DNA of 64,000 bases from a virus (IMGVR_UViG_3300025133_000085:6438-70437); one strand, 5' to 3'. Shown: positions 1-64,000, numbered from the stretch's first letter. Translations and numbers: made by a program. Notes: generated by a model not told the origin, from the letters alone.

Positions 1-128
1 TCCCTATTTTTCGCGTGGCGCTTAAGTCGATCGATGGCGAGATTGTTCGGCCCCATGTACCTGATACCGTAATCTTCGTCTAGACGTTGTCTCGTAAGCG
101 TGTCGTCGAAATCGAATGTGATAATCAT
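1..128 (-). CDS. HAD-superfamily hydrolase (N-terminal part; runs off the window)
   Basis: Manual translation from ATG 128: MIITFDFDDTL (HAD motif I, DxD), open to the window edge; GGAG RBS and TACTTAT motif upstream. Confidence 0.6.
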   Translation of the reverse strand, partial: MIITFDFDDTLTRQRLDEDYGIRYMGPNNLAIDRLKRHAKNR

Positions 129-177
129 CGTTATCTCCCGGCGCGTTGGTTTCTTTATAAGTATCTTTCGCGGGCAT

Positions 178-390
178 TCACTCGACGGATTTGACAACTT
201 CCAAGAGGTAAGCGTTGATCGATTGAACGTTCCCGGTACCCCAAAGAACGAAGACCCTTTGCTCCTGCGGTAGGTACGAATGATCTCGATACATCTCTGT
301 CTTCACGACTATCCCAAGTTCGTTGTCGACGTTCGGATTTCGTTCGACGACGTCGCCAACCTTGATGTAGAATTCGGCCGATATGGACAT
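178..390 (-). CDS. hypothetical protein
   Basis: 70-aa ORF with GAGG RBS, same strand as neighbours. Confidence 0.55.
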   Translation of the reverse strand: MSISAEFYIKVGDVVERNPNVDNELGIVVKTEMYRDHSYLPQEQRVFVLWGTGNVQSINAYLLEVVKSVE

Positions 391-506
391 TTTCCCTCAA
401 CACATTACGCTGATAAGCGCTTCCTCTTATTACTAATTGCGCCCGTACAAAGCGCTTATCGACGAAAACGAGGGGGGAATAAACCTATGCCAAAAAGCTA
501 TATTAC

Positions 507-905
507 TCATATCTTGACAACTAGCCCCTTCTTTTTCCTCATCACTTTAATTGTACCATGCTCTAAAATTTCCACCGTCTTCGGCGTTTCATTAACGACG
601 ACTCCTTCCGCCACCATTCCCTCTTTATCGACCCACATTACCAGATCGTTAGATCGAAGCTGCGTTTCTTTGGGCTCGGCTTTTGCGGCCCCACGCAACG
701 TGCTCGCTTCTACCGGTACGCAACATCCCACCGGCACAACCCAACGGGAGTGATCCGGTAGGTGTGGGTGAACCATTCTGTACGTCGATTCGACGAGCGC
801 CTTGCCTCCTATTTCGTCAACGTGAATTATCTTTGCAAGCGACGGTCGTTTGTCTCCGGACATGACAGCCGGCTTTACGACGAAAACGTAATCTCCCTTT
901 TTCAC
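507..905 (-). CDS. hypothetical protein (possible tandem SH3-like beta domains)
   Basis: 132-aa ORF with KKGDYV and SNDLV beta-rich halves. Confidence 0.5.
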   Translation of the reverse strand: MKKGDYVFVVKPAVMSGDKRPSLAKIIHVDEIGGKALVESTYRMVHPHLPDHSRWVVPVGCCVPVEASTLRGAAKAEPKETQLRSNDLVMWVDKEGMVAEGVVVNETPKTVEILEHGTIKVMRKKKGLVVKI

Positions 906-914
906 ACGAACCCC

Positions 915-1523
915 CTATTCGAAATCAATTTTGACGTCGATGGTAATATGAAGCTTTGGAACCCTGAGGTGGTTCGCCAATCCGTGCCTCTTACACTCCT
1001 CCGCATCGAGGAACCAGTCTGCGTGGTTCTTCTTGTCGACAAACTTAAGAAAGTAGTCGTCTTTCTTACCGCAGTTTCTCGCCATCATCTTATACACGAT
1101 CTTGTTTAGTCTCTCGGTCTCCGCGACGCTGGCCTTCAGCTCTTCGACCTTGCCAAGTTGCCCCGAAGAAACGTCGTGAATCATTACCGTGGCGTTGGGA
1201 TCCATGAAGCGCATTCCTTCTTCGCCGAAAGAAAAAAGTATCGCGCCACACGACATCGCCTTTCCTTCAATGATCGTTGCGACGGGAAGCTCCGCATGCT
1301 TGATGGCGCTAATCATGGCCATCAACGAATACACTTCGCCGCCGTAAGAATCGATCACGACGGGGATCACATCCTGGCCAGTGTTGTGCGCTTCCGCAAG
1401 GGCGTTGTGAAATTCCTTCGACGACTTTTCGTCGAACTTGTTCACCCTAACAACGATCGGATTTTTTCGTAGCTCGACTTCCTTAAGCAAACCAGATATT
1501 TCGGTTGTCCACTTCACGATCAC
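915..1523 (-). CDS. clpP: ClpP-family serine protease
   Basis: IDSYGGEV, GKAMSCG (catalytic Ser), PNATVMIHD (catalytic His), WFLDAEE motifs. Confidence 0.88.
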   Translation of the reverse strand: MIVKWTTEISGLLKEVELRKNPIVVRVNKFDEKSSKEFHNALAEAHNTGQDVIPVVIDSYGGEVYSLMAMISAIKHAELPVATIIEGKAMSCGAILFSFGEEGMRFMDPNATVMIHDVSSGQLGKVEELKASVAETERLNKIVYKMMARNCGKKDDYFLKFVDKKNHADWFLDAEECKRHGLANHLRVPKLHITIDVKIDFE

Positions 1524-1638
1524 CTCGTGGTCTTGGTGTTTATAGCGCGCACATATTGAGCTTGTGTTTGGACCCAGACGCGTAAAAGGGCGTCGGGCTC
1601 TACTGGCGGTTCTCCGCAGCGAATTTCGATCACGTCTC

Positions 1639-2088
1639 CTACTTCCAGCAAATTTCTGCGCAACAGAGATTTCCCTTCTTTGTTACGAACTTCGGTGCTC
1701 CACAGCGACAGCGCTCCGGGCGCGCGGCGTTCTTCCACACGGCCCGCATCCGTCCAACCATGCGCTCGGTGATTGCGTCGACGTTCCCCATCCGGTGAAC
1801 CCGACGGTTCTTGACGAGACCCCGCGTTTTCCCGTCCTTTGTTGTGTAGACGGCGGCAACGCGAATGGAGTCCTTACCAACGTTGCGAACCTTCCCGTCC
1901 ACGATCGTGGTGTAAACGCGAACGTCGGTTCTATCGTTGACCGGACGTGCAAACACGCGCTCCATGCCGCAGTACTTGGCGTTGCGATCGGGCTTCTCCA
2001 CCTCCGCAAACCCACACTCGTCAAGCCTCATCAGAAGCGAGGCGGCGAGCGCGGTGCGCATGCCGGGGATGGTGGGATCATAGTCCAT
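1639..2088 (-). CDS. hypothetical protein with C-terminal Zn ribbon
   Basis: CRCG...CCAEIC at the C-terminus; RBS and sigma70-like promoter upstream. Confidence 0.6.
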   Translation of the reverse strand: MDYDPTIPGMRTALAASLLMRLDECGFAEVEKPDRNAKYCGMERVFARPVNDRTDVRVYTTIVDGKVRNVGKDSIRVAAVYTTKDGKTRGLVKNRRVHRMGNVDAITERMVGRMRAVWKNAARPERCRCGAPKFVTKKGNLCCAEICWK

Positions 2089-2110
2089 GTGGTAACTCCC
2101 TTATAGACTT

Positions 2111-2140
2111 ATAGTACCACAAACCCCCGGCATTTTACAC
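2111..2140 (-). promoter_or_regulatory. sigma70-type promoter
   Basis: GTGTAA-18nt-TACTAT with TG extended -10, upstream of ATG 2088. Confidence 0.5.
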
Positions 2141-2452
2141 TCAGTTGTCGTCGGCGATAACCTCTACTTCTAGCGCGTCTGCATCTTCAGAGCGCTTGGC
2201 TGCCTCGTTGGTCCGGTCGATGATGTCCTGATTCGTCGTCGACGCTGGCGTCTTTTGGTCGTCGTTCAATGGGACCTCATCGTTGAACGACGCTCGAATA
2301 GCATCGCCCTCGACGTTGTCAGACGCATTACCATCTGCGACGTTAAGCGTCGCGTCGGTCGTATCGCTAGGCCACGCCAGAAACGCGATGACGGCAGCTG
2401 CAACGATGCCCAGACCAATAAAGCTCTTCATATATTTATTCATGATGTTCAT
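2141..2452 (-). CDS. membrane-anchored acidic hypothetical protein
   Basis: N-terminal TM segment FIGLGIVAAAVIAFLAW followed by an acidic tail. Confidence 0.55.
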   Translation of the reverse strand: MNIMNKYMKSFIGLGIVAAAVIAFLAWPSDTTDATLNVADGNASDNVEGDAIRASFNDEVPLNDDQKTPASTTNQDIIDRTNEAAKRSEDADALEVEVIADDN

Positions 2453-2573
2453 ATCCTTTTTTTATGCGAACAGAGAAAAAATAACCCAAACGTAAAGTTT
2501 GTTTAATTCTCGGTAAAAAAAACTACTTATACCAGGGGTGCCGTATAACAAGGTATCACATAGGGAGTTGTAT

Positions 2574-2735
2574 ATGCAGGCATTCATAAAACACTATATT
2601 GGTGCGTTACTTGGATTAGTCTTTGGGGCCGTCGTCGCGACGCTAACGACGATGATGATTTACGGAGACTTACCCGGACACGAGGTGGAAGCGTTCCAAC
2701 AGTGCCTTATCGAGTACGCCTCTACCAGCAAGTAA
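2574..2735 (+). CDS. small membrane protein
   Basis: GGGAG RBS before ATG 2574; one TM helix; TACTTAT at 2524-2530. Confidence 0.45.
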   Translation: MQAFIKHYIGALLGLVFGAVVATLTTMMIYGDLPGHEVEAFQQCLIEYASTSK

Positions 2736-2963
2736 CTCTTCTTTGTCTCGCTTATTGTGTTGCTTAACGAAATACTCCGCCTTGTGCGCGGTGCTCTTAT
2801 CTGTGCCTGAAGACTGCCAAACGAGTTCGACCGGCAACCGGGAACGCGTGTACTTGGCTCCCTTGCCGGTCGAGTGTTTTTCTACTCTCTTCTGCAGGTC
2901 GTTGGTGACGCCACAGTAGAGACTGTTATCGGAACAGCGGAGGAGGTAGACGAACCAGGTCAA
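2670..2963 (-). CDS. GIY-YIG nuclease (UPF0213-like)
   Basis: WFVYLLRCSDNSLYCGVTNDLQKRVEKH..GKGAKYTRSRLPV; probable TTG start at 2963. Confidence 0.85.
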   Translation of the reverse strand: MTWFVYLLRCSDNSLYCGVTNDLQKRVEKHSTGKGAKYTRSRLPVELVWQSSGTDKSTAHKAEYFVKQHNKRDKEELLAGRGVLDKALLERFHLVSG

Positions 2964-2965
2964 TC

Positions 2966-3367
2966 CTACCAGTAAGACTGGGCAATACCATACGACCCAG
3001 CGACCCCACCCACGGAGTCGAACCAATCGTTGAGGAAGCCTTCGCCGATACCAGCATCCCCTACCATCGTGACTTGGACCCAGTCTGTCTCGCCGGGCAT
3101 ACCCCACTCTCCCTGGAGGTCCTCAAGCGTGGCGTCTGTATCTTCCCAACTACCGGTCTCTTCGGACACACGCAGACCCTCTCGTCCCGCAGCGCTACTT
3201 AAGTCTGCTAGAAGTCGACCTGGAACGACAAGGCCCCACGTAACTTCCCCCGGACCCGCACGTTCCCGCAAGCGACGTCGCCTTCGCGAGGTGGGTCGGC
3301 GCCGACGCTTGGTGCGGTTGATCTCTTCCTTGATGATCCTCCTAAGCTGTCGTCTTGTGATTCTCAT
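2966..3367 (-). CDS. family-A leader protein with Arg-rich tract (putative internal head protein)
   Basis: Starts MRITRRQLRRIIKEE; RRRRPTSRRRRRLRE tract; acidic C-terminal domain. Confidence 0.7.
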   Translation of the reverse strand: MRITRRQLRRIIKEEINRTKRRRRPTSRRRRRLRERAGPGEVTWGLVVPGRLLADLSSAAGREGLRVSEETGSWEDTDATLEDLQGEWGMPGETDWVQVTMVGDAGIGEGFLNDWFDSVGGVAGSYGIAQSYW

Positions 3368-3436
3368 GATGTCTATCTCCTAACGTGTTTATAAATATAC
3401 TGATTCTATCAATAAAACTGGGCAATGTCATACCCA
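3335..3436 (-). repeat. copy 1 of a ~100-bp duplicated unit (gene-tail relic + TANTTAT + RBS + leader codons)
   Basis: Closely similar to 4598-4705, e.g. TAT[AT]..TTATAAACACGTTAGGAGA...ATGAGAATCACAAGACGACAGCTTAG. Confidence 0.7.
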
Positions 3437-3466
3437 CCTGTCTTTGGCTCCGTTACCGGTCGAGTG

Positions 3467-3799
3467 TTATGCGTAGTCTCCGTTAATCAACTTATCGGTG
3501 AATTCCTGCATCGTCTGCAACGCTAGCTTTCGGATCCTTACGGTTAGCTCCACTTCCATGTCCATCGATGCGGATTCGACCTGTTCTTCCCAAAACGCTT
3601 TTGCCTCAGCGGTGGGTGTGTCATCGGGTGCCATGGACGGATCACCTGTGTCGAATGCTTTCTCCTCCTGGTCCCTCCATTCATCGACTAGCGTCCCAAC
3701 ATTTGTCCAATCCACTCGAGGCCAATGATGAGTGTTGCTGTCAACAGATTCAACCTCTTGCAAGATGATCCTTCTAAGCTGTCGTCTTGTGATTTTCAC
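3467..3799 (-). CDS. family-A leader protein
   Basis: Starts MKITRRQLRRIILQE; acidic body. Confidence 0.7.
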   Translation of the reverse strand: MKITRRQLRRIILQEVESVDSNTHHWPRVDWTNVGTLVDEWRDQEEKAFDTGDPSMAPDDTPTAEAKAFWEEQVESASMDMEVELTVRIRKLALQTMQEFTDKLINGDYA

Positions 3800-4047
3800 T
3801 ATTCCTCTTCAGCCGCATATTGTGCTGCGGCTTGCACCCCTGCAAACATGGCATCAACAAGGTTATAAAGTTCACCCTTAAGCACATCTTCCGGAATATC
3901 ATATCCCATGTTTTCATCAAGTATCATGATATATTCCTCCAACGCATCGTTGAGACGCTCTTCAGCACCCTGCAACGAACCTTCGCTTAGAAGCTTTCGC
4001 TTCTCTTCTTTGATAATTCTTCTAAGCTGTCGTCTGGTGATTCTCAT
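3799..4047 (-). CDS. family-A leader protein
   Basis: Starts MRITRRQLRRIIKEEKRKLLSE. Confidence 0.7.
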   Translation of the reverse strand: MRITRRQLRRIIKEEKRKLLSEGSLQGAEERLNDALEEYIMILDENMGYDIPEDVLKGELYNLVDAMFAGVQAAAQYAAEEE

Positions 4048-4100
4048 GTTGTCTGTTTCTTATGACCTATAAATACATTGCTCGACTTAATCGTCTCTGG

Positions 4101-4337
4101 CTATGTGACCCAGGGAGAGGTGCTCGGTGCGGAGTCTTCCACGTCGTCGGCCAACGAGCGAAGTTCGTTCGCCAGCTCGAGGGTGTCGATACCCTGGGTG
4201 AGCATTTGATCGATGACGCGGTTGAGGACGAGCCACAGGTTCTCACCAGTCTTGGGATCGCGGAAGCCGTCGGTCTCTCGAAGCTTTTGCTTCTCTTCCT
4301 TGACGATTCTTCTGAGTTGGCGCTTTGTAATTCTCAC
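4101..4337 (-). CDS. family-A leader protein
   Basis: GTG start at 4337 (GTGA overlap with upstream stop); MRITKRQLRRIVKEEKQKLRE. Confidence 0.7.
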   Translation of the reverse strand: MRITKRQLRRIVKEEKQKLRETDGFRDPKTGENLWLVLNRVIDQMLTQGIDTLELANELRSLADDVEDSAPSTSPWVT

Positions 4338-4633
4338 TCTGCGTATTCTCCCGTATACACAATCCAACTCTCCTCATCATAACTTTGTTCAGCGGTCCAG
4401 GTCACATCGTCAGGTAAACTAAGCACGTCTGCTTCTTCATTTGACAAATAAATTATCTTCTGCCCTTGGTTGTCGTGCTCGATACCCAGACCGTTTTGAT
4501 TTGCCCAGGCCTCAGGAGTTATATGGGGGCTCTCTCGAAGCCGACGGCGGCTGGATCTGCGGCGCCTAGAGGTTCGAGTTCTTTTCATCTCTTCTTTGAT
4601 GATCCTTCTAAGCTGTCGTCTTGTGATTCTCAT
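4334..4633 (-). CDS. family-A leader protein with Arg-rich tract
   Basis: MRITRRQLRRIIKEEMKRTRTSRRRRSSRRRLRE. Confidence 0.7.
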   Translation of the reverse strand: MRITRRQLRRIIKEEMKRTRTSRRRRSSRRRLRESPHITPEAWANQNGLGIEHDNQGQKIIYLSNEEADVLSLPDDVTWTAEQSYDEESWIVYTGEYAE

Positions 4634-4705
4634 GCTATTCGTCTCCTAACGTGTTTATAAGTATATTGGTTCTATCGATAAGACTAGGTAATATCATACG
4701 ACCCA
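4598..4705 (-). repeat. copy 2 of the duplicated promoter/leader unit
   Basis: Matches 3335-3436 at nucleotide level. Confidence 0.7.
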
Positions 4706-4774
4706 GCAAGTTCGCCTGGTGCGGTTGAGCTCTTCCTTGACGATTCTTCTAAGCTGTCGCTTTGTGATCTTCAT
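4694..4774 (-). pseudogene. leader-only minigene or internally deleted family-A gene
   Basis: Manual translation MKITKRQLRRIVKEELNRTRRTCWVV*; overlapping frame reads AGSYDIT*SYR*, resembling the tail AGSYGIAQSYW* of 2966-3367. Confidence 0.6.
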
Positions 4775-5244
4775 GTTCCCAAACTTCCCTTTCTATTTAG
4801 CGAGCTCGACACAACAATGCCCGACGGCTCGTGAACTACGTTTCGTCGCTTACGGCCATACCTTGCATCTGCCTCGTCGCTTGCGTTAACTTCTTTAAAC
4901 TGCCCCTTCAAATCTTCGTATTCACCAATAGCAGAACTCACTTCTTCGAAAGTTGGTACACCATCAAACCATAATTTGTAAGCGCTAGAAGGAAAAATGG
5001 AAAACGGTTTGATACGAACCTTGCTGAGGAAGACACCGTAGTTATCATAACTATTGTCTTGATTGTACATCTCATTTCGAAGATCAATTAGTTCGCTATA
5101 CTTGTCCCCCAAACGACGAAGATATTGAAAGTGAGAACCGTATTGGTCCCTTAGTTCCAGCATTCGATCATAAAGTGCTTGTGGCTCTGGTCCCGTTATA
5201 GCTTCCCTGATGATCCTTCTAAGCTGTCGTCTTGTGACCTTCAT
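4771..5244 (-). CDS. family-A leader protein
   Basis: Starts MKVTRRQLRRIIRE. Confidence 0.7.
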   Translation of the reverse strand: MKVTRRQLRRIIREAITGPEPQALYDRMLELRDQYGSHFQYLRRLGDKYSELIDLRNEMYNQDNSYDNYGVFLSKVRIKPFSIFPSSAYKLWFDGVPTFEEVSSAIGEYEDLKGQFKEVNASDEADARYGRKRRNVVHEPSGIVVSSSLNRKGSLGT

Positions 5245-5246
5245 GG

Positions 5247-5528
5247 TTACCGCCTCCTACGACTTCGACGTCCTCGCGAATACCGATCGCCACCACCGGA
5301 GCCATAGCCACCACGCATCGATCCGGTTCCGAAAATGGTCTCGCCCTCACCGCCGGCTTCTAGGTGACCGTACTGGCCTTCGAGGTGTGGAGCAGGTTCG
5401 TTATTACCATCGTCGTCGCTGATCATGAGGTCGCCGTCCCGGTTGCGATAGACATACCGTTCGTACTCGAGTAGAAGCGAAGCCGCTTCCTTGATGACTC
5501 TTCTCAATTGTCGGGTTGTGATCTTCAC
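5247..5528 (-). CDS. family-A leader protein with Gly/Arg-rich tail
   Basis: Starts MKITTRQLRRVIKEAASLLLE; ends SRGRRSRRRR. Confidence 0.7.
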   Translation of the reverse strand: MKITTRQLRRVIKEAASLLLEYERYVYRNRDGDLMISDDDGNNEPAPHLEGQYGHLEAGGEGETIFGTGSMRGGYGSGGGDRYSRGRRSRRRR

Positions 5529-5532
5529 GTTC

Positions 5533-5823
5533 TCACCCTCTACGCGTGTTGCGCTTTACCTCGCGGATCATCCGACGGAGTTGCTTGTACGTGAGACGGC
5601 GGCCTGAACGCCGGCGACTTTCGTGGTGATGATAAGCGACATCGTGTGCATGCTCCTCCTCTTCCCTATCGTCTTCGATATCTTTTTCGAGCGCATCGAT
5701 GTGCCCTTTGTCATCTTCGATGTTCTTTCTAAGGTGCTCGAGTTCTCTGTCGACCGTGTCTTCGGATATTCTGTGCGCTTCCTCGCGGATGATCCGACGA
5801 AGCTGGCGTGGCGTGATTTTCAT
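5533..5823 (-). CDS. family-A leader protein (leader-like motif at both ends)
   Basis: MKITPRQLRRIIREE at the N-terminus and RLTYKQLRRMIRE near the C-terminus. Confidence 0.7.
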   Translation of the reverse strand: MKITPRQLRRIIREEAHRISEDTVDRELEHLRKNIEDDKGHIDALEKDIEDDREEEEHAHDVAYHHHESRRRSGRRLTYKQLRRMIREVKRNTRRG

Positions 5824-5892
5824 GGTGAGGTCTCCATTAACGTTAGATGAACCATCAACATTAAATATTACGTACCACCGCGAAAAGCCCGT

Positions 5893-6240
5893 TTACTTTA
5901 GGTAAGCTTGTACACCCAGGATGCAAAACGCTAACAACGTGCAGATTAACGTCTTGGAAGTAAAGAAGGATTCGCCCAACAAATAGTATGTCAAAACCGG
6001 GAAAACCAAGAACGTCAACGAAAATCCAATGAAGCGTACACCCCACCAACTACCGAACGCCGCGACCGCGTATGACCACGCGAAGTAGTAACCGAACGCA
6101 ATGGGAAGCGCGAGCAACCCGCATAGAAGCAGGGATCTTTCTTTCCACCACTCATTTAGAAACTGCGAGTTTAGTTGAAACCACACCAATATATCTGTCA
6201 CGACGAAAAGAAGGACCGCCATGGCGACGTTCCAATTCAC
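5893..6240 (-). CDS. small 4-TM membrane protein (DMT/SMR-like)
   Basis: Four hydrophobic helices in 115 aa. Confidence 0.55.
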   Translation of the reverse strand: MNWNVAMAVLLFVVTDILVWFQLNSQFLNEWWKERSLLLCGLLALPIAFGYYFAWSYAVAAFGSWWGVRFIGFSLTFLVFPVLTYYLLGESFFTSKTLICTLLAFCILGVQAYLK

Positions 6241-6440
6241 GGTCGTTCCAGTACCTTGAGCTCGTTCAACATGTGAAGCTCAAGCTTACCGTCCGGAAAC
6301 TGAACTTCGGCCTTCAGCGTTTTCCCAGGCGTGCCGCCAACGTACCACGAAACTGTCTCTGTTTGTACAACTTGCTTAACTGTTCCTACTCTACTCATAT
6401 TATTCCACACGCAAACTTTATCATTCGGTCTTGGAGTCAT
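6237..6440 (-). CDS. hypothetical protein (SH3-like)
   Basis: 67-aa ORF with GAGGT RBS, overlapping the downstream start. Confidence 0.5.
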   Translation of the reverse strand: MTPRPNDKVCVWNNMSRVGTVKQVVQTETVSWYVGGTPGKTLKAEVQFPDGKLELHMLNELKVLERP

Positions 6441-6481
6441 CGATCACCTCTCACCATTATACGATTATACGCCGCTTTGTT

Positions 6482-7000
6482 CTAAACGTTTACTTCGTAT
6501 CGACGAAGATCCGAACCAAAGCCCTGCTTACGCATCACCGTTACAACTCGTAGCTCGTCGTTACCGGGACGCATGTTCAACACCGCGATGACGTTGAGCG
6601 GTGGACCAGACCCGGTCTTACCCACGAATAGAAACTTTTCGCCGTTTGCGAGTTCTCCGTTTGCGAAATCATCGATCGCCAGCCCAAGTCCCGCGTTGAC
6701 GACGTCTAGGATCGACTGTCCTGTAATGCGAAACCCCCCACCTCCCGTTTTCTTGTGGCGACTTTGACGTTCTTTAGAGTGTTGCGTGGCCTGGACATCG
6801 ACGCCAGGAATGTCAACCACGATTTTTAGACGAGGTACCGATACGACCTGCTTCTTTTCACGCGTTCTCCCGTAGTACGAACCGAGGGCTTCCTGCACGA
6901 ACTCCCTCAGGGGTCCCATCTCCAACATATCCAGCGTTCCCGCGGGTACCGGTTCGTCTTGCGTTTGAAGCTTGTCGAAAATCTGGGGTTCTTTTTTCAT
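6482..7000 (-). CDS. hypothetical protein with family-B-like motif; possible RNase-toxin-like fold
   Basis: ATG 7000 overlaps upstream TGA; LREFVQEAL motif; TQHSKER...VVTVMRK pattern. Confidence 0.5.
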   Translation of the reverse strand: MKKEPQIFDKLQTQDEPVPAGTLDMLEMGPLREFVQEALGSYYGRTREKKQVVSVPRLKIVVDIPGVDVQATQHSKERQSRHKKTGGGGFRITGQSILDVVNAGLGLAIDDFANGELANGEKFLFVGKTGSGPPLNVIAVLNMRPGNDELRVVTVMRKQGFGSDLRRYEVNV

Positions 7001-9630
7001 AATCCACTCGAGGTTTCGAGGTCCCACGGACCCCAGTGTTTGTAGTCTAATAGTTTCTTCCGCACCTCGGGCCACGTGTAACGATGTACGTTTTGTCCAC
7101 CCACAGGATCGTAACCACCCCCGCCAAAAGTCTCGCGGTTAATTTGTCCCAATGCGTAATAGACAACTTTGGGCATCCTGAGATCTTTACCGTTTGACTT
7201 GTCGATCACGGTGTCGCCATCCTCGACCCAAGCGTGACCGTACCGAACACCCTCTAAGGGACCCTGGCCACCCACTTCGCCGTGGACGAGAACGATATCG
7301 CAATCGTCGGCACCGAAATTACACTCATCCATCATATACTTGGCGGCAGCTTCGTAACAATCGCCTAACTGTGCGCCCTCTTTAAGCACCGATTCTGTCA
7401 TTCGCGAACTAAAGAGTTTGATGTATGTGTAAAGCTTAGACCTAAATTTCTTAAGCGTAGGACTAGTCGCAGGTAGTTGTTCGAAATAATGTCGTAACGC
7501 ATTGGGTAAGTCGGGATCCGATAAATCCACCTCTCCCCGAATTGCATCGAGCGCGCCCTCCTTTCCGTAAACCGCGATCAATTCCTCGGCACCATCGTGA
7601 GCGTGTGCGTCGATCTCGATGTGGGAATTCAAATAATCCCTAACGTCGCTCGAGTCTTTAGACGGAATCTGCTTCGGGTCGTTTATCATTTCCTCGAATG
7701 CCGCCGTGTCATCGAGTCCCTTATTCAGCGCCTGCTTTTTCATCTGTTGGTAATGCACCAGCTCGTGTCGCACGGTCTGCGTGATGTGTCTTACGAGCGC
7801 AGCGGGATCCAAGTCGTTCGGATCGAATTCATCACCTAGTGGCATCGTTTGTAAGTCTATCACGTTTCGACCCGGGTCTTGCTTCGAAACGTACCACCGC
7901 GCATCGATTAACCACCTGTTAGGATAAGCTGGGTGATTTGGGTTTAGCGTATAGGCCGGGTCGTCGGATTCAAAAGAACTCACGTAAACGTCCATGTCTA
8001 ATCCGAGTTCGGCAAATACACCACCCAATGCGAATTCCAAAGTCGCCGCGGCGGGAGTTTGTAATGATTCACCATCGCCTTGAATGTCGATATCATCGTA
8101 GTCGTTTGACTCCTCCCAAAACCTAGATTCCTCCACGGCTCCATCGATTTTCTCGAAATACTCGTCGGGTAAGACCGTCGCCTCGCCTAAGAGCACTCTC
8201 TGCACATACTCTTTCATTAGCTCCACGTCGAGAACGCCCGACGTATCGCCCAAGATCCATTCCCGCGAGAAATCATCGATGTCGGTAATGTCTATTATGA
8301 ACGTATCACGTGATAGCGTGCCAAGATATTCTTGGTAAGCCTTGTCTATTTTTCTCAACGTCACGGGATCCAGATGGCGCGCCAGTGTTGGATGCATGTC
8401 CATCCGATTCAGGATTGGGTATTCCTCGAGCTCGTCCCAAGAGTGAGTCGTGTCATCCTTACCCGCCTGATACATCGCGTACAATCCATCAACCGCGCCC
8501 AGGGCGCCACCGACGATCGGGATCTCGCCCATCGCTACCTTCGCAAACTCTACGCCAACGTTTTTGATTCGAGTAGCCAAACCCCCTCTATCCGTTTCGT
8601 CCTGGAGCCTCTGGATCAAATCGAGAACCTGTCCCACGGTTTTCAAATGGCGAGGGTGACGTTCGTTTTCTGGTGATATGTCCTCGAATTCCCTAAGAAG
8701 TCTGCCCTCGTCCAGCCACGCATCTCGCTTACGCATCGTCGCGTACAGCTCTTCATTCCATGGACCCTCGCCACCATACTTGGCGCAATTATTTAGAACC
8801 TCTTCTGCGGTGTATTCATTTTGGGGATCGGGTTGATACATGTCGTAGTAGAACTCGCGGGCGATTCCATCCGGCTTGGTATACTTGGTCTGATCGTCGA
8901 AGACCAGATCGCCCATCTCGACCCACCCGTGCACGATTGGCTTGGGGGGATCCTTCCACTTGTCCGTCACGATACCGTGGACAACCTTGAACTTGCTCTT
9001 ATCGTTTAGATCCGGGTGTCTCTTGGGACGGCGACCCGGACCACCCTTTGTGAAATGTGCCTCGAACCACTCCTCAGCTTTTTGATACGCGAAAGGAAAG
9101 CACCTACCCAAAGCGAGCACGTTCTCTTCCACCAAAAGCTCCCGTACGTACTCACGAAGTGATCCTTCGTTCATGGACTTTTCCTCGATGGGTTTCGCGA
9201 GGTGCTTTTGAAGGTGTGCCATCAGCTCATTGTGATCCGCGGGCGGTGCGTCGTAACGAGCTTCGTACTCTTGGCTATGAATGTCTGCCGCACTCGTCTC
9301 CCCCTTTTGCTTGAGCAAATTGTAACCTAACCAATCGGCTTCGCGCTCTATGGCTTCATCTCGGGCTGCATGAGCATCGCCGGCATGTCCGGCCATGTAA
9401 TGTCCGGCCTCATGTGCTTGGATCACTAGAAGGTGGTCTGGAGTGAACCATGACTGACCGACTGCGCCTCCATCCACAACCATCATGTTATGATCGTGTA
9501 GAAGAAACGCATGACCCGATTTCTCAAACTGCTTCGAAAGAAGGGCGTAACGCTCGGACTCCGGGTAAATGATTACGACGGTAAGCTCGGGAAGTATCTC
9601 GCTTTGGTATACTTGTTCAGAGTCGCTCAC
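6997..9630 (-). CDS. multidomain polyprotein: two HExxH zincin-like and two Cys-His-Asp (transglutaminase/papain-like) domains separated by family-B motifs
   Basis: AHEAGH; GRCF..VVHG..HGWVE..VFD; RHELVH..EIDA; GDCY..LVHG..HAWVE..VID; internal SLREYVRELLVEE and LMKEYVQRVLLGE; GTG 9630 has a GAGGTG RBS. Confidence 0.7.
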   Translation of the reverse strand: MSDSEQVYQSEILPELTVVIIYPESERYALLSKQFEKSGHAFLLHDHNMMVVDGGAVGQSWFTPDHLLVIQAHEAGHYMAGHAGDAHAARDEAIEREADWLGYNLLKQKGETSAADIHSQEYEARYDAPPADHNELMAHLQKHLAKPIEEKSMNEGSLREYVRELLVEENVLALGRCFPFAYQKAEEWFEAHFTKGGPGRRPKRHPDLNDKSKFKVVHGIVTDKWKDPPKPIVHGWVEMGDLVFDDQTKYTKPDGIAREFYYDMYQPDPQNEYTAEEVLNNCAKYGGEGPWNEELYATMRKRDAWLDEGRLLREFEDISPENERHPRHLKTVGQVLDLIQRLQDETDRGGLATRIKNVGVEFAKVAMGEIPIVGGALGAVDGLYAMYQAGKDDTTHSWDELEEYPILNRMDMHPTLARHLDPVTLRKIDKAYQEYLGTLSRDTFIIDITDIDDFSREWILGDTSGVLDVELMKEYVQRVLLGEATVLPDEYFEKIDGAVEESRFWEESNDYDDIDIQGDGESLQTPAAATLEFALGGVFAELGLDMDVYVSSFESDDPAYTLNPNHPAYPNRWLIDARWYVSKQDPGRNVIDLQTMPLGDEFDPNDLDPAALVRHITQTVRHELVHYQQMKKQALNKGLDDTAAFEEMINDPKQIPSKDSSDVRDYLNSHIEIDAHAHDGAEELIAVYGKEGALDAIRGEVDLSDPDLPNALRHYFEQLPATSPTLKKFRSKLYTYIKLFSSRMTESVLKEGAQLGDCYEAAAKYMMDECNFGADDCDIVLVHGEVGGQGPLEGVRYGHAWVEDGDTVIDKSNGKDLRMPKVVYYALGQINRETFGGGGYDPVGGQNVHRYTWPEVRKKLLDYKHWGPWDLETSSGL

Positions 9631-9679
9631 CTGACACCTCACTTAAAACGTCTCTTATGTATTGTCGCAAGATACCCAT
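9617..9679 (-). CDS. family-B leader-only minigene, out of frame with the downstream polyprotein
   Basis: Manual translation MGILRQYIRDVLSEVSGERL*; TGATG coupling to the upstream gene. Confidence 0.55.
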   Translation of the reverse strand: MGILRQYIRDVLSEVSGERL

Positions 9680-10278
9680 CACACGGTTCCTACCAACGTC
9701 TTTAGGTGAGTCGCACCATCGCCGTACTGTCGTTTGTACCAGCCTCTACCTTCGCTTCCCGGACGCTCACCGACCCACTCCAGATCCCGCTGGACCAACC
9801 CCCTCACTTTCGCTTCGTCTTCTATGATGGTCACGCCTGCGGCCATGGCTATCTGCGCGATGCGACCCGATACCTCGGCAAACGTGCCGGGTCGTTTTAG
9901 AAGTTCGATAAAACGGGAAACGCTCACGCGTTTGCCTGCGCCACCATCGTGACCCAACCCTCCGACTTTGAGGGCGCCGCCCCGGGTCTTTCCGAAAACC
10001 ACAGCATCCGGTTCCGGGTCGGCATCGATATCGACGGCATCGAAGAAAGTGTACTTTCCAGGAATATCTTGGGCCGATTGTATCTTTACGTTACCACCCG
10101 GGAGACTGGCGTATGCGGTGGTCACCAAGTCGAAGACTTCATCGTCCAAACCAGTTTCCTGGGATCGCATCGCTAGGTCTTCGGGCGATACGTCAACCCA
10201 CTGCCCCTTTGGCACACCAAAGTCGGCGAAAGTCTTTTCGGCCAACAGCCGTCTTATGTACTCACGTAGAAGATTCAT
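9679..10278 (-). CDS. family-B leader protein, unknown function
   Basis: Starts MNLLREYIRRLLAE; ATGA overlap. Confidence 0.75.
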   Translation of the reverse strand: MNLLREYIRRLLAEKTFADFGVPKGQWVDVSPEDLAMRSQETGLDDEVFDLVTTAYASLPGGNVKIQSAQDIPGKYTFFDAVDIDADPEPDAVVFGKTRGGALKVGGLGHDGGAGKRVSVSRFIELLKRPGTFAEVSGRIAQIAMAAGVTIIEDEAKVRGLVQRDLEWVGERPGSEGRGWYKRQYGDGATHLKTLVGTV

Positions 10279-11129
10279 TCTGGACTCCATAACACTTTGC
10301 GTCTCGCATCATAAATTGGAACGCCAAAAGCCATGGCGACTCTAAACATCTCTTTTGTCACGCCGACGGATCTCCCGCCTGGGGGAGACCAGGTCGCGGC
10401 GTGCCTCACAGACTTTGCGAGATCGACCAAGGCTATGACTCCGACGGCCTTCCAGTTATCTACCAACGCTTCGTTAACGACGACCCCACCCTCGGGCGGT
10501 TTCCACGTCGATTGATCGAGAACGTAAGGGATGTTTCTTGCCATCTTCTCACCAAACTCAGTATCAGGTTTAAGATTCCCGTACCTGCTATAATCCTTTG
10601 AGATCGTGGGAAGCTTGTTAACGCCCGAAGATCTTGCCCTACGCTCCTGCCCTTCTCCCTCCTCACCGGTAGCGCCCATATAATCCCCCCACTTCCCAGT
10701 GTATATCTCATCTTGGTTGTTAGCCGCCAGCGAAATATGCCCTTTTACCCAAAGCCCCGCGGGAAACCCCACGATGCTCCTCAACCTCTCGTCAGGTAAA
10801 CTCATGGTCGTTGAAAGCTCGTCCTTTCCCCTACCGATGAGATCACTCAGCGCGTAGGGATCTTGGACCCAATGCACCGTATCAAGCGTCGATAACCACT
10901 GATGATCTGCGTTTGCATTGAAGGCACGCTTTATCGCTTTGCCCCCGCCCTTACCGGGATCGCCGCCGAAAAACATTCCCCCCTCTTCGCCGAACTCACC
11001 CGACGTCGCCGCGAGATCCTGAACGAATCCCATGGGGTCTTCAGTCAACAACCGTCTTATGTACTCGCGGAGAAGCACATCCTCCGAATACCCTTTTTTA
11101 CCTTCATAAACGGTTTCGGCATCACTCAC
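10275..11129 (-). CDS. family-B leader protein, unknown function
   Basis: VLLREYIRRLLTE near the N-terminus (alternative GTG start at 11078). Confidence 0.7.
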   Translation of the reverse strand: MSDAETVYEGKKGYSEDVLLREYIRRLLTEDPMGFVQDLAATSGEFGEEGGMFFGGDPGKGGGKAIKRAFNANADHQWLSTLDTVHWVQDPYALSDLIGRGKDELSTTMSLPDERLRSIVGFPAGLWVKGHISLAANNQDEIYTGKWGDYMGATGEEGEGQERRARSSGVNKLPTISKDYSRYGNLKPDTEFGEKMARNIPYVLDQSTWKPPEGGVVVNEALVDNWKAVGVIALVDLAKSVRHAATWSPPGGRSVGVTKEMFRVAMAFGVPIYDARRKVLWSPE

Positions 11130-11816
11130 TTAACACCCCCCAGGCGATGTCGACGGAGAGCACCGCACCCATCTACCTACCTTCTTGAGGGCTTCTATCT
11201 TGGGAGTGCCTTTCGATCGATACATTTTCGTACGTGGGCTCTTCAATAGAGCTTCCTTACCTCGTGGATCCCACGCAAATCCGCCACCGTAGCGCCAATA
11301 CAAACCGTCACGGTCATCCATGTACGCATTCTTTTGATCACAGTTGTCTGACGGTTCACCGGGGGTGAGACGATCATCCGAATCGTCAAGCTGAATGATC
11401 TCTACATCCGGGCGACGATTTGCGTAATATTTCCACACACGGAACGCATCATCAGAAACGCTGAGCCTATCGGCCATGATACCCGAACCCTTGCTTGTCG
11501 CTAGTTCCATAGCAAGATCATAGAGGAGTGGCCCATAACCCGAGGCCTCCTCGGCATTTGACCATACCACCTCATATGCATCCAAACATCCCAGCCCTCG
11601 ACTGGCGGGGGGGTTTTCAGCGGCAATTACACCAATTGAAGAATAGGGCAAACGAGCTTTCCCGAGGGCGGGACGAGGGTCATTTTTATATAGCTTTATC
11701 TCAAACGAGGACGCGTCCTCGGAGACCACAACGTAATACCTAGCTTTCAGGACATCTTCTACGCCCATAGCCCTTTCGGTAAGGAGCTCTCTTATGTACT
11801 CGCGTAGAAGATTCAT
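11130..11816 (-). CDS. family-B leader protein, GNAT-like fold
   Basis: MNLLREYIRELLTE; GYGPLLYDLAME..ADR..VS.DA..VW; paralog of 12505-13170. Confidence 0.65.
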   Translation of the reverse strand: MNLLREYIRELLTERAMGVEDVLKARYYVVVSEDASSFEIKLYKNDPRPALGKARLPYSSIGVIAAENPPASRGLGCLDAYEVVWSNAEEASGYGPLLYDLAMELATSKGSGIMADRLSVSDDAFRVWKYYANRRPDVEIIQLDDSDDRLTPGEPSDNCDQKNAYMDDRDGLYWRYGGGFAWDPRGKEALLKSPRTKMYRSKGTPKIEALKKVGRWVRCSPSTSPGGC

Positions 11817-12508
11817 TTCTTAAGCCTCTCAATATCTTGCTTTCTAGCGTTAACCTGAACTGCGGTGACGGTGCAATCTCCAAAAAGCAATATCTCTCTT
11901 TCAGATCCTCCTTGAGGGTTTAGCTTTCTAATATCGAATTCGTCACGATACCTGCCACCCTTAAATCTAGCAAATGAATATGTGTACATGAAATAACCGG
12001 AATCGCAATCAGAATGTAATATCACTGGAACTGTGTCTGACGACCACTGCGTAGTAAAGCGCCTTGCGGCCTTCCAACTGTTTGTCCACGAACTAACGTT
12101 TCCGAATTTACCTTCTGACTTATATGTCATAGGCGTTATTGGCACAGGTGGTCCCCAGTCTAGTATGTCCTTGAACTCAGTCGGTAAATTCTCTAAAGCT
12201 TCCGGTGCATATTTTTCTAGCCAGGAAACTGGAAGCCTCATTCCCCTGAGGATCGGGCCAGACTTACATGGAGAAAATACATCTGAATATTGTCCTGAGT
12301 CTAAAATCTGTTGCAACGCAGATATCGCGGAGGTGCTCAATGGGGCTATGGCGCCAAAGTGATTATGAAGTTGTCGATACAACATTTCTTCTATGTCTGT
12401 GTCTGGCTCTTTGGGCCACGTATCTCCAGCAGCAGTAGGCCACACCCACTTGCCGAGCACATCCTCTTCATTCAATATTCCTCTTATGTATTCGCGAAGC
12501 AACCTCAT
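11813..12508 (-). CDS. family-B leader protein, putative ADP-ribosyltransferase
   Basis: MRLLREYIRGILNEE; ILRGM...VSSWT...A..F...EREIL match the R-S-E ART motifs. Confidence 0.6.
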   Translation of the reverse strand: MRLLREYIRGILNEEDVLGKWVWPTAAGDTWPKEPDTDIEEMLYRQLHNHFGAIAPLSTSAISALQQILDSGQYSDVFSPCKSGPILRGMRLPVSWLEKYAPEALENLPTEFKDILDWGPPVPITPMTYKSEGKFGNVSSWTNSWKAARRFTTQWSSDTVPVILHSDCDSGYFMYTYSFARFKGGRYRDEFDIRKLNPQGGSEREILLFGDCTVTAVQVNARKQDIERLKK

Positions 12509-13170
12509 AACTTCACCAACTTTCCAAGTGACTTCAGTTTTTCGATCGTGGTCGGTGGTTTCGTGTATCGTTTACTCAACGCAGAATCAACCCAATTCAC
12601 GTCCACCTTCCCACTCGCATCATATTTGTATGGTTCGTATGGTCGACGCGCTACTTTTTGATCACAGTTGTCTTCCTCCTGTGGGGTAAGCGTGTTTCCT
12701 AAGTCATCCAGTTGATGTGCTGTAACATCGCTTCGATTGTTAAGATAATAATCCCAAACTCGACGAGCATCCGCGGAGACGATGCTTCTGTCTGCAATCA
12801 AACCGCCCCCTTTCATCGTTGCGTACTCCATCGCAACATCGTATAACAACGGTCCCCAACCACTGGGATGTGCTTCGGACCCTATCACAACACCGGCTCC
12901 GTCACACTTGCCTAGGTCACCCATCCCTCCATATGTCCCACCTCCTATTGCTTCATAGGGACCGATCCAGCCAACCTCAACATTACCGTGCATACCAACG
13001 GGGTAGTAAGGATCGCCGGCCATCACCGTCGGGTCATCTGTGATACCGTAATAGGTGTAAAACCCTTCCCCACTCGTCTGTATGACGACGTTCACCTCAT
13101 CTGGTAAGTCTTGTGGTCCTTTGGCGACCTCGGTTAACAACCGTCTTATGTATTCACGGAGAAGTTTCAT
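12505..13170 (-). CDS. family-B leader protein, GNAT-like fold
   Basis: MKLLREYIRRLLTE; GWGPLLYDVAME..ADR..VSADA..VW..QLDD..LTP..DNCDQ. Confidence 0.65.
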   Translation of the reverse strand: MKLLREYIRRLLTEVAKGPQDLPDEVNVVIQTSGEGFYTYYGITDDPTVMAGDPYYPVGMHGNVEVGWIGPYEAIGGGTYGGMGDLGKCDGAGVVIGSEAHPSGWGPLLYDVAMEYATMKGGGLIADRSIVSADARRVWDYYLNNRSDVTAHQLDDLGNTLTPQEEDNCDQKVARRPYEPYKYDASGKVDVNWVDSALSKRYTKPPTTIEKLKSLGKLVKL

Positions 13171-13544
13171 GCTTCGAATCGATCCACGACCAAGGGCGTG
13201 AGCTTTTTGCGAACCGGGCGAATCGATGAAGCAAGGTCTTCCAGAGACTCTCCATCCAAAACATGTTGGTGCCAACCCCTAATGACGCCAGGAATTTTTA
13301 CTATGAACGGATACCGACTCTCCTTGTCCAGCGATATCGCTTCCTCGGCAAGGGCCTCGCACTTCATTAGGTGCTTATTGATGCAATCATGACATTGCAT
13401 GTCCGGTTGATTTAGGTGGTCCTCGAGGAGAGTAAACTCCTTGCACATCTCCCTCATGTTGAAGAGGGGATCCATTATCGGTTGCATGGCCGTTTCTTCG
13501 CCACATTCCAGCAACACTCTTATGTACTCACGTAACAACCTCAT
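13167..13544 (-). CDS. family-B leader protein with CxxC/His motif
   Basis: MRLLREYIRVLLE; LLEDHL...CHDCINKH. Confidence 0.65.
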   Translation of the reverse strand: MRLLREYIRVLLECGEETAMQPIMDPLFNMREMCKEFTLLEDHLNQPDMQCHDCINKHLMKCEALAEEAISLDKESRYPFIVKIPGVIRGWHQHVLDGESLEDLASSIRPVRKKLTPLVVDRFEA

Positions 13545-14242
13545 AACCCCATTCCTTCAAGTTGCTTAATCGTCCCATCGCTATCACCTGGTAGATGATG
13601 GATCGCGATTCCACCTGCAGCTCGCCAAGCAGCCACATTCTTCGTGTGGTCGTCGATGAGTAAGTTGGGAACGCCTCCGCGCATCGCGTATCGCGCTTTT
13701 TTGTCTGCCGAACTTCCATCAACGTCGGCCTGGACCACGATTATTTCTGATGGTGGTGGGGAAAGGTGCGTGCCGATCCATTCGATCTTACCGTCCTTAG
13801 ACGTCGAGCCCGCGCCCGGACGCGCTCTCACCGCCGCAGTTAGAATGTTGACGACGTGATCCGTAGAATTTATGAATGGCCAAAGTTGGCCGACGCCATC
13901 AGCCAAAGCCGGTAGGTTCGCAAACGCCGGACCAGGGGCGGCGCCAATCGTCGAAAGCATCAACGATCGAATCGACCGTATGTTTATGTCATTTTTTGTT
14001 CGGGCGCGGAAATCCGGTCCCACTTCTCTCTGCGCTTTGCGCAACCTCTTGCGGTGACCCTTCGTCGCCTCGGAGTAGGGAGGCTCACCACCCGCGAGCA
14101 TGTCGTTAATGATGGGGATGATGCCTGCGACGAAGTCCGCGATGACTCCATCCATGTCGCAAAATATCTGCGCGTTAGGTTGGAGGACCGGCGCGTCCTC
14201 TGCTTCTAATACTTCCCTGATATATGTCCTTAAAGTCGTCAT
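13541..14242 (-). CDS. HAD 5'(3')-deoxyribonucleotidase (NT5C-like) with family-B leader
   Basis: MTTLRTYIREVLEAE; IFCDMDGVIADF, ILTA, LLIDD..N..W...GG. Confidence 0.75.
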   Translation of the reverse strand: MTTLRTYIREVLEAEDAPVLQPNAQIFCDMDGVIADFVAGIIPIINDMLAGGEPPYSEATKGHRKRLRKAQREVGPDFRARTKNDINIRSIRSLMLSTIGAAPGPAFANLPALADGVGQLWPFINSTDHVVNILTAAVRARPGAGSTSKDGKIEWIGTHLSPPPSEIIVVQADVDGSSADKKARYAMRGGVPNLLIDDHTKNVAAWRAAGGIAIHHLPGDSDGTIKQLEGMGL

Positions 14243-15147
14243 CTCAAAACCTCCTCGATATACCCCTTTAATTGTATCGAACCGGATTCGATTGTTTCGA
14301 AATCCCATAGTTCGAAGTAGTTCGACATTACTGCTTCTCCACCGTCCGGGTTCACCGCAATGGTTATATGAGGAAAGGCCGGTCCATTCATTGGTATAGG
14401 TAGTCCACCCATGTCGACCAATCCCGTTACAACCTTATCATTTCTAGCGATCGCCACGACGCTCATCCTACCTGCGTCGTCGGAGAAGTCGAGCCAGTGC
14501 AAAGGTAACCGTCGCTTTTGCTCGGGCGGACTGATCAATGTCATGTGATGTGCTTTGGGCGTCCATCCCGGAGGTGCGTACTCCAATAAAGCATCGCGAA
14601 CGCTCGCGTCGAGGATGAAAGCAGTGTACTCGATCCCCTCGACGACGCCGAGATCAGCTTCAACCAAAAGTCTTCTTACGTAGCGCCTTAGAAAAGACTC
14701 ATTCTGGCTGGCGCCCCCCACCGCCCGACCAATGGCTTCCAGCGCCCCGACGTCTGACATTTGGTGACTCTCACCACACGTAGCCAGTTCGGCGCCCTGA
14801 ATCTGTTCGCTGTCCCGAAACGGAACTATATCATCGGTGGCGCAGTGTATAACGATAGTGTTGGGAGGAACAGAAGGCTGAAGACCGAAGTGCTTCCAGG
14901 CCGGAGCGATTAAGATTAGGCGAGCCCCTCTAGGGTTGAGCGCCATGGCCACCGCGCCACCCCGACTGGATCCGACGACGATATCCGGACTCTCCAGGTC
15001 GACCTCGTCCTGCGCTATTTGGACGGAGGCCTCGAAGTCGTCCCGTGGAAGGAGCGGGTTGAGAACAGTGTATCCTAAGCTTCGAAGGTACAATACCTTA
15101 GACCCGCCAGGTTTCGATTCCAAACCGTGTAAGAACAAAATCTTCAT
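14239..15147 (-). CDS. alpha/beta hydrolase (YqiA-like) fused to a 2H phosphoesterase via an internal family-B motif
   Basis: FLHGLES, GSSRGG nucleophile elbow; FLRRYVRRLLVE; HHMTL and PHITI (two HxT motifs). Confidence 0.7.
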   Translation of the reverse strand: MKILFLHGLESKPGGSKVLYLRSLGYTVLNPLLPRDDFEASVQIAQDEVDLESPDIVVGSSRGGAVAMALNPRGARLILIAPAWKHFGLQPSVPPNTIVIHCATDDIVPFRDSEQIQGAELATCGESHQMSDVGALEAIGRAVGGASQNESFLRRYVRRLLVEADLGVVEGIEYTAFILDASVRDALLEYAPPGWTPKAHHMTLISPPEQKRRLPLHWLDFSDDAGRMSVVAIARNDKVVTGLVDMGGLPIPMNGPAFPHITIAVNPDGGEAVMSNYFELWDFETIESGSIQLKGYIEEVLR

Positions 15148-15203
15148 TATAACTCGACACCTTCGCAAAGAGTGGCGCTTATGTATTGCCGCAAGCGTTT
15201 CAT
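15147..15203 (-). CDS. family-B leader-only minigene
   Basis: Manual translation MKRLRQYISATLCEGVEL*; TAATG overlaps on both sides. Confidence 0.55.
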   Translation of the reverse strand: MKRLRQYISATLCEGVEL

Positions 15204-16318
15204 TAGAAGTTCCTCGCTCCTACCACGCTAACATTGGGATATTTCTCGGCCATCTTATCTTTTAGGTGACCGACTTCCTTTCGCATCATCTTACCAAAGT
15301 GAATCGTAACCCCGGGCTTGGCGTGTCGATTGAAAAACTCATCTACCAGTTGGCTCGCGTATCCCTTGCCTCGCATATCCCCGCGGGTTTTCAAATAATC
15401 GATGTACCAATAATCATCGCCCGCCGTATGATAATCCAAGAATCCCACGACACAGATGTCAGCAACGCCTGGAATAATCTCGTCGAGTACTTTCTTCTTT
15501 AGCATCCGACCGGTCTTTGACCGTCTGCGCCACCTTTCAATTTCTGCGAAATATGTGTCATGCTTACGTGCTGGTTCGGTTACGTTGCTATCACATAATG
15601 CCAGTCGTTTAATATTACCTGCGCGACTATACTGCAATGGAGAATCGACCTCCCGGAATTCGACGCCCTCGTGGAGAACGCCTCTCACAAATCTACGTAG
15701 GTTTTCTTCCACGTCGCCGAGCTCTCTTGCAAGTTTCATCTGTATTTCCATTTCCTTCTCTGTAGCCCTACCACTCTCACCCCAATCCGGCATATCGGAA
15801 TCAAGGCATGCCTGGGAATCGATTTCGTAATCTGCCCCCTTTTTCAGAAAACTCAATGCCCTGATATGATCCTTGCCGTCGCCTTTTCCCCTAACCGCCT
15901 TCAGGGAAATGCCCGCATCAGAGGCAACCTGACACGCTTGTCGCAAAGGCACGATATTATCGCCATCCGAGTGAACCGCCTTGCTTCCCGCTGGTAGATC
16001 TGGTACGGGCGCGGACGTCCATTTTCTCAGTGATGCTGGGGAGATGTACGTAACCGGAGGCACTTCGTCCGCGATACCAGGCTCGTCGGATAGCATTTGG
16101 TTCAAAACGGCGGCGCCTCTACTAAAAGCAACGAGTTCATTCGGTTCCTCGTCCTCGAGCCACTCGATCGCTGCTTCGATGTCCTCTGGCGTAACGTTTT
16201 CTTTGTCGCTAAACTTCGGTCCTCGTAACCCTATCTTGTCCGGACCGAACTTGTACCCATGAAACGCATGCGTCTCTTCGTTAATAACTTGCCTTACAAA
16301 CTTTCGTAAACCTTTCAT
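15203..16318 (-). CDS. alpha/beta hydrolase-like + GNAT acetyltransferase, each preceded by a family-B motif
   Basis: MKGLRKFVRQVINEE; AFHG, AFSRGA, DNIVP, DH; NLRRFVRGVLHE; MRGKGYASQLV (acetyl-CoA motif A). Confidence 0.7.
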   Translation of the reverse strand: MKGLRKFVRQVINEETHAFHGYKFGPDKIGLRGPKFSDKENVTPEDIEAAIEWLEDEEPNELVAFSRGAAVLNQMLSDEPGIADEVPPVTYISPASLRKWTSAPVPDLPAGSKAVHSDGDNIVPLRQACQVASDAGISLKAVRGKGDGKDHIRALSFLKKGADYEIDSQACLDSDMPDWGESGRATEKEMEIQMKLARELGDVEENLRRFVRGVLHEGVEFREVDSPLQYSRAGNIKRLALCDSNVTEPARKHDTYFAEIERWRRRSKTGRMLKKKVLDEIIPGVADICVVGFLDYHTAGDDYWYIDYLKTRGDMRGKGYASQLVDEFFNRHAKPGVTIHFGKMMRKEVGHLKDKMAEKYPNVSVVGARNF

Positions 16319-16328
16319 CGGTCGTCCC

Positions 16329-17018
16329 CTAAGCGAAACTGTGTCCGGTCCACTTTTCGTAAACCTCTCTGGCTTCATCATCCGAGATTGCGCCGACTTT
16401 TTTATAATTGTCTAGATAATACGTGATGAGCTCCGCCACGGGCACGCCCGAATGATTCGACTCTGCCCGAAAACCGATTACGAATGCGGGTACCTCGCAC
16501 GCGGATATGAAGTAGTCGCGATACGAATCGCTCTCCCTCTCAGGTAAAAAAGGACAGTCAGGTCGCTTAAGGGGTCCCTCCTGCGTGAGATGGTGAATCT
16601 CATGGGCAAGTGTCCCCCTTAACTCGCTGACGATTGCGTTGTAGTGATCGTTTATGTCGACGCCCCTCTCGTACTCGATCCGGATCTCGATGTTCGCGAT
16701 CAAGTCGGTTTCACCCGCGTTACCGGCGACGTTCGTCGGCGCAGACATGTCGTCCTCGGGATAAACCGAAAGATCTATGACAAAGTAATCCGACGAATAT
16801 GAATCGAACTCTTCGGGATCCACCGGATATGGCCAGCGAAAATCAAACTCCGCGTGTCTCTTTTCACCACCACGAGCGTCGAAAATAAAATCGACTAGTT
16901 GCGCTTCTATAGGCAATACCAAGTCCTGGTAAAAGAATTCTTCGTTGGCTAACTCGATGCCTTCTCTAAGTTTTCGTTTAAGCCCATAGATAATTGGTGG
17001 GTATTTTCTTGGTAACAT
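16329..17018 (-). CDS. zincin-like metallopeptidase domain protein
   Basis: LAHEIHH...EVPA; LKRKLRE N-terminal motif; TATTTAT upstream. Confidence 0.6.
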   Translation of the reverse strand: MLPRKYPPIIYGLKRKLREGIELANEEFFYQDLVLPIEAQLVDFIFDARGGEKRHAEFDFRWPYPVDPEEFDSYSSDYFVIDLSVYPEDDMSAPTNVAGNAGETDLIANIEIRIEYERGVDINDHYNAIVSELRGTLAHEIHHLTQEGPLKRPDCPFLPERESDSYRDYFISACEVPAFVIGFRAESNHSGVPVAELITYYLDNYKKVGAISDDEAREVYEKWTGHSFA

Positions 17019-17062
17019 ACTAGTCCTCGAAGATAAATATTACTATAAAGACGGAGAAACAA

Positions 17063-17485
17063 ATGGGAATTCATTGGGCCGAACCTGGATGGAAGGCTGT
17101 GGGAGAATATCAGGTTTCTGGGATCCCTTACGTTACGTCGAGCGTTCTTGCGGATCAAGAAACTCGAGCTATCGAATTTCCTCGAGTTACTCGTTTCATC
17201 ATTGTTAGAAACGCAAATACCGGTACGTCGCTAAATTCCGCGATCGCGGTTGGTTTTACCGAAAACGGCGTAAAGGCCAATCCCGTGTCGCAAACGAACT
17301 ATCTTACGCTTAACGGTGGGGAAAGTTTGTCGGCGGATCTTAGGATCAAAAGTCTGTTTCTAAGCAACAGCCTAGGCTCTGACAATTCTCTGGCCGAGTT
17401 CGAGGTACTCGCCGGACTAACCGACATCAGTCGAGAAAAGGTGTTCCCAATCACGGGCTCAAGTGGTTACCAGGGCGTGGGCTAA
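17063..17485 (+). CDS. probable virion structural protein (beta-rich)
   Basis: GGAG RBS; beta-sandwich-like composition; coupled to the LamG gene. Confidence 0.55.
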   Translation: MGIHWAEPGWKAVGEYQVSGIPYVTSSVLADQETRAIEFPRVTRFIIVRNANTGTSLNSAIAVGFTENGVKANPVSQTNYLTLNGGESLSADLRIKSLFLSNSLGSDNSLAEFEVLAGLTDISREKVFPITGSSGYQGVG

Positions 17486-18321
17486 TGAACGGTATAGGTA
17501 GCGCTTCCCTAGGCATCGGTTCGAATGGCTGGAGCACGCTAGCAGGAAACGTGGGTAGCCCCAGTTTCGACTCGCCTGTAGCGAAGTCACGTGGCAGAAG
17601 CGGGGCACGCATACCGATGGCAGGGTTTAAGCTATGGGTAATGGGAACCGCGAACAACGGAGCGAGGACGTATACTGGAAACGTGACGGATGTTATCCAG
17701 TGGCGAGACTTCAGTGGTGAAGGTAACCACTTAAAACAGTTATCGGCGTCGAAACGACCTAGCATAACCGCAAGCGCGCAAAATGGAAAGGCTGCGTTGA
17801 CTTTCGACGGTAGCAACGATTATCTCGTGGGAAGTTCTACAACGGCATTCGACTTCGGAAACAACGAATACGACGTTTACATGGTCGTGGACATCCCAAA
17901 CTCGGGTAACAAGGTTATCCTATCAACTACGTCTGCGATCAGTTCCTCCGCGCCGGGCATTGCTGTAATGTATATGAACAAAAAAATTAGGGGACTATTA
18001 CAGACAGGATCAAAACAGAGAGTCGCGACCACAGCCAACAACTACAATGGTAAAGGATACGTTTACGTTCGAACGTACAGAGGTGGCCCGCAGCTCAAAC
18101 TCGAGGTCGATGCTAGCGACGGTACCACCGACACGATCACAACAACATCGGCCACTGGAGACGTCAGCGGCGGTGCGTTTAGCGTAGGCGCGGAGAACGA
18201 CGGAGGGAATGCAGGTGCCATTAACGTGTGTGAGATCCTGGTTTACAACCGACTTCTGGGCACCGGTGACGCTACAATGGTTAAACAATACCTTAGTGAC
18301 AAGTACGGACTTTCGCTCTAG
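17485..18321 (+). CDS. LamG/concanavalin-A-like domain virion protein
   Basis: QWRDFSGEGNH..Q....P......NG...L.FDGSNDYL and EILVYNR.L...YL..KYG. Confidence 0.7.
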   Translation: MNGIGSASLGIGSNGWSTLAGNVGSPSFDSPVAKSRGRSGARIPMAGFKLWVMGTANNGARTYTGNVTDVIQWRDFSGEGNHLKQLSASKRPSITASAQNGKAALTFDGSNDYLVGSSTTAFDFGNNEYDVYMVVDIPNSGNKVILSTTSAISSSAPGIAVMYMNKKIRGLLQTGSKQRVATTANNYNGKGYVYVRTYRGGPQLKLEVDASDGTTDTITTTSATGDVSGGAFSVGAENDGGNAGAINVCEILVYNRLLGTGDATMVKQYLSDKYGLSL

Positions 18322-18351
18322 AGGTTCCGCAACTGCGGAAAGGTTTTATCC

Positions 18352-18876
18352 TCAACCGTGTTCCATTTCGCGGGTGAGATTCTTGTACTCGAGGTACTCG
18401 GCCACGTTACCTAGCATTTGTTGCGCCTGGGCGATGTGAGACTGGCTCCAGGCAGGGATGTCATCGTCGTCACTCAACGAGTCATAGAGACCCTGCGCCG
18501 TCTGGGCGATCGTGTAAAGCTGTTGGCGCGCCATCGTTGCAGCACCGGCGCCGTGACAGTCATAGTCGCCAACATCATCAGTGAAAGAAAACTCTCCTTC
18601 GATGTCGAGGACCGGTAGGTCCAGCATGGTGTCCAACTCCTCTTTCAACAGGGCCTCAAGCTTCGCCTTTCCCTCGGCGAAAGGGTACGTCACGTCTTGC
18701 GACTTATTACGTTGTGCCTCCCCTTGAACGAGACGCCTAAGCGCCTCGATTTCCGGAAAGCTTAAACCCAAATCGATCAGATCGAGCACAGTGGCTTGTG
18801 TAAGAGCTTCTACGTGTTTCGGTGTAAGTTTCGTACCTGCTATCGCTAGGCTCACTGCGTCGTCTAAAACTTTCAT
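18352..18876 (-). CDS. hypothetical phage protein (probable head-associated)
   Basis: MARQQL...IPAWSQSHIAQA...EYLEY domain; TATTTAT upstream. Confidence 0.55.
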   Translation of the reverse strand: MKVLDDAVSLAIAGTKLTPKHVEALTQATVLDLIDLGLSFPEIEALRRLVQGEAQRNKSQDVTYPFAEGKAKLEALLKEELDTMLDLPVLDIEGEFSFTDDVGDYDCHGAGAATMARQQLYTIAQTAQGLYDSLSDDDDIPAWSQSHIAQAQQMLGNVAEYLEYKNLTREMEHG

Positions 18877-18918
18877 TATAGTCCTCGAATCATAAATACC
18901 TACCAGTAAATGCTAGTT

Positions 18919-19143
18919 TCAATCGATCGAGACATTCAGCGCTTCAAGAATATTCTCTAGTTCATCGTCACTACCCCTATAGGTCGACTTAATCTTCGCG
19001 ATCCTTAAAGCTGCCTTGAACGCAGTAACATCCAGTTTGTCCGTATATTCTTCTAGGGTGTCTTTCATCTGTTGCGACAAAAGTTTCTTTTCGTTTTCGA
19101 TCTCACTGACCTTTTGCGCCAGCTCAAGTACAAATTGTTTCAT
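18919..19143 (-). CDS. GapR/DUF2312/T4 DsbA-like DNA-binding protein
   Basis: EIENEKKLL...KD..EE...LDV.AFK.ALRI pattern. Confidence 0.55.
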   Translation of the reverse strand: MKQFVLELAQKVSEIENEKKLLSQQMKDTLEEYTDKLDVTAFKAALRIAKIKSTYRGSDDELENILEALNVSID

Positions 19144-19402
19144 AGGTTTCTCCTGTTTGTGTAACGCTGTCGGCCCTAGCTATTAAGTGTTCGTTATTTA
19201 CAAACACAATGTAACGAGGATCCGAAGAATCCATCGAACCGTCCTCAAGCAACAAACACGGTTCGATGTTTTTTAACGTAACGAAGCGATTATCCGTAGC
19301 AGACATATATTGCCCGGGTTTGATAAACCACAGTTCGTTAGATTTATTCGTGTTCTTTTTCTTGTACGACGTCATTAATACTGCCACATGTTTCGCAAGC
19401 AT
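19124..19402 (-). CDS. hypothetical protein
   Basis: ORF in an overlapping chain; start uncertain. Confidence 0.4.
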   Translation of the reverse strand: MLAKHVAVLMTSYKKKNTNKSNELWFIKPGQYMSATDNRFVTLKNIEPCLLLEDGSMDSSDPRYIVFVNNEHLIARADSVTQTGETYETICT

Positions 19403-19583
19403 ACGATTGAATATCCATCGACGCTGAAAAACTTAAAGCGACCTCCTGCATTTCGGTAGCAAACCGTAGAAAATTATCATAGTCCATATCGAGAGTAACA
19501 TCACCGATCGATACGCTAATCTTTCCCGTCACCAGATTTGCCACCGCGTTGTGTGCCAACTGGATTTTCATTTTTGGGTACAC
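19344..19583 (-). CDS. hypothetical protein with C-terminal CxxC
   Basis: YACETCG; overlapping chain. Confidence 0.45.
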   Translation of the reverse strand: MYPKMKIQLAHNAVANLVTGKISVSIGDVTLDMDYDNFLRFATEMQEVALSFSASMDIQSYACETCGSINDVVQEKEHE

Positions 19584-19851
19584 TTTTTCTTTTCCTTGTG
19601 ACGGACTTCGGCGTAATCGAAGTCGACTTGGGTTTTGTGGGCGGTTTGGGTTTACGCTTTGATTTCACCGGTGGCTTCGGTAGCGATGGCTTTGGTAGCA
19701 ATCGATTAAACTCCGCTTCACCAATCGGGTCCACGCCCTTGCCTTCACACCACCCCGCGTAATCGGCGTAGGTCTTAAACGTTCCCCCCTCCAACATCTT
19801 GGAAAGATCGTAACCTCGTCGTTTGGAAAAAAAACTCCATGGAACTTTCAT
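19516..19851 (-). CDS. hypothetical protein with Lys/Pro-rich tail
   Basis: ATGA coupling with the upstream gene. Confidence 0.5.
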   Translation of the reverse strand: MKVPWSFFSKRRGYDLSKMLEGGTFKTYADYAGWCEGKGVDPIGEAEFNRLLPKPSLPKPPVKSKRKPKPPTKPKSTSITPKSVTRKRKSVPKNENPVGTQRGGKSGDGKD

Positions 19852-20123
19852 GCTTCACCCCTCATATTGTTAAGCTCTCCCTCTACTTCTGTTTTCACAA
19901 GCGCGAGAAGATGTCTAATCACTTCGTCATCCCAACTACGGGCGCGCATCGATTTGCGAATATGGTCGACAAGATCCTCTAGTCTCAATCCGCTATACCT
20001 ACCGATCGCTTCGTTTAAATCCTCAAATGCTCTATTCATGAGATCCTCGTCCCACTCGCACGCCTCCAAAACGGCCGTGTGACCGGTTAGACTCCGTAAG
20101 CGTTGCGTTAAAATCGAAAACAT
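19848..20123 (-). CDS. hypothetical helical protein
   Basis: Translationally coupled in the sigma operon. Confidence 0.55.
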   Translation of the reverse strand: MFSILTQRLRSLTGHTAVLEACEWDEDLMNRAFEDLNEAIGRYSGLRLEDLVDHIRKSMRARSWDDEVIRHLLALVKTEVEGELNNMRGEA

Positions 20124-20398
20124 CAGTCATAAATATCGTGTAAGAGAGCAATCATGCTTTCTTGAAACCGAGGATCTTTGGCGACGATCGACGAGTTCGA
20201 ACCAATCTCTACAGAGAATGCGTCGACCAAGGGCTCGGCGATTTTCTCCAGCGCGCGAAGTAACACGTTGCGCGCTGTCGAATGATTCATCTTATCACCC
20301 GCTTCCGTCATCCTTTCGGCGATTTCCCGATATCCCATACCTTCGGGCGCAGAGATCCCGTAACCATGATCGAACGTTTTTCCTGAGGGCATACTCAT
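20123..20398 (-). CDS. sigma region-4.2-like HTH protein
   Basis: GMGYREIAERM...NHSTARNVLLRALEKI resembles sigma 4.2 (TLEE.G...SRERVRQIE..AL.KL); ATGA overlap with the sigma stop. Confidence 0.6.
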   Translation of the reverse strand: MSMPSGKTFDHGYGISAPEGMGYREIAERMTEAGDKMNHSTARNVLLRALEKIAEPLVDAFSVEIGSNSSIVAKDPRFQESMIALLHDIYD

Positions 20399-21120
20399 TT
20401 ATTCTCTCCTTTCAAAAATAGGTCATCACTTTCGGTAGGTCCTAGACCAAAGCGCATGCGTAAAACCGCTTCCTCGCGTGGGCTAAGTCCACGAAGCGCT
20501 TCCCGGACCATCACTTCAATCTTTTCGCTGTCGAGATTCTGACCCGGATCCACAATGGATTCGTCCGGGATAACATCACCCAACTTTCTCGAGCCCTCCA
20601 CGGACCCAACCTGCGCATCGAGCGACACGAAATTGTGGTGCATCGAGCGCATCTTTTTCAAAGCGTTGACGGTTACGTCGAGCGCTTCCGCCAGTTCTTC
20701 GTCGGTAGGCCTAATCCCCAACGCATCCTCGTATTCGTCGGCGTAACGCTTGGCTTTCCACGCCATCAACCGAATGTGACCAGGAATTCGAACGTCCGAC
20801 TTTTGGGTGTTGATGTGCTTAAGCACCGCCTGGCGAATCCACCAACACGCGTAAGTGGAGAACTTGTAACCTCGTCGCCAGTCGAAGCGCTCAACCGCCT
20901 TCATCAAACCCACGTTGGACTCTTGGATTAGATCCTCTAGATCTATACCACGGTTTTGATACTTCTTTGCGATAGAAATTGCTAATCGTAAATTCGCGGA
21001 GATCATCTGATCTCGCGCATACTTATCACCTTTTTCGATGCGCTTTGAAAGCGCAACTTCCTCCTCTTTGGTTAAAAGTTTGTAAGAACCGACATCATCA
21101 AAGTACGCCGATAGACTCAT
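20395..21120 (-). CDS. RNA polymerase sigma-70 family factor lacking region 4.2
   Basis: LLTKEEE, ANLRLAISIAKKY, DLIQE.NVGL.KAVERFD..RGYKFSTYACWWIRQA; ends shortly after LSPREEAVLRMRFGL. Confidence 0.9.
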   Translation of the reverse strand: MSLSAYFDDVGSYKLLTKEEEVALSKRIEKGDKYARDQMISANLRLAISIAKKYQNRGIDLEDLIQESNVGLMKAVERFDWRRGYKFSTYACWWIRQAVLKHINTQKSDVRIPGHIRLMAWKAKRYADEYEDALGIRPTDEELAEALDVTVNALKKMRSMHHNFVSLDAQVGSVEGSRKLGDVIPDESIVDPGQNLDSEKIEVMVREALRGLSPREEAVLRMRFGLGPTESDDLFLKGENK

Positions 21121-21365
21121 ACGACCCCCCTATTTTCCCTTCTGTTTCTGTTTTTGCTTGCTAAGTACTTCGCGTGTGCAGATCGTCGCTGCGCTCGAAT
21201 CTCAATCTCTCGATAAAAGTAACAACACTCCACCTCAAGTTGCATACGCTTATCCCGATTCAAACACCTCCGAATAGCCCGTCGAATATTTCGCATACGA
21301 GCTCGAAGCTCGTCCTCATCCATCTCGATCAATTGATCGCGTAACGCGATCTCGATACCAGACAT
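21117..21365 (-). CDS. basic hypothetical protein
   Basis: GAGGT RBS; first gene of the sigma operon. Confidence 0.55.
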   Translation of the reverse strand: MSGIEIALRDQLIEMDEDELRARMRNIRRAIRRCLNRDKRMQLEVECCYFYREIEIRAQRRSAHAKYLASKNRNRRENRGVV

Positions 21366-21435
21366 CAGTTACCTCATGTACCCTTAGTTAGAAGATAAAC
21401 ACATATGATCGAAAGAACACCCCGACCACAATATT

Positions 21436-21464
21436 ATTATACCACGTCCTGATAAAATTTGCAC
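21436..21464 (-). promoter_or_regulatory. sigma70-type promoter of the sigma operon
   Basis: GTGCAA-17-TATAAT with TG extension. Confidence 0.6.
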
Positions 21465-23275
<1,811 letters not shown>

Positions 23276-24024
23276 ACTTTGGCCATGCGGTTTTGTTTAT
23301 CATCGACCAGAAGCCCAAACCCTCGAACCTCTCGTAAAGATGATCCCACTCGGCGACGCCGGTCGAATGTTCAACATCATTGATATCAAGTTGCTCGAAT
23401 TGAATAAGGCTTCGATTTTGCTCATACTTTTCGTGTCCGCTTTTCTTCTCGAGAAACTCGAGAAGCTTCTTTCGATCTTCAATCATCTTAAGCGCCGTCT
23501 TATTACCGACGCCCTTAAACCCCGCGATGTTATCCGAATTGTCACCAACGAGCGCCTTCCAACCCACATAATCGTCACAGGGTGCATTTCGCATCTTCTT
23601 GGCGATGGGATTGTAAACCTCGCAGCGTCTGTCGGCGTTAATCAATTGAATAAAATCCGTGTCGCTCGACACAACTACTCGACGATCCCAGTCTCCCCGT
23701 AACGCGAAATATCCGATGACGTCGTCGGCTTCACGTTCCGGATGCCGAACAACATCAATGGGTAGATGCCTCAACAAATCCAGAATGACTCGTCGTTGCT
23801 CACCGTAATTGTCAGAGTCGTCGTATGTACGATTCGCCTTGTATCCTTCGTGCATTTCTAATCGACGAACTGGTCGACCCTCAAGAGCAAGCACAATTTT
23901 TTGAGGTTGAAACTTCTCAACCAATGGACGAAGCGATCGAAAAAACGAATACACGATTGACCAATGGCCACCCTTTAGGTTTCGTCGGCTCGCAAACCGA
24001 GCACGTTGCATGAGGTTCGCGCCA

Positions 24025-24384
24025 TCAAGAAGCAGCAGCGTTCGAGTCGTCATCTTCCACCAGGGGTTGAACGTTATGTAAAGCGATGTCCCGACCGAAA
24101 TACTTCTGTTCGAACGAGCGCGCTTTCGTAATCACTTTGTCGACGTATGACATGGCCTCCTGCGTGACGACCTTGCGTGCCTCGTCGAGCGTCACGTAAA
24201 TCTCCTCCTGGTCTGGGTCAATCTCGTAATCTTCGCCAGTCGGTCCCCTCACGATATACGAAATGGCCTTTCCATCGAGGTTCTCCCGAATTAGACGCTC
24301 TGTCACCTTGATAGGGATCAACGCTTTGTTCGACGATCCCCGAGTCGATATACGAATGTATGCGATGTCACCAACGTTCATCAT
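24025..24384 (-). CDS. hypothetical protein
   Basis: 119-aa ORF in chain. Confidence 0.55.
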   Translation of the reverse strand: MMNVGDIAYIRISTRGSSNKALIPIKVTERLIRENLDGKAISYIVRGPTGEDYEIDPDQEEIYVTLDEARKVVTQEAMSYVDKVITKARSFEQKYFGRDIALHNVQPLVEDDDSNAAAS

Positions 24385-24397
24385 CTTCTAGCTCCGT

Positions 24398-24628
24398 CTA
24401 TTTCTTAAATCCGGGTCCTAAAAACCCGTGGGTGTGTCCTGGTCCAGCAAACTTGGGGCTTTTCTTGTATCCCGAATCGAAACCAGAATCGCTAAACCCG
24501 TACACATGTGATAAGCGCTTAGTTCGTTGAAGTCGTGCAATCTCATCACGGGCCCCGGGATCCCGGCGATTCTGGAGCGCCTTCTGGATTTCTTGTTGCA
24601 CTACGCTGCGCAGGTTAAACTTTGACAT
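24398..24628 (-). CDS. hypothetical protein
   Basis: GGAG RBS; LRSVVQQEI is weakly leader-like. Confidence 0.45.
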   Translation of the reverse strand: MSKFNLRSVVQQEIQKALQNRRDPGARDEIARLQRTKRLSHVYGFSDSGFDSGYKKSPKFAGPGHTHGFLGPGFKK

Positions 24629-25401
24629 TCTTCGTCTCCAATTTTTTCAAGATTCACAGTATAACTACCTGATTTTTTGGTCCATGCGCGGATCTTGCTT
24701 TCCAAACGAGCCGTCTTCTTTAAGAAGCGAAGGTTTTCCCGAGCGATCGTCGAACGGGTTTTCTTAGCCTTGTAGGGCGTTTCACTAGCCATTCGGCACT
24801 GCAATTCTGCAATTCGCTTTAAACGTTGCGTATCGGTAGCGCCAAGCTCGAGCTGGTATCTACGAATGTATGCTTCTTTGCGGTCCTCTACGGATCCGAC
24901 CAAAACATTACACTTCTTCATTCCGCAATGTTTCTTCATACGAACGCGACCGCGGGCGCCTGGAGATTCCTCGTGAAAATCATCGCGATTAAGGTTGGAA
25001 AAATGTAAGACCGCAAACGATTCAAACATCTTATCGGCAACCACGTATAAAAAATCCAAGCCATCCGGCTTTCCCTCGAAAGACATGGAGTCCGTCTGAA
25101 AGGAGATCGCACCCGACGATTGGTACCTTGTCGTAAGCTTGCACTCCAATTCTTTTTCAAGTTCTGGAATTATAATATCCGGTTCTCCTGTGTGACCGTC
25201 GTTTCTCGTTTCGGGGAAATCGCTTTGCAAAGCGCCCGCGAAAAACTTCTCTTGGGCCCCCGATAACAAAATGTTACGTCGACCTAGATCGGCTTCTAGG
25301 TTCATATCGAAATTCGAAAACAAAAGCCTAAGCCTATTGTTAAACCGCTTCATATTACGTAAAGCCTGTAGGGATTGTTCGCGGGACAAATACACGTTCA
25401 C
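24601..25401 (-). CDS. putative PD-(D/E)xK nuclease
   Basis: QE...GEPDIIIPELEKELECKLT; AGGAGGT RBS. Confidence 0.55.
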   Translation of the reverse strand: MNVYLSREQSLQALRNMKRFNNRLRLLFSNFDMNLEADLGRRNILLSGAQEKFFAGALQSDFPETRNDGHTGEPDIIIPELEKELECKLTTRYQSSGAISFQTDSMSFEGKPDGLDFLYVVADKMFESFAVLHFSNLNRDDFHEESPGARGRVRMKKHCGMKKCNVLVGSVEDRKEAYIRRYQLELGATDTQRLKRIAELQCRMASETPYKAKKTRSTIARENLRFLKKTARLESKIRAWTKKSGSYTVNLEKIGDEECQSLTCAA

Positions 25402-25423
25402 CTCCTATAACCGACATATGAAT

Positions 25424-25452
25424 ATTATATCGTTGTTTACGAAGGTGTACAA
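25424..25452 (-). promoter_or_regulatory. sigma70-type promoter
   Basis: TTGTAC-17-TATAAT. Confidence 0.6.
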
Positions 25453-25465
25453 ACGTGACGTCCCG

Positions 25466-25813
25466 CTAAGTATCGGACAGGTTTTTGCGAACGTTGTCGG
25501 TAATCTTTTGACCCTTGATTGCGGCATTCTGTAGCGACTCAAGTCCCAATGTAAAACGAACGTTATCGTACTCCATAGGCGACATTCGCTCCTTCAAAAT
25601 AGCCATATCGCAATATTGGTGTAGCGTCATCTCCGTGATGGGTATCTCTTCACCTTCTGGTCCGGGTTCAAACGTACCAGTCTCTCGACTTTCGAACACG
25701 TAAACGAGTTCTGGCATCTGGTGCCCTTCGGGTACAGGAACGAAAGGAAGACTAGCTGTTACACCGTCCTCGGCCTCTTCATAACAAAATTCTGGAATCC
25801 ACTGTTGCGACAT
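25466..25813 (-). CDS. hypothetical acidic protein
   Basis: GAGGT RBS before MSQQWIPEF. Confidence 0.55.
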   Translation of the reverse strand: MSQQWIPEFCYEEAEDGVTASLPFVPVPEGHQMPELVYVFESRETGTFEPGPEGEEIPITEMTLHQYCDMAILKERMSPMEYDNVRFTLGLESLQNAAIKGQKITDNVRKNLSDT

Positions 25814-25864
25814 TATTACCTCTTCGTTGCATATAAACACTATACACAAAACGAGAAGTGTTAA

Positions 25865-26878
25865 TCACATTTTCTGCGTCAGGTCGTTAATCTCTTCGAT
25901 TAGAGCAACAACGCTCGAAGCTAAGGGGTGGGGGGATTTTTCTAAGTCACCAACGTCGGGAAACTTACTCATCACCTCTTCGATCTCGCCCTTCAGCTCG
26001 CTCGAACCTTCTTTCACGATTCCAGCTATCGCCTGATTGATCGCTTGTGGATCATCGTTTTCGCCCGCCTCGAACTCCTTGATCTTCGTCTCAACCTCGC
26101 GGGAATCGAATTCAGGAGAAATTTGCTTGGCTAGTTTGGTTATCGCCAATAGGTCGTCGGCGGTTTTCGCGGATAACATCTTTTCGAATATCTCTTCGCG
26201 GCGTTTCACGGTATCACGCAAGCTTTCGAGTGACGAAATTGTTTCCTCAAAAAATGCTTGTTGCATACTTTGTAGGTCTATACCTGCAGCTTGAAAAACC
26301 TCTAGTGCCTCGCGGTCTGTACTCGCGATCTTTGCGGCTTCGGAAATCAAATCGCCCACGGGATCGTGACCGGCCGTGATAAAAAACAATTTCGATAACT
26401 GGCCCAACAACCCGGGTTGGTCTTCAATTGCACGTGTGGTGCGACGTTGCTCGTCCGCTAGTTCGTCCTGGGCTTTCTTTATCCAGGAAGGTATTTCGCC
26501 GGCCCCGGCCTCATCGAAAATGAATTTCGTTGCCGCGACCGGCATCGCCACAAGCGCCATGGCGGGATTCAACAAAATCGTATCCGGATTAAAGTCGTAC
26601 GCTCCCAATTGACGAAGCTCATTCTCGATTTCACGTTCGCGATCTTGGCGTCTATCGTAATAGTTCTCAAACTTCTTTAGCGCAGTAGATGTTCTTATGG
26701 AAAAAAATACCCTAAACGGTAACAACATCGCATCGGTGATTCCTGCGATGCTGCGTAAAACAACTTTTGACGCATCTCTTACGTGGGTGATGCCTGCCTT
26801 AAGATCATTCAGGTCAAAAAATTCTTGTAACGTATCTCGTTCTTTCGCTGGCATCTTTACCTCAAGGTTAATTATCAA
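25865..26878 (-). CDS. hypothetical helical protein
   Basis: 337-aa ORF; probable start at MPAKE. Confidence 0.6.
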   Translation of the reverse strand: MIINLEVKMPAKERDTLQEFFDLNDLKAGITHVRDASKVVLRSIAGITDAMLLPFRVFFSIRTSTALKKFENYYDRRQDREREIENELRQLGAYDFNPDTILLNPAMALVAMPVAATKFIFDEAGAGEIPSWIKKAQDELADEQRRTTRAIEDQPGLLGQLSKLFFITAGHDPVGDLISEAAKIASTDREALEVFQAAGIDLQSMQQAFFEETISSLESLRDTVKRREEIFEKMLSAKTADDLLAITKLAKQISPEFDSREVETKIKEFEAGENDDPQAINQAIAGIVKEGSSELKGEIEEVMSKFPDVGDLEKSPHPLASSVVALIEEINDLTQKM

Positions 26879-26890
26879 CAGGAGGTTGCT

Positions 26891-27205
26891 ATGTTCTTTC
26901 TTTTGTTACTGTGCTTATTTTCGTGTCATACCCCAGAAGACGCGCAGGAATTCTTAGAAACGAAAGCAGAGTTCGAAAACAACTGGTGGGAAAGCGATAG
27001 CTGGGGTGTATGTCTTTTGGTCGACCCGAGTGTAGAAATGGTCGTTTTTGATGATGGAGATGATAAGGAATTTTATCCCTATGAGTTTGAAGCGCCCAAC
27101 ATTTATCATCTAGAAGAGTACACGGCCAAGGTGTTTCCCAACGAGTGGTGTTGGGACATCGTCGTGGGTTTGGCACACGAGACGATTTGCGAGTGCACGC
27201 TTTAG
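26891..27205 (+). CDS. putative lipoprotein
   Basis: AGGAGG RBS; MFFLLLLCLFSC lipobox-like signal; TAATTAT at 26869-26875. Confidence 0.6.
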   Translation: MFFLLLLCLFSCHTPEDAQEFLETKAEFENNWWESDSWGVCLLVDPSVEMVVFDDGDDKEFYPYEFEAPNIYHLEEYTAKVFPNEWCWDIVVGLAHETICECTL

Positions 27206-27816
27206 TTGTTTCCCAAAAGTATTTTCTTTAGTGTTCTTTTACCCCTCGCAGATTCACCTACCACGATGGGCGTGTCTTGCGCTGCGACTGCGCGGGGCTT
27301 CTTGTCCTTTGCGACCAGCGTTTTGGTCTCGCTACCGGTTCGCTTGAGCGTCATCTCAATACCATACGGACTCTGTCCCGGTTCCTCGACCTTTTGCGCA
27401 TCCTCGCCACCCGAAATTATCTCTGCGAATGCTTCGAGATAAGCGAGTAGTGCAAGTTTTTCGGCGTCCGTGAGATCGTTAAAGTACGTTTCGAGTTGTG
27501 TACCAATCTCGGCATCGTCGAGTGATTTTCCGCTGCGCACGACGTTAAGCTTATCCTTCACCACGTTATACGTCGGAACAGCAGCAAGCTTTTCCGTCGT
27601 TACGGGTTCCTCGACCTTGGCTTCGGTATCCTCCTCGACTTCGATCTCTTCCTCTTCTTTCACTTGCGCCTCTTGCTTCTTGCGACGTAATCGAAATGGT
27701 TCCTGTCGCTTCGCGGCACGATCCTGTCTAAGCTCTTCGTTTTCTCGCACAAGGTGCTTCTTAAGCAAGCGAAGTTGTCTGGGGTTTATTTTTCTTCTCA
27801 TTTCTTTTTTGCCCAA
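27202..27816 (-). CDS. hypothetical protein with family-A-like N-terminus
   Basis: KINPRQLRLLKKHLVRE; acidic middle. Confidence 0.6.
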   Translation of the reverse strand: MGKKEMRRKINPRQLRLLKKHLVRENEELRQDRAAKRQEPFRLRRKKQEAQVKEEEEIEVEEDTEAKVEEPVTTEKLAAVPTYNVVKDKLNVVRSGKSLDDAEIGTQLETYFNDLTDAEKLALLAYLEAFAEIISGGEDAQKVEEPGQSPYGIEMTLKRTGSETKTLVAKDKKPRAVAAQDTPIVVGESARGKRTLKKILLGNN

Positions 27817-27956
27817 CGTATACGGTGACGATAGTTTTCCCGATGCCTCCGTAGAAGTTTTTCCTGCGGCGTTTCGGGCGCCTCCTTTATATCATTACGG
27901 GGCTGTTCGCGTTGAGCGATGTCCTGCATGAACTTATCAAATTGAAATTTTTTCAT
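27798..27956 (-). CDS. hypothetical protein
   Basis: MKKFQFDK start with GAGG RBS and TACTTAT upstream. Confidence 0.5.
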   Translation of the reverse strand: MKKFQFDKFMQDIAQREQPRNDIKEAPETPQEKLLRRHRENYRHRIRWAKKK

Positions 27957-28357
27957 GTCGAAACCTCGTTTATAAGTATCTCTCCGCCGACGATCCACGA
28001 ATTATCATCGAAACTTACGGAAACTTCGGTGAGTAAAACATTTCGCGTTATTTTTGTGCCACGTAAGACGAGCGTGAGTGTAACCTTCTGCCCTAAGTTT
28101 TCGCACAACCACGCGGGAAACTCTTCGATCAACGAACCGATAACTTTAATCAGATGCGGGGAAAGAAAAAAATTACGATACCCCCCAGTGAAAGTTTGTT
28201 CCCCGTTTTCGCTACGAACGATTAGCATTTCGTCGCCAAGAAAAGAAGTCGATTCCCTTACTCGACCGCGAAGCTCCTCGCTCATAAAGACGTGACCCTC
28301 CATCAGAGCCTCGAATGGCGGACGTCTACAGCACAGTCCGAGAGTCGTTTCGAGCAC
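27953..28357 (-). CDS. hypothetical protein
   Basis: ORF in chain; true start probably internal (MSEELRG). Confidence 0.45.
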   Translation of the reverse strand: MLETTLGLCCRRPPFEALMEGHVFMSEELRGRVRESTSFLGDEMLIVRSENGEQTFTGGYRNFFLSPHLIKVIGSLIEEFPAWLCENLGQKVTLTLVLRGTKITRNVLLTEVSVSFDDNSWIVGGEILINEVST

Positions 28358-28695
28358 TCAAGATCCAGATCGGTAACCATATTGAGGTCCTTCGTCTGTA
28401 ACACGACGAAGACGTCAGTATCACTGACGTTATAGTCTACGTGATGACCCGAAGAGTTTTCGAGCTCCATGATGTCCAACACGAACGCATTTCTGGACCG
28501 TACGTTCGGAAAGGTAAACTGTCTTTCAAGTTTTTTTCCACACGGACTTAAGGCCCAGTCCGAAGATACGGGACTTACGGGAAACTCGTTATACGAATCC
28601 AAGTGCATCTCGCGTAGCGGTGGCAAAAAATCGTACCTCGACCGATCGCTATCTTGCAGGTATTCGTCCATGATTTCGCTAATCTTCCTTCGCAT
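28303..28695 (-). CDS. pterin-4-alpha-carbinolamine dehydratase-like protein
   Basis: W...KLERQFTF...FV..I.ELE...HH.D...L.T.D...VTDLD. Confidence 0.65.
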   Translation of the reverse strand: MRRKISEIMDEYLQDSDRSRYDFLPPLREMHLDSYNEFPVSPVSSDWALSPCGKKLERQFTFPNVRSRNAFVLDIMELENSSGHHVDYNVSDTDVFVVLQTKDLNMVTDLDLECSKRLSDCAVDVRHSRL

Positions 28696-29980
28696 CGAGT
28701 TCGTCCTGAAAGGATTGGGTTTCTTCTAGCGCAGCCAGAATCTCTTTTTCTTTTCTCGCCTTACCCAAACCGTCCCAACGCTCGCGGGCGAGGGCGCCAA
28801 TATCGAATCCTTCCAGATCCGCCAAGTCCTTAAGGGTAGGATACATCGATTTGAGTCTGTCGAGTAGTTCGTCTACGCCGACCGAAGACCCCTGCTCGCT
28901 TACGTCCTTTTGAATCTTCGTTTTAAGTTTTTCGGGTGTTGTCATCGATTCGCCAAAAAGAATGTTCGCTACGGTCGCGGCGGACCTTTTTGGAAACCCG
29001 CTTCTGACTAATCGACCCTCGATATCTTTACGCGTCTGTCGATATATCTTGTTGTAAATGGGTAAGATGAACGACTTCACGAAGAAGAACCGGTACGAAT
29101 CCAAGCCACGAACTACATCCCTGTTTAGTTTAAGTTCATCTACATCATCTTCTTCTACGTGAGGCGTGATGCCCCGAATAAACTGAATGGTGGCGTATGT
29201 TTGCAATCCTGTCAACTGTTGCGGGGACATCAACCGATCCACCACATTTGTCCGTCTAACGATTCTTGCCACGGACTGTCTCGCACCAGACGCTTTCTTC
29301 AACCCAAGTTCCTTGGCCAAATCCTCAAGATTCATTCCGTCGCGGGTGACCTCTATGGGTTCCACGACGTCTTTGATCTCTACCTCTTCTTCCGTCTCAC
29401 CCCTGATCTTATGGATGGGATCCTTGGACGTACCAATGTCTGACCACGGTACGAAAGCCTTTTGGGACTTGAGTTGTGCGATCATGTCATCCAACTCCTT
29501 TCGCTCCTCCTCATCCATGTCGGCGTAAAGCTCTTCGTCGTCGAGGTCTTCCCAGTACAATGAAGATTGCGGGTTCGCTTCCACGATGACGCCCTCCGCA
29601 ACTCGATCGCCTAAAGTTTGCTTCACCGTTCGATATAGCTTCGCAAGGTCTTCCGCGGAGAGATCGTCAGCCAACGCCTGCATCGCCAAGCCAAATTGAG
29701 CCACTGACGCGGGAACATATTCATCATCATTAATAGGAGGCATTTCACCGGTCAACTGTGCTGTCATCTCCGCCGACGGAATCAAGGGCACCTCTTCGCC
29801 CATGGTATCGTTCGGAGCGGCCTTTACTGTTTGTTGGATCATCGTGGTATTTCCAACGGCCGGATCGAACCCCGTATCATTGCCCGGTGCTAAAGTCCTG
29901 CTTCCAAAGTCTTCGCGTAAAGCGCCTTCGAACAAGACGGCTTCGACGAGTTTGTCCAACGCTCTTCGTTGTTTGTTCAT
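28679..29980 (-). CDS. hypothetical protein with possible HTH
   Basis: 433 aa; MNLEDLAKELGL..SGARQ; TACTTAT upstream. Confidence 0.6.
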   Translation of the reverse strand: MNKQRRALDKLVEAVLFEGALREDFGSRTLAPGNDTGFDPAVGNTTMIQQTVKAAPNDTMGEEVPLIPSAEMTAQLTGEMPPINDDEYVPASVAQFGLAMQALADDLSAEDLAKLYRTVKQTLGDRVAEGVIVEANPQSSLYWEDLDDEELYADMDEEERKELDDMIAQLKSQKAFVPWSDIGTSKDPIHKIRGETEEEVEIKDVVEPIEVTRDGMNLEDLAKELGLKKASGARQSVARIVRRTNVVDRLMSPQQLTGLQTYATIQFIRGITPHVEEDDVDELKLNRDVVRGLDSYRFFFVKSFILPIYNKIYRQTRKDIEGRLVRSGFPKRSAATVANILFGESMTTPEKLKTKIQKDVSEQGSSVGVDELLDRLKSMYPTLKDLADLEGFDIGALARERWDGLGKARKEKEILAALEETQSFQDELDAKED

Positions 29981-30018
29981 TAAATCACCTCAGCAATAAG
30001 TATTTCATTCTATCGCTA

Positions 30019-30999
30019 TTAAAACTTCGTTCCCAAACTAAGATGCCCCGAAGGCTGGGCATGAATATCTATCGCCACGCCGACGTGAATCCACAAATCG
30101 GTAATCACGGGAACGTGCGCGGCGATGTTATACCCCACAGCGTCGATACCGAATTGCGCGGTTTGACCATTAGCACCGATACGAATGCCCAGAACATCGA
30201 CGTTTTCGTGTGGATGTAAAAACGACAAAAAAACCGACCCCAACAAATCGGGTTGTTCCGTAGCCGAGAACGTTAGACCGACCCCGATATGAGGCTCAAA
30301 GAGAGGTTGTTCGTTTATCGATCTCACCTCTAGAGAATCGATAGGAAACTCCATGAAGCTATCAGGATCCGCGGTCGAAGATATCTGTAATAAACCGGAC
30401 GTGGTTTTTTCCGAAATGATGACGGAATTTCTGAACGTCAAACCGTACGTCTCGAAAGTGTAGGGTTTCTCGACTTCCGGATCGTACGCGAATCTCGCGA
30501 CCGCTAGTCTATCGTCCAACAAGAACACGTGTTCTGAAGGTAAGTCGACGGTCTCAAGAACGGGTTTGGATGGCTCTATCACCGTCTCTGTTATCGTAAT
30601 GTAGCGAATCTTTTCCGGTCTTGCCTGTAGCTGTGCGACCAGATCTAGCAGCTCCGTGTTTTTATCGGACAGTTGTCGAATCGATTTTTCTAAGGTGGAC
30701 GACTTATTTCTTACAATCTCGACCTCTTCGTATAGCTTTTCTTTCGAAGAGAGTAGCTCCGTAAAAGACTTCGCTGCCGAATCCCTTTCGATTTTTGCGC
30801 CTATCGCATAACCCCCAGCTAGGGCAACCAATAAGACGATAGCCAGTAACACGAGTTGAGTCCTGACTTTCATTAATTCCATACGTCTGGGTCTTCTTTC
30901 TTTTCGATTGCCCGCTCGGATTCTAGCTGCGTCTGTGCTACCTGCGCGATTCGTATCAGCGTCTCGAATTCGACCATAAATTCCGATTGGGCCCGACAA
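30019..30999 (-). CDS. membrane-anchored coiled-coil protein with beta-rich C-terminus
   Basis: TM LVLLAIVLLVALAGGYAIG, heptad region, ends ..LSLGTKF; real start probably near 30882. Confidence 0.55.
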   Translation of the reverse strand: MSGPIGIYGRIRDADTNRAGSTDAARIRAGNRKERRPRRMELMKVRTQLVLLAIVLLVALAGGYAIGAKIERDSAAKSFTELLSSKEKLYEEVEIVRNKSSTLEKSIRQLSDKNTELLDLVAQLQARPEKIRYITITETVIEPSKPVLETVDLPSEHVFLLDDRLAVARFAYDPEVEKPYTFETYGLTFRNSVIISEKTTSGLLQISSTADPDSFMEFPIDSLEVRSINEQPLFEPHIGVGLTFSATEQPDLLGSVFLSFLHPHENVDVLGIRIGANGQTAQFGIDAVGYNIAAHVPVITDLWIHVGVAIDIHAQPSGHLSLGTKF

Positions 31000-31169
31000 A
31001 CATCGCCAAGTACATTTTGCGTCTTTATTAACGCGATCCGTAGTTCACCCACTTGTCGTGTAAGATCTTCGACGCATCCATTCAACGCGTCAATTTTTTG
31101 CGAGTGGGTTACCTCTTTCGATCGCTCGAAAAATCGACTCAGCATCTGTCGCAGCCACTTTGGTAACAA
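30873..31169 (-). CDS. coiled-coil hypothetical protein
   Basis: Heptad pattern; overlapping chain. Confidence 0.45.
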   Translation of the reverse strand: MLPKWLRQMLSRFFERSKEVTHSQKIDALNGCVEDLTRQVGELRIALIKTQNVLGDVCRAQSEFMVEFETLIRIAQVAQTQLESERAIEKKEDPDVWN

Positions 31170-31377
31170 TTTTCTCTCTCTTTTCTCGTTCTAGCCTTTG
31201 TAGTATCGAAACCATACGATCATCACGATCTACTAAAAGCTTCGTAAATTCCCTAAAAACCTGTTGCATAGACAGACCATGATCGATCAGTAGCTTTCTA
31301 AGTTCAGCGTGCGTTGATCTTGTGAGCGTGATATGAACGGACGTTCTTGTCTCAAAATCAACGTATCGATCACTCAC
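31090..31377 (-). CDS. ribbon-helix-helix-like DNA-binding protein
   Basis: TSVHITLTRSTHAELRKLL...LSMQQVF. Confidence 0.55.
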   Translation of the reverse strand: MSDRYVDFETRTSVHITLTRSTHAELRKLLIDHGLSMQQVFREFTKLLVDRDDRMVSILQRLEREKREKIVTKVAATDAESIFRAIERGNPLAKN

Positions 31378-32159
31378 ACAACACCGCCGCCGCCACCGCC
31401 CGACGTGCCAACGGCAACAGGTTGTTCGATCTCCTCCTCTTCTCCAATAACGATCCCGTGCTTAACATCGAGCAACTCAAGAAACTCTTCAGCTAATTCT
31501 TCATTATAATGTGACGTGAGAAACTGTATAGCCTTGTTAACGATAATGGCTTCCATATCTAAAAGATTATCGTAGTTCATAACCAAGCGCGCGACATCGG
31601 TCGTAAACCTGTCAACGTCCAAATCGCCCTCGACTTCCTCGATAAGGTACCTGCGCAAAGAGTATCGCGACTCGGACTGAACCACTGCGGACTTTCTTGC
31701 CTTCGACTCGTAATCGACGAGGATAGATTCAAGCGCATCGTCGACGGACTTACCAAGCTCCTCAGTTTCCGAAGGCGTAACATCCACTACTTCCTCTTCC
31801 TCTTCCTCTTCGGCTTCGGCTTCGGTTTCGGCTTCCTCTCCGCCCTCGGCTTCGTCGCCTCCACCCTCGTCACCGACATCACCCTCATCACCTTCATCTT
31901 CACCTGCCTCATCGTCTCCGAAAATATCCTCCGTTTCTTCCTCCTCGTCCTCCTCGGGTTGTTCGAGCAAGACCTTCAAGCTAAACCGTCTGGATTCCGA
32001 AAACTCTTTCTTTTCTTTTTTTGCCTCAATTTCTTCGTCGGTCTCCTCTTCGTCGGCGAACGTTCGTTCATCGGAAGCCTCGGCCGCTTCGCCTGCGGCG
32101 GTCTCACGCATCAAGCGACTTCGCGTGTTCCTGCGCACTTCTTCGAAATTCAAACTCAT
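31374..32159 (-). CDS. highly acidic protein (possible head scaffold/core)
   Basis: E/D/G-rich tract; FSLKVLLE and YSLRRYLIE motifs. Confidence 0.6.
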   Translation of the reverse strand: MSLNFEEVRRNTRSRLMRETAAGEAAEASDERTFADEEETDEEIEAKKEKKEFSESRRFSLKVLLEQPEEDEEEETEDIFGDDEAGEDEGDEGDVGDEGGGDEAEGGEEAETEAEAEEEEEEEVVDVTPSETEELGKSVDDALESILVDYESKARKSAVVQSESRYSLRRYLIEEVEGDLDVDRFTTDVARLVMNYDNLLDMEAIIVNKAIQFLTSHYNEELAEEFLELLDVKHGIVIGEEEEIEQPVAVGTSGGGGGGVV

Positions 32160-32854
32160 AACCGTCGTCCCTCGTATGCCGCGGCCGCAGCTTCCGCTCG
32201 CTTAACACGCGCCTCGATTCTATCCCACGCAAGCTCTTTCATCATAGCAAAAATGTAAGACTTACGATCGTCTAGATAATCCTTAACGTAAAGCTGCGGC
32301 ATCACACACAACGAGATAATAGGCACGATCGAAGGAGGAAGTGGATGGTTATCATCGACTATGAGATTCATGTATCGACGCAACTCGAAATTGTAGGCCG
32401 TCACCGAGTAACACGTGCTGCCTATCGCACACGCTATGAAGTCCTTTTGCCACAAATCGAATGAACCGAAATCCCTTTCGAGTCGCATAAACGCTAAAGA
32501 GTCCATCGTCAACACAGACTGAACGTCGGAAATATTGGTAACGTGAAGACCCAATAAAAAGCTAAGTTGTAAGAGTCTTCCTTCTTGAGCTTTCAACGCG
32601 ACGTATCGAGACGCGTTTGGCATTGCCAAGTCGCGAGATGCGGTATCGAGTTCCGCGCTTACGAAATTCAACTCCGTGGCGTAGGAATCAATCATATCCT
32701 TTAAGATCTGTTTCGACTTCAAGCTCAATAGCTCCGTCGTAACTTCTATCACAGGCGTCTGAACTACGTACGATTCGTTAAGTCCCATTTCGCTTCTGAT
32801 CTTTTCCTTTATCGCCTTTACGTCTATAAGCTCTTCGAGTTTCACCTGCATCAC
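32156..32854 (-). CDS. Fe/Mn superoxide dismutase-fold protein with degenerate metal site
   Basis: ERDFGSFD.W..DF and PII.L.V....Y..DY...R..Y......L.W..IE.R; DVWEHAY is replaced by CVMPQLY. Confidence 0.6.
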   Translation of the reverse strand: MMQVKLEELIDVKAIKEKIRSEMGLNESYVVQTPVIEVTTELLSLKSKQILKDMIDSYATELNFVSAELDTASRDLAMPNASRYVALKAQEGRLLQLSFLLGLHVTNISDVQSVLTMDSLAFMRLERDFGSFDLWQKDFIACAIGSTCYSVTAYNFELRRYMNLIVDDNHPLPPSIVPIISLCVMPQLYVKDYLDDRKSYIFAMMKELAWDRIEARVKRAEAAAAAYEGRRL

Positions 32855-33168
32855 TTCACCTCGTAATCCTTTTCGAACTCGCCTTGGGTTACGATAAAAT
32901 CGCCCTCACCCTCGACCTCCTCTGTGTATCCTGGCGGCGTGAAGCGAGCTTCCTCCGGCGCTCTCAATACAATACTCATGCCGGAGTCTTCGCGACCTCG
33001 AATGATTTCTGCAACGGTATACTCAAACTGCGATGGGATATGTCTAACCTTTAGATCTTTCGCAATGACCATGTTCCCACGTTCATCATACACGTCTGCC
33101 TCATCCAGGTTCTCGACAATCCTGCGAAGTAAAACCCTGCGCATCGACTCAACTATCGTTTTGTTCAT
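32851..33168 (-). CDS. hypothetical protein
   Basis: 105-aa ORF in chain. Confidence 0.55.
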   Translation of the reverse strand: MNKTIVESMRRVLLRRIVENLDEADVYDERGNMVIAKDLKVRHIPSQFEYTVAEIIRGREDSGMSIVLRAPEEARFTPPGYTEEVEGEGDFIVTQGEFEKDYEVK

Positions 33169-34330
33169 TACTCAACCCCGCTAAAATCATCCACCTATTA
33201 GAACCCACGCGCTGTCTCGATTCGAAAAGCTCTCTATCCGCAACAGCATTCATCAAACTAATAAACCTTTTCCTGTTTTTCGTATTGGGTTTATTAACAA
33301 CGGCTTGTACAACCTCTTTCCACGATTCGTCTCTAAACTCAACGCCCTTCTCAGGATCATCCGGATCTTTGTACTTAAACATAGTTCCGACGAGCTTCAC
33401 TTTCCCAGCGGGCGCAGGAGCTTCCTCAGCTTCCTCCTCAGCTTCCTCCTCAGCTTCCTCTTCGCCCTCACCCCCGACATCGTCTTCGACCGCTTCTTCT
33501 TCAAACTCGCCAGATTCCCCCGCCTCGATACTCGCCTCAACATCGTCCTGTACGGCGCCGAGAGTGTCCTGAAGTACTTGTTGCGTCTCTTCTCGTCCCG
33601 AACCCATTTCGGCTGCAACGGCTGCGGGTGGTTCGAAGCCTATAATGGAAGCAAGGGGAATGCTCAAAAAATCCGTTAACATCGCCTGATCATCGGGCGG
33701 TGTCGTTTCCCAACCAATCCATCGTTGTAGCTTCTTCAAAAAGCCTTTTGCGGGCTGCGGTGGTTGATACGCTCTTGTGATTCCCTTCTTTATTTGTGCG
33801 GGCGTCAACGTCCAATCCTCGACCTTTTCGATGAACTCGCTAAAGGGCGCGTTGTTGTAGAGTTCGAGTTCCTCGGAAGACAGCGTGCCGGCCTTCGCTT
33901 TTGCGACGACTTCGTTCTTTCCTAGATTTTGCTTTAGTACCTCGAACGCTTTTACTATACTAGCATTCGCTGATGTGATCTTATCTATTGCGACCGTGGC
34001 CTTAGAGATTTCCGCGGCGAGGCGATCCTTTCCGACGCCCTCCAAACCCAAGGCAATCACGCTATCAGGAGTAGGAAGTTCCTTCGCGATGTTCTTCATG
34101 AACTTTTTCGACGTAGTAAACCCTTGTCCAGGCATGTTATTCGCTAGCGCTTGGAGCGAATCCCGGGCTTCTTTTGCTTGCGTCGCCAGTTGTTGGAGCT
34201 CGTCGTCGGTTACTTCTTCCATAAGCAAGCGAAGAGACCCTTCGCGTAACAACGGTCCCGCGTCAAAGTCGATGGACATCCACACTTTTTGAGCCAACGC
34301 TTCGCGGAATCGCTTGTTTTCCAAATTCAT
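33149..34330 (-). CDS. large acidic hypothetical protein (probable head-associated)
   Basis: ATG 34330 downstream of TACTTAT; EEEA repeat; C-terminal RWMILAGL. Confidence 0.6.
   Translation of the reverse strand: MNLENKRFREALAQKVWMSIDFDAGPLLREGSLRLLMEEVTDDELQQLATQAKEARDSLQALANNMPGQGFTTSKKFMKNIAKELPTPDSVIALGLEGVGKDRLAAEISKATVAIDKITSANASIVKAFEVLKQNLGKNEVVAKAKAGTLSSEELELYNNAPFSEFIEKVEDWTLTPAQIKKGITRAYQPPQPAKGFLKKLQRWIGWETTPPDDQAMLTDFLSIPLASIIGFEPPAAVAAEMGSGREETQQVLQDTLGAVQDDVEASIEAGESGEFEEEAVEDDVGGEGEEEAEEEAEEEAEEAPAPAGKVKLVGTMFKYKDPDDPEKGVEFRDESWKEVVQAVVNKPNTKNRKRFISLMNAVADRELFESRQRVGSNRWMILAGLSNEQNDS
33418..33460 (-). repeat. 12-bp coding tandem repeat (EEEA x3)
   Basis: agcttcctcctc units on the + strand. 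Confidence 0.7.
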
Positions 34331-34358
34331 TATCAAGTCCGGTTCTGGCTTATAAGTA

Positions 34359-34778
34359 TCAATCCCGGTTGTATTTGCGAAATTCAATACTGGCGTCGCG
34401 AAAGATATCGAGACTAGACACGTCGCGATACTCCTCAGCGTAAATCACCTCGTCGATCCCACCATTTACGATGGCCTTTGCACAGGCCCTGCACGGCGAA
34501 AGCGTAACATACATTTTCTTACGCTTCGGGTTATTATAGTCCAGTTTTATGAGCGCATTAATCTCCGCGTGGATCATACCGGACTGACCCGGCGTCGTAG
34601 ACTCAACTTCGTTTGGACCCCCTGAGTAGTTACCGTTATACCCGACCGAAAGCACCTGAGTATTATCCACGGTAACAACGATGGCCCCCACTTGATGACG
34701 AGGATCGTAAGAACGTCGCGCGACTGTCTGGGCGACGCTCATCCATATTTCATCCCAATCAGGTCGCGTCGTCGTCAT
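34359..34778 (-). CDS. dCMP deaminase
   Basis: VGAIVV..GYNG..HAEINA..TLSPCRACAK. Confidence 0.9.
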   Translation of the reverse strand: MTTTRPDWDEIWMSVAQTVARRSYDPRHQVGAIVVTVDNTQVLSVGYNGNYSGGPNEVESTTPGQSGMIHAEINALIKLDYNNPKRKKMYVTLSPCRACAKAIVNGGIDEVIYAEEYRDVSSLDIFRDASIEFRKYNRD

Positions 34779-35301
34779 TTATCTCATCTCCCCATGCGTC
34801 CCAGCCTGGACGTTGATGTCGTGCGAACAGCTCCAAGTAAGGACCGTGACTACGTGATTCAACCAAGTCATAAAGTTGAGTCGGTTTTGCGCTATGGCGG
34901 GTAGGTTTCACCAAATCCTGGCCTATCAACGTAGAAACGCTATTGGACGCTGTACGATTGGCAAAGCCCTTCCCTTTTACGGCGAATAGACAAAGTTCGT
35001 GTTGTCCCCTAAAGTATCTCCCCAAACCAAATCTAGATTTTGCCCACACCAGATTGGTGATATATCGAAACCCTAAGTGCTCGATTATCCTAAGCGCTTC
35101 GGGTAAATGATTGTTAGCGACCCAAAGGTAAAGATGAGCGTCATCGGCGACCTTATCTTCTAGTAAATTGGTCATGACGCTTTTAATCTCGCGTTCTTTC
35201 ATGATACCGTAATGTTTGTCGGCGCCGCGTTTAATCTTTCCTCCACCCCTTTGATACCATGGCGGATCGGCAACAATCGTGGAATATTTTTTAGACATCA
35301 C
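34759..35301 (-). CDS. MT-A70 family (N6-adenine) methyltransferase
   Basis: IVADPPW, LYLW, GFRY, E.CL, HSAKP, LELFAR...GWDAWGDE. Confidence 0.88.
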   Translation of the reverse strand: MMSKKYSTIVADPPWYQRGGGKIKRGADKHYGIMKEREIKSVMTNLLEDKVADDAHLYLWVANNHLPEALRIIEHLGFRYITNLVWAKSRFGLGRYFRGQHELCLFAVKGKGFANRTASNSVSTLIGQDLVKPTRHSAKPTQLYDLVESRSHGPYLELFARHQRPGWDAWGDEINDDDAT

Positions 35302-36157
35302 TTTCCTTATCGAAAATCTCTTCTATGTGTGCGTCGGCAGGTAAGGAAAATCCCGCAGCCTTTTTGTGACCACCCCCGCCAAATTTCTTTGCTAGTTCGC
35401 TAACATCGATGGTATCATGAAACGACCGCAACGAAACTTTCGTCATACGATCGATGTGATCCCAGTACCATATCACCGCACAATCGCAATCGGGGGCTAA
35501 GCGGGCACCAATTTCAGACATCCAATGTGGGGAGTTAACGACTAGGACGTCCTTACCGTCGAGCCTTCTTGGTTGGGCACCTTCACTCACCTTCTTCACG
35601 ACAGTCTTCGAATACGCAAGAATGAACGAACCACGTTTCACAGCATCATCAAAAACTGAATCGTCTTCGAATTTTGAGTACTCTTCAAACTCAAACGGAA
35701 CCATGTCGAATGCCGCAGAAAACTCCTTACTATAAGGGAGCTCCCATTTCCACAAATCTCGATCTTCAATGTACTGAATGAATTTTGGTGCTTCTTTACC
35801 CGGGTGAAAGAAGTCCCAAGATAACATCGCACCGCTATGACCCATGTCGAACAGCGCGTTCGAAATATCGTGTAATTCCACCATCGCGGACTTGTGATGA
35901 TCGATTACTATGAGAGCTTCGGCGTCCTCGATCATTCGTTTGGTGGTCGCGTTATTAAAAGAGAAGTCAAGAATTACAACAACTTTCCCATTCACATCGG
36001 GCGGTGTTGTGCCGTGTTTACACGCATGATACTCCGCGCGGCTTCCCAAGAGCTTCCACGCGGCATACGCCGCGCCGAACCCATCATTACAATCCGCATG
36101 ATAAATTACACAATCAACTGATCCTGGTTTGACTACAGACATGATAACCCTATACAC
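35291..36157 (-). CDS. DHH/DHHA1 family phosphoesterase
   Basis: YHADCNDG, IDHH, DRDLW, SLRS, GGGGHKKAAGF. Confidence 0.88.
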   Translation of the reverse strand: MYRVIMSVVKPGSVDCVIYHADCNDGFGAAYAAWKLLGSRAEYHACKHGTTPPDVNGKVVVILDFSFNNATTKRMIEDAEALIVIDHHKSAMVELHDISNALFDMGHSGAMLSWDFFHPGKEAPKFIQYIEDRDLWKWELPYSKEFSAAFDMVPFEFEEYSKFEDDSVFDDAVKRGSFILAYSKTVVKKVSEGAQPRRLDGKDVLVVNSPHWMSEIGARLAPDCDCAVIWYWDHIDRMTKVSLRSFHDTIDVSELAKKFGGGGHKKAAGFSLPADAHIEEIFDKESDV

Positions 36158-36167
36158 TTTAGGCTAA

Positions 36168-36629
36168 TTAAATATCCTCGATTAACGCTATACTTTTCTC
36201 TGCTTTTTCGGCATTTTGATAAGCCTCATGTTCTTCGACGGTACTGTGACGCCCATAATCATCGTGAAACCGCACGACACCGTCGCTGTAAGTTCGATAG
36301 GCAATTTCCACTATCGTACTATCTTCTAGCGCCTTTATACGATAGGGACACCCAGACTGGATATTAATCGTGTCCCCAGGTAAAACTTGCATCGAATGAA
36401 ACTCATAGTGTTCCTGAGGGTGCTCGTTCGAATATGTTAGTAAAAGTTTACCGGACAATAAAAACAACGTCTCATCTTTGATCTTATTGTATTTTAGACT
36501 GTTACGACAATCTTTGTTAAGACGAAGAATCTTGCCCGATATCCTACCGGTTCCACCGGTGCTCCATTGGCGCTCCTCGCCCCATGGCTTCGAAACGTTC
36601 TTCGAACTTGTCACCCATATACTTTTCAT
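36168..36629 (-). CDS. cupin protein (mannose-6-phosphate isomerase-like)
   Basis: VSKPWGEE, SL.Y...KDET..LLSG, RFHDDYGR; some metal His residues appear substituted. Confidence 0.7.
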   Translation of the reverse strand: MKSIWVTSSKNVSKPWGEERQWSTGGTGRISGKILRLNKDCRNSLKYNKIKDETLFLLSGKLLLTYSNEHPQEHYEFHSMQVLPGDTINIQSGCPYRIKALEDSTIVEIAYRTYSDGVVRFHDDYGRHSTVEEHEAYQNAEKAEKSIALIEDI

Positions 36630-37633
36630 AGCAAGCCCCACCACTTCATCGTCGACTCGAGTCCCGCGGCAAACGATATTTGAGATCGAAATCCAAGTGT
36701 TTTCATCGCCAAAGCTGGATCGCCGAGAGTATGCATAACATCACCCGGACGCCATGGCGCATTCACCCTCTCGTAGGGTCCAGTGGCCTTCCAGATCATT
36801 CGTAAAATTTCATCATTAGTTACCGAATGGCCCGTACAAATGTTAAGGGATGCGCCCTTCAAGTCCTCTCCGTGCAACGCTGCCAAGATGTTGGCGGTGG
36901 CGATGTCATCAACATAAACCATGTCGCGGCTTTGTGACCCGTCACCATCAGAGCGTAACTGTTTTCCTGCTTTAAGTGCATTACACCATGCAGCGACTGC
37001 AGTCGCATATGCGCCCGTCCCATCGTGACCAGGACCGTACACGTTGAAATAACGTAACGAAACGGAATCAAGTCCATGAAACTTATGAAACATCGGCAAA
37101 AATCGATCGATCGTTAATTTTTGTAACGCGTAAGGAGACTCTGGCGCAGGTGTAGCCAATTCGTTTGTCGCGTGGTCGGAACCAGAATAGTGATCGCCAT
37201 ATACGGAACACGACGAAGAAAACACGAACCGACGAATGTTACCGACGCATGCGGCAAGAAGCGTGAGAGTTTTTGTAACGTTATTCTCCGTGGTACGTAC
37301 CGGATACTGGACGGAATACTCTACTCGTGGATCGGCGGCGAGATGAAAAACGTAATTGTAAAACCCTTGCGCGATCCTACTCAAGACGAGAGGGTGAGCG
37401 AAATCACCTTCGATAACCAGAACGTGGTTACCGTCAAGCTCTTCAATTTCGTCGGTATTTTGGTAAATACTAATCAGGTCCGCTGGTACAACCCGAAGTG
37501 GAGCGTTCGTCAGTTTCGATAGATCGCCACCTGACATGTCGTCCACCACATCGACTCGCACATCCTGTTCGCGAAGCTTCCTTACCAGCGCGCTCCCAAT
37601 AAACCCACACCCACCGGTAACCAAAACTCTCAT
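36626..37633 (-). CDS. NAD-dependent NDP-sugar epimerase/dehydratase
   Basis: VTGGCGFIGS, HLAA, SSSCSVYG, YALQK, LRYFNVYGP, RDMVYV. Confidence 0.92.
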   Translation of the reverse strand: MRVLVTGGCGFIGSALVRKLREQDVRVDVVDDMSGGDLSKLTNAPLRVVPADLISIYQNTDEIEELDGNHVLVIEGDFAHPLVLSRIAQGFYNYVFHLAADPRVEYSVQYPVRTTENNVTKTLTLLAACVGNIRRFVFSSSCSVYGDHYSGSDHATNELATPAPESPYALQKLTIDRFLPMFHKFHGLDSVSLRYFNVYGPGHDGTGAYATAVAAWCNALKAGKQLRSDGDGSQSRDMVYVDDIATANILAALHGEDLKGASLNICTGHSVTNDEILRMIWKATGPYERVNAPWRPGDVMHTLGDPALAMKTLGFRSQISFAAGLESTMKWWGLL

Positions 37634-38640
37634 CGGTTCTCTCCTAAAAGTAATTTGATTGGTCTAAGTTGCTCCGAAACACCATACATCAAACTTCTCA
37701 TTTTCTTTTTGTTCCCTAGCATGGCCATGCGATGGGCCGCTAGAATTTGTGCCCAATCGTACCAGTAGTCGTCCAGGTCCTTCGCCTCGGCCAGGATCTC
37801 GTCGACGTGGTCAACATGCTTGCAGGAACGAAGATGCGCTTCAATCACATACAACCTACGCGTACTGTTCTGCAAAGGCATCGGGCTCATAGGACCACGC
37901 GTGTAACTCAACAAGCTACTTTCGGCTACATTTCGTTTGTCAAGAATCTCGTCTAACATTTCGAAATGTCTCTCGTACACGTGAAGTGAATTTGAAACAT
38001 GGATGTACGTTCCTACGGGCACGCCTAGCTCGATCGCCATCAATTCCTGTAGAAATGTAAACGCAGGAACATCGTACGAAATTCCTAAAACAAGATCGCT
38101 CGAACGCATGTTTGCAACCATATCGAGCGCTCCGTTCCTAATAAAAAACTGAAGACCTATTGTACAGGGGACATCCTTCAATCCAATGATGCTGTCTTCG
38201 GGCGTTCGGATATGTAGAAACGCCCGTCGCGAATCCGGATCGTTCTCTAACTCGTTTTTTATGTATTCCCACTGGTTCAAATTTCCTTGTGCGATTCTCG
38301 GATGGGTCTTGAAAATCCTCGCCCCATACGCGCTGTTCGCAGTAGTACCATCATCACTGATGGCGTACCAAAACGGAGCGTAGTTCGCTATCCACTCCGT
38401 CTCATTATTTCCGCTAAAGTACCAAAGCGCCTCTGCGATCATGTACTGGATCTTAAACTTTCGGGCGGGGACGTAAGGAATCCTGTGTAGCGGATTTGTT
38501 ATCTCAAATCTTACGCCCAACTTCTCCTTAACCTTCATCCCACGAGGCGAGGAGATGTGATCATAATCATCGCGTAGCTCTTCCACTAGACTTAGGTACG
38601 CGCTGGTAAAATCCTTGAAACAACGAGTGGGTTTAGTCAT
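37630..38640 (-). CDS. thymidylate-synthase-family enzyme, dCMP-specific type (dCMP hydroxymethylase-like)
   Basis: DSRRA, DVPCT, MRSSDLVLGISYD (Asp at the E. coli TS Asn177 position, as in T4 gp42), SLHVY. Confidence 0.82.
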   Translation of the reverse strand: MTKPTRCFKDFTSAYLSLVEELRDDYDHISSPRGMKVKEKLGVRFEITNPLHRIPYVPARKFKIQYMIAEALWYFSGNNETEWIANYAPFWYAISDDGTTANSAYGARIFKTHPRIAQGNLNQWEYIKNELENDPDSRRAFLHIRTPEDSIIGLKDVPCTIGLQFFIRNGALDMVANMRSSDLVLGISYDVPAFTFLQELMAIELGVPVGTYIHVSNSLHVYERHFEMLDEILDKRNVAESSLLSYTRGPMSPMPLQNSTRRLYVIEAHLRSCKHVDHVDEILAEAKDLDDYWYDWAQILAAHRMAMLGNKKKMRSLMYGVSEQLRPIKLLLGENR

Positions 38641-39311
38641 TGTGATACACTCCCGACTAGATTTGATAACGATACCATTATCCTATCCCAACTCGATATG
38701 TTTTGAGCGGTACCCGAATATATCTCAATGGGTACAGAACGATGTCCATACACGGGATGCAAAAAGTGTTTCGTCAACAATACGAGATCAGGTATTAGCT
38801 CGTTAGCAACGTCGGACGCCCGCATGTAAACAACAACGCGATCTACCATGAAGTGAATCGCTAACGTACATGCAACGTCGATTGTCTTATCTTCAACACT
38901 TTCGAGATATCGCTTTCCGGGGTTTGCTAATCTCACAACGCATCGACGACAGCCAGAACTTCGCTCGAGTACGTCGCGGACATTCGTAAGTAACTCGTCC
39001 TTGGATAGTCCATTTTCCCGGCCACACGCGACAGAGTAGTTCGTTGTGTCCAGCTTGGCAGACGCTTCAAGCATATTACCCAACCCCCGTAAGCTTGGAC
39101 GAGAATCCACAAAAGCGATCAAGCTTCGAGGATCAACGTTGAGCGTTTCAAACATGCGCGACTTGACAGCGACGTAAGCCGCCATCGTCCTCCCACACTC
39201 CTCTTCTATCGCATTAACCTCGCAAACAGGAAACCTGGAAAGCCTTACGAGGTACGAATCGTTTTCTTCCAACGGAGGTTTGTACGCGTCTACGAAACCG
39301 TTATTCGTCAT
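38637..39311 (-). CDS. second, divergent thymidylate-synthase-fold protein
   Basis: CRRCVV, DVACTLAIHF, YMRASDVANELIPD align with the neighbour's motifs; the HxY motif is absent. Confidence 0.6.
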   Translation of the reverse strand: MTNNGFVDAYKPPLEENDSYLVRLSRFPVCEVNAIEEECGRTMAAYVAVKSRMFETLNVDPRSLIAFVDSRPSLRGLGNMLEASAKLDTTNYSVACGRENGLSKDELLTNVRDVLERSSGCRRCVVRLANPGKRYLESVEDKTIDVACTLAIHFMVDRVVVYMRASDVANELIPDLVLLTKHFLHPVYGHRSVPIEIYSGTAQNISSWDRIMVSLSNLVGSVSQ

Positions 39312-41187
39312 CGCCACCCCCCGAGTAATGATCACAAAGATAAAGAAGTGGTGGCTGTAACCCCAGATTTTTCGCTTTTCTAACCTGAAAGACGTAGCTG
39401 TCTAAAACGCTGTCGACGTTAAAAACAATCGGTCGACCGTGCGCGTTGAACGACGTGTTGATAAGGATCTTGCGACCCTCGACCTTATCAAAGATTCCCG
39501 ACATCACCGGATCATCGCTATTGACGAACTGCGGTCGACCCGAAAAACGACCGCTGTAATCACTCATCACAGGGTACGCGTGTGTTACACCATCATAATC
39601 CATGATCTCGCCCGATCCACCCAAGTAATCGTACGTGACAATCATGTAACGATCCGAACCGACAACCCTCTCGTAAAGCTCCGGCTCGAAATAGTTCGCG
39701 GCCTCGGAGGCAGGCATCACCGGTGCCATTGGCATGACGGTATCACGATCGTTCAACGTGTTGATTCTCTCTACATTCTTCTTCGTCGGTTTGGCTAGCG
39801 TCGTCGTCGAACACAGCGCTCGTGGACCAAACTCCATTGGGCCCGTGACTATGTTAACGATCTCGCCATTCGCTAACGAATTTGTTACCGCAGTTGTAAA
39901 GTCGTTACGATCGTCGAAGTGTTCGATGTAGTCTTTACACATATCGAAATCTTCCTGTGACATGACATCACGCCAACCGCTAAACGATTCGCGGGTTCCC
40001 CACTTAAGATCGCCGAACTTAAACTGACCGACGAAATACTCATACATACCGATGCCGCAACCCTGATCACCCGCGAGAGGAATCACGCTAAATAATCCTG
40101 GGATTTGCTTAAGCAGACGGTTGTTGAGCTTAACGTTGTAGAACACCCCGCCGGCGACCAGAAGGTGCTTAATCCCCAAGCCGGAGACCACTTTTACTAA
40201 CACGTTTTCCACGATCATCTGAACGAACGTGCCAACGATAACCCTTTTTTCCCGGGAATCGATGGAGTCGGGATCGATGTTTAGCGATGCCAAAACCTCG
40301 TCGAATCGCTTGTGCCACGTCTCACGCGCCATGGCCAAATCGTTCAAATCGATCATTCCCTCGCCAGTAGAGTTATGACTCGAGGGCTTCGCCATAATTA
40401 GGTCATTCCCTAAAAATGATTGGAACACCTCTGCTTCCTGTATGGCTGCGACTTCTCTCAGCTTTTCGCGAGTTTGTTCGTCGAGGGTTTCTCCAATGTG
40501 ACTCTCGTAACCCAAAAACTTATATTCGTCCTGGTTTTCCTTCATGCCGCAATACGACGTCGCGAATTGATACATGAGCCCCATCGAACGTTCGTAGCCC
40601 CACACTCGTCTAACGAGCCTAAGGTCACCGCCGGCTGCGATGCCAGACGCCGACATCTCGTAAACCGAAAGCACCTCCTGCCAGTTTCCGAAACCGTCCA
40701 CGACTACGACGTGTACCGTATCGTCTGTATCGACGAGCTCAAGGTTCTTCGTCGTAACCTTATCCCGAAAAAACGAAAGCGCTGACCAAGCGTGAGCATC
40801 ATGGTGAGTAAAGGACGGCACGCCGGTCACGGCGCTCGTAAGCCGTGACCGGCGTGACCCAGTAAGGAATTCTGAGCGGTGATCGGAAACGAACTCCGGA
40901 CGTAGGTCGTAACGCTCCACCAAGTCTTCAAAGTGTGTACGATCGAAGTACTTTCCATCCGGGATGGCTTGAGGCCCAAATACGTCGAACCAATGCGAAA
41001 CAAGTACGCGAGATCCGGGCGCTATTTCACACTGCTCTTCGATTAACTTAAGCGCCTTACGCGGGTAGTCGGAGGTCGCCTTCTTCCTATTAAGACGTTC
41101 TTCCTCGTAACCGATTGCCTTCGCCCCGTCGTAATAGATCACGCTAGCGTGATGACCCAAAGTAATCAAAAGCGCAGTATTAGTCAT
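39301..41187 (-). CDS. carbamoyltransferase (NodU/CmcH family)
   Basis: EEERLNR.K, HHDAHA, VVDGFG, EYKFLG, AGGVFYNVKLN, GDQG..IG, EFGPRAL, NTSFN.HG.PIV. Confidence 0.9.
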   Translation of the reverse strand: MTNTALLITLGHHASVIYYDGAKAIGYEEERLNRKKATSDYPRKALKLIEEQCEIAPGSRVLVSHWFDVFGPQAIPDGKYFDRTHFEDLVERYDLRPEFVSDHRSEFLTGSRRSRLTSAVTGVPSFTHHDAHAWSALSFFRDKVTTKNLELVDTDDTVHVVVVDGFGNWQEVLSVYEMSASGIAAGGDLRLVRRVWGYERSMGLMYQFATSYCGMKENQDEYKFLGYESHIGETLDEQTREKLREVAAIQEAEVFQSFLGNDLIMAKPSSHNSTGEGMIDLNDLAMARETWHKRFDEVLASLNIDPDSIDSREKRVIVGTFVQMIVENVLVKVVSGLGIKHLLVAGGVFYNVKLNNRLLKQIPGLFSVIPLAGDQGCGIGMYEYFVGQFKFGDLKWGTRESFSGWRDVMSQEDFDMCKDYIEHFDDRNDFTTAVTNSLANGEIVNIVTGPMEFGPRALCSTTTLAKPTKKNVERINTLNDRDTVMPMAPVMPASEAANYFEPELYERVVGSDRYMIVTYDYLGGSGEIMDYDGVTHAYPVMSDYSGRFSGRPQFVNSDDPVMSGIFDKVEGRKILINTSFNAHGRPIVFNVDSVLDSYVFQVRKAKNLGLQPPLLYLCDHYSGGGDDE

Positions 41188-42472
41188 GTATCACCTCATT
41201 TTGTAAATTCATTATATCAATAACATCCCTAATTTTCAATCCGTCTTCGTCGATTGGCGTACCACAAGGCTTACCCATTATCAACTTATCGTACTCGACG
41301 CCCCATGATGCAAGTTGTGATCGAGTCGTATCATAGAGCATGGCGTAAACCATGGCGGCATCATTGTTGTATCTTTTCATACCTCGCGCAGTATGAACGA
41401 TCACCTCGGCTCCCGAGCGATACACTCGATTTACGACTTCAACCGCCTCGCGTATGGGTTGCGCATTGTGATATTCCCCCCGAGTCTCGGTGCAAATTGT
41501 TCCGTCCAAGTCGAACACATAGCTTTGACGACCGATAGGTTTCACGGCCATATGTCTAGCGATAACTTGATCGGATGTTGTTTTCTCGATCATGGTCCAT
41601 TTCGAGTTCCAGTCATCCCAAAACCAGGCGACGTAATCCTTTCGCGCCGCCTTGGTGATACAAAACGATCCGCTAATCCTACAGTTCACCTCGAGTAACT
41701 TGGGAATACCCGCGGCGTCGAACTTAAACTGCGCGAACCATACGTGGGAAAGCTTAAGCTCCTCCGCGAGCTTCCTTACCAGAGACTCTATCGTGCCCTT
41801 GGCATCCGCGACAGATTTCCCGTATGCCGTGATACCATCGCGGATGCGCTCTCTAATGCGAACGTTGTAGTCTTTGAGGCGTCCGTGTCGATCCGAAACG
41901 CAATCCACGGTAAATTCCTGACCCGGTAGATACTCAGTAATGACGTGCGTATCCCATAACGGTGACTCCTGCGATGGTGCACCTAGCAGCTCTTGTGTTC
42001 CTTGTCCGGAGCTTCCGTAAAACGGTTTAGCGAAACAACGAACATTTGTCGCGTCGGCGTCGTTACGACTAAACACCAGTGGAGACATTCCAGGAAACTT
42101 CTTGTAGAGCACGTGCTTAAACAAACATGCCTCCAGCGAGCGTCGATCGGGTAAAATCGATACGCATCGTATACTTTCCGGAACATCATCCCAGTTATCG
42201 TATACGAACTTCATCATCTTACAGTTCGTGTATACGATGTCCGTAATACTTTTTTCTGTCACGATCTCTTCAACTCGAGCCAAAAATTTATGAGGCTCGT
42301 CAAAAGGCGATGGAACTTGCAGGATCCTCTTCGCTGTTAGATATGCGCGACCTGCATTCATCGTATCGTAATGACACCCCCATAAAGAATGCTTATTCGT
42401 TTTGGTTAGGCTCTTCACGAACTCGATCGAACTCTCATTACCAAATGTCATAAGTAGAATTCTTCTGTTCAT
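41180..42472 (-). CDS. ATP-grasp enzyme fused to a HAD phosphatase
   Basis: FAKPFYGSSG.G, EYLPGQEFTVD, LLEVNCRISG; C-terminal FDLDGTIC, HTARG, MGKP, IDED. Confidence 0.8.
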   Translation of the reverse strand: MNRRILLMTFGNESSIEFVKSLTKTNKHSLWGCHYDTMNAGRAYLTAKRILQVPSPFDEPHKFLARVEEIVTEKSITDIVYTNCKMMKFVYDNWDDVPESIRCVSILPDRRSLEACLFKHVLYKKFPGMSPLVFSRNDADATNVRCFAKPFYGSSGQGTQELLGAPSQESPLWDTHVITEYLPGQEFTVDCVSDRHGRLKDYNVRIRERIRDGITAYGKSVADAKGTIESLVRKLAEELKLSHVWFAQFKFDAAGIPKLLEVNCRISGSFCITKAARKDYVAWFWDDWNSKWTMIEKTTSDQVIARHMAVKPIGRQSYVFDLDGTICTETRGEYHNAQPIREAVEVVNRVYRSGAEVIVHTARGMKRYNNDAAMVYAMLYDTTRSQLASWGVEYDKLIMGKPCGTPIDEDGLKIRDVIDIMNLQNEVIHD

Positions 42473-42963
42473 CGAATTGTTCCCTCTAACCTTCTAAGCA
42501 AGGCGCTAACTTCACTATCATCTTCAGGGTTTAATCTAACCTTGAACATATGCGCTTTATCAAACGCTTGCTCAAATAGGCGTTTAATCGCTTCGTTTTG
42601 TTCACGTGTGACAGTCTCATCACGATCCAACCATTCGGCGTCTCGTCGACACAAAACCAACAAATATCCCAGTTCCCTAAACTTATTTTCGATTTTATGC
42701 CTTATTTCGGGCGTGATGTTTCCTCGCTGGAAATATTCGCCGTAAGCGATCTCGGATAGGTAACTTCGATCGAAAACGTAACCTAACGGTGATCTATCAA
42801 TATCATAAAAGTAACTGGCGAAATAGTCGAACTTGTCATCAACGAAACCGTATCGCTTATGCATGTGAATGATTTTTAGGCCAGTCTCTTTAGCAATGCG
42901 ATCACACAACGTCGACTTACCAGACTGCTCGGCGCCCTCAACTATTACACCACGAAAAAACAC
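42469..42963 (-). CDS. deoxynucleoside monophosphate kinase (thymidylate kinase-like)
   Basis: IVEGAEQSGKST P-loop; FDRSYLSE..YG. Confidence 0.8.
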   Translation of the reverse strand: MFFRGVIVEGAEQSGKSTLCDRIAKETGLKIIHMHKRYGFVDDKFDYFASYFYDIDRSPLGYVFDRSYLSEIAYGEYFQRGNITPEIRHKIENKFRELGYLLVLCRRDAEWLDRDETVTREQNEAIKRLFEQAFDKAHMFKVRLNPEDDSEVSALLRRLEGTIR

Positions 42964-45900
42964 TATGCCCCCAACGATCGATACTTCATACGCTTCCACT
43001 TCGTTGCCGTACCGAAATCATTCGTTTTAGCTTCCGAGTAAGCGAATGAGTATGGAGGCACGTTTGTCTGACCGTCCCACCCCCAACAAAACATTCGTCT
43101 TTGCATACCAGACTCGCCAATGACTTCTAGTAGCAAGTAAGGACTACCACGCTTGGTTTTTTTCGGTGTAGCCTTACATACGATGAACCAGTAAACGTCA
43201 TTCTCCGTCGTCACGTCATCAATGGACATAATTCCTTTTTCGCGTAATCTTTCGATTAGCGCGGGTTTGACTATGTCTAACGCGCTAAATGCCCCGAAAA
43301 GACCGGTGTAATTCGTCGCGATCTCGGCCGGCGTCCACCCCGGAGAGTCCTTGGCTTCGAGACTTGCTTCTCGTAACACACGTTGCGCAAACCCGGGGTC
43401 GGTCTTCTTGCGCTTACGCAGGTCCGCGTAGTTATCGATTACAACGTCATAAAACTGTCGGTAGTTTTCGAACACGCAATCCTGACCAACGACGCCCAAC
43501 GAATCAAACGCCCGCGCCTTGATAAGCGCGGCCATGGCACCCTTGTTGAATTTCTTATGTTTCCACGTGCCATCCTCATTCCACAGTAGATCTTCAATGC
43601 ACGTATACGGTCGACTCGCAACTATCTCACGTGCAGCCGCGGTGCCCACCGCCTTACACGCCAAGAAGGATGGCATAAACTTCTTACCGGGTAAGATAGT
43701 CCAGGACGTCGACGCGTAATTGACATCAATCGGTACAACTTCGTAACCCAAACCCTTAAGCTCGCCAATCGCCTTAGCTCGTTTTTTAGGGTTACTGGAC
43801 GAAGCCTCGAGGTAGGCACACAACCATTCTTCCTCGTAGTGAGTCAGAAGCCAAGCGCAATAATATGAATCGACAGCATACGAAACAGCGTGAGCCTTGT
43901 TGAACCCGTAACCAGCAAAGTAAAGAATCTTTTCGTACAGATCACTCGCGATCTTTCTGGGTACGCCGTTACTCACCGATCCCCCCACGAATCGCTTCTG
44001 GAGCTTTCTCGCAGACTCGAGATTGGCCTCTTTCTCGGACGCCTTACGCTTAAGCAACCCGCGACGAACCTGATCGGTATCTTCCTCGGGGAAACCAGCG
44101 ACCACGGAACACAGTTGCATGATCTGCTCTTGGAAAATAATCATACCATACGTCGATTCTAGAACCTCTTTGATAAGAGGGTGACCATAATCGACTTGGT
44201 CGGGATTACTCTTCGCCGTGATATACAACTTATCGACCTTCGCGGCCAGGGGACCCGGACGATAAACGGAGGTAAGCGTCGCGATGTCGATGATATTTTT
44301 TGGTTGCGCCTTCATGAACAACCGACGCGCGCCTCTACCCGCCAACTGAAAGACTCCTGGGAAACGACCTTCTTCGTACACGTTTTTGTAAACGCGTTGA
44401 TCGTTCATGTCGATGATTTTGGGATCCATGTGTTTATCGAACCAGTCGCGCACTTGTTCGAACGTAGGGTTCTCGATACCTTCCTTGCGTTGTAAAACGA
44501 GTTCGATAGTACGCTGAATGATCCGTAGCGTTTCGAGCCCAAGCAAATCAAACTTAATCCACCCTAGCGACTCGAGGTGCTTATAGTTCATACCCTCCAC
44601 CCAGGGGGTTTGCATCTCGCCTTTCGCGCGAATGAGTGGCATACGCTCGGCTATACGTTCGGAAATGATGCAACCACCCGCGTGCTTACCAAGCGACTTG
44701 TTTTGCTTAAAGAGAATCTGGATTGGTCCCGCCACCTCAGGATACTTGTCGATGAACGCCCTAAACGTTGGCGAATGTTTATAAGCATCCTCGTACAACA
44801 AGACAAACATGTTTTTGTCCATGCCTCGCGTAAAGATAGCTTTCTTAACGTCGTTTTCAACGGGCGCCAACGCCCGGTTTGCCTCATCGAACGGGATACC
44901 GTAGAAACGAGAAATGTCTTTCACAAGACTTTTGAGTTTAAACGTGTTGTAGTTCGAGATCGGTACGATGTTTTCACCGCCGAATTCTTGCTTCAAAAGA
45001 TCGATGAGATGATCTCTATCGGCGACATCCGAATCGATGTCCGGTGCGCCCTGGCGATGGACGCTTAAGAATCTGCTAAAGAGCAAACCATACTCAATGG
45101 GATCGATGTTCGTGATCCCCAACACGTATGCGACCAAGGAACCCGCTGCGGAACCTCGACCGGGACCGATGAGCATGTTATCACGGGCGATATCCATGAT
45201 CGCCTTCATTGTCAAGAAGTACTTCGAAAAAGATTTTTGCTTGATGATCACTAGCTCGGTCTTCAATCGATCGATGTATTGTGGATCCTTGTGAAGCCCC
45301 CGCTCGACAAGACCACGCTTACACGCCTCCAGCAACGCGTCGTCTTCAGTCATGTTTTCCGGAACAACGTAGTCCGGAAGTTTCATGCTGGTGTCTGGAT
45401 GTATGTCACCAATCATGTGGTGTGCGATATCGTAAGTTCTTTCGACGGCGTCGCAAACGACTGCGTCGTCATAAAAATCGTAATTGTGCTTTTGATCTTG
45501 ATAAGTTTCCCAAATCTGCTTTGCGTTCTTCGGGTAAAGCTCACACTTTAAATCATCACGCGAAGTAGGAAGTTTATCTGGATCCATATCACGATAGTTC
45601 AACCACCCCAGGTTCTTGTAAATCTCCCGTTCACGCCAGTGCTCCGGTCTGGAATAATGGCTATCACACGTTACAATGAGTTTATCTTCGACCCCATTTT
45701 GCTTGGCGAAATCAAGAAGTGCTCGATTGACAAGATGCTGAGCTGGGAGTCGGTTAAACTGTAGTTCTAGAAACGCCGCGTCCGGACCGACGGCATTCGT
45801 CAAACGGTCGTAAACGTTTCCGATCCCGCGAAGAACCTTTTCACTCAGGCCCGGGGTATCGTATAGATTCGCGCTTAGGTGATCAAACTCGACGTTCTGT

Positions 45901-46589
45901 AAATGCTTAAACACCTCGTACGCAGCGGGACCACCGATACATGCTGTAGAAACAAGTAGGTGACCGCCTTCGGACGCCTCCTTAAGCATCTTATAATCCA
46001 CGCGAGGAAAGCGATAAAACCCTTCCGAGTACCCTCTCGATACCAGATGAAAAAGTCTATTCAGTCCTTCTGGGGTGCGTGGCAATACGACTAAGTGATG
46101 TCGTCTCTTAACGGGATCGTAAAACTTACCCGACTTCGACTCTTCCTCGTTTTCTACGGTAAATCCTTCACGGTCGACCTCAATACCCACGATGTCATCG
46201 TCTGCGTCAACGAGAGCGGTGAGGGGCGTAACAATCTTTTCTCGCTGTTCGCGAAGCGTACGAATCGCATCCTTATCACCTTTTTTCGCCGCGGCCGAAA
46301 TCTGGTGATCTAGGCGCCAAACGTCCAAGTCCGGATGCACATACATTTCGCAGCCTGGAATGAACTTAAAGTCTATTCCTTTTTTTCGAAGCTTTTGTGA
46401 GTGGAAATAGGCGTGACCAAACGAATTCATGTGACCGTGTTCCGTTAACGCCCACGCGTTCATACCGTTTTCCAAAATATAGTCGATGTGTTCTTGCGGG
46501 TACCCAAGTCCATCAAACGTAGAAAACCCAGAGTGGGCATGTAAACCTGTAAAGCGCTTAGGCGTTAGCTTACTCAATTGTCCTCCCAC
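42963..46589 (-). CDS. dnaE: DNA polymerase III alpha subunit (family C)
   Basis: PHP LHAHSGFS..DG, GPGRGSAAGSLVAY, PDIDSD, KHAGG, KFDLLGL, YGFNKAHA.SY. Confidence 0.95.
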   Translation of the reverse strand: MGGQLSKLTPKRFTGLHAHSGFSTFDGLGYPQEHIDYILENGMNAWALTEHGHMNSFGHAYFHSQKLRKKGIDFKFIPGCEMYVHPDLDVWRLDHQISAAAKKGDKDAIRTLREQREKIVTPLTALVDADDDIVGIEVDREGFTVENEEESKSGKFYDPVKRRHHLVVLPRTPEGLNRLFHLVSRGYSEGFYRFPRVDYKMLKEASEGGHLLVSTACIGGPAAYEVFKHLQNVEFDHLSANLYDTPGLSEKVLRGIGNVYDRLTNAVGPDAAFLELQFNRLPAQHLVNRALLDFAKQNGVEDKLIVTCDSHYSRPEHWREREIYKNLGWLNYRDMDPDKLPTSRDDLKCELYPKNAKQIWETYQDQKHNYDFYDDAVVCDAVERTYDIAHHMIGDIHPDTSMKLPDYVVPENMTEDDALLEACKRGLVERGLHKDPQYIDRLKTELVIIKQKSFSKYFLTMKAIMDIARDNMLIGPGRGSAAGSLVAYVLGITNIDPIEYGLLFSRFLSVHRQGAPDIDSDVADRDHLIDLLKQEFGGENIVPISNYNTFKLKSLVKDISRFYGIPFDEANRALAPVENDVKKAIFTRGMDKNMFVLLYEDAYKHSPTFRAFIDKYPEVAGPIQILFKQNKSLGKHAGGCIISERIAERMPLIRAKGEMQTPWVEGMNYKHLESLGWIKFDLLGLETLRIIQRTIELVLQRKEGIENPTFEQVRDWFDKHMDPKIIDMNDQRVYKNVYEEGRFPGVFQLAGRGARRLFMKAQPKNIIDIATLTSVYRPGPLAAKVDKLYITAKSNPDQVDYGHPLIKEVLESTYGMIIFQEQIMQLCSVVAGFPEEDTDQVRRGLLKRKASEKEANLESARKLQKRFVGGSVSNGVPRKIASDLYEKILYFAGYGFNKAHAVSYAVDSYYCAWLLTHYEEEWLCAYLEASSSNPKKRAKAIGELKGLGYEVVPIDVNYASTSWTILPGKKFMPSFLACKAVGTAAAREIVASRPYTCIEDLLWNEDGTWKHKKFNKGAMAALIKARAFDSLGVVGQDCVFENYRQFYDVVIDNYADLRKRKKTDPGFAQRVLREASLEAKDSPGWTPAEIATNYTGLFGAFSALDIVKPALIERLREKGIMSIDDVTTENDVYWFIVCKATPKKTKRGSPYLLLEVIGESGMQRRMFCWGWDGQTNVPPYSFAYSEAKTNDFGTATKWKRMKYRSLGA

Positions 46590-46990
46590 TTAGGATTATC
46601 TCGTTTTTTCGCTTTATTTTCAAGGCGTTGTATAATAATCTCGTGTTTTTTCACATACGAATCGAATAATTCTTTCTCGTCGATTCCAAGTAAGATGAGC
46701 ACAGCAAAGAAATAATTGACGGCGTCGACCATCTCTTCAAGGAACGCCGCCCTATCAAAATCCTCGTTGGTATCGGAGCGATGCGTCTTCCAGTTTTTTA
46801 GATGCTGGAGGGCTTCGAAAAGTTCCTCAACTCCCCGAAGGGTTGTTTCTCGAAGCGCCTGTTGGTTTTCGCGCTTTCGTATATCAACGGGCCACTCTGG
46901 ATAACAAGTCTCGTCATTTTCTCTAAGATCGTTCATAAACTGTTCACGTAATTTGAACATACGCTCAAGCATATCTGCGGGTCCGTTCAT
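46574..46990 (-). CDS. dimeric dUTPase/dCTPase (MazG-like, T4 gp56-type)
   Basis: EELFEA....NWK.H and FLEEMVDA..YF...Y..K....R. Confidence 0.75.
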   Translation of the reverse strand: MNGPADMLERMFKLREQFMNDLRENDETCYPEWPVDIRKRENQQALRETTLRGVEELFEALQHLKNWKTHRSDTNEDFDRAAFLEEMVDAVNYFFAVLILLGIDEKELFDSYVKKHEIIIQRLENKAKKRDNPKWEDN

Positions 46991-46998
46991 TTTTTCTC

Positions 46999-47229
46999 CT
47001 AAAACGGGTTTTGTCGACAGTAATCGATCAACTCGATAATTTGCTCGAAATCGTCGTCACTACATTCTTTATAACTTTTTCCCATCTTGTTTTTAATACA
47101 CTTATACAAATGCGCATAAGGATTGCGCGTCGCGTGATGTGGCGATGGAGGGAGTTTACCCTCAAGCTCTGCGCCCGCTGTAGCAATATTCTCCCGAATG
47201 ATTTTAGCGCGCGCTTCACTGAGTGGCAT
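46999..47229 (-). CDS. hypothetical protein
   Basis: H..RNPYAH...IK..MG.SYK.C.D; GAGGTG RBS. Confidence 0.6.
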   Translation of the reverse strand: MPLSEARAKIIRENIATAGAELEGKLPPSPHHATRNPYAHLYKCIKNKMGKSYKECSDDDFEQIIELIDYCRQNPF

Positions 47230-47476
47230 TTAACACCTCGAAACAATCTTGCATTGGGCGGTTTTGACGATCGAAAGCAAAAACTTTATTGCCTATTAGT
47301 AGTAGCGCCTCACACAACGCCATATCGAGTACCAAGCTTACTTCCCCTGGCTCAAGAAATACAACCCACGGAACACGACCCATGTGAGGTAACAACCTCT
47401 GGTTATCAATCACCTCGACCACGGAGCACGAATTAACGCAACGAATAATCGAGCCTGATGTAAAAAGACTAGCCAT
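47216..47476 (-). CDS. hypothetical protein
   Basis: 86-aa ORF with GAGG upstream. Confidence 0.4.
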   Translation of the reverse strand: MASLFTSGSIIRCVNSCSVVEVIDNQRLLPHMGRVPWVVFLEPGEVSLVLDMALCEALLLIGNKVFAFDRQNRPMQDCFEVLNATQ

Positions 47477-47495
47477 CTCTGGCCCTCACATCGGT

Positions 47496-47524
47496 TCGTG
47501 ATCTTACGAAACCGAAGATCACGA
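47496..47524. other. intergenic hairpin
   Basis: tcgtgatctt / aagatcacga perfect 10-bp inverted repeat. Confidence 0.5.
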
Positions 47525-47572
47525 GTATCTCATTCGATGTATGTTACGATAAGCCTCACGGGAAAAGCGAGA

Positions 47573-47803
47573 CTACGTAAGTTCGACGCTTAGCTGCGCC
47601 GCCTCTTGCGCCATCCTATTAATGGTCGCCTCAAGATGCTCAACGAAATCCGGGTGAGGATACGCGATGCTATCTTCGACGACCAATTTAAGTGTGCGAA
47701 GGTGATCCGTCACGTCCGTCCCTGACAAAATAGCCAATTGCAAAAGACGCGCTATTTCTGCGATTGTTGGATCACCCAACGTGATAGTGTCATTATTAGA
47801 CAT
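47573..47803 (-). CDS. hypothetical protein
   Basis: AGGAG RBS; own promoter at 47827-47856. Confidence 0.6.
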   Translation of the reverse strand: MSNNDTITLGDPTIAEIARLLQLAILSGTDVTDHLRTLKLVVEDSIAYPHPDFVEHLEATINRMAQEAAQLSVELT

Positions 47804-47826
47804 TCTTTCTCCTTTTAAGCAGTTCT

Positions 47827-47856
47827 ATTGTAGTTTCGAAACGTAAGTTTGTTCAC
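47827..47856 (-). promoter_or_regulatory. sigma70-type promoter
   Basis: GTGAAC-18-TACAAT. Confidence 0.5.
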
Positions 47857-47859
47857 CGT

Positions 47860-48249
47860 TTATTTCGATTGATCTCTTAAAGATCGTAGTCTCTCAATGG
47901 TAGACGAGCTACCATAAACGAACTCTAGAATCCCTATCGAAAAACCTTGCGCATCATCATAACACACTAGACCATCATTCATCATCATTTTTATTCTGGT
48001 ACAATTCGTCGATTTTTCCTTCCAACTACTCGTCGTCGATGGCTTAAGCCAAATCGAAAAATCGCCATCCAAAATCCAAAAGATAGTATCGTGGTGAACG
48101 CCTACACCAATCACCTTACAAGGTAACGATTTACAAAAATCATGATAGCCCATAGGGTTATTGCTATGTGCGATCTCAACCTTTTCCAGTGTTCGATTTG
48201 AACATCTTTTTGCAAGTGCTTCGGCACTATCATGCTGTTCATGTTGCAT
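47860..48249 (-). pseudogene. degenerate Fpg/Nei glycosylase N-terminal-like fragment
   Basis: KVIGVGVH..TIFW...W......R......L...D...F pattern; no N-terminal PE motif, H2TH or Zn finger. Confidence 0.35.
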
Positions 48250-48436
48250 TCTTGAGATACACCTCTCGCATGTGCCAACTGCGATAGTGGTTTAACGCGC
48301 GATCCTCCGGTTTCGCCTCCAGTCGCTTTCGACTCGTTTGATTGAGTAACTGACAACAGACGAGCACCCTGTATTCGTCACCGGGATAATGTTCTTGAAT
48401 CAGACCGTATGGTGAAAGCGGTGCAACGTATTTCAC
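48239..48436 (-). pseudogene. internally deleted MBD4-like HhH-GPD DNA glycosylase
   Basis: N-terminal SPYGLIQE...LLNQT joined directly to C-terminal PEDRALNHYRSW; HhH core missing. Confidence 0.55.
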
Positions 48437-48858
48437 AATAACCTTGGGAGTAAGAGACCGACGCCGTTGAAGCAGATGTGTGCAACGACCCCGGGCTTTA
48501 TGTTCCCTTCAGTATACCTCAAGTAACTCAAATATACGGCGAAAGGCAGTAAAAAAAACGCCGCGTCCGCAGAGTGTAAGAAGGAAAAAGCAATCGCCGT
48601 CAAAATCGCCGCAGCTTTGTCGTTCCAAAAATAGGCGATCGCTTTCCACAACAAGCCACGAAAAATGACTTCTTCGAAAAACGGTACCACGATAATCGTC
48701 AATAAATAAAAGAGGATGATGGCAAACGTTGGAGCCGACTCAAGAAACGTAGCAATCGCCTCGGACGCTTCCGAGCTTGTCACGAATAGTTTTTGAACGT
48801 ACGACAAGCCTAGGTTTAGAAAGATAGCTATAGCCACGATTTGTAAGTACTTTACCAT
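48433..48858 (-). CDS. CPBP/CAAX-family intramembrane metalloprotease
   Basis: EEVIFRG, FSFLH, AHICFN with TM helices. Confidence 0.85.
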   Translation of the reverse strand: MVKYLQIVAIAIFLNLGLSYVQKLFVTSSEASEAIATFLESAPTFAIILFYLLTIIVVPFFEEVIFRGLLWKAIAYFWNDKAAAILTAIAFSFLHSADAAFFLLPFAVYLSYLRYTEGNIKPGVVAHICFNGVGLLLPRLL

Positions 48859-49211
48859 TAGCTCTCGTTTGCTTGCGTGAGTTTTTCAGTTAGCTTATCA
48901 ACAGTTCGTTGTAGCTTTTCCCTTTCTTCTCGGAGATACTGGACTTCCACCCTAAGCGCAGCAGTCTCTTCCGATAAAGTTCTAAGCTTTTCCATCAAGT
49001 CGTCTCGATCTTTTCGAGATCCCTCTAGCTTACTTTCCAAAACAGCAACCCTTTCCCTTAAGTCGTCTCTATAAATGTATTTTTGTTCACGCTCTTTTTC
49101 CTGTTCGGCGTTTTTGAGCTCCAGCTTTTTCTGATAATACTGCCAAGCGGAGGCACCACCTAACGTTCCAATGACGGCGATCAAAAGAGTTATGATATCA
49201 CTTTGTTCCAC
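48858..49211 (-). CDS. TM + coiled-coil protein (lysis module candidate)
   Basis: N-terminal TM, long heptad repeat, downstream of the endolysin. Confidence 0.55.
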   Translation of the reverse strand: MEQSDIITLLIAVIGTLGGASAWQYYQKKLELKNAEQEKEREQKYIYRDDLRERVAVLESKLEGSRKDRDDLMEKLRTLSEETAALRVEVQYLREEREKLQRTVDKLTEKLTQANES

Positions 49212-49584
49212 GATTACATCTCCCCCTAATTTCCCTTATCATTCTCTGTCGACCGACCCTCCACCAGATGTATCCGATTACGAAGTTCTGTAATACATGA
49301 CCTGCATCAATATGATAGTGACGAAACTCGATAAAGTTCAGCGCCGTTAGATTAACGAGCGCCAACAACAAACCGGTTTCCCGGGCTCTTATGTTTCGGC
49401 GCCCAAGACCCCACAAAATGCTTAGCGCGGCAACCACGCCCAATGCGCACCAACCATGTGGGACGCACAACTCGGCGTAATGCGTGGGGTTCACGATTAT
49501 AAGCACCAAACAAAGCACCAGTTCGAGAAGCTCACTGTCGGAAAACACGAGAACGTCCCTTATGTTATGGACGAACTTTCTCAA
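49198..49584 (-). CDS. multi-TM protein (holin candidate)
   Basis: 3-4 TM helices, basic C-terminus, overlapping the endolysin stop. Confidence 0.45.
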   Translation of the reverse strand: MRKFVHNIRDVLVFSDSELLELVLCLVLIIVNPTHYAELCVPHGWCALGVVAALSILWGLGRRNIRARETGLLLALVNLTALNFIEFRHYHIDAGHVLQNFVIGYIWWRVGRQRMIREIRGRCNRGTK

Positions 49585-50480
49585 ACCAACTCCTTCGCGG
49601 CTTCCAATATTTTCTCGTTATCCAAACCCGCACAATCTATTTTGTTGAGCGTCACGTGGTAATGGTTGAGGAAACCAGAAAATCTACCTGCTACCACCTC
49701 AGGTGAGATCGCGTGGTCCTCCACCGGCAGCTCGAATGGAGTATCTGTACACGAATGAATCGCTTCCCATAGGGCGGCAAGAGCCTTCAGCTGAATCGGA
49801 TAAAACCCAAGAAAATTCTCAAGTTCTCTCCCGTGAACCTTAACGTCACTAAGTATGGGTCTTTCACCAAACCCTCTGGAAACGTATGTATCCTGATATT
49901 TCGTATAATAAACGTTTGAGATCTCCACGCCTACCGAGGCGTGATTAACTTTACTATTACCCGCATGCCAACCAGCGTGTTGCATGTCGAGCAGTTGATA
50001 GATCGTACCGTCGTTGTCAATACAAAAATGAACCGAAACGCCCCTGTTGTTAAGCACTCGGGCGCACGTCTTCGAATCCAAACACACGTCCCAGTGATTG
50101 ACAAACATTTTAATGGGACGAGTTGGCTTCCCCGCGTAAGATGAGTAAGCACCTTCGCGAATGATTAACCCTCCGTCATCGAACCAGTGGACGACCTTCT
50201 TCCATTTAATGGGAAAAAATTCGCCGTTATAAACGATATGATCGCTGTACGTCGATGGGCCCGGATCAAAGTCGTTCATTTTTACCATGCGATCTGCGTA
50301 CACACGCCGGAAAGTACCAGGACCGCATAAGCCGTCGGCCGTGATGTGGTGCTCGACCTGAAACTGGACAATGTTGCTGATTAGAATATCATCGAAGTCA
50401 TTCGCGTCAAACCAGGACGGTTTCCAACCTAGTTCGACGGACGTCTTCTTGTTATACTCTAATTGTCGTTGCGTGGCCAT
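49581..50480 (-). CDS. endolysin: PG-binding domain + N-acetylmuramoyl-L-alanine amidase
   Basis: FQ..H.ITADG.CGP.T; VNHW, SVHF.ID.DGTIYQ, WHAG..N..SVGVE, H......K.DC. Confidence 0.85.
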   Translation of the reverse strand: MATQRQLEYNKKTSVELGWKPSWFDANDFDDILISNIVQFQVEHHITADGLCGPGTFRRVYADRMVKMNDFDPGPSTYSDHIVYNGEFFPIKWKKVVHWFDDGGLIIREGAYSSYAGKPTRPIKMFVNHWDVCLDSKTCARVLNNRGVSVHFCIDNDGTIYQLLDMQHAGWHAGNSKVNHASVGVEISNVYYTKYQDTYVSRGFGERPILSDVKVHGRELENFLGFYPIQLKALAALWEAIHSCTDTPFELPVEDHAISPEVVAGRFSGFLNHYHVTLNKIDCAGLDNEKILEAAKELV

Positions 50481-50511
50481 TGCAGATAACTATTTCGCTC
50501 GCGACGATAAC

Positions 50512-52995
50512 TTAACCGCACTTACCGTACCCGCAACTTAAGCAGGTGATACAACCCTCTTGGTACGTGAGAGATTCTTCGCCACACTCAGTACATTTCT
50601 TTCCACCGCCCGGTTCAGTACCGTCCTTGATGAAACGCTTAAGAACCCGACTGATTACCTTCGCAAAAGAAAATAGATCGGCATCACGATCCTTTAACAG
50701 TTGTTCCACGATATATTGAATCGATGCCCCATGCCGCAGCGCTAACGATATCATTCGGGTGAACCCAGCGTAGTTCGGGTTGTCAAAAACCCTGACGACG
50801 TCTTTGATCATCACCTCGTCTCCGTTCTCACCAAAAATTAGGTCATAAATGCTGTTACGCGTCTTTCTGTGACGCTTCTTAATTGAGCCGGTTGAATACT
50901 TAGACGGAATCTCAACAAACTCTGCAAGGCCACCCAGCACCTCATAGGGCTTATCATCGAGCACCCCTACCAAGATGGTCCACTTTTCGCCCTTAATAGT
51001 GGCATGGTGAATCTCGCAAGGTAACACGACGGGACGCTTAGGGGCGCTGTGGTTCACAAACTTAATGTGTTCACGCGATTTTGGTTCTTCCTTCTTGACC
51101 AACACACCACTTCGCGATCCTTCACGATATACCGTAAAGCCCTTACAACCCGACGCCCACGCCTCCATGTAAACATCACCGACCAAGTCCTTACTCACGT
51201 CCGCCGGAAGGTTGCAGGTTTTCGAGATACCATGACACACCCATCGTTGCGCCGCGGCTTGGATCTTTACCGATTGTACCCAGTCGATTTCTGGGCTTGT
51301 CGAACCCCAGTACGGACATGTGTCGTCGACCTCTGTTTTGCCAGTAACCTCCATCCACCTCTTTACGCCGTGATGATAAACAGTAAACTCCTGCCACTTA
51401 TCGCCCATATCATCTACAAAATCAACCCGAGTATCTGCATCGTGCTCAACAATCTTTTTCCTACGAGTATGATCGATCATATACACCGGCTCGATACCGG
51501 ACGTGGTTTGTGTCAAACAAGAAACAGAACCGACGGGTGCGGTTGTTAAAAGCGCGATGTTTCTTCGACCATACTTCACGCGTAACTCATTAATCTCATT
51601 AGGCAATTCTGCATGAATTCGATCGAGGTACTTGTTCCCTTCCTCGAGGGACGCATCATACACAGGAAATGCCCCTCGCTCTTTCGCCATTATGATCGAA
51701 GATGTATAGGACGCAATAGCATGCGCGCGGTAAATCCTGTCGGTCATCTCGATCGATTCATCGCTCCCGTATCTAATACCCAATGCAGCCAGCGTGTCGC
51801 CGACCGCGGTTGGCCCCAAACCTGTACGGCGACCGCCCAACGACGCGGCACGAATCTTGTTCCATAAGTCGACCTCGATCCGTTTTACGTAAGAAGCTTC
51901 GGGATCACCATCTATCTTTCGTAGAATCTTATCAATCGCTTCGATTTCCAGATCGACAAGATCATCCATTAATCGTTGGGCTTTTATCACATTTTCATGA
52001 AATGCATCGAAATCGAAAATAGCATTCGATGTAAACGGATTTTGCACGTACTTGATCAGGTTGTTCACCATAAGCCGACAACTATCATACGGGCTTAGCG
52101 GTATCTCCGCGCAAGGATTCGTCGCAGAAGTACGATAGCCAACATCACGATAACAATCCGCGGGACCCTCGGTTACGCGATCCCAAAATAGAGCACCAGG
52201 CTCTGCACATTCCCATGCAGCATCGATGAACTTTTCCCAAATCTCAAGGGCACGAACCGGCTTTACAAGGATAGCGTCTTCCACGCTCGCCTCGACGGGC
52301 CACCTCAAAACATACTCTTCGTCGTTTTTAACGCACTCCATAAACTCGTCATTAAAACGAACGGATATATTCGCGCCGGTAACTTTTTTTCTATCTCGCT
52401 TAATATCGATGAACGTCTCGATTTCTGGGTGTCGACAATCGATCGTAATCATCAAAGCGCCGCGGCGACCTCCCTGGGCAACTTCGCGACAAGAGTTCGA
52501 AAATCTTTCCATAAACACAGCGAGACCATCGGTCGTGCGCGCAGCGTTCGCCGTTGTTTGTCCTTTGGGTCGGATTCTACTCACGTCGAACCCAACACCC
52601 CCGCGCCTCTTCATAATCTGAACTTGCTCCTGATCGGTAAAGAGAATACCGCCATACGAGTCCTCGGGTGGCGCCACGACGAAACAGTTAGAAAGACTTT
52701 GGACCTGCGACGTATTACCGACGCCACTCAGGGGTGAGCCCTGGGGTACAACAAGCCATGAAGAAAAAAGACGATAGATCTCTTTCACGCTCATCGGGTT
52801 CGGATACTTCGATTCAGCCCTTGCAAATTCTTTAGCAAGACGTCGATGCATATCGTCAGGCGTTAACTCCAGCACTCCACCGTTACCATCGGGGAGCGCA
52901 TACTTTCCGGAAAACACGTTTCCCGCCAGTTCATCTCCAGAAAAATATTCAACGCTCGCCTTAAACGCGTCGTTAACGGAAATACTTTGGTTCAT
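50512..52995 (-). CDS. nrdJ: ribonucleotide reductase class II (adenosylcobalamin-dependent)
   Basis: LSNCFV, RRGGVG, TNPCAE, APVGSVS, ISKTCN, KGFTVYR, C-terminal Cys pairs; no ATP cone and no NrdB neighbour. Confidence 0.88.
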   Translation of the reverse strand: MNQSISVNDAFKASVEYFSGDELAGNVFSGKYALPDGNGGVLELTPDDMHRRLAKEFARAESKYPNPMSVKEIYRLFSSWLVVPQGSPLSGVGNTSQVQSLSNCFVVAPPEDSYGGILFTDQEQVQIMKRRGGVGFDVSRIRPKGQTTANAARTTDGLAVFMERFSNSCREVAQGGRRGALMITIDCRHPEIETFIDIKRDRKKVTGANISVRFNDEFMECVKNDEEYVLRWPVEASVEDAILVKPVRALEIWEKFIDAAWECAEPGALFWDRVTEGPADCYRDVGYRTSATNPCAEIPLSPYDSCRLMVNNLIKYVQNPFTSNAIFDFDAFHENVIKAQRLMDDLVDLEIEAIDKILRKIDGDPEASYVKRIEVDLWNKIRAASLGGRRTGLGPTAVGDTLAALGIRYGSDESIEMTDRIYRAHAIASYTSSIIMAKERGAFPVYDASLEEGNKYLDRIHAELPNEINELRVKYGRRNIALLTTAPVGSVSCLTQTTSGIEPVYMIDHTRRKKIVEHDADTRVDFVDDMGDKWQEFTVYHHGVKRWMEVTGKTEVDDTCPYWGSTSPEIDWVQSVKIQAAAQRWVCHGISKTCNLPADVSKDLVGDVYMEAWASGCKGFTVYREGSRSGVLVKKEEPKSREHIKFVNHSAPKRPVVLPCEIHHATIKGEKWTILVGVLDDKPYEVLGGLAEFVEIPSKYSTGSIKKRHRKTRNSIYDLIFGENGDEVMIKDVVRVFDNPNYAGFTRMISLALRHGASIQYIVEQLLKDRDADLFSFAKVISRVLKRFIKDGTEPGGGKKCTECGEESLTYQEGCITCLSCGYGKCG

Positions 52996-54408
52996 CTAAT
53001 CACCAGTTTCCTTCAGCTGCTTGGTTACCTCGTGCCACTTCGCTCGAAGTAAATCCTTAGCAGCGCCCGCGTCTTGACTAACGGCTTCGTTCAGCGTTAA
53101 CTCGGATTCATCTAGTAATGTAATTCGAGACTGTGCTGTGTTAATGATCATGGGAAACAAAATCCCATCCCGACCGGCTCGGTTCTTCGCGATAAACAAC
53201 CGACCGTGACCAGTGGCTTTCTCCTGCGCTTTACGAGAAAGCGACACCACGACGTCGGCGACCATCGCTTTTCCGTACGCTTCCGACATATTTTCGAGTC
53301 CCACGATATCGCTATTAGCGGAGTCCCTATTCGCTTGACTAGCCGTCCAAATGGGAACGTTTAGTTCCATCGCGAGGTTACGAAGTTCTTCGTAAATAAG
53401 CTTAAGCTCGTGTCTCAACGAATCATAAGACTTCGTCGACTTCATGATGTCCGCGTAATCGACAATGATCAAGCTCGGTCTAAACCCCTTAAGCGAAAGC
53501 TTCTCGATATGGTTACGAATCGTGATAACCGACGCAGATCCTGTCGGATACTCTTTGATGATGAGGCGTCCCATCTCGTTGTTTTCGTAAAAATCAAACA
53601 CCTCCTTTTTCGAAGGTATCAGCTTGTTGATATCGATATTGGCTAGATTCGAATCGTACCTTCGACCGACAGCCGTCTCCGTAAGCTCGAAAGTATAGTG
53701 CAACACGTTCTTACCAACGCTTAGCGCGTGCGCGCCCATCGCGACCAGGTAGTGAGATTTTCCAACGCCCGTATTTGCGGTAACGACACCGATCTCGCCA
53801 CGACCGAGACCACCATCCAGGATATCGGGAGCATCGATACGCTTGAGACCGGTTGGACATGGCACCCTATGCGTCGCGACGAATCGAGCCTCGATGTCCT
53901 CCATGAAATCGTGCCCAATTGAATGGGGCATACCCACAGACACGGCATTCTTCATGAGACCAATAACACTATCGAACTTTTCCGTCTGAATCAACTCGAC
54001 GGCTTTGTGAAGCGCGTCCTTAAACGCCTGACGCTTACAAAAATCAAGAGTCTTATCTTTGACGTATCCGATATCACCCGGGTGAGGATTCGATTTAACG
54101 CGATGTAAAAACTCTACGATCTGGTCTCGAAGAATGACGTCGTTGCCCTCTGACAAATCGTCCTTGATGATAGTAATCAACAGAGGAAGCGTGGGGAAAG
54201 CCTTATACTGCGTATAGTACCGGAAGTAAAGCCTGGTCAGATATTTCAAATAAGTAAGTTCGAAAAAATCGGGCAGCATCACCTCGTACATTTGGTTCGC
54301 CCATTCGCGATCTAGTAGCAAAGCCTGGAATATCTTTTCCTGAAAGGGCTTTCCGTAATGTGAGAAACAGGATGCGTTTCCTGTAAAATCAAGCGCCGCG
54401 TCGTGCAT
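52996..54408 (-). CDS. replicative DNA helicase (DnaB/gp41-like)
   Basis: ANTGVGKS, FEL, IVDYAD, TASQANR, KNRAG. Confidence 0.9.
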   Translation of the reverse strand: MHDAALDFTGNASCFSHYGKPFQEKIFQALLLDREWANQMYEVMLPDFFELTYLKYLTRLYFRYYTQYKAFPTLPLLITIIKDDLSEGNDVILRDQIVEFLHRVKSNPHPGDIGYVKDKTLDFCKRQAFKDALHKAVELIQTEKFDSVIGLMKNAVSVGMPHSIGHDFMEDIEARFVATHRVPCPTGLKRIDAPDILDGGLGRGEIGVVTANTGVGKSHYLVAMGAHALSVGKNVLHYTFELTETAVGRRYDSNLANIDINKLIPSKKEVFDFYENNEMGRLIIKEYPTGSASVITIRNHIEKLSLKGFRPSLIIVDYADIMKSTKSYDSLRHELKLIYEELRNLAMELNVPIWTASQANRDSANSDIVGLENMSEAYGKAMVADVVVSLSRKAQEKATGHGRLFIAKNRAGRDGILFPMIINTAQSRITLLDESELTLNEAVSQDAGAAKDLLRAKWHEVTKQLKETGD

Positions 54409-54411
54409 CGT

Positions 54412-55356
54412 TCACCGTTTGTTAAGAAGATTCATTTGTAAGAATAACACGTTAGGGTCGAAGTTTATCAACCCAAATTTGCGAAGACTTCTGAGAAACG
54501 ATAGCTTATCGTACTTCTTTTCATTGATCTCTAGGCTTCCTTTGATTTGTTGGATTTGCGTGGCGGCGAGATTAGAAATATCCAGACACATAAGTCGGAA
54601 ATTACGCCTTACGAGATCTTTGTTTTCTAGAACGCTGGAGTAAACTTGTACTTTCGATGTCTTCTTAAGTCGCTCGCATTCTTTAAATACGAAATCCAAG
54701 GACACTCGTTCATCAAACGTTAACGCGGGAAATCTTTTTGCGAGCGTTTTAAAGCCTACCCCTTTCACCCCGTTAATGTTATCGCTTGGGTCTCCTACGA
54801 AAGCTCGCGTCAACGCAACGTTACTCGACTTAACGTGCATCTTTTCGACGACGACGTCACCATCGATCAGGCGTTTCTGGCCTGGCGACCAGACCTTCAC
54901 TCGATCATCGATGAGTTGATAAAAGTCTTTATCACTTGAGACAATCACGATATCGTCGTTCCCGAACTCGTATCTCGCGCAATAACCAATAACGTCATCG
55001 GCTTCGCAGTCTTTGACGTAGTGTTGGTATACCGGTAGGTTTCGCAAACACTTTGTCAAAAAAGCCACCTGCGATAGCCTATTTTGGTTCGAATCAGGGA
55101 TATCATCTTCATAGTACCGGTTGAAGTGCTGTGGCTTCTTACCTTTTTTGTAATCCGCGTAGATCGCGCGACGCCGAAGACTACCACCACCCTCCCAAAC
55201 GACGTGGACTTCTCTTGGGTTAAACTGCCTACAGAGACCGGCCAAGCCGCGAAGGAATCCGACGACTCCCCCCGCCGCATCGCCGTGTTGGGTCATCGAT
55301 GGGTTCGCAGCGTAATGTCGCATGAAAAAATTAAGACCGTCGATCAGGATGACCAT
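54412..55356 (-). CDS. 5'-3' exonuclease / RNase H (T4 rnh-like), copy 2
   Basis: IDGLN, YK..K, EADDVI, SSDKDFYQL, GDPSDNI.GVKGVG.KT. Confidence 0.9.
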   Translation of the reverse strand: MVILIDGLNFFMRHYAANPSMTQHGDAAGGVVGFLRGLAGLCRQFNPREVHVVWEGGGSLRRRAIYADYKKGKKPQHFNRYYEDDIPDSNQNRLSQVAFLTKCLRNLPVYQHYVKDCEADDVIGYCARYEFGNDDIVIVSSDKDFYQLIDDRVKVWSPGQKRLIDGDVVVEKMHVKSSNVALTRAFVGDPSDNINGVKGVGFKTLAKRFPALTFDERVSLDFVFKECERLKKTSKVQVYSSVLENKDLVRRNFRLMCLDISNLAATQIQQIKGSLEINEKKYDKLSFLRSLRKFGLINFDPNVLFLQMNLLNKR

Positions 55357-55359
55357 CGA

Positions 55360-56526
55360 CTATTCCGGGGCTACAAATTCGTCTTCCATCTCCATCGAAA
55401 GTGCCCTAATCTCCTCATAGGATTCGACATCGATATCGAGCTCCGATCTCCTCACGTAAGTACTTTCGATTAACGCGTCGAAATACTGTTTGTACTCCGG
55501 GGCGTCGAGAAGTTCATGAAAATCTGTCTTGTAAAACTTCTTCTCGACCAACACCTTCCCGGACGTACAATCAGTGACGGTGAACTTTTTCCACGCACCT
55601 GTGCCAGAAACATCGATTTCCTTTCCATTCCAGATGACAGGATCCACCCTACGGAGCTCGTTGAACAACTCTTCGTGTTCGACAATTCCCTTGCCAAAGT
55701 GAATCTGAAACTTTACCGTCCGGAATGGTGGCGCGACCTTATTCTTGATCGTCTTCGCGGAGACGTTAATACCGATTATCTCCTTGTCCTTATTTTCGAT
55801 CGGCTTTCCAGCGCCAAGCTTAATGCGAACCGACGAATGAAACGGGATCGCTTTTCCGCCAGGCGTTGTTGTAGGGTCTCCATATAGAACGCCAATCTTC
55901 ATGCGAATCTGATTCAAACATAAGAATAGAACCTTTTGATTCGCGATGATCCCGTTGATCTTACGCATACCTTTGGAAATAGCGCGAGCCTGTAAACCGA
56001 TACTCTCCTTGTCATAGTCGCCTATGAGCTCTGCCTTGGGGGAAGATGCAGCTACGGAGTCCCAAATGATAGTAATAGGAACGTTCTTTTCCATCGCCCG
56101 AGCCTTCATAATCGTAGCCTCGGTAATCGAGAGGACCTCCTCAGTACAGTGCGTATCGACGTAGACGAATCGCTTCTCAATATCGACGCCTAAGAGCGAA
56201 AGGTTCTCAACGCTCGTCGCGTTTTCGGTATCGATGTAAACGACGATACCGCCCATTCGTTGCGTGCTAACGGCCACTTGAATCGCTAGATGGGATTTTC
56301 CAATTGATGGTGGACCGAACACCTCAACGATCCTACCTTCCGGAAATCCTCCGTTTAAACGATTTGAGATGATCGCATCGAGCTGGCGAGACCCGGTGCT
56401 AATCCACCTATTAACATGCGTCGGTGAATCGTCGGTCGCCAGATTGTACGCGACGCGTTGACCGGCATCTTTGTTAAGCTGCTGGATCAGTTCAGCAGTA
56501 AAATCGTTTTCTTTACTTTTTGCCAT
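55360..56526 (-). CDS. recA: RecA/UvsX recombinase
   Basis: ISTGS..LD, GRIVEVFGPPSIGKS, DSVAA, GLQAR, NQIR.KIG..YGDP.TTPGG.A..F. Confidence 0.93.
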   Translation of the reverse strand: MAKSKENDFTAELIQQLNKDAGQRVAYNLATDDSPTHVNRWISTGSRQLDAIISNRLNGGFPEGRIVEVFGPPSIGKSHLAIQVAVSTQRMGGIVVYIDTENATSVENLSLLGVDIEKRFVYVDTHCTEEVLSITEATIMKARAMEKNVPITIIWDSVAASSPKAELIGDYDKESIGLQARAISKGMRKINGIIANQKVLFLCLNQIRMKIGVLYGDPTTTPGGKAIPFHSSVRIKLGAGKPIENKDKEIIGINVSAKTIKNKVAPPFRTVKFQIHFGKGIVEHEELFNELRRVDPVIWNGKEIDVSGTGAWKKFTVTDCTSGKVLVEKKFYKTDFHELLDAPEYKQYFDALIESTYVRRSELDIDVESYEEIRALSMEMEDEFVAPE

Positions 56527-56543
56527 ATCAATACCCTCATACA

Positions 56544-56572
56544 AAAATACAGCACTTCGTAGTACTGTTCAC
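56544..56572 (-). promoter_or_regulatory. sigma70-type promoter
   Basis: GTGAAC-17-TATTTT upstream of recA. Confidence 0.45.
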
Positions 56573-56591
56573 CGGGGTGACGTGAATAAAG

Positions 56592-57035
56592 CTAGTAGGA
56601 CGTGTCGAGGTCTTCGGCTTCTGGTATCTTGACCGGTTGCGTCGACGTAGCCGTTAAAAGGTCAGGCGTAGGAACAAACCCAACCAGCGGTGCATATATC
56701 AACTCGGCGCTACACTGAAGCAACCAAACGTCGTCGGTCGGACCCGTGGCTTCGTCTATAAAAATCGAGCAAAGCCCAACGCCACAGTCTCCAACGTTGT
56801 TACCAATGTTGTTGAGTATACTCTGACCTGCGATCGCGCTAGCGTCGGCATAAGGGTCGTCCCCAACCAGCGCGCCAGTCCTACAGCCGGAGGCAACCGC
56901 ATCCGTTAATTCGTATCTCTGGAGAATGTACCATAGATAGTCAATCCCACCAAACACCAAAGTTAGAAACACAGGAAATAGCAACGCGAACTCAACCGCG
57001 TGCGAACCTCTCCTATTCCTAGATCTATTACTCAT
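56592..57035 (-). CDS. TadE-like pseudopilin
   Basis: RRGSHAVEFALLFPVFLTLVFGGIDY (prepilin G|xxxxE site), L..AV..GCR.GA. Confidence 0.8.
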   Translation of the reverse strand: MSNRSRNRRGSHAVEFALLFPVFLTLVFGGIDYLWYILQRYELTDAVASGCRTGALVGDDPYADASAIAGQSILNNIGNNVGDCGVGLCSIFIDEATGPTDDVWLLQCSAELIYAPLVGFVPTPDLLTATSTQPVKIPEAEDLDTSY

Positions 57036-57046
57036 ATACGCAACCT

Positions 57047-57072
57047 TCCGCACGGGATTGCTCCCGTGCGGA
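57047..57072 (-). other. 11-bp GC-rich hairpin with GCAA tetraloop between ssb and tadE
   Basis: TCCGCACGGGA-GCAA-TCCCGTGCGGA on the - strand; no U tract. Confidence 0.6.
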
Positions 57073-57088
57073 TTAACAACCAAGCCTC

Positions 57089-57904
57089 TTAAAAAGTACC
57101 GAGATCGGCAAACGCGTCGTCCAAGTCCTTATACTTCGCAGAACTGGACGTCCCGCTATTGTCGGAAGACGAAGTCGTGGGAACGGTCGCGGCGCTCGAC
57201 TTAGACGGCGAAGCGTCAAACGCCCTTTCCGTCGGAGCGCCATCGCCCAACCAATCGTTGATAATCTTCTCCAACTCGTCGTACGACTTGCAACTATACA
57301 GGTCGTCGAGGTTGGGAATGTTATCGATCCACTCCTTCGCCTGCTTCGGATCGTCGCAAAGCTGTGTACTCTTGGGGCGGGGACGAACCGACGTCATGGC
57401 CCACTTACGACCTGGTTGCTTTACGCACTCAACCTTCACATCGCGACCCTCAAGCGGATCGGTGATATCGCCGTAATCCTCGTCGAGCATGATATTCAAT
57501 AGATCCTGGTAGACGGTCTTACCGAACGACCAAAGTCGAATGCCCTTGTTTTCTTCGCCACGAACAATGACGGCCGCATAGCTTCGCATCTTAGGATACA
57601 GCTTCTTCGCGAGCTCGTAAGAGTCCTTTTGAGTATCCGTGTCGTTGTCCCCGCGGAGCTTATTGATAAGCTCCTGAACCGGATCCGGGTTACCGAACTG
57701 GTGCGGTGTCAAAAGGCCCGGGTTGTTACCGATGTTATAATAAAACCAGCGCTCCTTGAAAGGTTGCCCGTCATTATCGGGAAAAGAAACCAAGCGAACG
57801 GTCGCCGTCTCTCCCTCTTCCGGACGCCACATCATATTGCGACGACTGTTGTTTCCGTTGAGCTGGTTAAGCTTCTTTCTAATTGCATCAAAATCAATAG
57901 CCAC
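57089..57904 (-). CDS. single-stranded DNA-binding protein (gp32-like)
   Basis: W.P..G...VR, LWSFGKTVY, DITDPLEGRD, acidic tail DLDDAFADL; next to recA. Confidence 0.78.
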   Translation of the reverse strand: MAIDFDAIRKKLNQLNGNNSRRNMMWRPEEGETATVRLVSFPDNDGQPFKERWFYYNIGNNPGLLTPHQFGNPDPVQELINKLRGDNDTDTQKDSYELAKKLYPKMRSYAAVIVRGEENKGIRLWSFGKTVYQDLLNIMLDEDYGDITDPLEGRDVKVECVKQPGRKWAMTSVRPRPKSTQLCDDPKQAKEWIDNIPNLDDLYSCKSYDELEKIINDWLGDGAPTERAFDASPSKSSAATVPTTSSSDNSGTSSSAKYKDLDDAFADLGTF

Positions 57905-57964
57905 GTTAACCTCCTAAATTGGTAATTGCTATCTGTGAGTAGCTTGGGCGTTTTCACCCAAACA

Positions 57965-57993
57965 AATATAAATCAAATGTAGTAAATGTTCAA
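57965..57993 (-). promoter_or_regulatory. sigma70-type promoter
   Basis: TTGAAC-17-TATATT upstream of ssb. Confidence 0.5.
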
Positions 57994-58013
57994 TTTTGTT
58001 TCTATACTAAAAT

Positions 58014-58202
58014 CTAGTAGTTAGTAGTATAAGATCTTAGAAAATTCAAGACCCACGTTTCCCCTAAACTATTCATCGCAAGTTCGATGGCATCCGCAAG
58101 CGCCGTCTGGTGATGTGTTACCTCTGCTTCCCACTCGTCGGTATGGATCTCGTTCAGGTTTCTCTTGATTATCTTGTTAAGCTGTCTCTTCGTGATTTTC
58201 AT
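58014..58202 (-). CDS. family-A leader protein (distant copy)
   Basis: Starts MKITKRQLNKIIKRNLNE. Confidence 0.65.
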   Translation of the reverse strand: MKITKRQLNKIIKRNLNEIHTDEWEAEVTHHQTALADAIELAMNSLGETWVLNFLRSYTTNY

Positions 58203-58471
58203 TTCTTCTTCCTTTTCTTTTTCTTTGCGAGTTTTGCGTCGCCGAAAGCCTTACCCGCGGCGACGTAAGGAGGCACACGACCCGGTGGTTCTGGGTTGGG
58301 ATAGCGGGGACCGGTGCCCAAAGGCGTGGTCACACCCGCTACACCGCCGGCGCTTACCTCGTCCTTCTCTTCACCTTCGACTTCATCGTCCTCGTCGATC
58401 ACCTCAATGCGATCGCCTTCGAGAAGCGATCGGATGTAGCGTCGAATTGTCCTATCATCAAAGTTATTCAT
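58199..58471 (-). CDS. family-B-like leader protein
   Basis: TIRRYIRSLLE; TAGTTAT upstream; Lys-rich tail. Confidence 0.6.
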   Translation of the reverse strand: MNNFDDRTIRRYIRSLLEGDRIEVIDEDDEVEGEEKDEVSAGGVAGVTTPLGTGPRYPNPEPPGRVPPYVAAGKAFGDAKLAKKKKRKKK

Positions 58472-58483
58472 GAGCCTGTATAA

Positions 58484-59059
58484 CTAGGTTCGTCGCTTCG
58501 AAACAAAGTATTTCGCCTGTTGAATTATAGTCGCCAGCCCAGGTTCGTCGTGAACGTACCAACGGTTTTCCTCGAAGTGAAAACCACCAGCCAGCTGAAT
58601 TGCCAGCCACTCGTCGCGGGTGAGCTTCACCCCAAAGTGTTGTAGGAGATAGAGCGTCCGGTGAGATGTGGACATACGTTGTTGACCCTCAGCTTCGTTG
58701 AACTTATAGTGAGCGCCTTGCTTCTCACGGTGCCAGTCGCTGTCCTGTTCAATAAGCCAATCGTGCTCGAGATCACCCACCTTACCGATATCATGTAACA
58801 ACGCAACCTTCACGATCGACTTCTTCATCTCGGAAGGTAAGCTGTATGCATCCATGAGCTTAGTCGCCTGCTGGGCCGTCTTCAACGACATCATAATCAT
58901 GCCACCAGGTTCGCACCCCGGATCGCGAATGTACCGACTGGTGGGTGTCATAACGATTCTTTCGCCCAAAGTCTCGAGCAGTTGGATCACGGATTGCTCG
59001 TTATCGAAAGCGCTTCGCAAAAGATCGCTATACTGTTTCCAAAGCTTCTCTAATTCCAC
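58484..59059 (-). CDS. HD-domain phosphohydrolase-like protein
   Basis: ALLHDIGKVG; own promoter. Confidence 0.7.
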   Translation of the reverse strand: MELEKLWKQYSDLLRSAFDNEQSVIQLLETLGERIVMTPTSRYIRDPGCEPGGMIMMSLKTAQQATKLMDAYSLPSEMKKSIVKVALLHDIGKVGDLEHDWLIEQDSDWHREKQGAHYKFNEAEGQQRMSTSHRTLYLLQHFGVKLTRDEWLAIQLAGGFHFEENRWYVHDEPGLATIIQQAKYFVSKRRT

Positions 59060-59086
59060 GTTTTCACCCCATCGCTTCTAGCAATA

Positions 59087-59115
59087 ATAGTAACGATGTA
59101 CGAGAAACTTTACAC
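59087..59115 (-). promoter_or_regulatory. sigma70-type promoter
   Basis: GTGTAA-17-TACTAT. Confidence 0.5.
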
Positions 59116-59577
59116 GCGCCACGCCACCTTTCCTCGTTTGGACGGAAAGATGAGTACTCCTCCGCTGCTATTCTCGACCCGAGTGTCTTCGCCCCCTCGA
59201 ATGATGCCACCCTCGTACGCGCTTTCAAGTAAGAGTTTCATATACCGAGTCGCATTTGGACGATCGATTCCTTTCGCGGATACCAGCAAACCCTTCTTTC
59301 CTTCCTTGTCTTCGATGAATCGAGAATCGCCATAGGCTTTATTCATCACCTGTGTCGTTTTTCTCGATAGATTAATCAAGCTCTGGATGGATTCCAAAAC
59401 AGGACCCTTAAATACTTTATCGATCTTAAGGTTCTTAAAAACGTCTTTGGGCGAGGCGAGCTTCATACCTTCGGGGATCCTACCCCTCACGTTCGAAACG
59501 ACGACGATCGCGCGTTTCGAACGAGCTCGTTTCTCAAAAAGCATGTTATATACCGGATCATTCGCTACGTTTATCAC
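59110..59577 (-). CDS. hypothetical basic protein
   Basis: 155-aa ORF overlapping the polA end. Confidence 0.5.
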   Translation of the reverse strand: MINVANDPVYNMLFEKRARSKRAIVVVSNVRGRIPEGMKLASPKDVFKNLKIDKVFKGPVLESIQSLINLSRKTTQVMNKAYGDSRFIEDKEGKKGLLVSAKGIDRPNATRYMKLLLESAYEGGIIRGGEDTRVENSSGGVLIFPSKRGKVAWRV

Positions 59578-60769
59578 TGATCTTCTCCACAGTTACCGGA
59601 AAACTTACGGATTCGTTCTGCAAGTTTATCTCTACGCCATCTCTAAATATCCCCTCCGCGGCGTTCGATACCGAAACTGGCACGTCACAAATGATTTCGT
59701 CGTGAATCAAAAACAGCGGTTGGCAACCACCCGCTTCGCGTAGTCTCTCGATAACCTTCCCGAAACCGACCACCGCAACGTCAACGGCCGTGCTCTGGAC
59801 AAACGCGTTGAATAGCTTATTCTTATTGTCAGGAAAGATCGGTCGACCGAAGTGATTGCGAATTTTGTTTTCATCCAGGGCGGAGAGCTTCGCCGTCGTT
59901 TCGTCGACGGAAAACATCGATCGTAATCGTTTTTTGGCGGAATGCTTAACATCTCCGTATTTGCTTCTCGCGGAGTGCAACGACATTCCATAAATGAGCG
60001 AGAGCGTCAAGATTTTTGCGCGGGGTCGACCAAGCTTTCCCCCGAAGATTTCTTCGTCAATCCACTCGTACACATCGCCATCGGGCACGTGACCACCGAG
60101 CGCCAAAGCAACCCGGGGCTCAAGGCTGGAGTAATCGATCGAAACGATCTCGCCCTCATCCCCCCAAGATGACTTGATTAACCCACGATGCTCCTTTCGT
60201 AACGTGAGAATCCGAGGGCCGGACGCCACGTTCATTCTCCCCGTCGATGTTGAGACCCCCTCGTACTTCACTGTTCGGGCGAAACCTTCGCGATCGGGCG
60301 CGAAAGTTTTCAGATTGGAGATTTGCGTTGCATCGGTTTCGGAACTTATTCTTTGGGCCAGCTCGTCCCTATCTATCCGCGCGCTCCGGAGTGTATTAAG
60401 CACACCTAGCCTTTTCGCTAATGTAAATCCGTAACCCGATTCCTCGAACTCGCCAGCGATGCTTCTAGAGCTTTCTATGACATCGTTAATTATCGATCGA
60501 TACTTCGGGGCGGGCAGTACTTTTTGCCAATGCACGTCCCGGGAGTTCAAGCCGACGGCTTTATAAAACTTGGCGTGCGGAACGGTCTCGAACGTTGGTA
60601 TCGCTCTTCGAAAAAGCTTAGCGACATAATCGAGAGATGTAGTATCGACCCGGGGATCACCAAGTGTAAGAACCCCCGTCGGAGGTCGAGAAACCCACGT
60701 GAAATGCTCATCGGTAATCAACAAGTGCTCGATCGTCCCGAGCGCAACGCCAAGTATGCAAAGTTCCAT
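59558..60769 (-). CDS. minimal family-A DNA polymerase domain protein
   Basis: STGR, DYSSLEPR (motif A), RAK....IYG (motif B), N..VQSTA.D, IHDE (motif C). Confidence 0.8.
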   Translation of the reverse strand: MELCILGVALGTIEHLLITDEHFTWVSRPPTGVLTLGDPRVDTTSLDYVAKLFRRAIPTFETVPHAKFYKAVGLNSRDVHWQKVLPAPKYRSIINDVIESSRSIAGEFEESGYGFTLAKRLGVLNTLRSARIDRDELAQRISSETDATQISNLKTFAPDREGFARTVKYEGVSTSTGRMNVASGPRILTLRKEHRGLIKSSWGDEGEIVSIDYSSLEPRVALALGGHVPDGDVYEWIDEEIFGGKLGRPRAKILTLSLIYGMSLHSARSKYGDVKHSAKKRLRSMFSVDETTAKLSALDENKIRNHFGRPIFPDNKNKLFNAFVQSTAVDVAVVGFGKVIERLREAGGCQPLFLIHDEIICDVPVSVSNAAEGIFRDGVEINLQNESVSFPVTVEKISDKRSE

Positions 60770-60774
60770 GTAAC

Positions 60775-60803
60775 ATCTTAAAACTAAGCCGTCGTTTGTT
60801 CAC
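60775..60803 (-). promoter_or_regulatory. sigma70-type promoter
   Basis: GTGAAC-17-TAAGAT. Confidence 0.45.
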
Positions 60804-63736
60804 ACCAGGTTGATTGTCACAGCCGTCAACGGATCGGTCTCACCGTCGGCCACGTCGTCTAAACTTAGCGCAGCCATAGCAAGCTGTCGCTTCACGTCGG
60901 TCGCGGCGGACCTGAACTTCTCGAAGCCATCCACTTGGGTGAACTTCGCGGACGTTTTGAACTCTCCAGGACCGAAGGTGTGATCGATACCGGTGCAAAC
61001 GTAAAAGTTATCGACGCTGGTGTTAGTGTTGAAATCGAAAAACACGTTCGACGCGTAGGAGAGCAGGGGCATCCCAAACATGTCGACCGAAAGCGACGTA
61101 GGTTGTATGAACGTGGGAAACCCCTCGTCGGCGTTGCCCTGTACGCCACCCTTGCCACTCGTCGTGGCCGCCGACATTCGGATGGACGCCAAAGCCGGAT
61201 CGTTCATACTCGATAGACTGGCGCCGACAACGGGGTTACCGGTCGATCCGATGATGCAGGACGGTGCGGTTTTACGCAAGTACTCCTTGAGTTTCGATCC
61301 CGTGGCATTGACTATCACGATATCCTTTATCTCGGTGTTTACCTCACCGCTCACCGTCACGCTGGCTTTAAGCGATACGATCCCCGCCTCGGTGATACCC
61401 TCCATCACCTTTGCCATGCGCTCGCCGTGTTGCGCGGTATATTCCTGGTTACCGTAAGTCGTGCCCGGCGTACCCGACGAATCGTTCGCCGAGACTATGC
61501 CAAAGTTGTTTTGCGACATAGACGAGAGTAACGCGTTCTGTGGGTCAAAAGCGGAAGCCGACTTATCGTACACGAATACCCGCAGGATCGTGCGCGTCTC
61601 GTCGGTGAGCATATTCTCGGTGTTCTCCGGATCGGGTGCCGAGACGGGGACGCACTCGAACGCAACTTGTAACTGTGGCTTTCGAAATTCCACCGGATGA
61701 CCCGTGGGATAAGCTTTCGTAAGTAAGTCTTGCCTTTTGCTCGTTAGGGCGCTAGGTTCTTTCTGGAGGGACTCCTTTATCACCAAGTTGCCGTCTTCGT
61801 CGGGTTCGTACATATCATCGAGACCGTACACCTTCGATACTGACTCGTTCATGATAAATTCAGAGTTCACAAAATTGATAAAAGCGTTGAGGCTCATACT
61901 TAGCGTCGGTCCGGACTTCACCTTGTACGCGTCGTTGAATGCGCTTATTTGGATAGGAAACTGCGCGATGTTGTGATGTCGAACAAAACCTGCGAGTCGA
62001 TTGAACGAGTAAAACACGAATTGAACTTCGTCGAACTGACCAGACATTTGAAGTGGTTTCCCCACGTACGTCATCAAGAGCTTGCCCAACGAAACGTAGT
62101 CCGTCCCCATCTTACCTGATTCCGAAGGTTGCGGGATGTTAGGACCATCTTCCCCTATCGCCGTAAAGGGAAATTGGGCTGCGAAGGCATCGACGCCGTT
62201 TGAGAGAACGACCTTCTTGCGCGCCAGCGCCGTGTTAGCGTTGTTCGAGATCTCCTGGATCATGCCATCCTCGCCGTTGGTGCCGAATATATCCTGCAAC
62301 TTTTTTGCCACCGCGTTCAATCCGGCACCCGCGGTGACTTTTTTGTTGTCCTCTATGAACTTCGCGATCTCGCTTAGCGTGTCCTGGGAGACCCTAAGCG
62401 CCGCGGAAGACGACGATCCCGCGGCTAGCGCCGTTCGACCGCTAACATCCTCGATGACGGATCCTGCGCCGTCGAGTTCTTTGGTCAATGTGGCGAGCTC
62501 CGCAGTTAGCTTCTGTAAAGCTGGCATCAAGCTTGCAGACCCCTCCCCGTTCGTGGTGACCTCCGTGTAAAGTTCCGTCGATCCCTTCATGGCGAGTTTC
62601 ACATCGACGTCGACCTGTCCGTCTTCGGTAAACGTGAAACTCGAGTTTATGATTCGATACTTTTCCTTGCACCGTAGTGAGTGGATAAAATCTCCGATGG
62701 GATTGGTTCCGGGTGCATTTACCGCGTCCGGATGGGACCAACCGTACTCCACGCGTAATTCCGTTCCGCCGTATAGGTCGGGCTTTACCATCGGCGCGAT
62801 CTGCGCGAGGCGACTACGATCGTGTAATGTTAGCTTGAGCTTCGCGGTCTTGTATGCGTTCATCCCGTACGACGGTTGAACGTTAACGCTAAAACTCTTG
62901 AGCGTCATGAAAGGACGAAACTTATCGAGGATCGCGTGTCCGGAATGATCGTCTTCCGTCCCTCCGGGGGGATCGAAGTACTCCTCGTTCGCGTTCACAA
63001 GCGTTTGCGGCGACGTGAAGAGCTCCATGCCAGCTGCAGTGACCGCACCGACCTCGGCCACCTGATCGTTCCCTAACGCTTCACCGATTATTTCCGAAGG
63101 TAGGGCGTTGGCCATGGACTTTCCCAAGTCGGTCTCTATCGCCGAGTTCGGGGATAAAAATAAGTGTTGGCTCATCGTAAGAGGCGTCGCGTCGCCACCT
63201 AAGGGTTTACCCGATGAGATCACGAGCATGTCGAAATAAGGCACGCAACGCGACCATTCGACGTTAGGAATCGCGTTAAAGAAAATGTCTAGGACATCCG
63301 TATCACGGGATGAAAAAGCTAATTCGATCGGGAAAATCTGAAACGCCACGAGACCGGGTTTGGATTTTACTGGTTTCTCGTCTGCGGGAACGAAGGGCGC
63401 TGCTGCGGTACCCAACATATCGCTCGTCTTCTTGGGGCACGCGAAATCGCCATCGTACTCCGCGCAAATACCGATGGCGCGTTGTAACGATTCCTTGTCG
63501 ACGGCGTCTGTCGCTAACTCCTCCAACGCCGCGATTATCGTCGTCGACGACGCGCCACCCGAGTTCGACCTTTGAAGTAATGGTAAAACTTGGTCGCTTA
63601 GCGCCCTAAGGGCTTCCGCCATCTGTCGCTTGTCCTCCATTCCCTCCTCCGCAAACGAGGGCACCACGCTACCGTGACCTCCGAAAAAGTATGCGAGGCT
63701 CCCGAGTCTAGCGTATTGATTGATCGGTTCCGACAT
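60800..63736 (-). CDS. large virion protein (baseplate hub/tail-associated)
   Basis: L.L.LHD..RL, RVEYGWSHP, C-terminal DMFG.P...DNFY....IDH.F..G.F.TS; follows a LysM/tail-X-like gene. Confidence 0.55.
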   Translation of the reverse strand: MSEPINQYARLGSLAYFFGGHGSVVPSFAEEGMEDKRQMAEALRALSDQVLPLLQRSNSGGASSTTIIAALEELATDAVDKESLQRAIGICAEYDGDFACPKKTSDMLGTAAAPFVPADEKPVKSKPGLVAFQIFPIELAFSSRDTDVLDIFFNAIPNVEWSRCVPYFDMLVISSGKPLGGDATPLTMSQHLFLSPNSAIETDLGKSMANALPSEIIGEALGNDQVAEVGAVTAAGMELFTSPQTLVNANEEYFDPPGGTEDDHSGHAILDKFRPFMTLKSFSVNVQPSYGMNAYKTAKLKLTLHDRSRLAQIAPMVKPDLYGGTELRVEYGWSHPDAVNAPGTNPIGDFIHSLRCKEKYRIINSSFTFTEDGQVDVDVKLAMKGSTELYTEVTTNGEGSASLMPALQKLTAELATLTKELDGAGSVIEDVSGRTALAAGSSSSAALRVSQDTLSEIAKFIEDNKKVTAGAGLNAVAKKLQDIFGTNGEDGMIQEISNNANTALARKKVVLSNGVDAFAAQFPFTAIGEDGPNIPQPSESGKMGTDYVSLGKLLMTYVGKPLQMSGQFDEVQFVFYSFNRLAGFVRHHNIAQFPIQISAFNDAYKVKSGPTLSMSLNAFINFVNSEFIMNESVSKVYGLDDMYEPDEDGNLVIKESLQKEPSALTSKRQDLLTKAYPTGHPVEFRKPQLQVAFECVPVSAPDPENTENMLTDETRTILRVFVYDKSASAFDPQNALLSSMSQNNFGIVSANDSSGTPGTTYGNQEYTAQHGERMAKVMEGITEAGIVSLKASVTVSGEVNTEIKDIVIVNATGSKLKEYLRKTAPSCIIGSTGNPVVGASLSSMNDPALASIRMSAATTSGKGGVQGNADEGFPTFIQPTSLSVDMFGMPLLSYASNVFFDFNTNTSVDNFYVCTGIDHTFGPGEFKTSAKFTQVDGFEKFRSAATDVKRQLAMAALSLDDVADGETDPLTAVTINLV

Positions 63737-63740
63737 CTAG

Positions 63741-64000
63741 TTACCCCGTGATTGCTTTCACTTCCGAAAGTTTAACCGGTATTGAAAGAGACGTGCCTGG
63801 TGGTGTCTGCAAACCCCAACCAATCCCACTACACGCGGCGATGATCCACCACATCCGAGCGTCGCCTAGTTCTTCTCCAGCGATTACGTCGAGACGTTCG
63901 CCCGCCTTAACGACGCGAACTCTCAAGCGTAGTCGACCTGCCTTGACCGCGGCGATAAGTGCCCGGGCGGCTTGTGGGGTCGCAAGCATTCTGCCACCCT
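63741..64000 (-). CDS. LysM/tail-X-like baseplate protein (5' end may lie outside the window)
   Basis: GERLDVIAGEELGD...WWIIA..SGI.....PG..L.IP. Confidence 0.65.
   Translation of the reverse strand, partial: GGRMLATPQAARALIAAVKAGRLRLRVRVVKAGERLDVIAGEELGDARMWWIIAACSGIGWGLQTPPGTSLSIPVKLSEVKAITG

Follow-up and report, generated by a model that had tools for sequence, protein, structure and literature searches.

Phage T4 marks diverse internal head proteins, and the ADP-ribosyltransferase (ART) Alt, with a conserved capsid-targeting sequence, or CTS (PMC3012670, PMC9026906). As described in PMC9026906, the CTS is a 10-residue N-terminal propeptide in which residues 4 and 7 serve targeting and residues 8 and 10 serve processing, and the prohead protease gp21 cleaves after L/I-X-E; the CTS sequence itself is printed in PMC8442874. 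Alt is a CTS-bearing, gp21-processed and injected ART (PMC5512222, PMC9026906). In the giant phage SPN3US, the paralogs gp53 and gp54 possess an identical 15-residue N-terminus that was likened to the CTS by the authors of PMC5694885.

A 64,000-nucleotide stretch of the viral contig IMGVR_UViG_3300025133_000085 (the window) carries at 6482-17018 a cassette library, termed array B, whose contents are mostly enzyme-like and which belongs to an uncultivated jumbo phage with T4-type-head relatives. A 14-residue leader is repeated throughout the array and is moderately likely to be a capsid-targeting and processing tag, similar to the T4 CTS, on an arsenal of injected enzymes.

Layout and content of array B

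Array B comprises 12 minus-strand ORFs, among which M-x-L-L-R-E-Y-I-R-x-L-L-x-E or looser variants occur in 14 copies. They are the 14 matches of the pattern [LM][RK]x[YF][IV][RQ] in a six-frame translation of the 64-kb window, which span 6910 to 16309 and are all minus-strand, and no leader copies were found outside array B in any of the six frames. The strict back-translated L-L-R-E-Y-I-R-x-L-L-x-E was matched four times, versus 0.00 expected from 100 shuffles. The leader stands at the very start of 7 of the 12 ORFs (ATG 16318, 14242, 13544, 13170, 12508, 11816 and 10278), and internal copies occur at 15700 and, within an 881-aa ORF, at 9159 and 8217. A sequence-only reading had proposed eleven consecutive tagged genes, mostly start/stop-coupled; the leader array and the coupling (six ATGA overlaps and one TGATG) are borne out, but the count is 12 ORFs and not eleven. 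The first of the 12 is without a proper leader. Three ORFs (881, 392 and 309 aa) hold at least two effector domains, and the other nine hold one domain or none that could be assigned. The phage also encodes its own GroEL.

The block opens with an untagged zincin-like protein (16329..17018, minus strand, as are all genes below) that possesses HEIHH, an HExxH motif, in its translation and matches the Pfam family DUF5700, a putative Zn peptidase, at E 0.065, under the cut-off. The following two-module gene (15203..16318) is composed of an N-terminal leader (16277-16318), a serine-hydrolase-like domain (Ser_hydrolase, E 0.0046), an internal leader (15668-15709) and a GNAT domain; Acetyltransf_1 is matched at 21.9 bits, over the Pfam cut-off of 20.7, and the GNAT half exhibits 58.6% identity to positions 3768-4310 of the relative G001. 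A second two-module gene (14239..15168, likely start 15147) has no N-terminal leader and consists of an alpha/beta-hydrolase-like domain (Abhydrolase_6, E 9.2e-5, sub-threshold), an internal leader (14659-14700) preceded by Q-N-E, and a 2H-phosphoesterase-like domain (Pfam E 0.19) in which two HxT motifs are conserved with an L036 homolog of 44% identity. The alpha/beta-hydrolase domain of this gene stands upstream of its only tag. A HAD-type 5'-deoxyribonucleotidase (13541..14242; phrog_2643, 1.6e-15; NT5C, E 0.0024) begins with the leader MTTLRTYIREVLEAE (14201-14242) and overlaps the upstream gene by ATGA. Behind it lie four further leader-tagged genes: a small protein of no assigned function (13167..13544, leader 13503-13544), whose one homolog is also leader-tagged (L014:10779-11156); GNAT-fold paralog 1 (12505..13170, leader 13129-13170), a member of alignment A2; an R-S-E type ART-like protein (11813..12508, leader 12467-12508), assigned from alignment A3 and an AF2 model; and GNAT-fold paralog 2 (11130..11816, leader 11775-11816), assigned from an AF2 model and its VIA neighbours and sharing 41% identity with paralog 1.

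A conserved 'EDPMGF' protein with no assigned function (10275..11129) starts at GTG 11129 or GTG 11078, which places its leader (11040-11081) after 17 residues at most or right at GTG 11078; it belongs to a cluster of 9 tagged homologs and exhibits 58.8% identity to G001 193-996. The next protein (9679..10278, leader 10237-10278) likewise has no assigned function and has one tagged homolog, in L007. Coupled to it by TGATG is an orphan leader stub of 20 codons from ATG 9679 (9617..9679; MGILRQYIRDVLSEVSGERL followed by a stop), which is out of frame with the following 881-aa ORF, so that a frameshift is implied at approximately 9620-9642, which is genuine or stems from misassembly. The 881-aa polyprotein (6997..9642), delineated from the ORF, its leaders and sub-threshold Pfam matches (Peptidase_M78, E 0.004; Tox-MPTase3, E 0.095; Transglut_core3, E 0.03), contains in order an M78-like zincin (HEAGH), a leader (9127-9168) preceded by M-N-E, a domain with no assigned function, a second leader (8185-8226), a zincin (HELVH) and a Cys-His domain. 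The last gene (6482..7075) carries a degenerate leader without the final E, GPLREFVQEALG (6878-6919), and has one L032 homolog.

Two of the cargo labels first proposed from the sequence are supported by profiles, namely the HAD nucleotidase and the third GNAT, whereas the hydrolases, zincins and Cys-His domain have sub-threshold Pfam matches only; all peptidase assignments in array B fall under the cut-offs. In the ART-like protein, alignment A3 contains conserved RG, SSW-T and E-x-E columns in that order, which corresponds to the motif set of R-S-E ADP-ribosyltransferases (Arg, Ser-x-Ser/Thr and Glu-x-Glu, in order). Its AF2 model (pLDDT 76.6) has a leader helix at residues 2-12 followed by a low-confidence linker. 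The best 50 rows of its VIA neighbours bear mostly ADP-ribosyltransferase or related names, with ARTs at Z 7.0 to 3.6 over residues ~75-224; the best Z, only 7.0, goes with an rmsd of 2.7 over 85 residues, and Foldseek returned no match at E <= 0.001. The model of GNAT paralog 2 (pLDDT 78.3, with a mean of 47 over residues 1-10) has only GNAT-superfamily or close acyltransferase folds in its best 50 VIA rows (Z up to 7.0, residues 16-206), and the best Foldseek E is 7e-3. Neither GNAT-fold paralog has a Pfam match, and the label is taken from the fold only. A total of 136 homologs of paralog 2 were found, and among the 120 listed a single one does not begin with the leader.

The leader peptide and its distribution in relatives

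The leader is a 14-residue amphipathic helix with the consensus M-[N/K]-L-L-R-E-Y-I-R-E-L-L-x-E, in which hydrophobic residues occupy positions 3, 4, 7, 8, 11 and 12 with charges between them. The 99 N-terminal instances conform to one consensus, with E at +9 in 84 and L/I before it at +6 and +7 (L in 80 and 86, respectively). This end matches (L/I)-x-E, the published cleavage motif of the gp21-family prohead protease. The motif is short and frequent by chance. Internal copies possess E at the place of the start Met in 23 of 38 cases, and two places before that E the residue is hydrophobic, in most cases M, V or L. Within the cargo bodies [LI]xE is rarer than expected (observed/expected 0.83, z -3.0), with a ratio of 1.17 in long non-cargo ORFs from these phages, and [LI]xD is commoner (1.39). 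When each cluster is reduced to one representative, the ratios become 0.70-0.86 for [LI]xE and 1.39-1.47 for [LI]xD, and the [LI]xE depletion is moderate, with z only -1.4 and -1.7 in two of three such draws. In T4, an Asp at the cut site stops processing (PMC9026906).

The tag is placed outside the enzyme domains by predicted folds and Pfam boundaries. In the AF2 models of both the ART-like protein and GNAT paralog 2, a helix of lower confidence, formed by the tag, precedes the fold. In two cases tested against Pfam, the domain begins past the tag, at residues 37 and 19. A leader that formed part of a folded domain, which the sequence-only reading had named as contrary to its proposal, is not what these models and boundaries indicate.

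Among relatives, the back-translated leader pattern gave 72 matches on 27 IMG/VR contigs, and 137 distinct leader instances were collected, with ~45 unrelated cargo clusters; the 131 distinct tagged segments separate into 45 BLAST clusters, with Pfam matches to GNAT, RNase_T, DUF192, PS decarboxylase, Zeta toxin, trypsin-like, ART-PolyVal and NT5C. Cargo order differs in every non-identical locus. An invariant cargo order, which the sequence-only reading had also named as contrary to its proposal, is not what the relatives show: both the content and the order of the cargos change, and the leader does not. No homolog was found in a cultured phage, the multi-match stretches among genomes are all MAG contigs, and the string LLREYIR was not found in the literature. 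The window is syntenic with G001, the two DnaE polymerases being 58% identical. Each genome holds ~12-16 B-tagged modules, and G001 also holds ~19 with a second, A-type leader.

Codon usage within the leaders is strongly biased at some positions. ATA makes up 103 of 117 Ile codons, as against 19-37% of Ile codons genome-wide; of the 137 leaders, 111 encode the second Arg by AGA or AGG (AGA being 16-52% of Arg codons genome-wide) and 104 encode the first Arg by CGY, and 96 of 129 Tyr codons are TAC. The codons CGY-GAR-TAC-ATA-AGR are kept beyond the needs of the peptide, for which a tag acting at the protein level gives no reason. The conserved Leu and Glu residues draw freely on all six Leu and both Glu codons, which indicates that the peptide itself is under selection.

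Head machinery, upstream element and competing explanations

Peptidase_S77, the T4-type prohead protease, is present over the cut-off in all five of the largest tag-bearing relatives (of the 27 contigs), and G001 possesses the T4-type portal (Portal_T4) and capsid protein (Gp23). No S77 protease was found in the window's own 70-kb record, which is ~21% complete, and so the head machinery is deduced from the relatives. Directly after the protease in G001, G003 and G005 lie two small proteins that begin with the array-A-type leader, which has the same 14-residue hydrophobic pattern and final E as the B leader.

The element ATATTTAT (17033..17040, minus strand) lies 14 nt upstream of the gene that opens the block. 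The heptamer TATTTAT, which had been noted to head the block, is indeed present at 17033-17039 on the minus strand, but its frequency in the window shows no enrichment (7 occurrences versus 7.2 expected). For ATATTTAY in G001, 12 of 45 sites lie 8-45 nt before an ORF, where the random mean is 1.5 and none of 2000 draws reaches 12; among the ORFs downstream of these sites are those for the portal, a putative scaffold and the tail sheath, as well as the gene at the head of the B array. In the window, ATATTTAY lies before array B and an array-A gene. ATATTTAY is a candidate promoter common to virion genes and arrays, which hints at their co-regulation; its timing is assumed to be late.

If the leader acts like the T4 CTS, its helix would dock each cargo, while the prohead assembles, onto the prohead core. 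The prohead protease of the gp21 family would cut the leader off after the final Glu, and the trimmed enzyme would remain in the head and enter the host along with the DNA. Where an internal copy in a fused gene lies between two (hydrophobic)-x-E sites, the same protease could split the polyprotein into enzymes. We infer docking, cleavage, packaging, injection and the enzymes' roles in the host, and the cargos may serve in anti-defence or host takeover. The injected arsenal proposed earlier finds circumstantial backing in the T4-type heads of the relatives examined, the cleavage motif and its avoidance, the common upstream element, the position of the tag outside the folded domains and the modularity. 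The like-patterned leader on the two proteins beside the protease, and the precedent of Alt as an injected ART, speak for it too.

The tag could instead be a processing or recognition site for the array's own peptidases, with release in the cytoplasm or after injection and without the prohead protease. An untagged zincin does open the block, the 881-aa ORF combines two HExxH domains with a Cys-His domain, and zincin-like MPTases have been proposed to process polyvalent proteins (Iyer et al., PMC5512222); among the tagged cargos of relatives, one of 131 segments matches ART-PolyVal (E 9.1e-4) and another weakly matches Ploopntkinase3. However, the tags are mostly N-terminal on single-domain proteins, where there is nothing to release, the motif beside the tags is the one, specific for Glu, that gp21-family proteases recognize, and every peptidase assignment is sub-threshold, which makes this explanation unlikely. 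We know of no zincin specificity that fits the (L/I)-x-E flanking motif. The spacing of hydrophobic residues and charges and the free helix predicted by AF2 would also suit a two-heptad coiled-coil handle, by which the enzymes would be bundled or docked on a hub outside the capsid without being packaged, and the phage-encoded GroEL is in keeping with such a handle. Such a hub could be a chaperone, a compartment made by the phage or some structure of the host. A coiled coil leaves unexplained the near-invariant final Glu, the E before internal copies, the avoidance of [LI]xE in cargos and the same-pattern leader on head-module proteins, and its likelihood is about as low as that of processing by the array's own peptidases.

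The biased Ile, Arg and Tyr codons, set against genome-wide Ile and Arg usage, and the shuffled cassette order between relatives would also suit a repeat that is mainly a nucleic-acid element with the peptide as a passenger, such as a recombination joint at which cassettes are exchanged or a site in the mRNA, close to the start codon, that controls translation. This is distinctly improbable, given that the Leu and Glu codons are free at conserved residues and that internal copies hold the peptide pattern with different codons; a nucleic-acid element probably coexists with the protein-level function and does not replace it. Least probable of all is that the tag has no targeting role and is a mere N-terminal segment that the members of an expanded paralog family inherited. 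In the largest family tag and body do travel together, in all but one of 120 listed homologs, but the 45 clusters have no detectable mutual similarity, complete and widespread Pfam domains (RNase_T, Zeta_toxin) begin after the tag, and the ART and GNAT folds are unrelated.

A tentative extension of the capsid-targeting explanation, and one that is doubtful at present, is a two-address, plug-and-play loading system with A- and B-type leaders, in which the nucleotide core of the tag doubles as a recombination joint. Any gene that gained the 14-residue tag would then be packed in the head, trimmed and injected, and the CGY-GAR-TAC-ATA-AGR core would be the joint at which cassettes are shuffled between phages. 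If so, the tag would be a marker, readable from sequence, of the whole injected proteome of the clade, which would comprise over 40 families of proteins, with many enzyme-like ones among them.

Comparison with described systems

The CTS of T4, carried by IPI-III and Alt and removed by gp21, resembles the B leader in being a short N-terminal propeptide on unrelated proteins, although the B leader has 14 residues and the CTS 10. Y-Q-E-F-I-A-E of T4 and I-R-E-L-L-x-E of array B have a like hydrophobic pattern and an (L/I)-x-E end; by eye both read hydrophobic-x-E-hydrophobic-hydrophobic-x-E, which is a likeness of pattern only, in a stretch too short for statistics. Further T4-like features are the gp21-family protease in the clade, the gp20 portal and gp23 capsid protein in G001, the ART among the cargos and the variation of cassettes between relatives. 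T4, however, tags a handful of small basic proteins, whereas array B and its relatives have many modules that are mostly enzyme-like, and, unlike T4, they include fused polyproteins in which internal tags are set between two cut motifs.

Encapsulin targeting peptides and the N-terminal packing signals of eCIS/PVC are likewise short, transferable peptides that direct diverse cargo into a phage-related shell, with payload genes in arrays. These are different machines with different signals, and encapsulin signals are usually C-terminal and not removed.

The phiKZ-like giant phages (SPN3US, phiKZ and 201phi2-1) have a gp21-homologous protease, x-x-E cuts and many head-internal proteins (PMC5694885). 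Their propeptides, however, are mostly longer than 100 residues and occur in paralog families, the motif is S/A-x-E, and no single short tag common to dozens of unrelated enzymes is known there. The polyvalent proteins described by Iyer et al. 2017 (PMC5512222) resemble the tagged cargos in their repertoire of ART, GNAT, 2H phosphoesterase, zincin peptidase, P-loop kinase and nuclease domains, both are predicted to reach the host together with the DNA, and three array-B ORFs are also multi-domain. Polyvalent proteins are one giant polypeptide, with separation predicted to be by embedded metallopeptidases (PMC5512222), whereas array B consists mostly of separate genes, each with its own tag, at which the prohead protease is predicted to act. 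The sequence-only reading had known of no description of such an arsenal; the principle is established for T4, but this leader, its scale, its enzyme content and its polyprotein form appear to be undescribed.

Leader copies in array B and in related phages

Array B, a minus-strand gene block at 6482-17018, comprises 12 ORFs by ORF calling in the window, the first of which, a putative zincin gene, has no leader; the run of tagged genes proposed in the sequence-only reading stands, with 12 ORFs counted where that reading had eleven genes. A six-frame search of the entire 64-kb window with the core pattern [LM][RK]x[YF][IV][RQ] returned 14 matches, which span 6910 to 16309 and are without exception minus-strand, and the strict back-translated pattern L-L-R-E-Y-I-R-x-L-L-x-E matched four times in the window compared with 0.00 expected from 100 shuffles. 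Judged from the DNA around the matches, the leader lies at the very start of seven minus-strand genes (ATG at 16318, 14242, 13544, 13170, 12508, 11816 and 10278) and at most 17 residues from the start of the gene at 10275-11129 (-). Internal copies are present at 15700, 14691, 9159 and 8217 and a degenerate copy at 6910, all on the minus strand, and the gene junctions of the array are ATGA overlaps in six cases and TGATG in one. A complete leader (MGILRQYIRDVLSE...) also forms an orphan stub of 20 codons followed by a stop at 9617-9679 (-) (to 9681 including the junction), which is TGATG-coupled to the upstream gene but does not share the reading frame of the next ORF, the one of 881 aa that starts at 9642. 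A programmed shift, an error in assembly or a frameshift mutation may each account for this break.

A total of 137 distinct leader instances was pooled from IMG/VR loci (L004-L037), the window and G001, a complete jumbo-phage relative that carries the tag. In the 99 N-terminal leaders the consensus residues occur, per 99, as M90 [N44/K34] L85 L95 R98 E87 Y96 I94 R92 E55 L80 L86 x E84. The 38 leaders classed as internal, which include a few truly N-terminal ones with unusual offsets, have Glu in the start-Met position in 23 cases and a hydrophobic residue two places before it (M 11, V 5, L 5), and internal tags are therefore flanked by two (hydrophobic)-x-E motifs. Codon choice within the leader is strongly biased across all instances: the first Arg is CGY in 104 of 137, Tyr is TAC in 96 of 129, Ile is ATA in 103 of 117 and the second Arg is AGR in 111 of 137, compared with a genome usage of 19-37% for ATA among Ile codons and 16-52% for AGA among Arg codons. 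The run CGY-GAR-TAC-ATA-AGR is thus kept far above genome usage, whereas the Leu and Glu codons of the leader vary freely; the leader peptide is under selection, and so is something at the nucleotide level, for which a purely protein-level tag does not account. Read in the +1 frame, the TAC-ATA-AGA of the leader gives a TAA.

The window makes up most of an IMG/VR virus record of 70,437 bp, the completeness of which is put at 21%. Among its genes are those for a DnaE-type polymerase, GroEL, RNR, DnaB and RecA, and it is syntenic with G001 across the replication region. No near relative or near-identical DNA of the window was found among GenBank phages, and a tblastn search of these phages with a 228-aa cargo gave no match and no cultured relative with that cargo. 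A degenerate leader pattern gave 72 matches in IMG/VR, in 34 stretches on 27 contigs of 20-293 kb and usually with two to five per stretch; the tag is real and clade-wide. The same pattern identified 15 stretches in 596 Gb of prokaryote genomes, and every multi-hit stretch is on a MAG contig. These multi-hit contigs (L058, L060, L061, L063, L064 and L071) are assigned to unrelated taxa, and one leader-bearing MAG contig has a length of 101,404 bp, the same as an IMG/VR viral contig. The MAG contigs look like phage contigs binned into MAGs and therefore give no reliable host clue.

A second, A-type leader, M-K-I-T-K-R-Q-L-R-R-I-I-K-E, is present on small proteins at 2966-5823 (-) in the window and at 47.6-57.8 kb and 285.4-286.3 kb in G001, which has 19 of them; both leaders have 14 residues, the same hydrophobic spacing and a final E. 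The B-type leaders of G001 lie at 283.9-293.4 kb and 0.2-3.8 kb, spanning the terminal repeat. Far from array B, a small acidic ORF amid the replication genes at 58202-58471 (-) starts with MNNFDDRTIRRYIRSLLEGD, a B-like leader with its final E one residue early. Leader-like N-termini are also found at 27202-27816 (-) (KINPRQLRLLKKHLVRE) and 28679-29980 (-) (RRALDKLVEAVLFE), each followed by long acidic stretches, and these two proteins may be of head-core or scaffold type.

Tag and cargo as separate modules

After tag removal, 131 distinct tagged segments fell into 45 BLAST clusters. Pfam matches on these segments include GNAT families, RNase_T, DUF192, phosphatidylserine decarboxylase, Zeta toxin, P-loop kinases, trypsin-like peptidase, ART-PolyVal, NT5C/HAD and serine hydrolase; among 10 long tagged singletons, chosen by length, eight had no Pfam family. 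In the two cases checked singly, the complete domain follows the tag, spanning residues 37-252 for RNase_T and beginning at residue 19 for Zeta_toxin/AAA_33. AF2 models of two window proteins place the tag as a lower-confidence helix before the domain: the protein at 11130-11816 has a mean pLDDT of 47 over residues 1-10, and that at 11813-12508 has a helix at residues 2-12 with pLDDT 56-60, after which prediction is poor until about residue 35. Structural neighbours span the body only (GNAT fold, residues 16-206; ART fold, residues 75-224). The leader as a piece of the enzyme fold, which the sequence-only reading had named as an outcome that would count against it, was rejected on these two models and the two Pfam domain starts. 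Cargo order, whose invariance in relatives was another such outcome, is likewise not invariant: it differs in every non-identical locus, and G001 has homologs of only some window cargos, in a different order. Databases gave 136 homologs of the largest cargo family, and in the 120 examined the tag is at the start with a single exception.

The cargo labels of the sequence-only reading fared unevenly. The ART-like label at 11813-12508 (-) is backed by R, SSWT and ExE motifs and by ART structural neighbours, the HAD nucleotidase by phrog_2643, the third GNAT by a match above the Pfam cut-off and the 2H protein by two conserved HxT motifs, all on the minus strand within array B. The two GNAT-fold paralogs, one of which is at 11130-11816 (-), have fold-level evidence only, and the hydrolases, zincins and Cys-His domain, also minus-strand genes of the array, have sub-threshold matches only. 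Profiles from alignments of the GNAT-fold family (21 of its 23 sequences, without the two that are truncated) and the ART-like family found nothing usable in a PDB sequence search, and Foldseek against the PDB gave no match at E <= 0.001 for either model. VIA-align neighbours of both models were consistent, with modest Z.

Head genes and the upstream element

Peptidase_S77, the family of T4 gp21, exceeded the curated cut-off in all five of the largest tag-bearing records (255-293 kb), which were the five scanned of the 27 contigs; completeness ratings are 92-100% for three of them. The head module of G001 is of T4 type, with Portal_T4, S77 and two Gp23-type capsid genes. An A-type leader starts each of two small proteins encoded next to the protease, on its downstream side, in G001 and two other large relatives, G003 and G005. 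The two major capsid genes of G001 are in tandem (176269-178167 and 178261-180150) with identical first 70 residues, and the capsid-protein N-termini of G001-G005, M(S)KKF(T/S)LxxLTEGIRQRH, bear a loose resemblance to the A-type leader over its first half. Being a fragment, the record of the window has no head genes; its gene at 17063-17485 (+), divergent to array B and 44 nt from its head, is a homolog (34% identity) of a conserved gene right after the prohead protease in relatives including G001.

The TATTTAT motif of the sequence-only reading was rejected as an enriched heptamer (7 found versus 7.2 expected in the window), but a longer octamer, ATATTTAY, does stand at the head of array B (17040). 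Simple sigma-70 promoter and terminator scans were at chance level only. In G001, an ORF begins 8-45 nt after 12 of the 45 ATATTTAY sites, compared with a mean of 1.5 for random positions, 0 of 2000 draws reaching 12, and 0-4 for permuted octamers. Ten of the 12 ORFs that follow were scanned together (one of them as the first 859 of its 1463 residues), and the portal and putative scaffold separately. Besides these two, they include the tail sheath (phrog_23), the leader-bearing gene heading the B array and three giant ORFs. Two of four sites in the window are so placed, one heading array B and the other (3398) heading a gene of array A, the set with A-type leaders, as are 15 of 28 in other loci, several before leader genes. 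This placement suggests co-regulation with virion genes; ATATTTAY is presumably a 'late' element.

A candidate capsid-targeting signal

In T4, gp21 cuts after L/I-X-E. Ten N-terminal residues are enough to have IPIII encapsidated; targeting depends on positions 4 and 7, and processing depends on 8 and 10 and is blocked by Asp at position 10. Alt is likewise processed by gp21 (PMC9026906; related statements are in PMC3012670 and PMC5694885). The bodies of proteins seen by a Glu-specific protease should avoid its motif. Relative to the shuffle expectation, [LI]xE stands at 0.83 in cargo bodies (z -3.0) and at 1.17 in long ORFs elsewhere in these phages, and [LI]xD at 1.39 and 1.10, respectively; with one random representative per cluster in three draws, [LI]xE was at 0.70-0.86 (z -2.8 to -1.4) and [LI]xD at 1.39-1.47. 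The avoidance of [LI]xE is a consistent trend of moderate strength. Complex prediction with residues 1-40 of the GNAT-fold family and the putative scaffold of G001 scored 0.00, which is no answer and speaks neither for nor against binding.

The mechanism considered most likely, with moderate confidence, is that the tag is a capsid-targeting signal like the T4 capsid targeting sequence (CTS), removed by the gp21-family protease; packaging is what we infer from these sequence features. Much less likely, processing falls to the array's own peptidases, for which the zincins and the Cys-His domain are the candidates, or the helix is a coiled-coil docking handle acting outside the capsid. Less likely still, the repeat is a nucleic-acid element, to which the conserved codon run would be owed, or reflects plain paralogy.

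Short of virion proteomics, it is difficult to establish which proteins a phage delivers together with its DNA, and metagenomic jumbo phages come without cultures. If the tag is a capsid-loading signal, the injected arsenal of the clade, here ART, GNATs, nucleotidases, nucleases, kinases and peptidases, could be read straight from sequence, and the tag would be a naturally occurring, transferable signal by which foreign proteins could be packed into large capsids and then freed by a protease. No description of the leader was found in the literature, 'LLREYIR' occurring in 0 papers; supplementary lists of T4-family CTS may hold closer matches. The passages retrieved from the jumbo-phage and polyvalent-protein literature do not mention it. 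The tag, in its final seven residues, and the T4 CTS printed in PMC8442874 have the common pattern hydrophobic-x-E-hydrophobic-hydrophobic-x-E. The cargo repertoire of the window matches the one given for polyvalent proteins by Iyer et al. (PMC5512222). Capsid loading by the tag would join two ideas kept apart, the CTS that small internal proteins carry in T4 and polyvalent effector proteins, with the same domain repertoire as the latter but carried here on modules that are separately tagged or predicted to be separable by protease.
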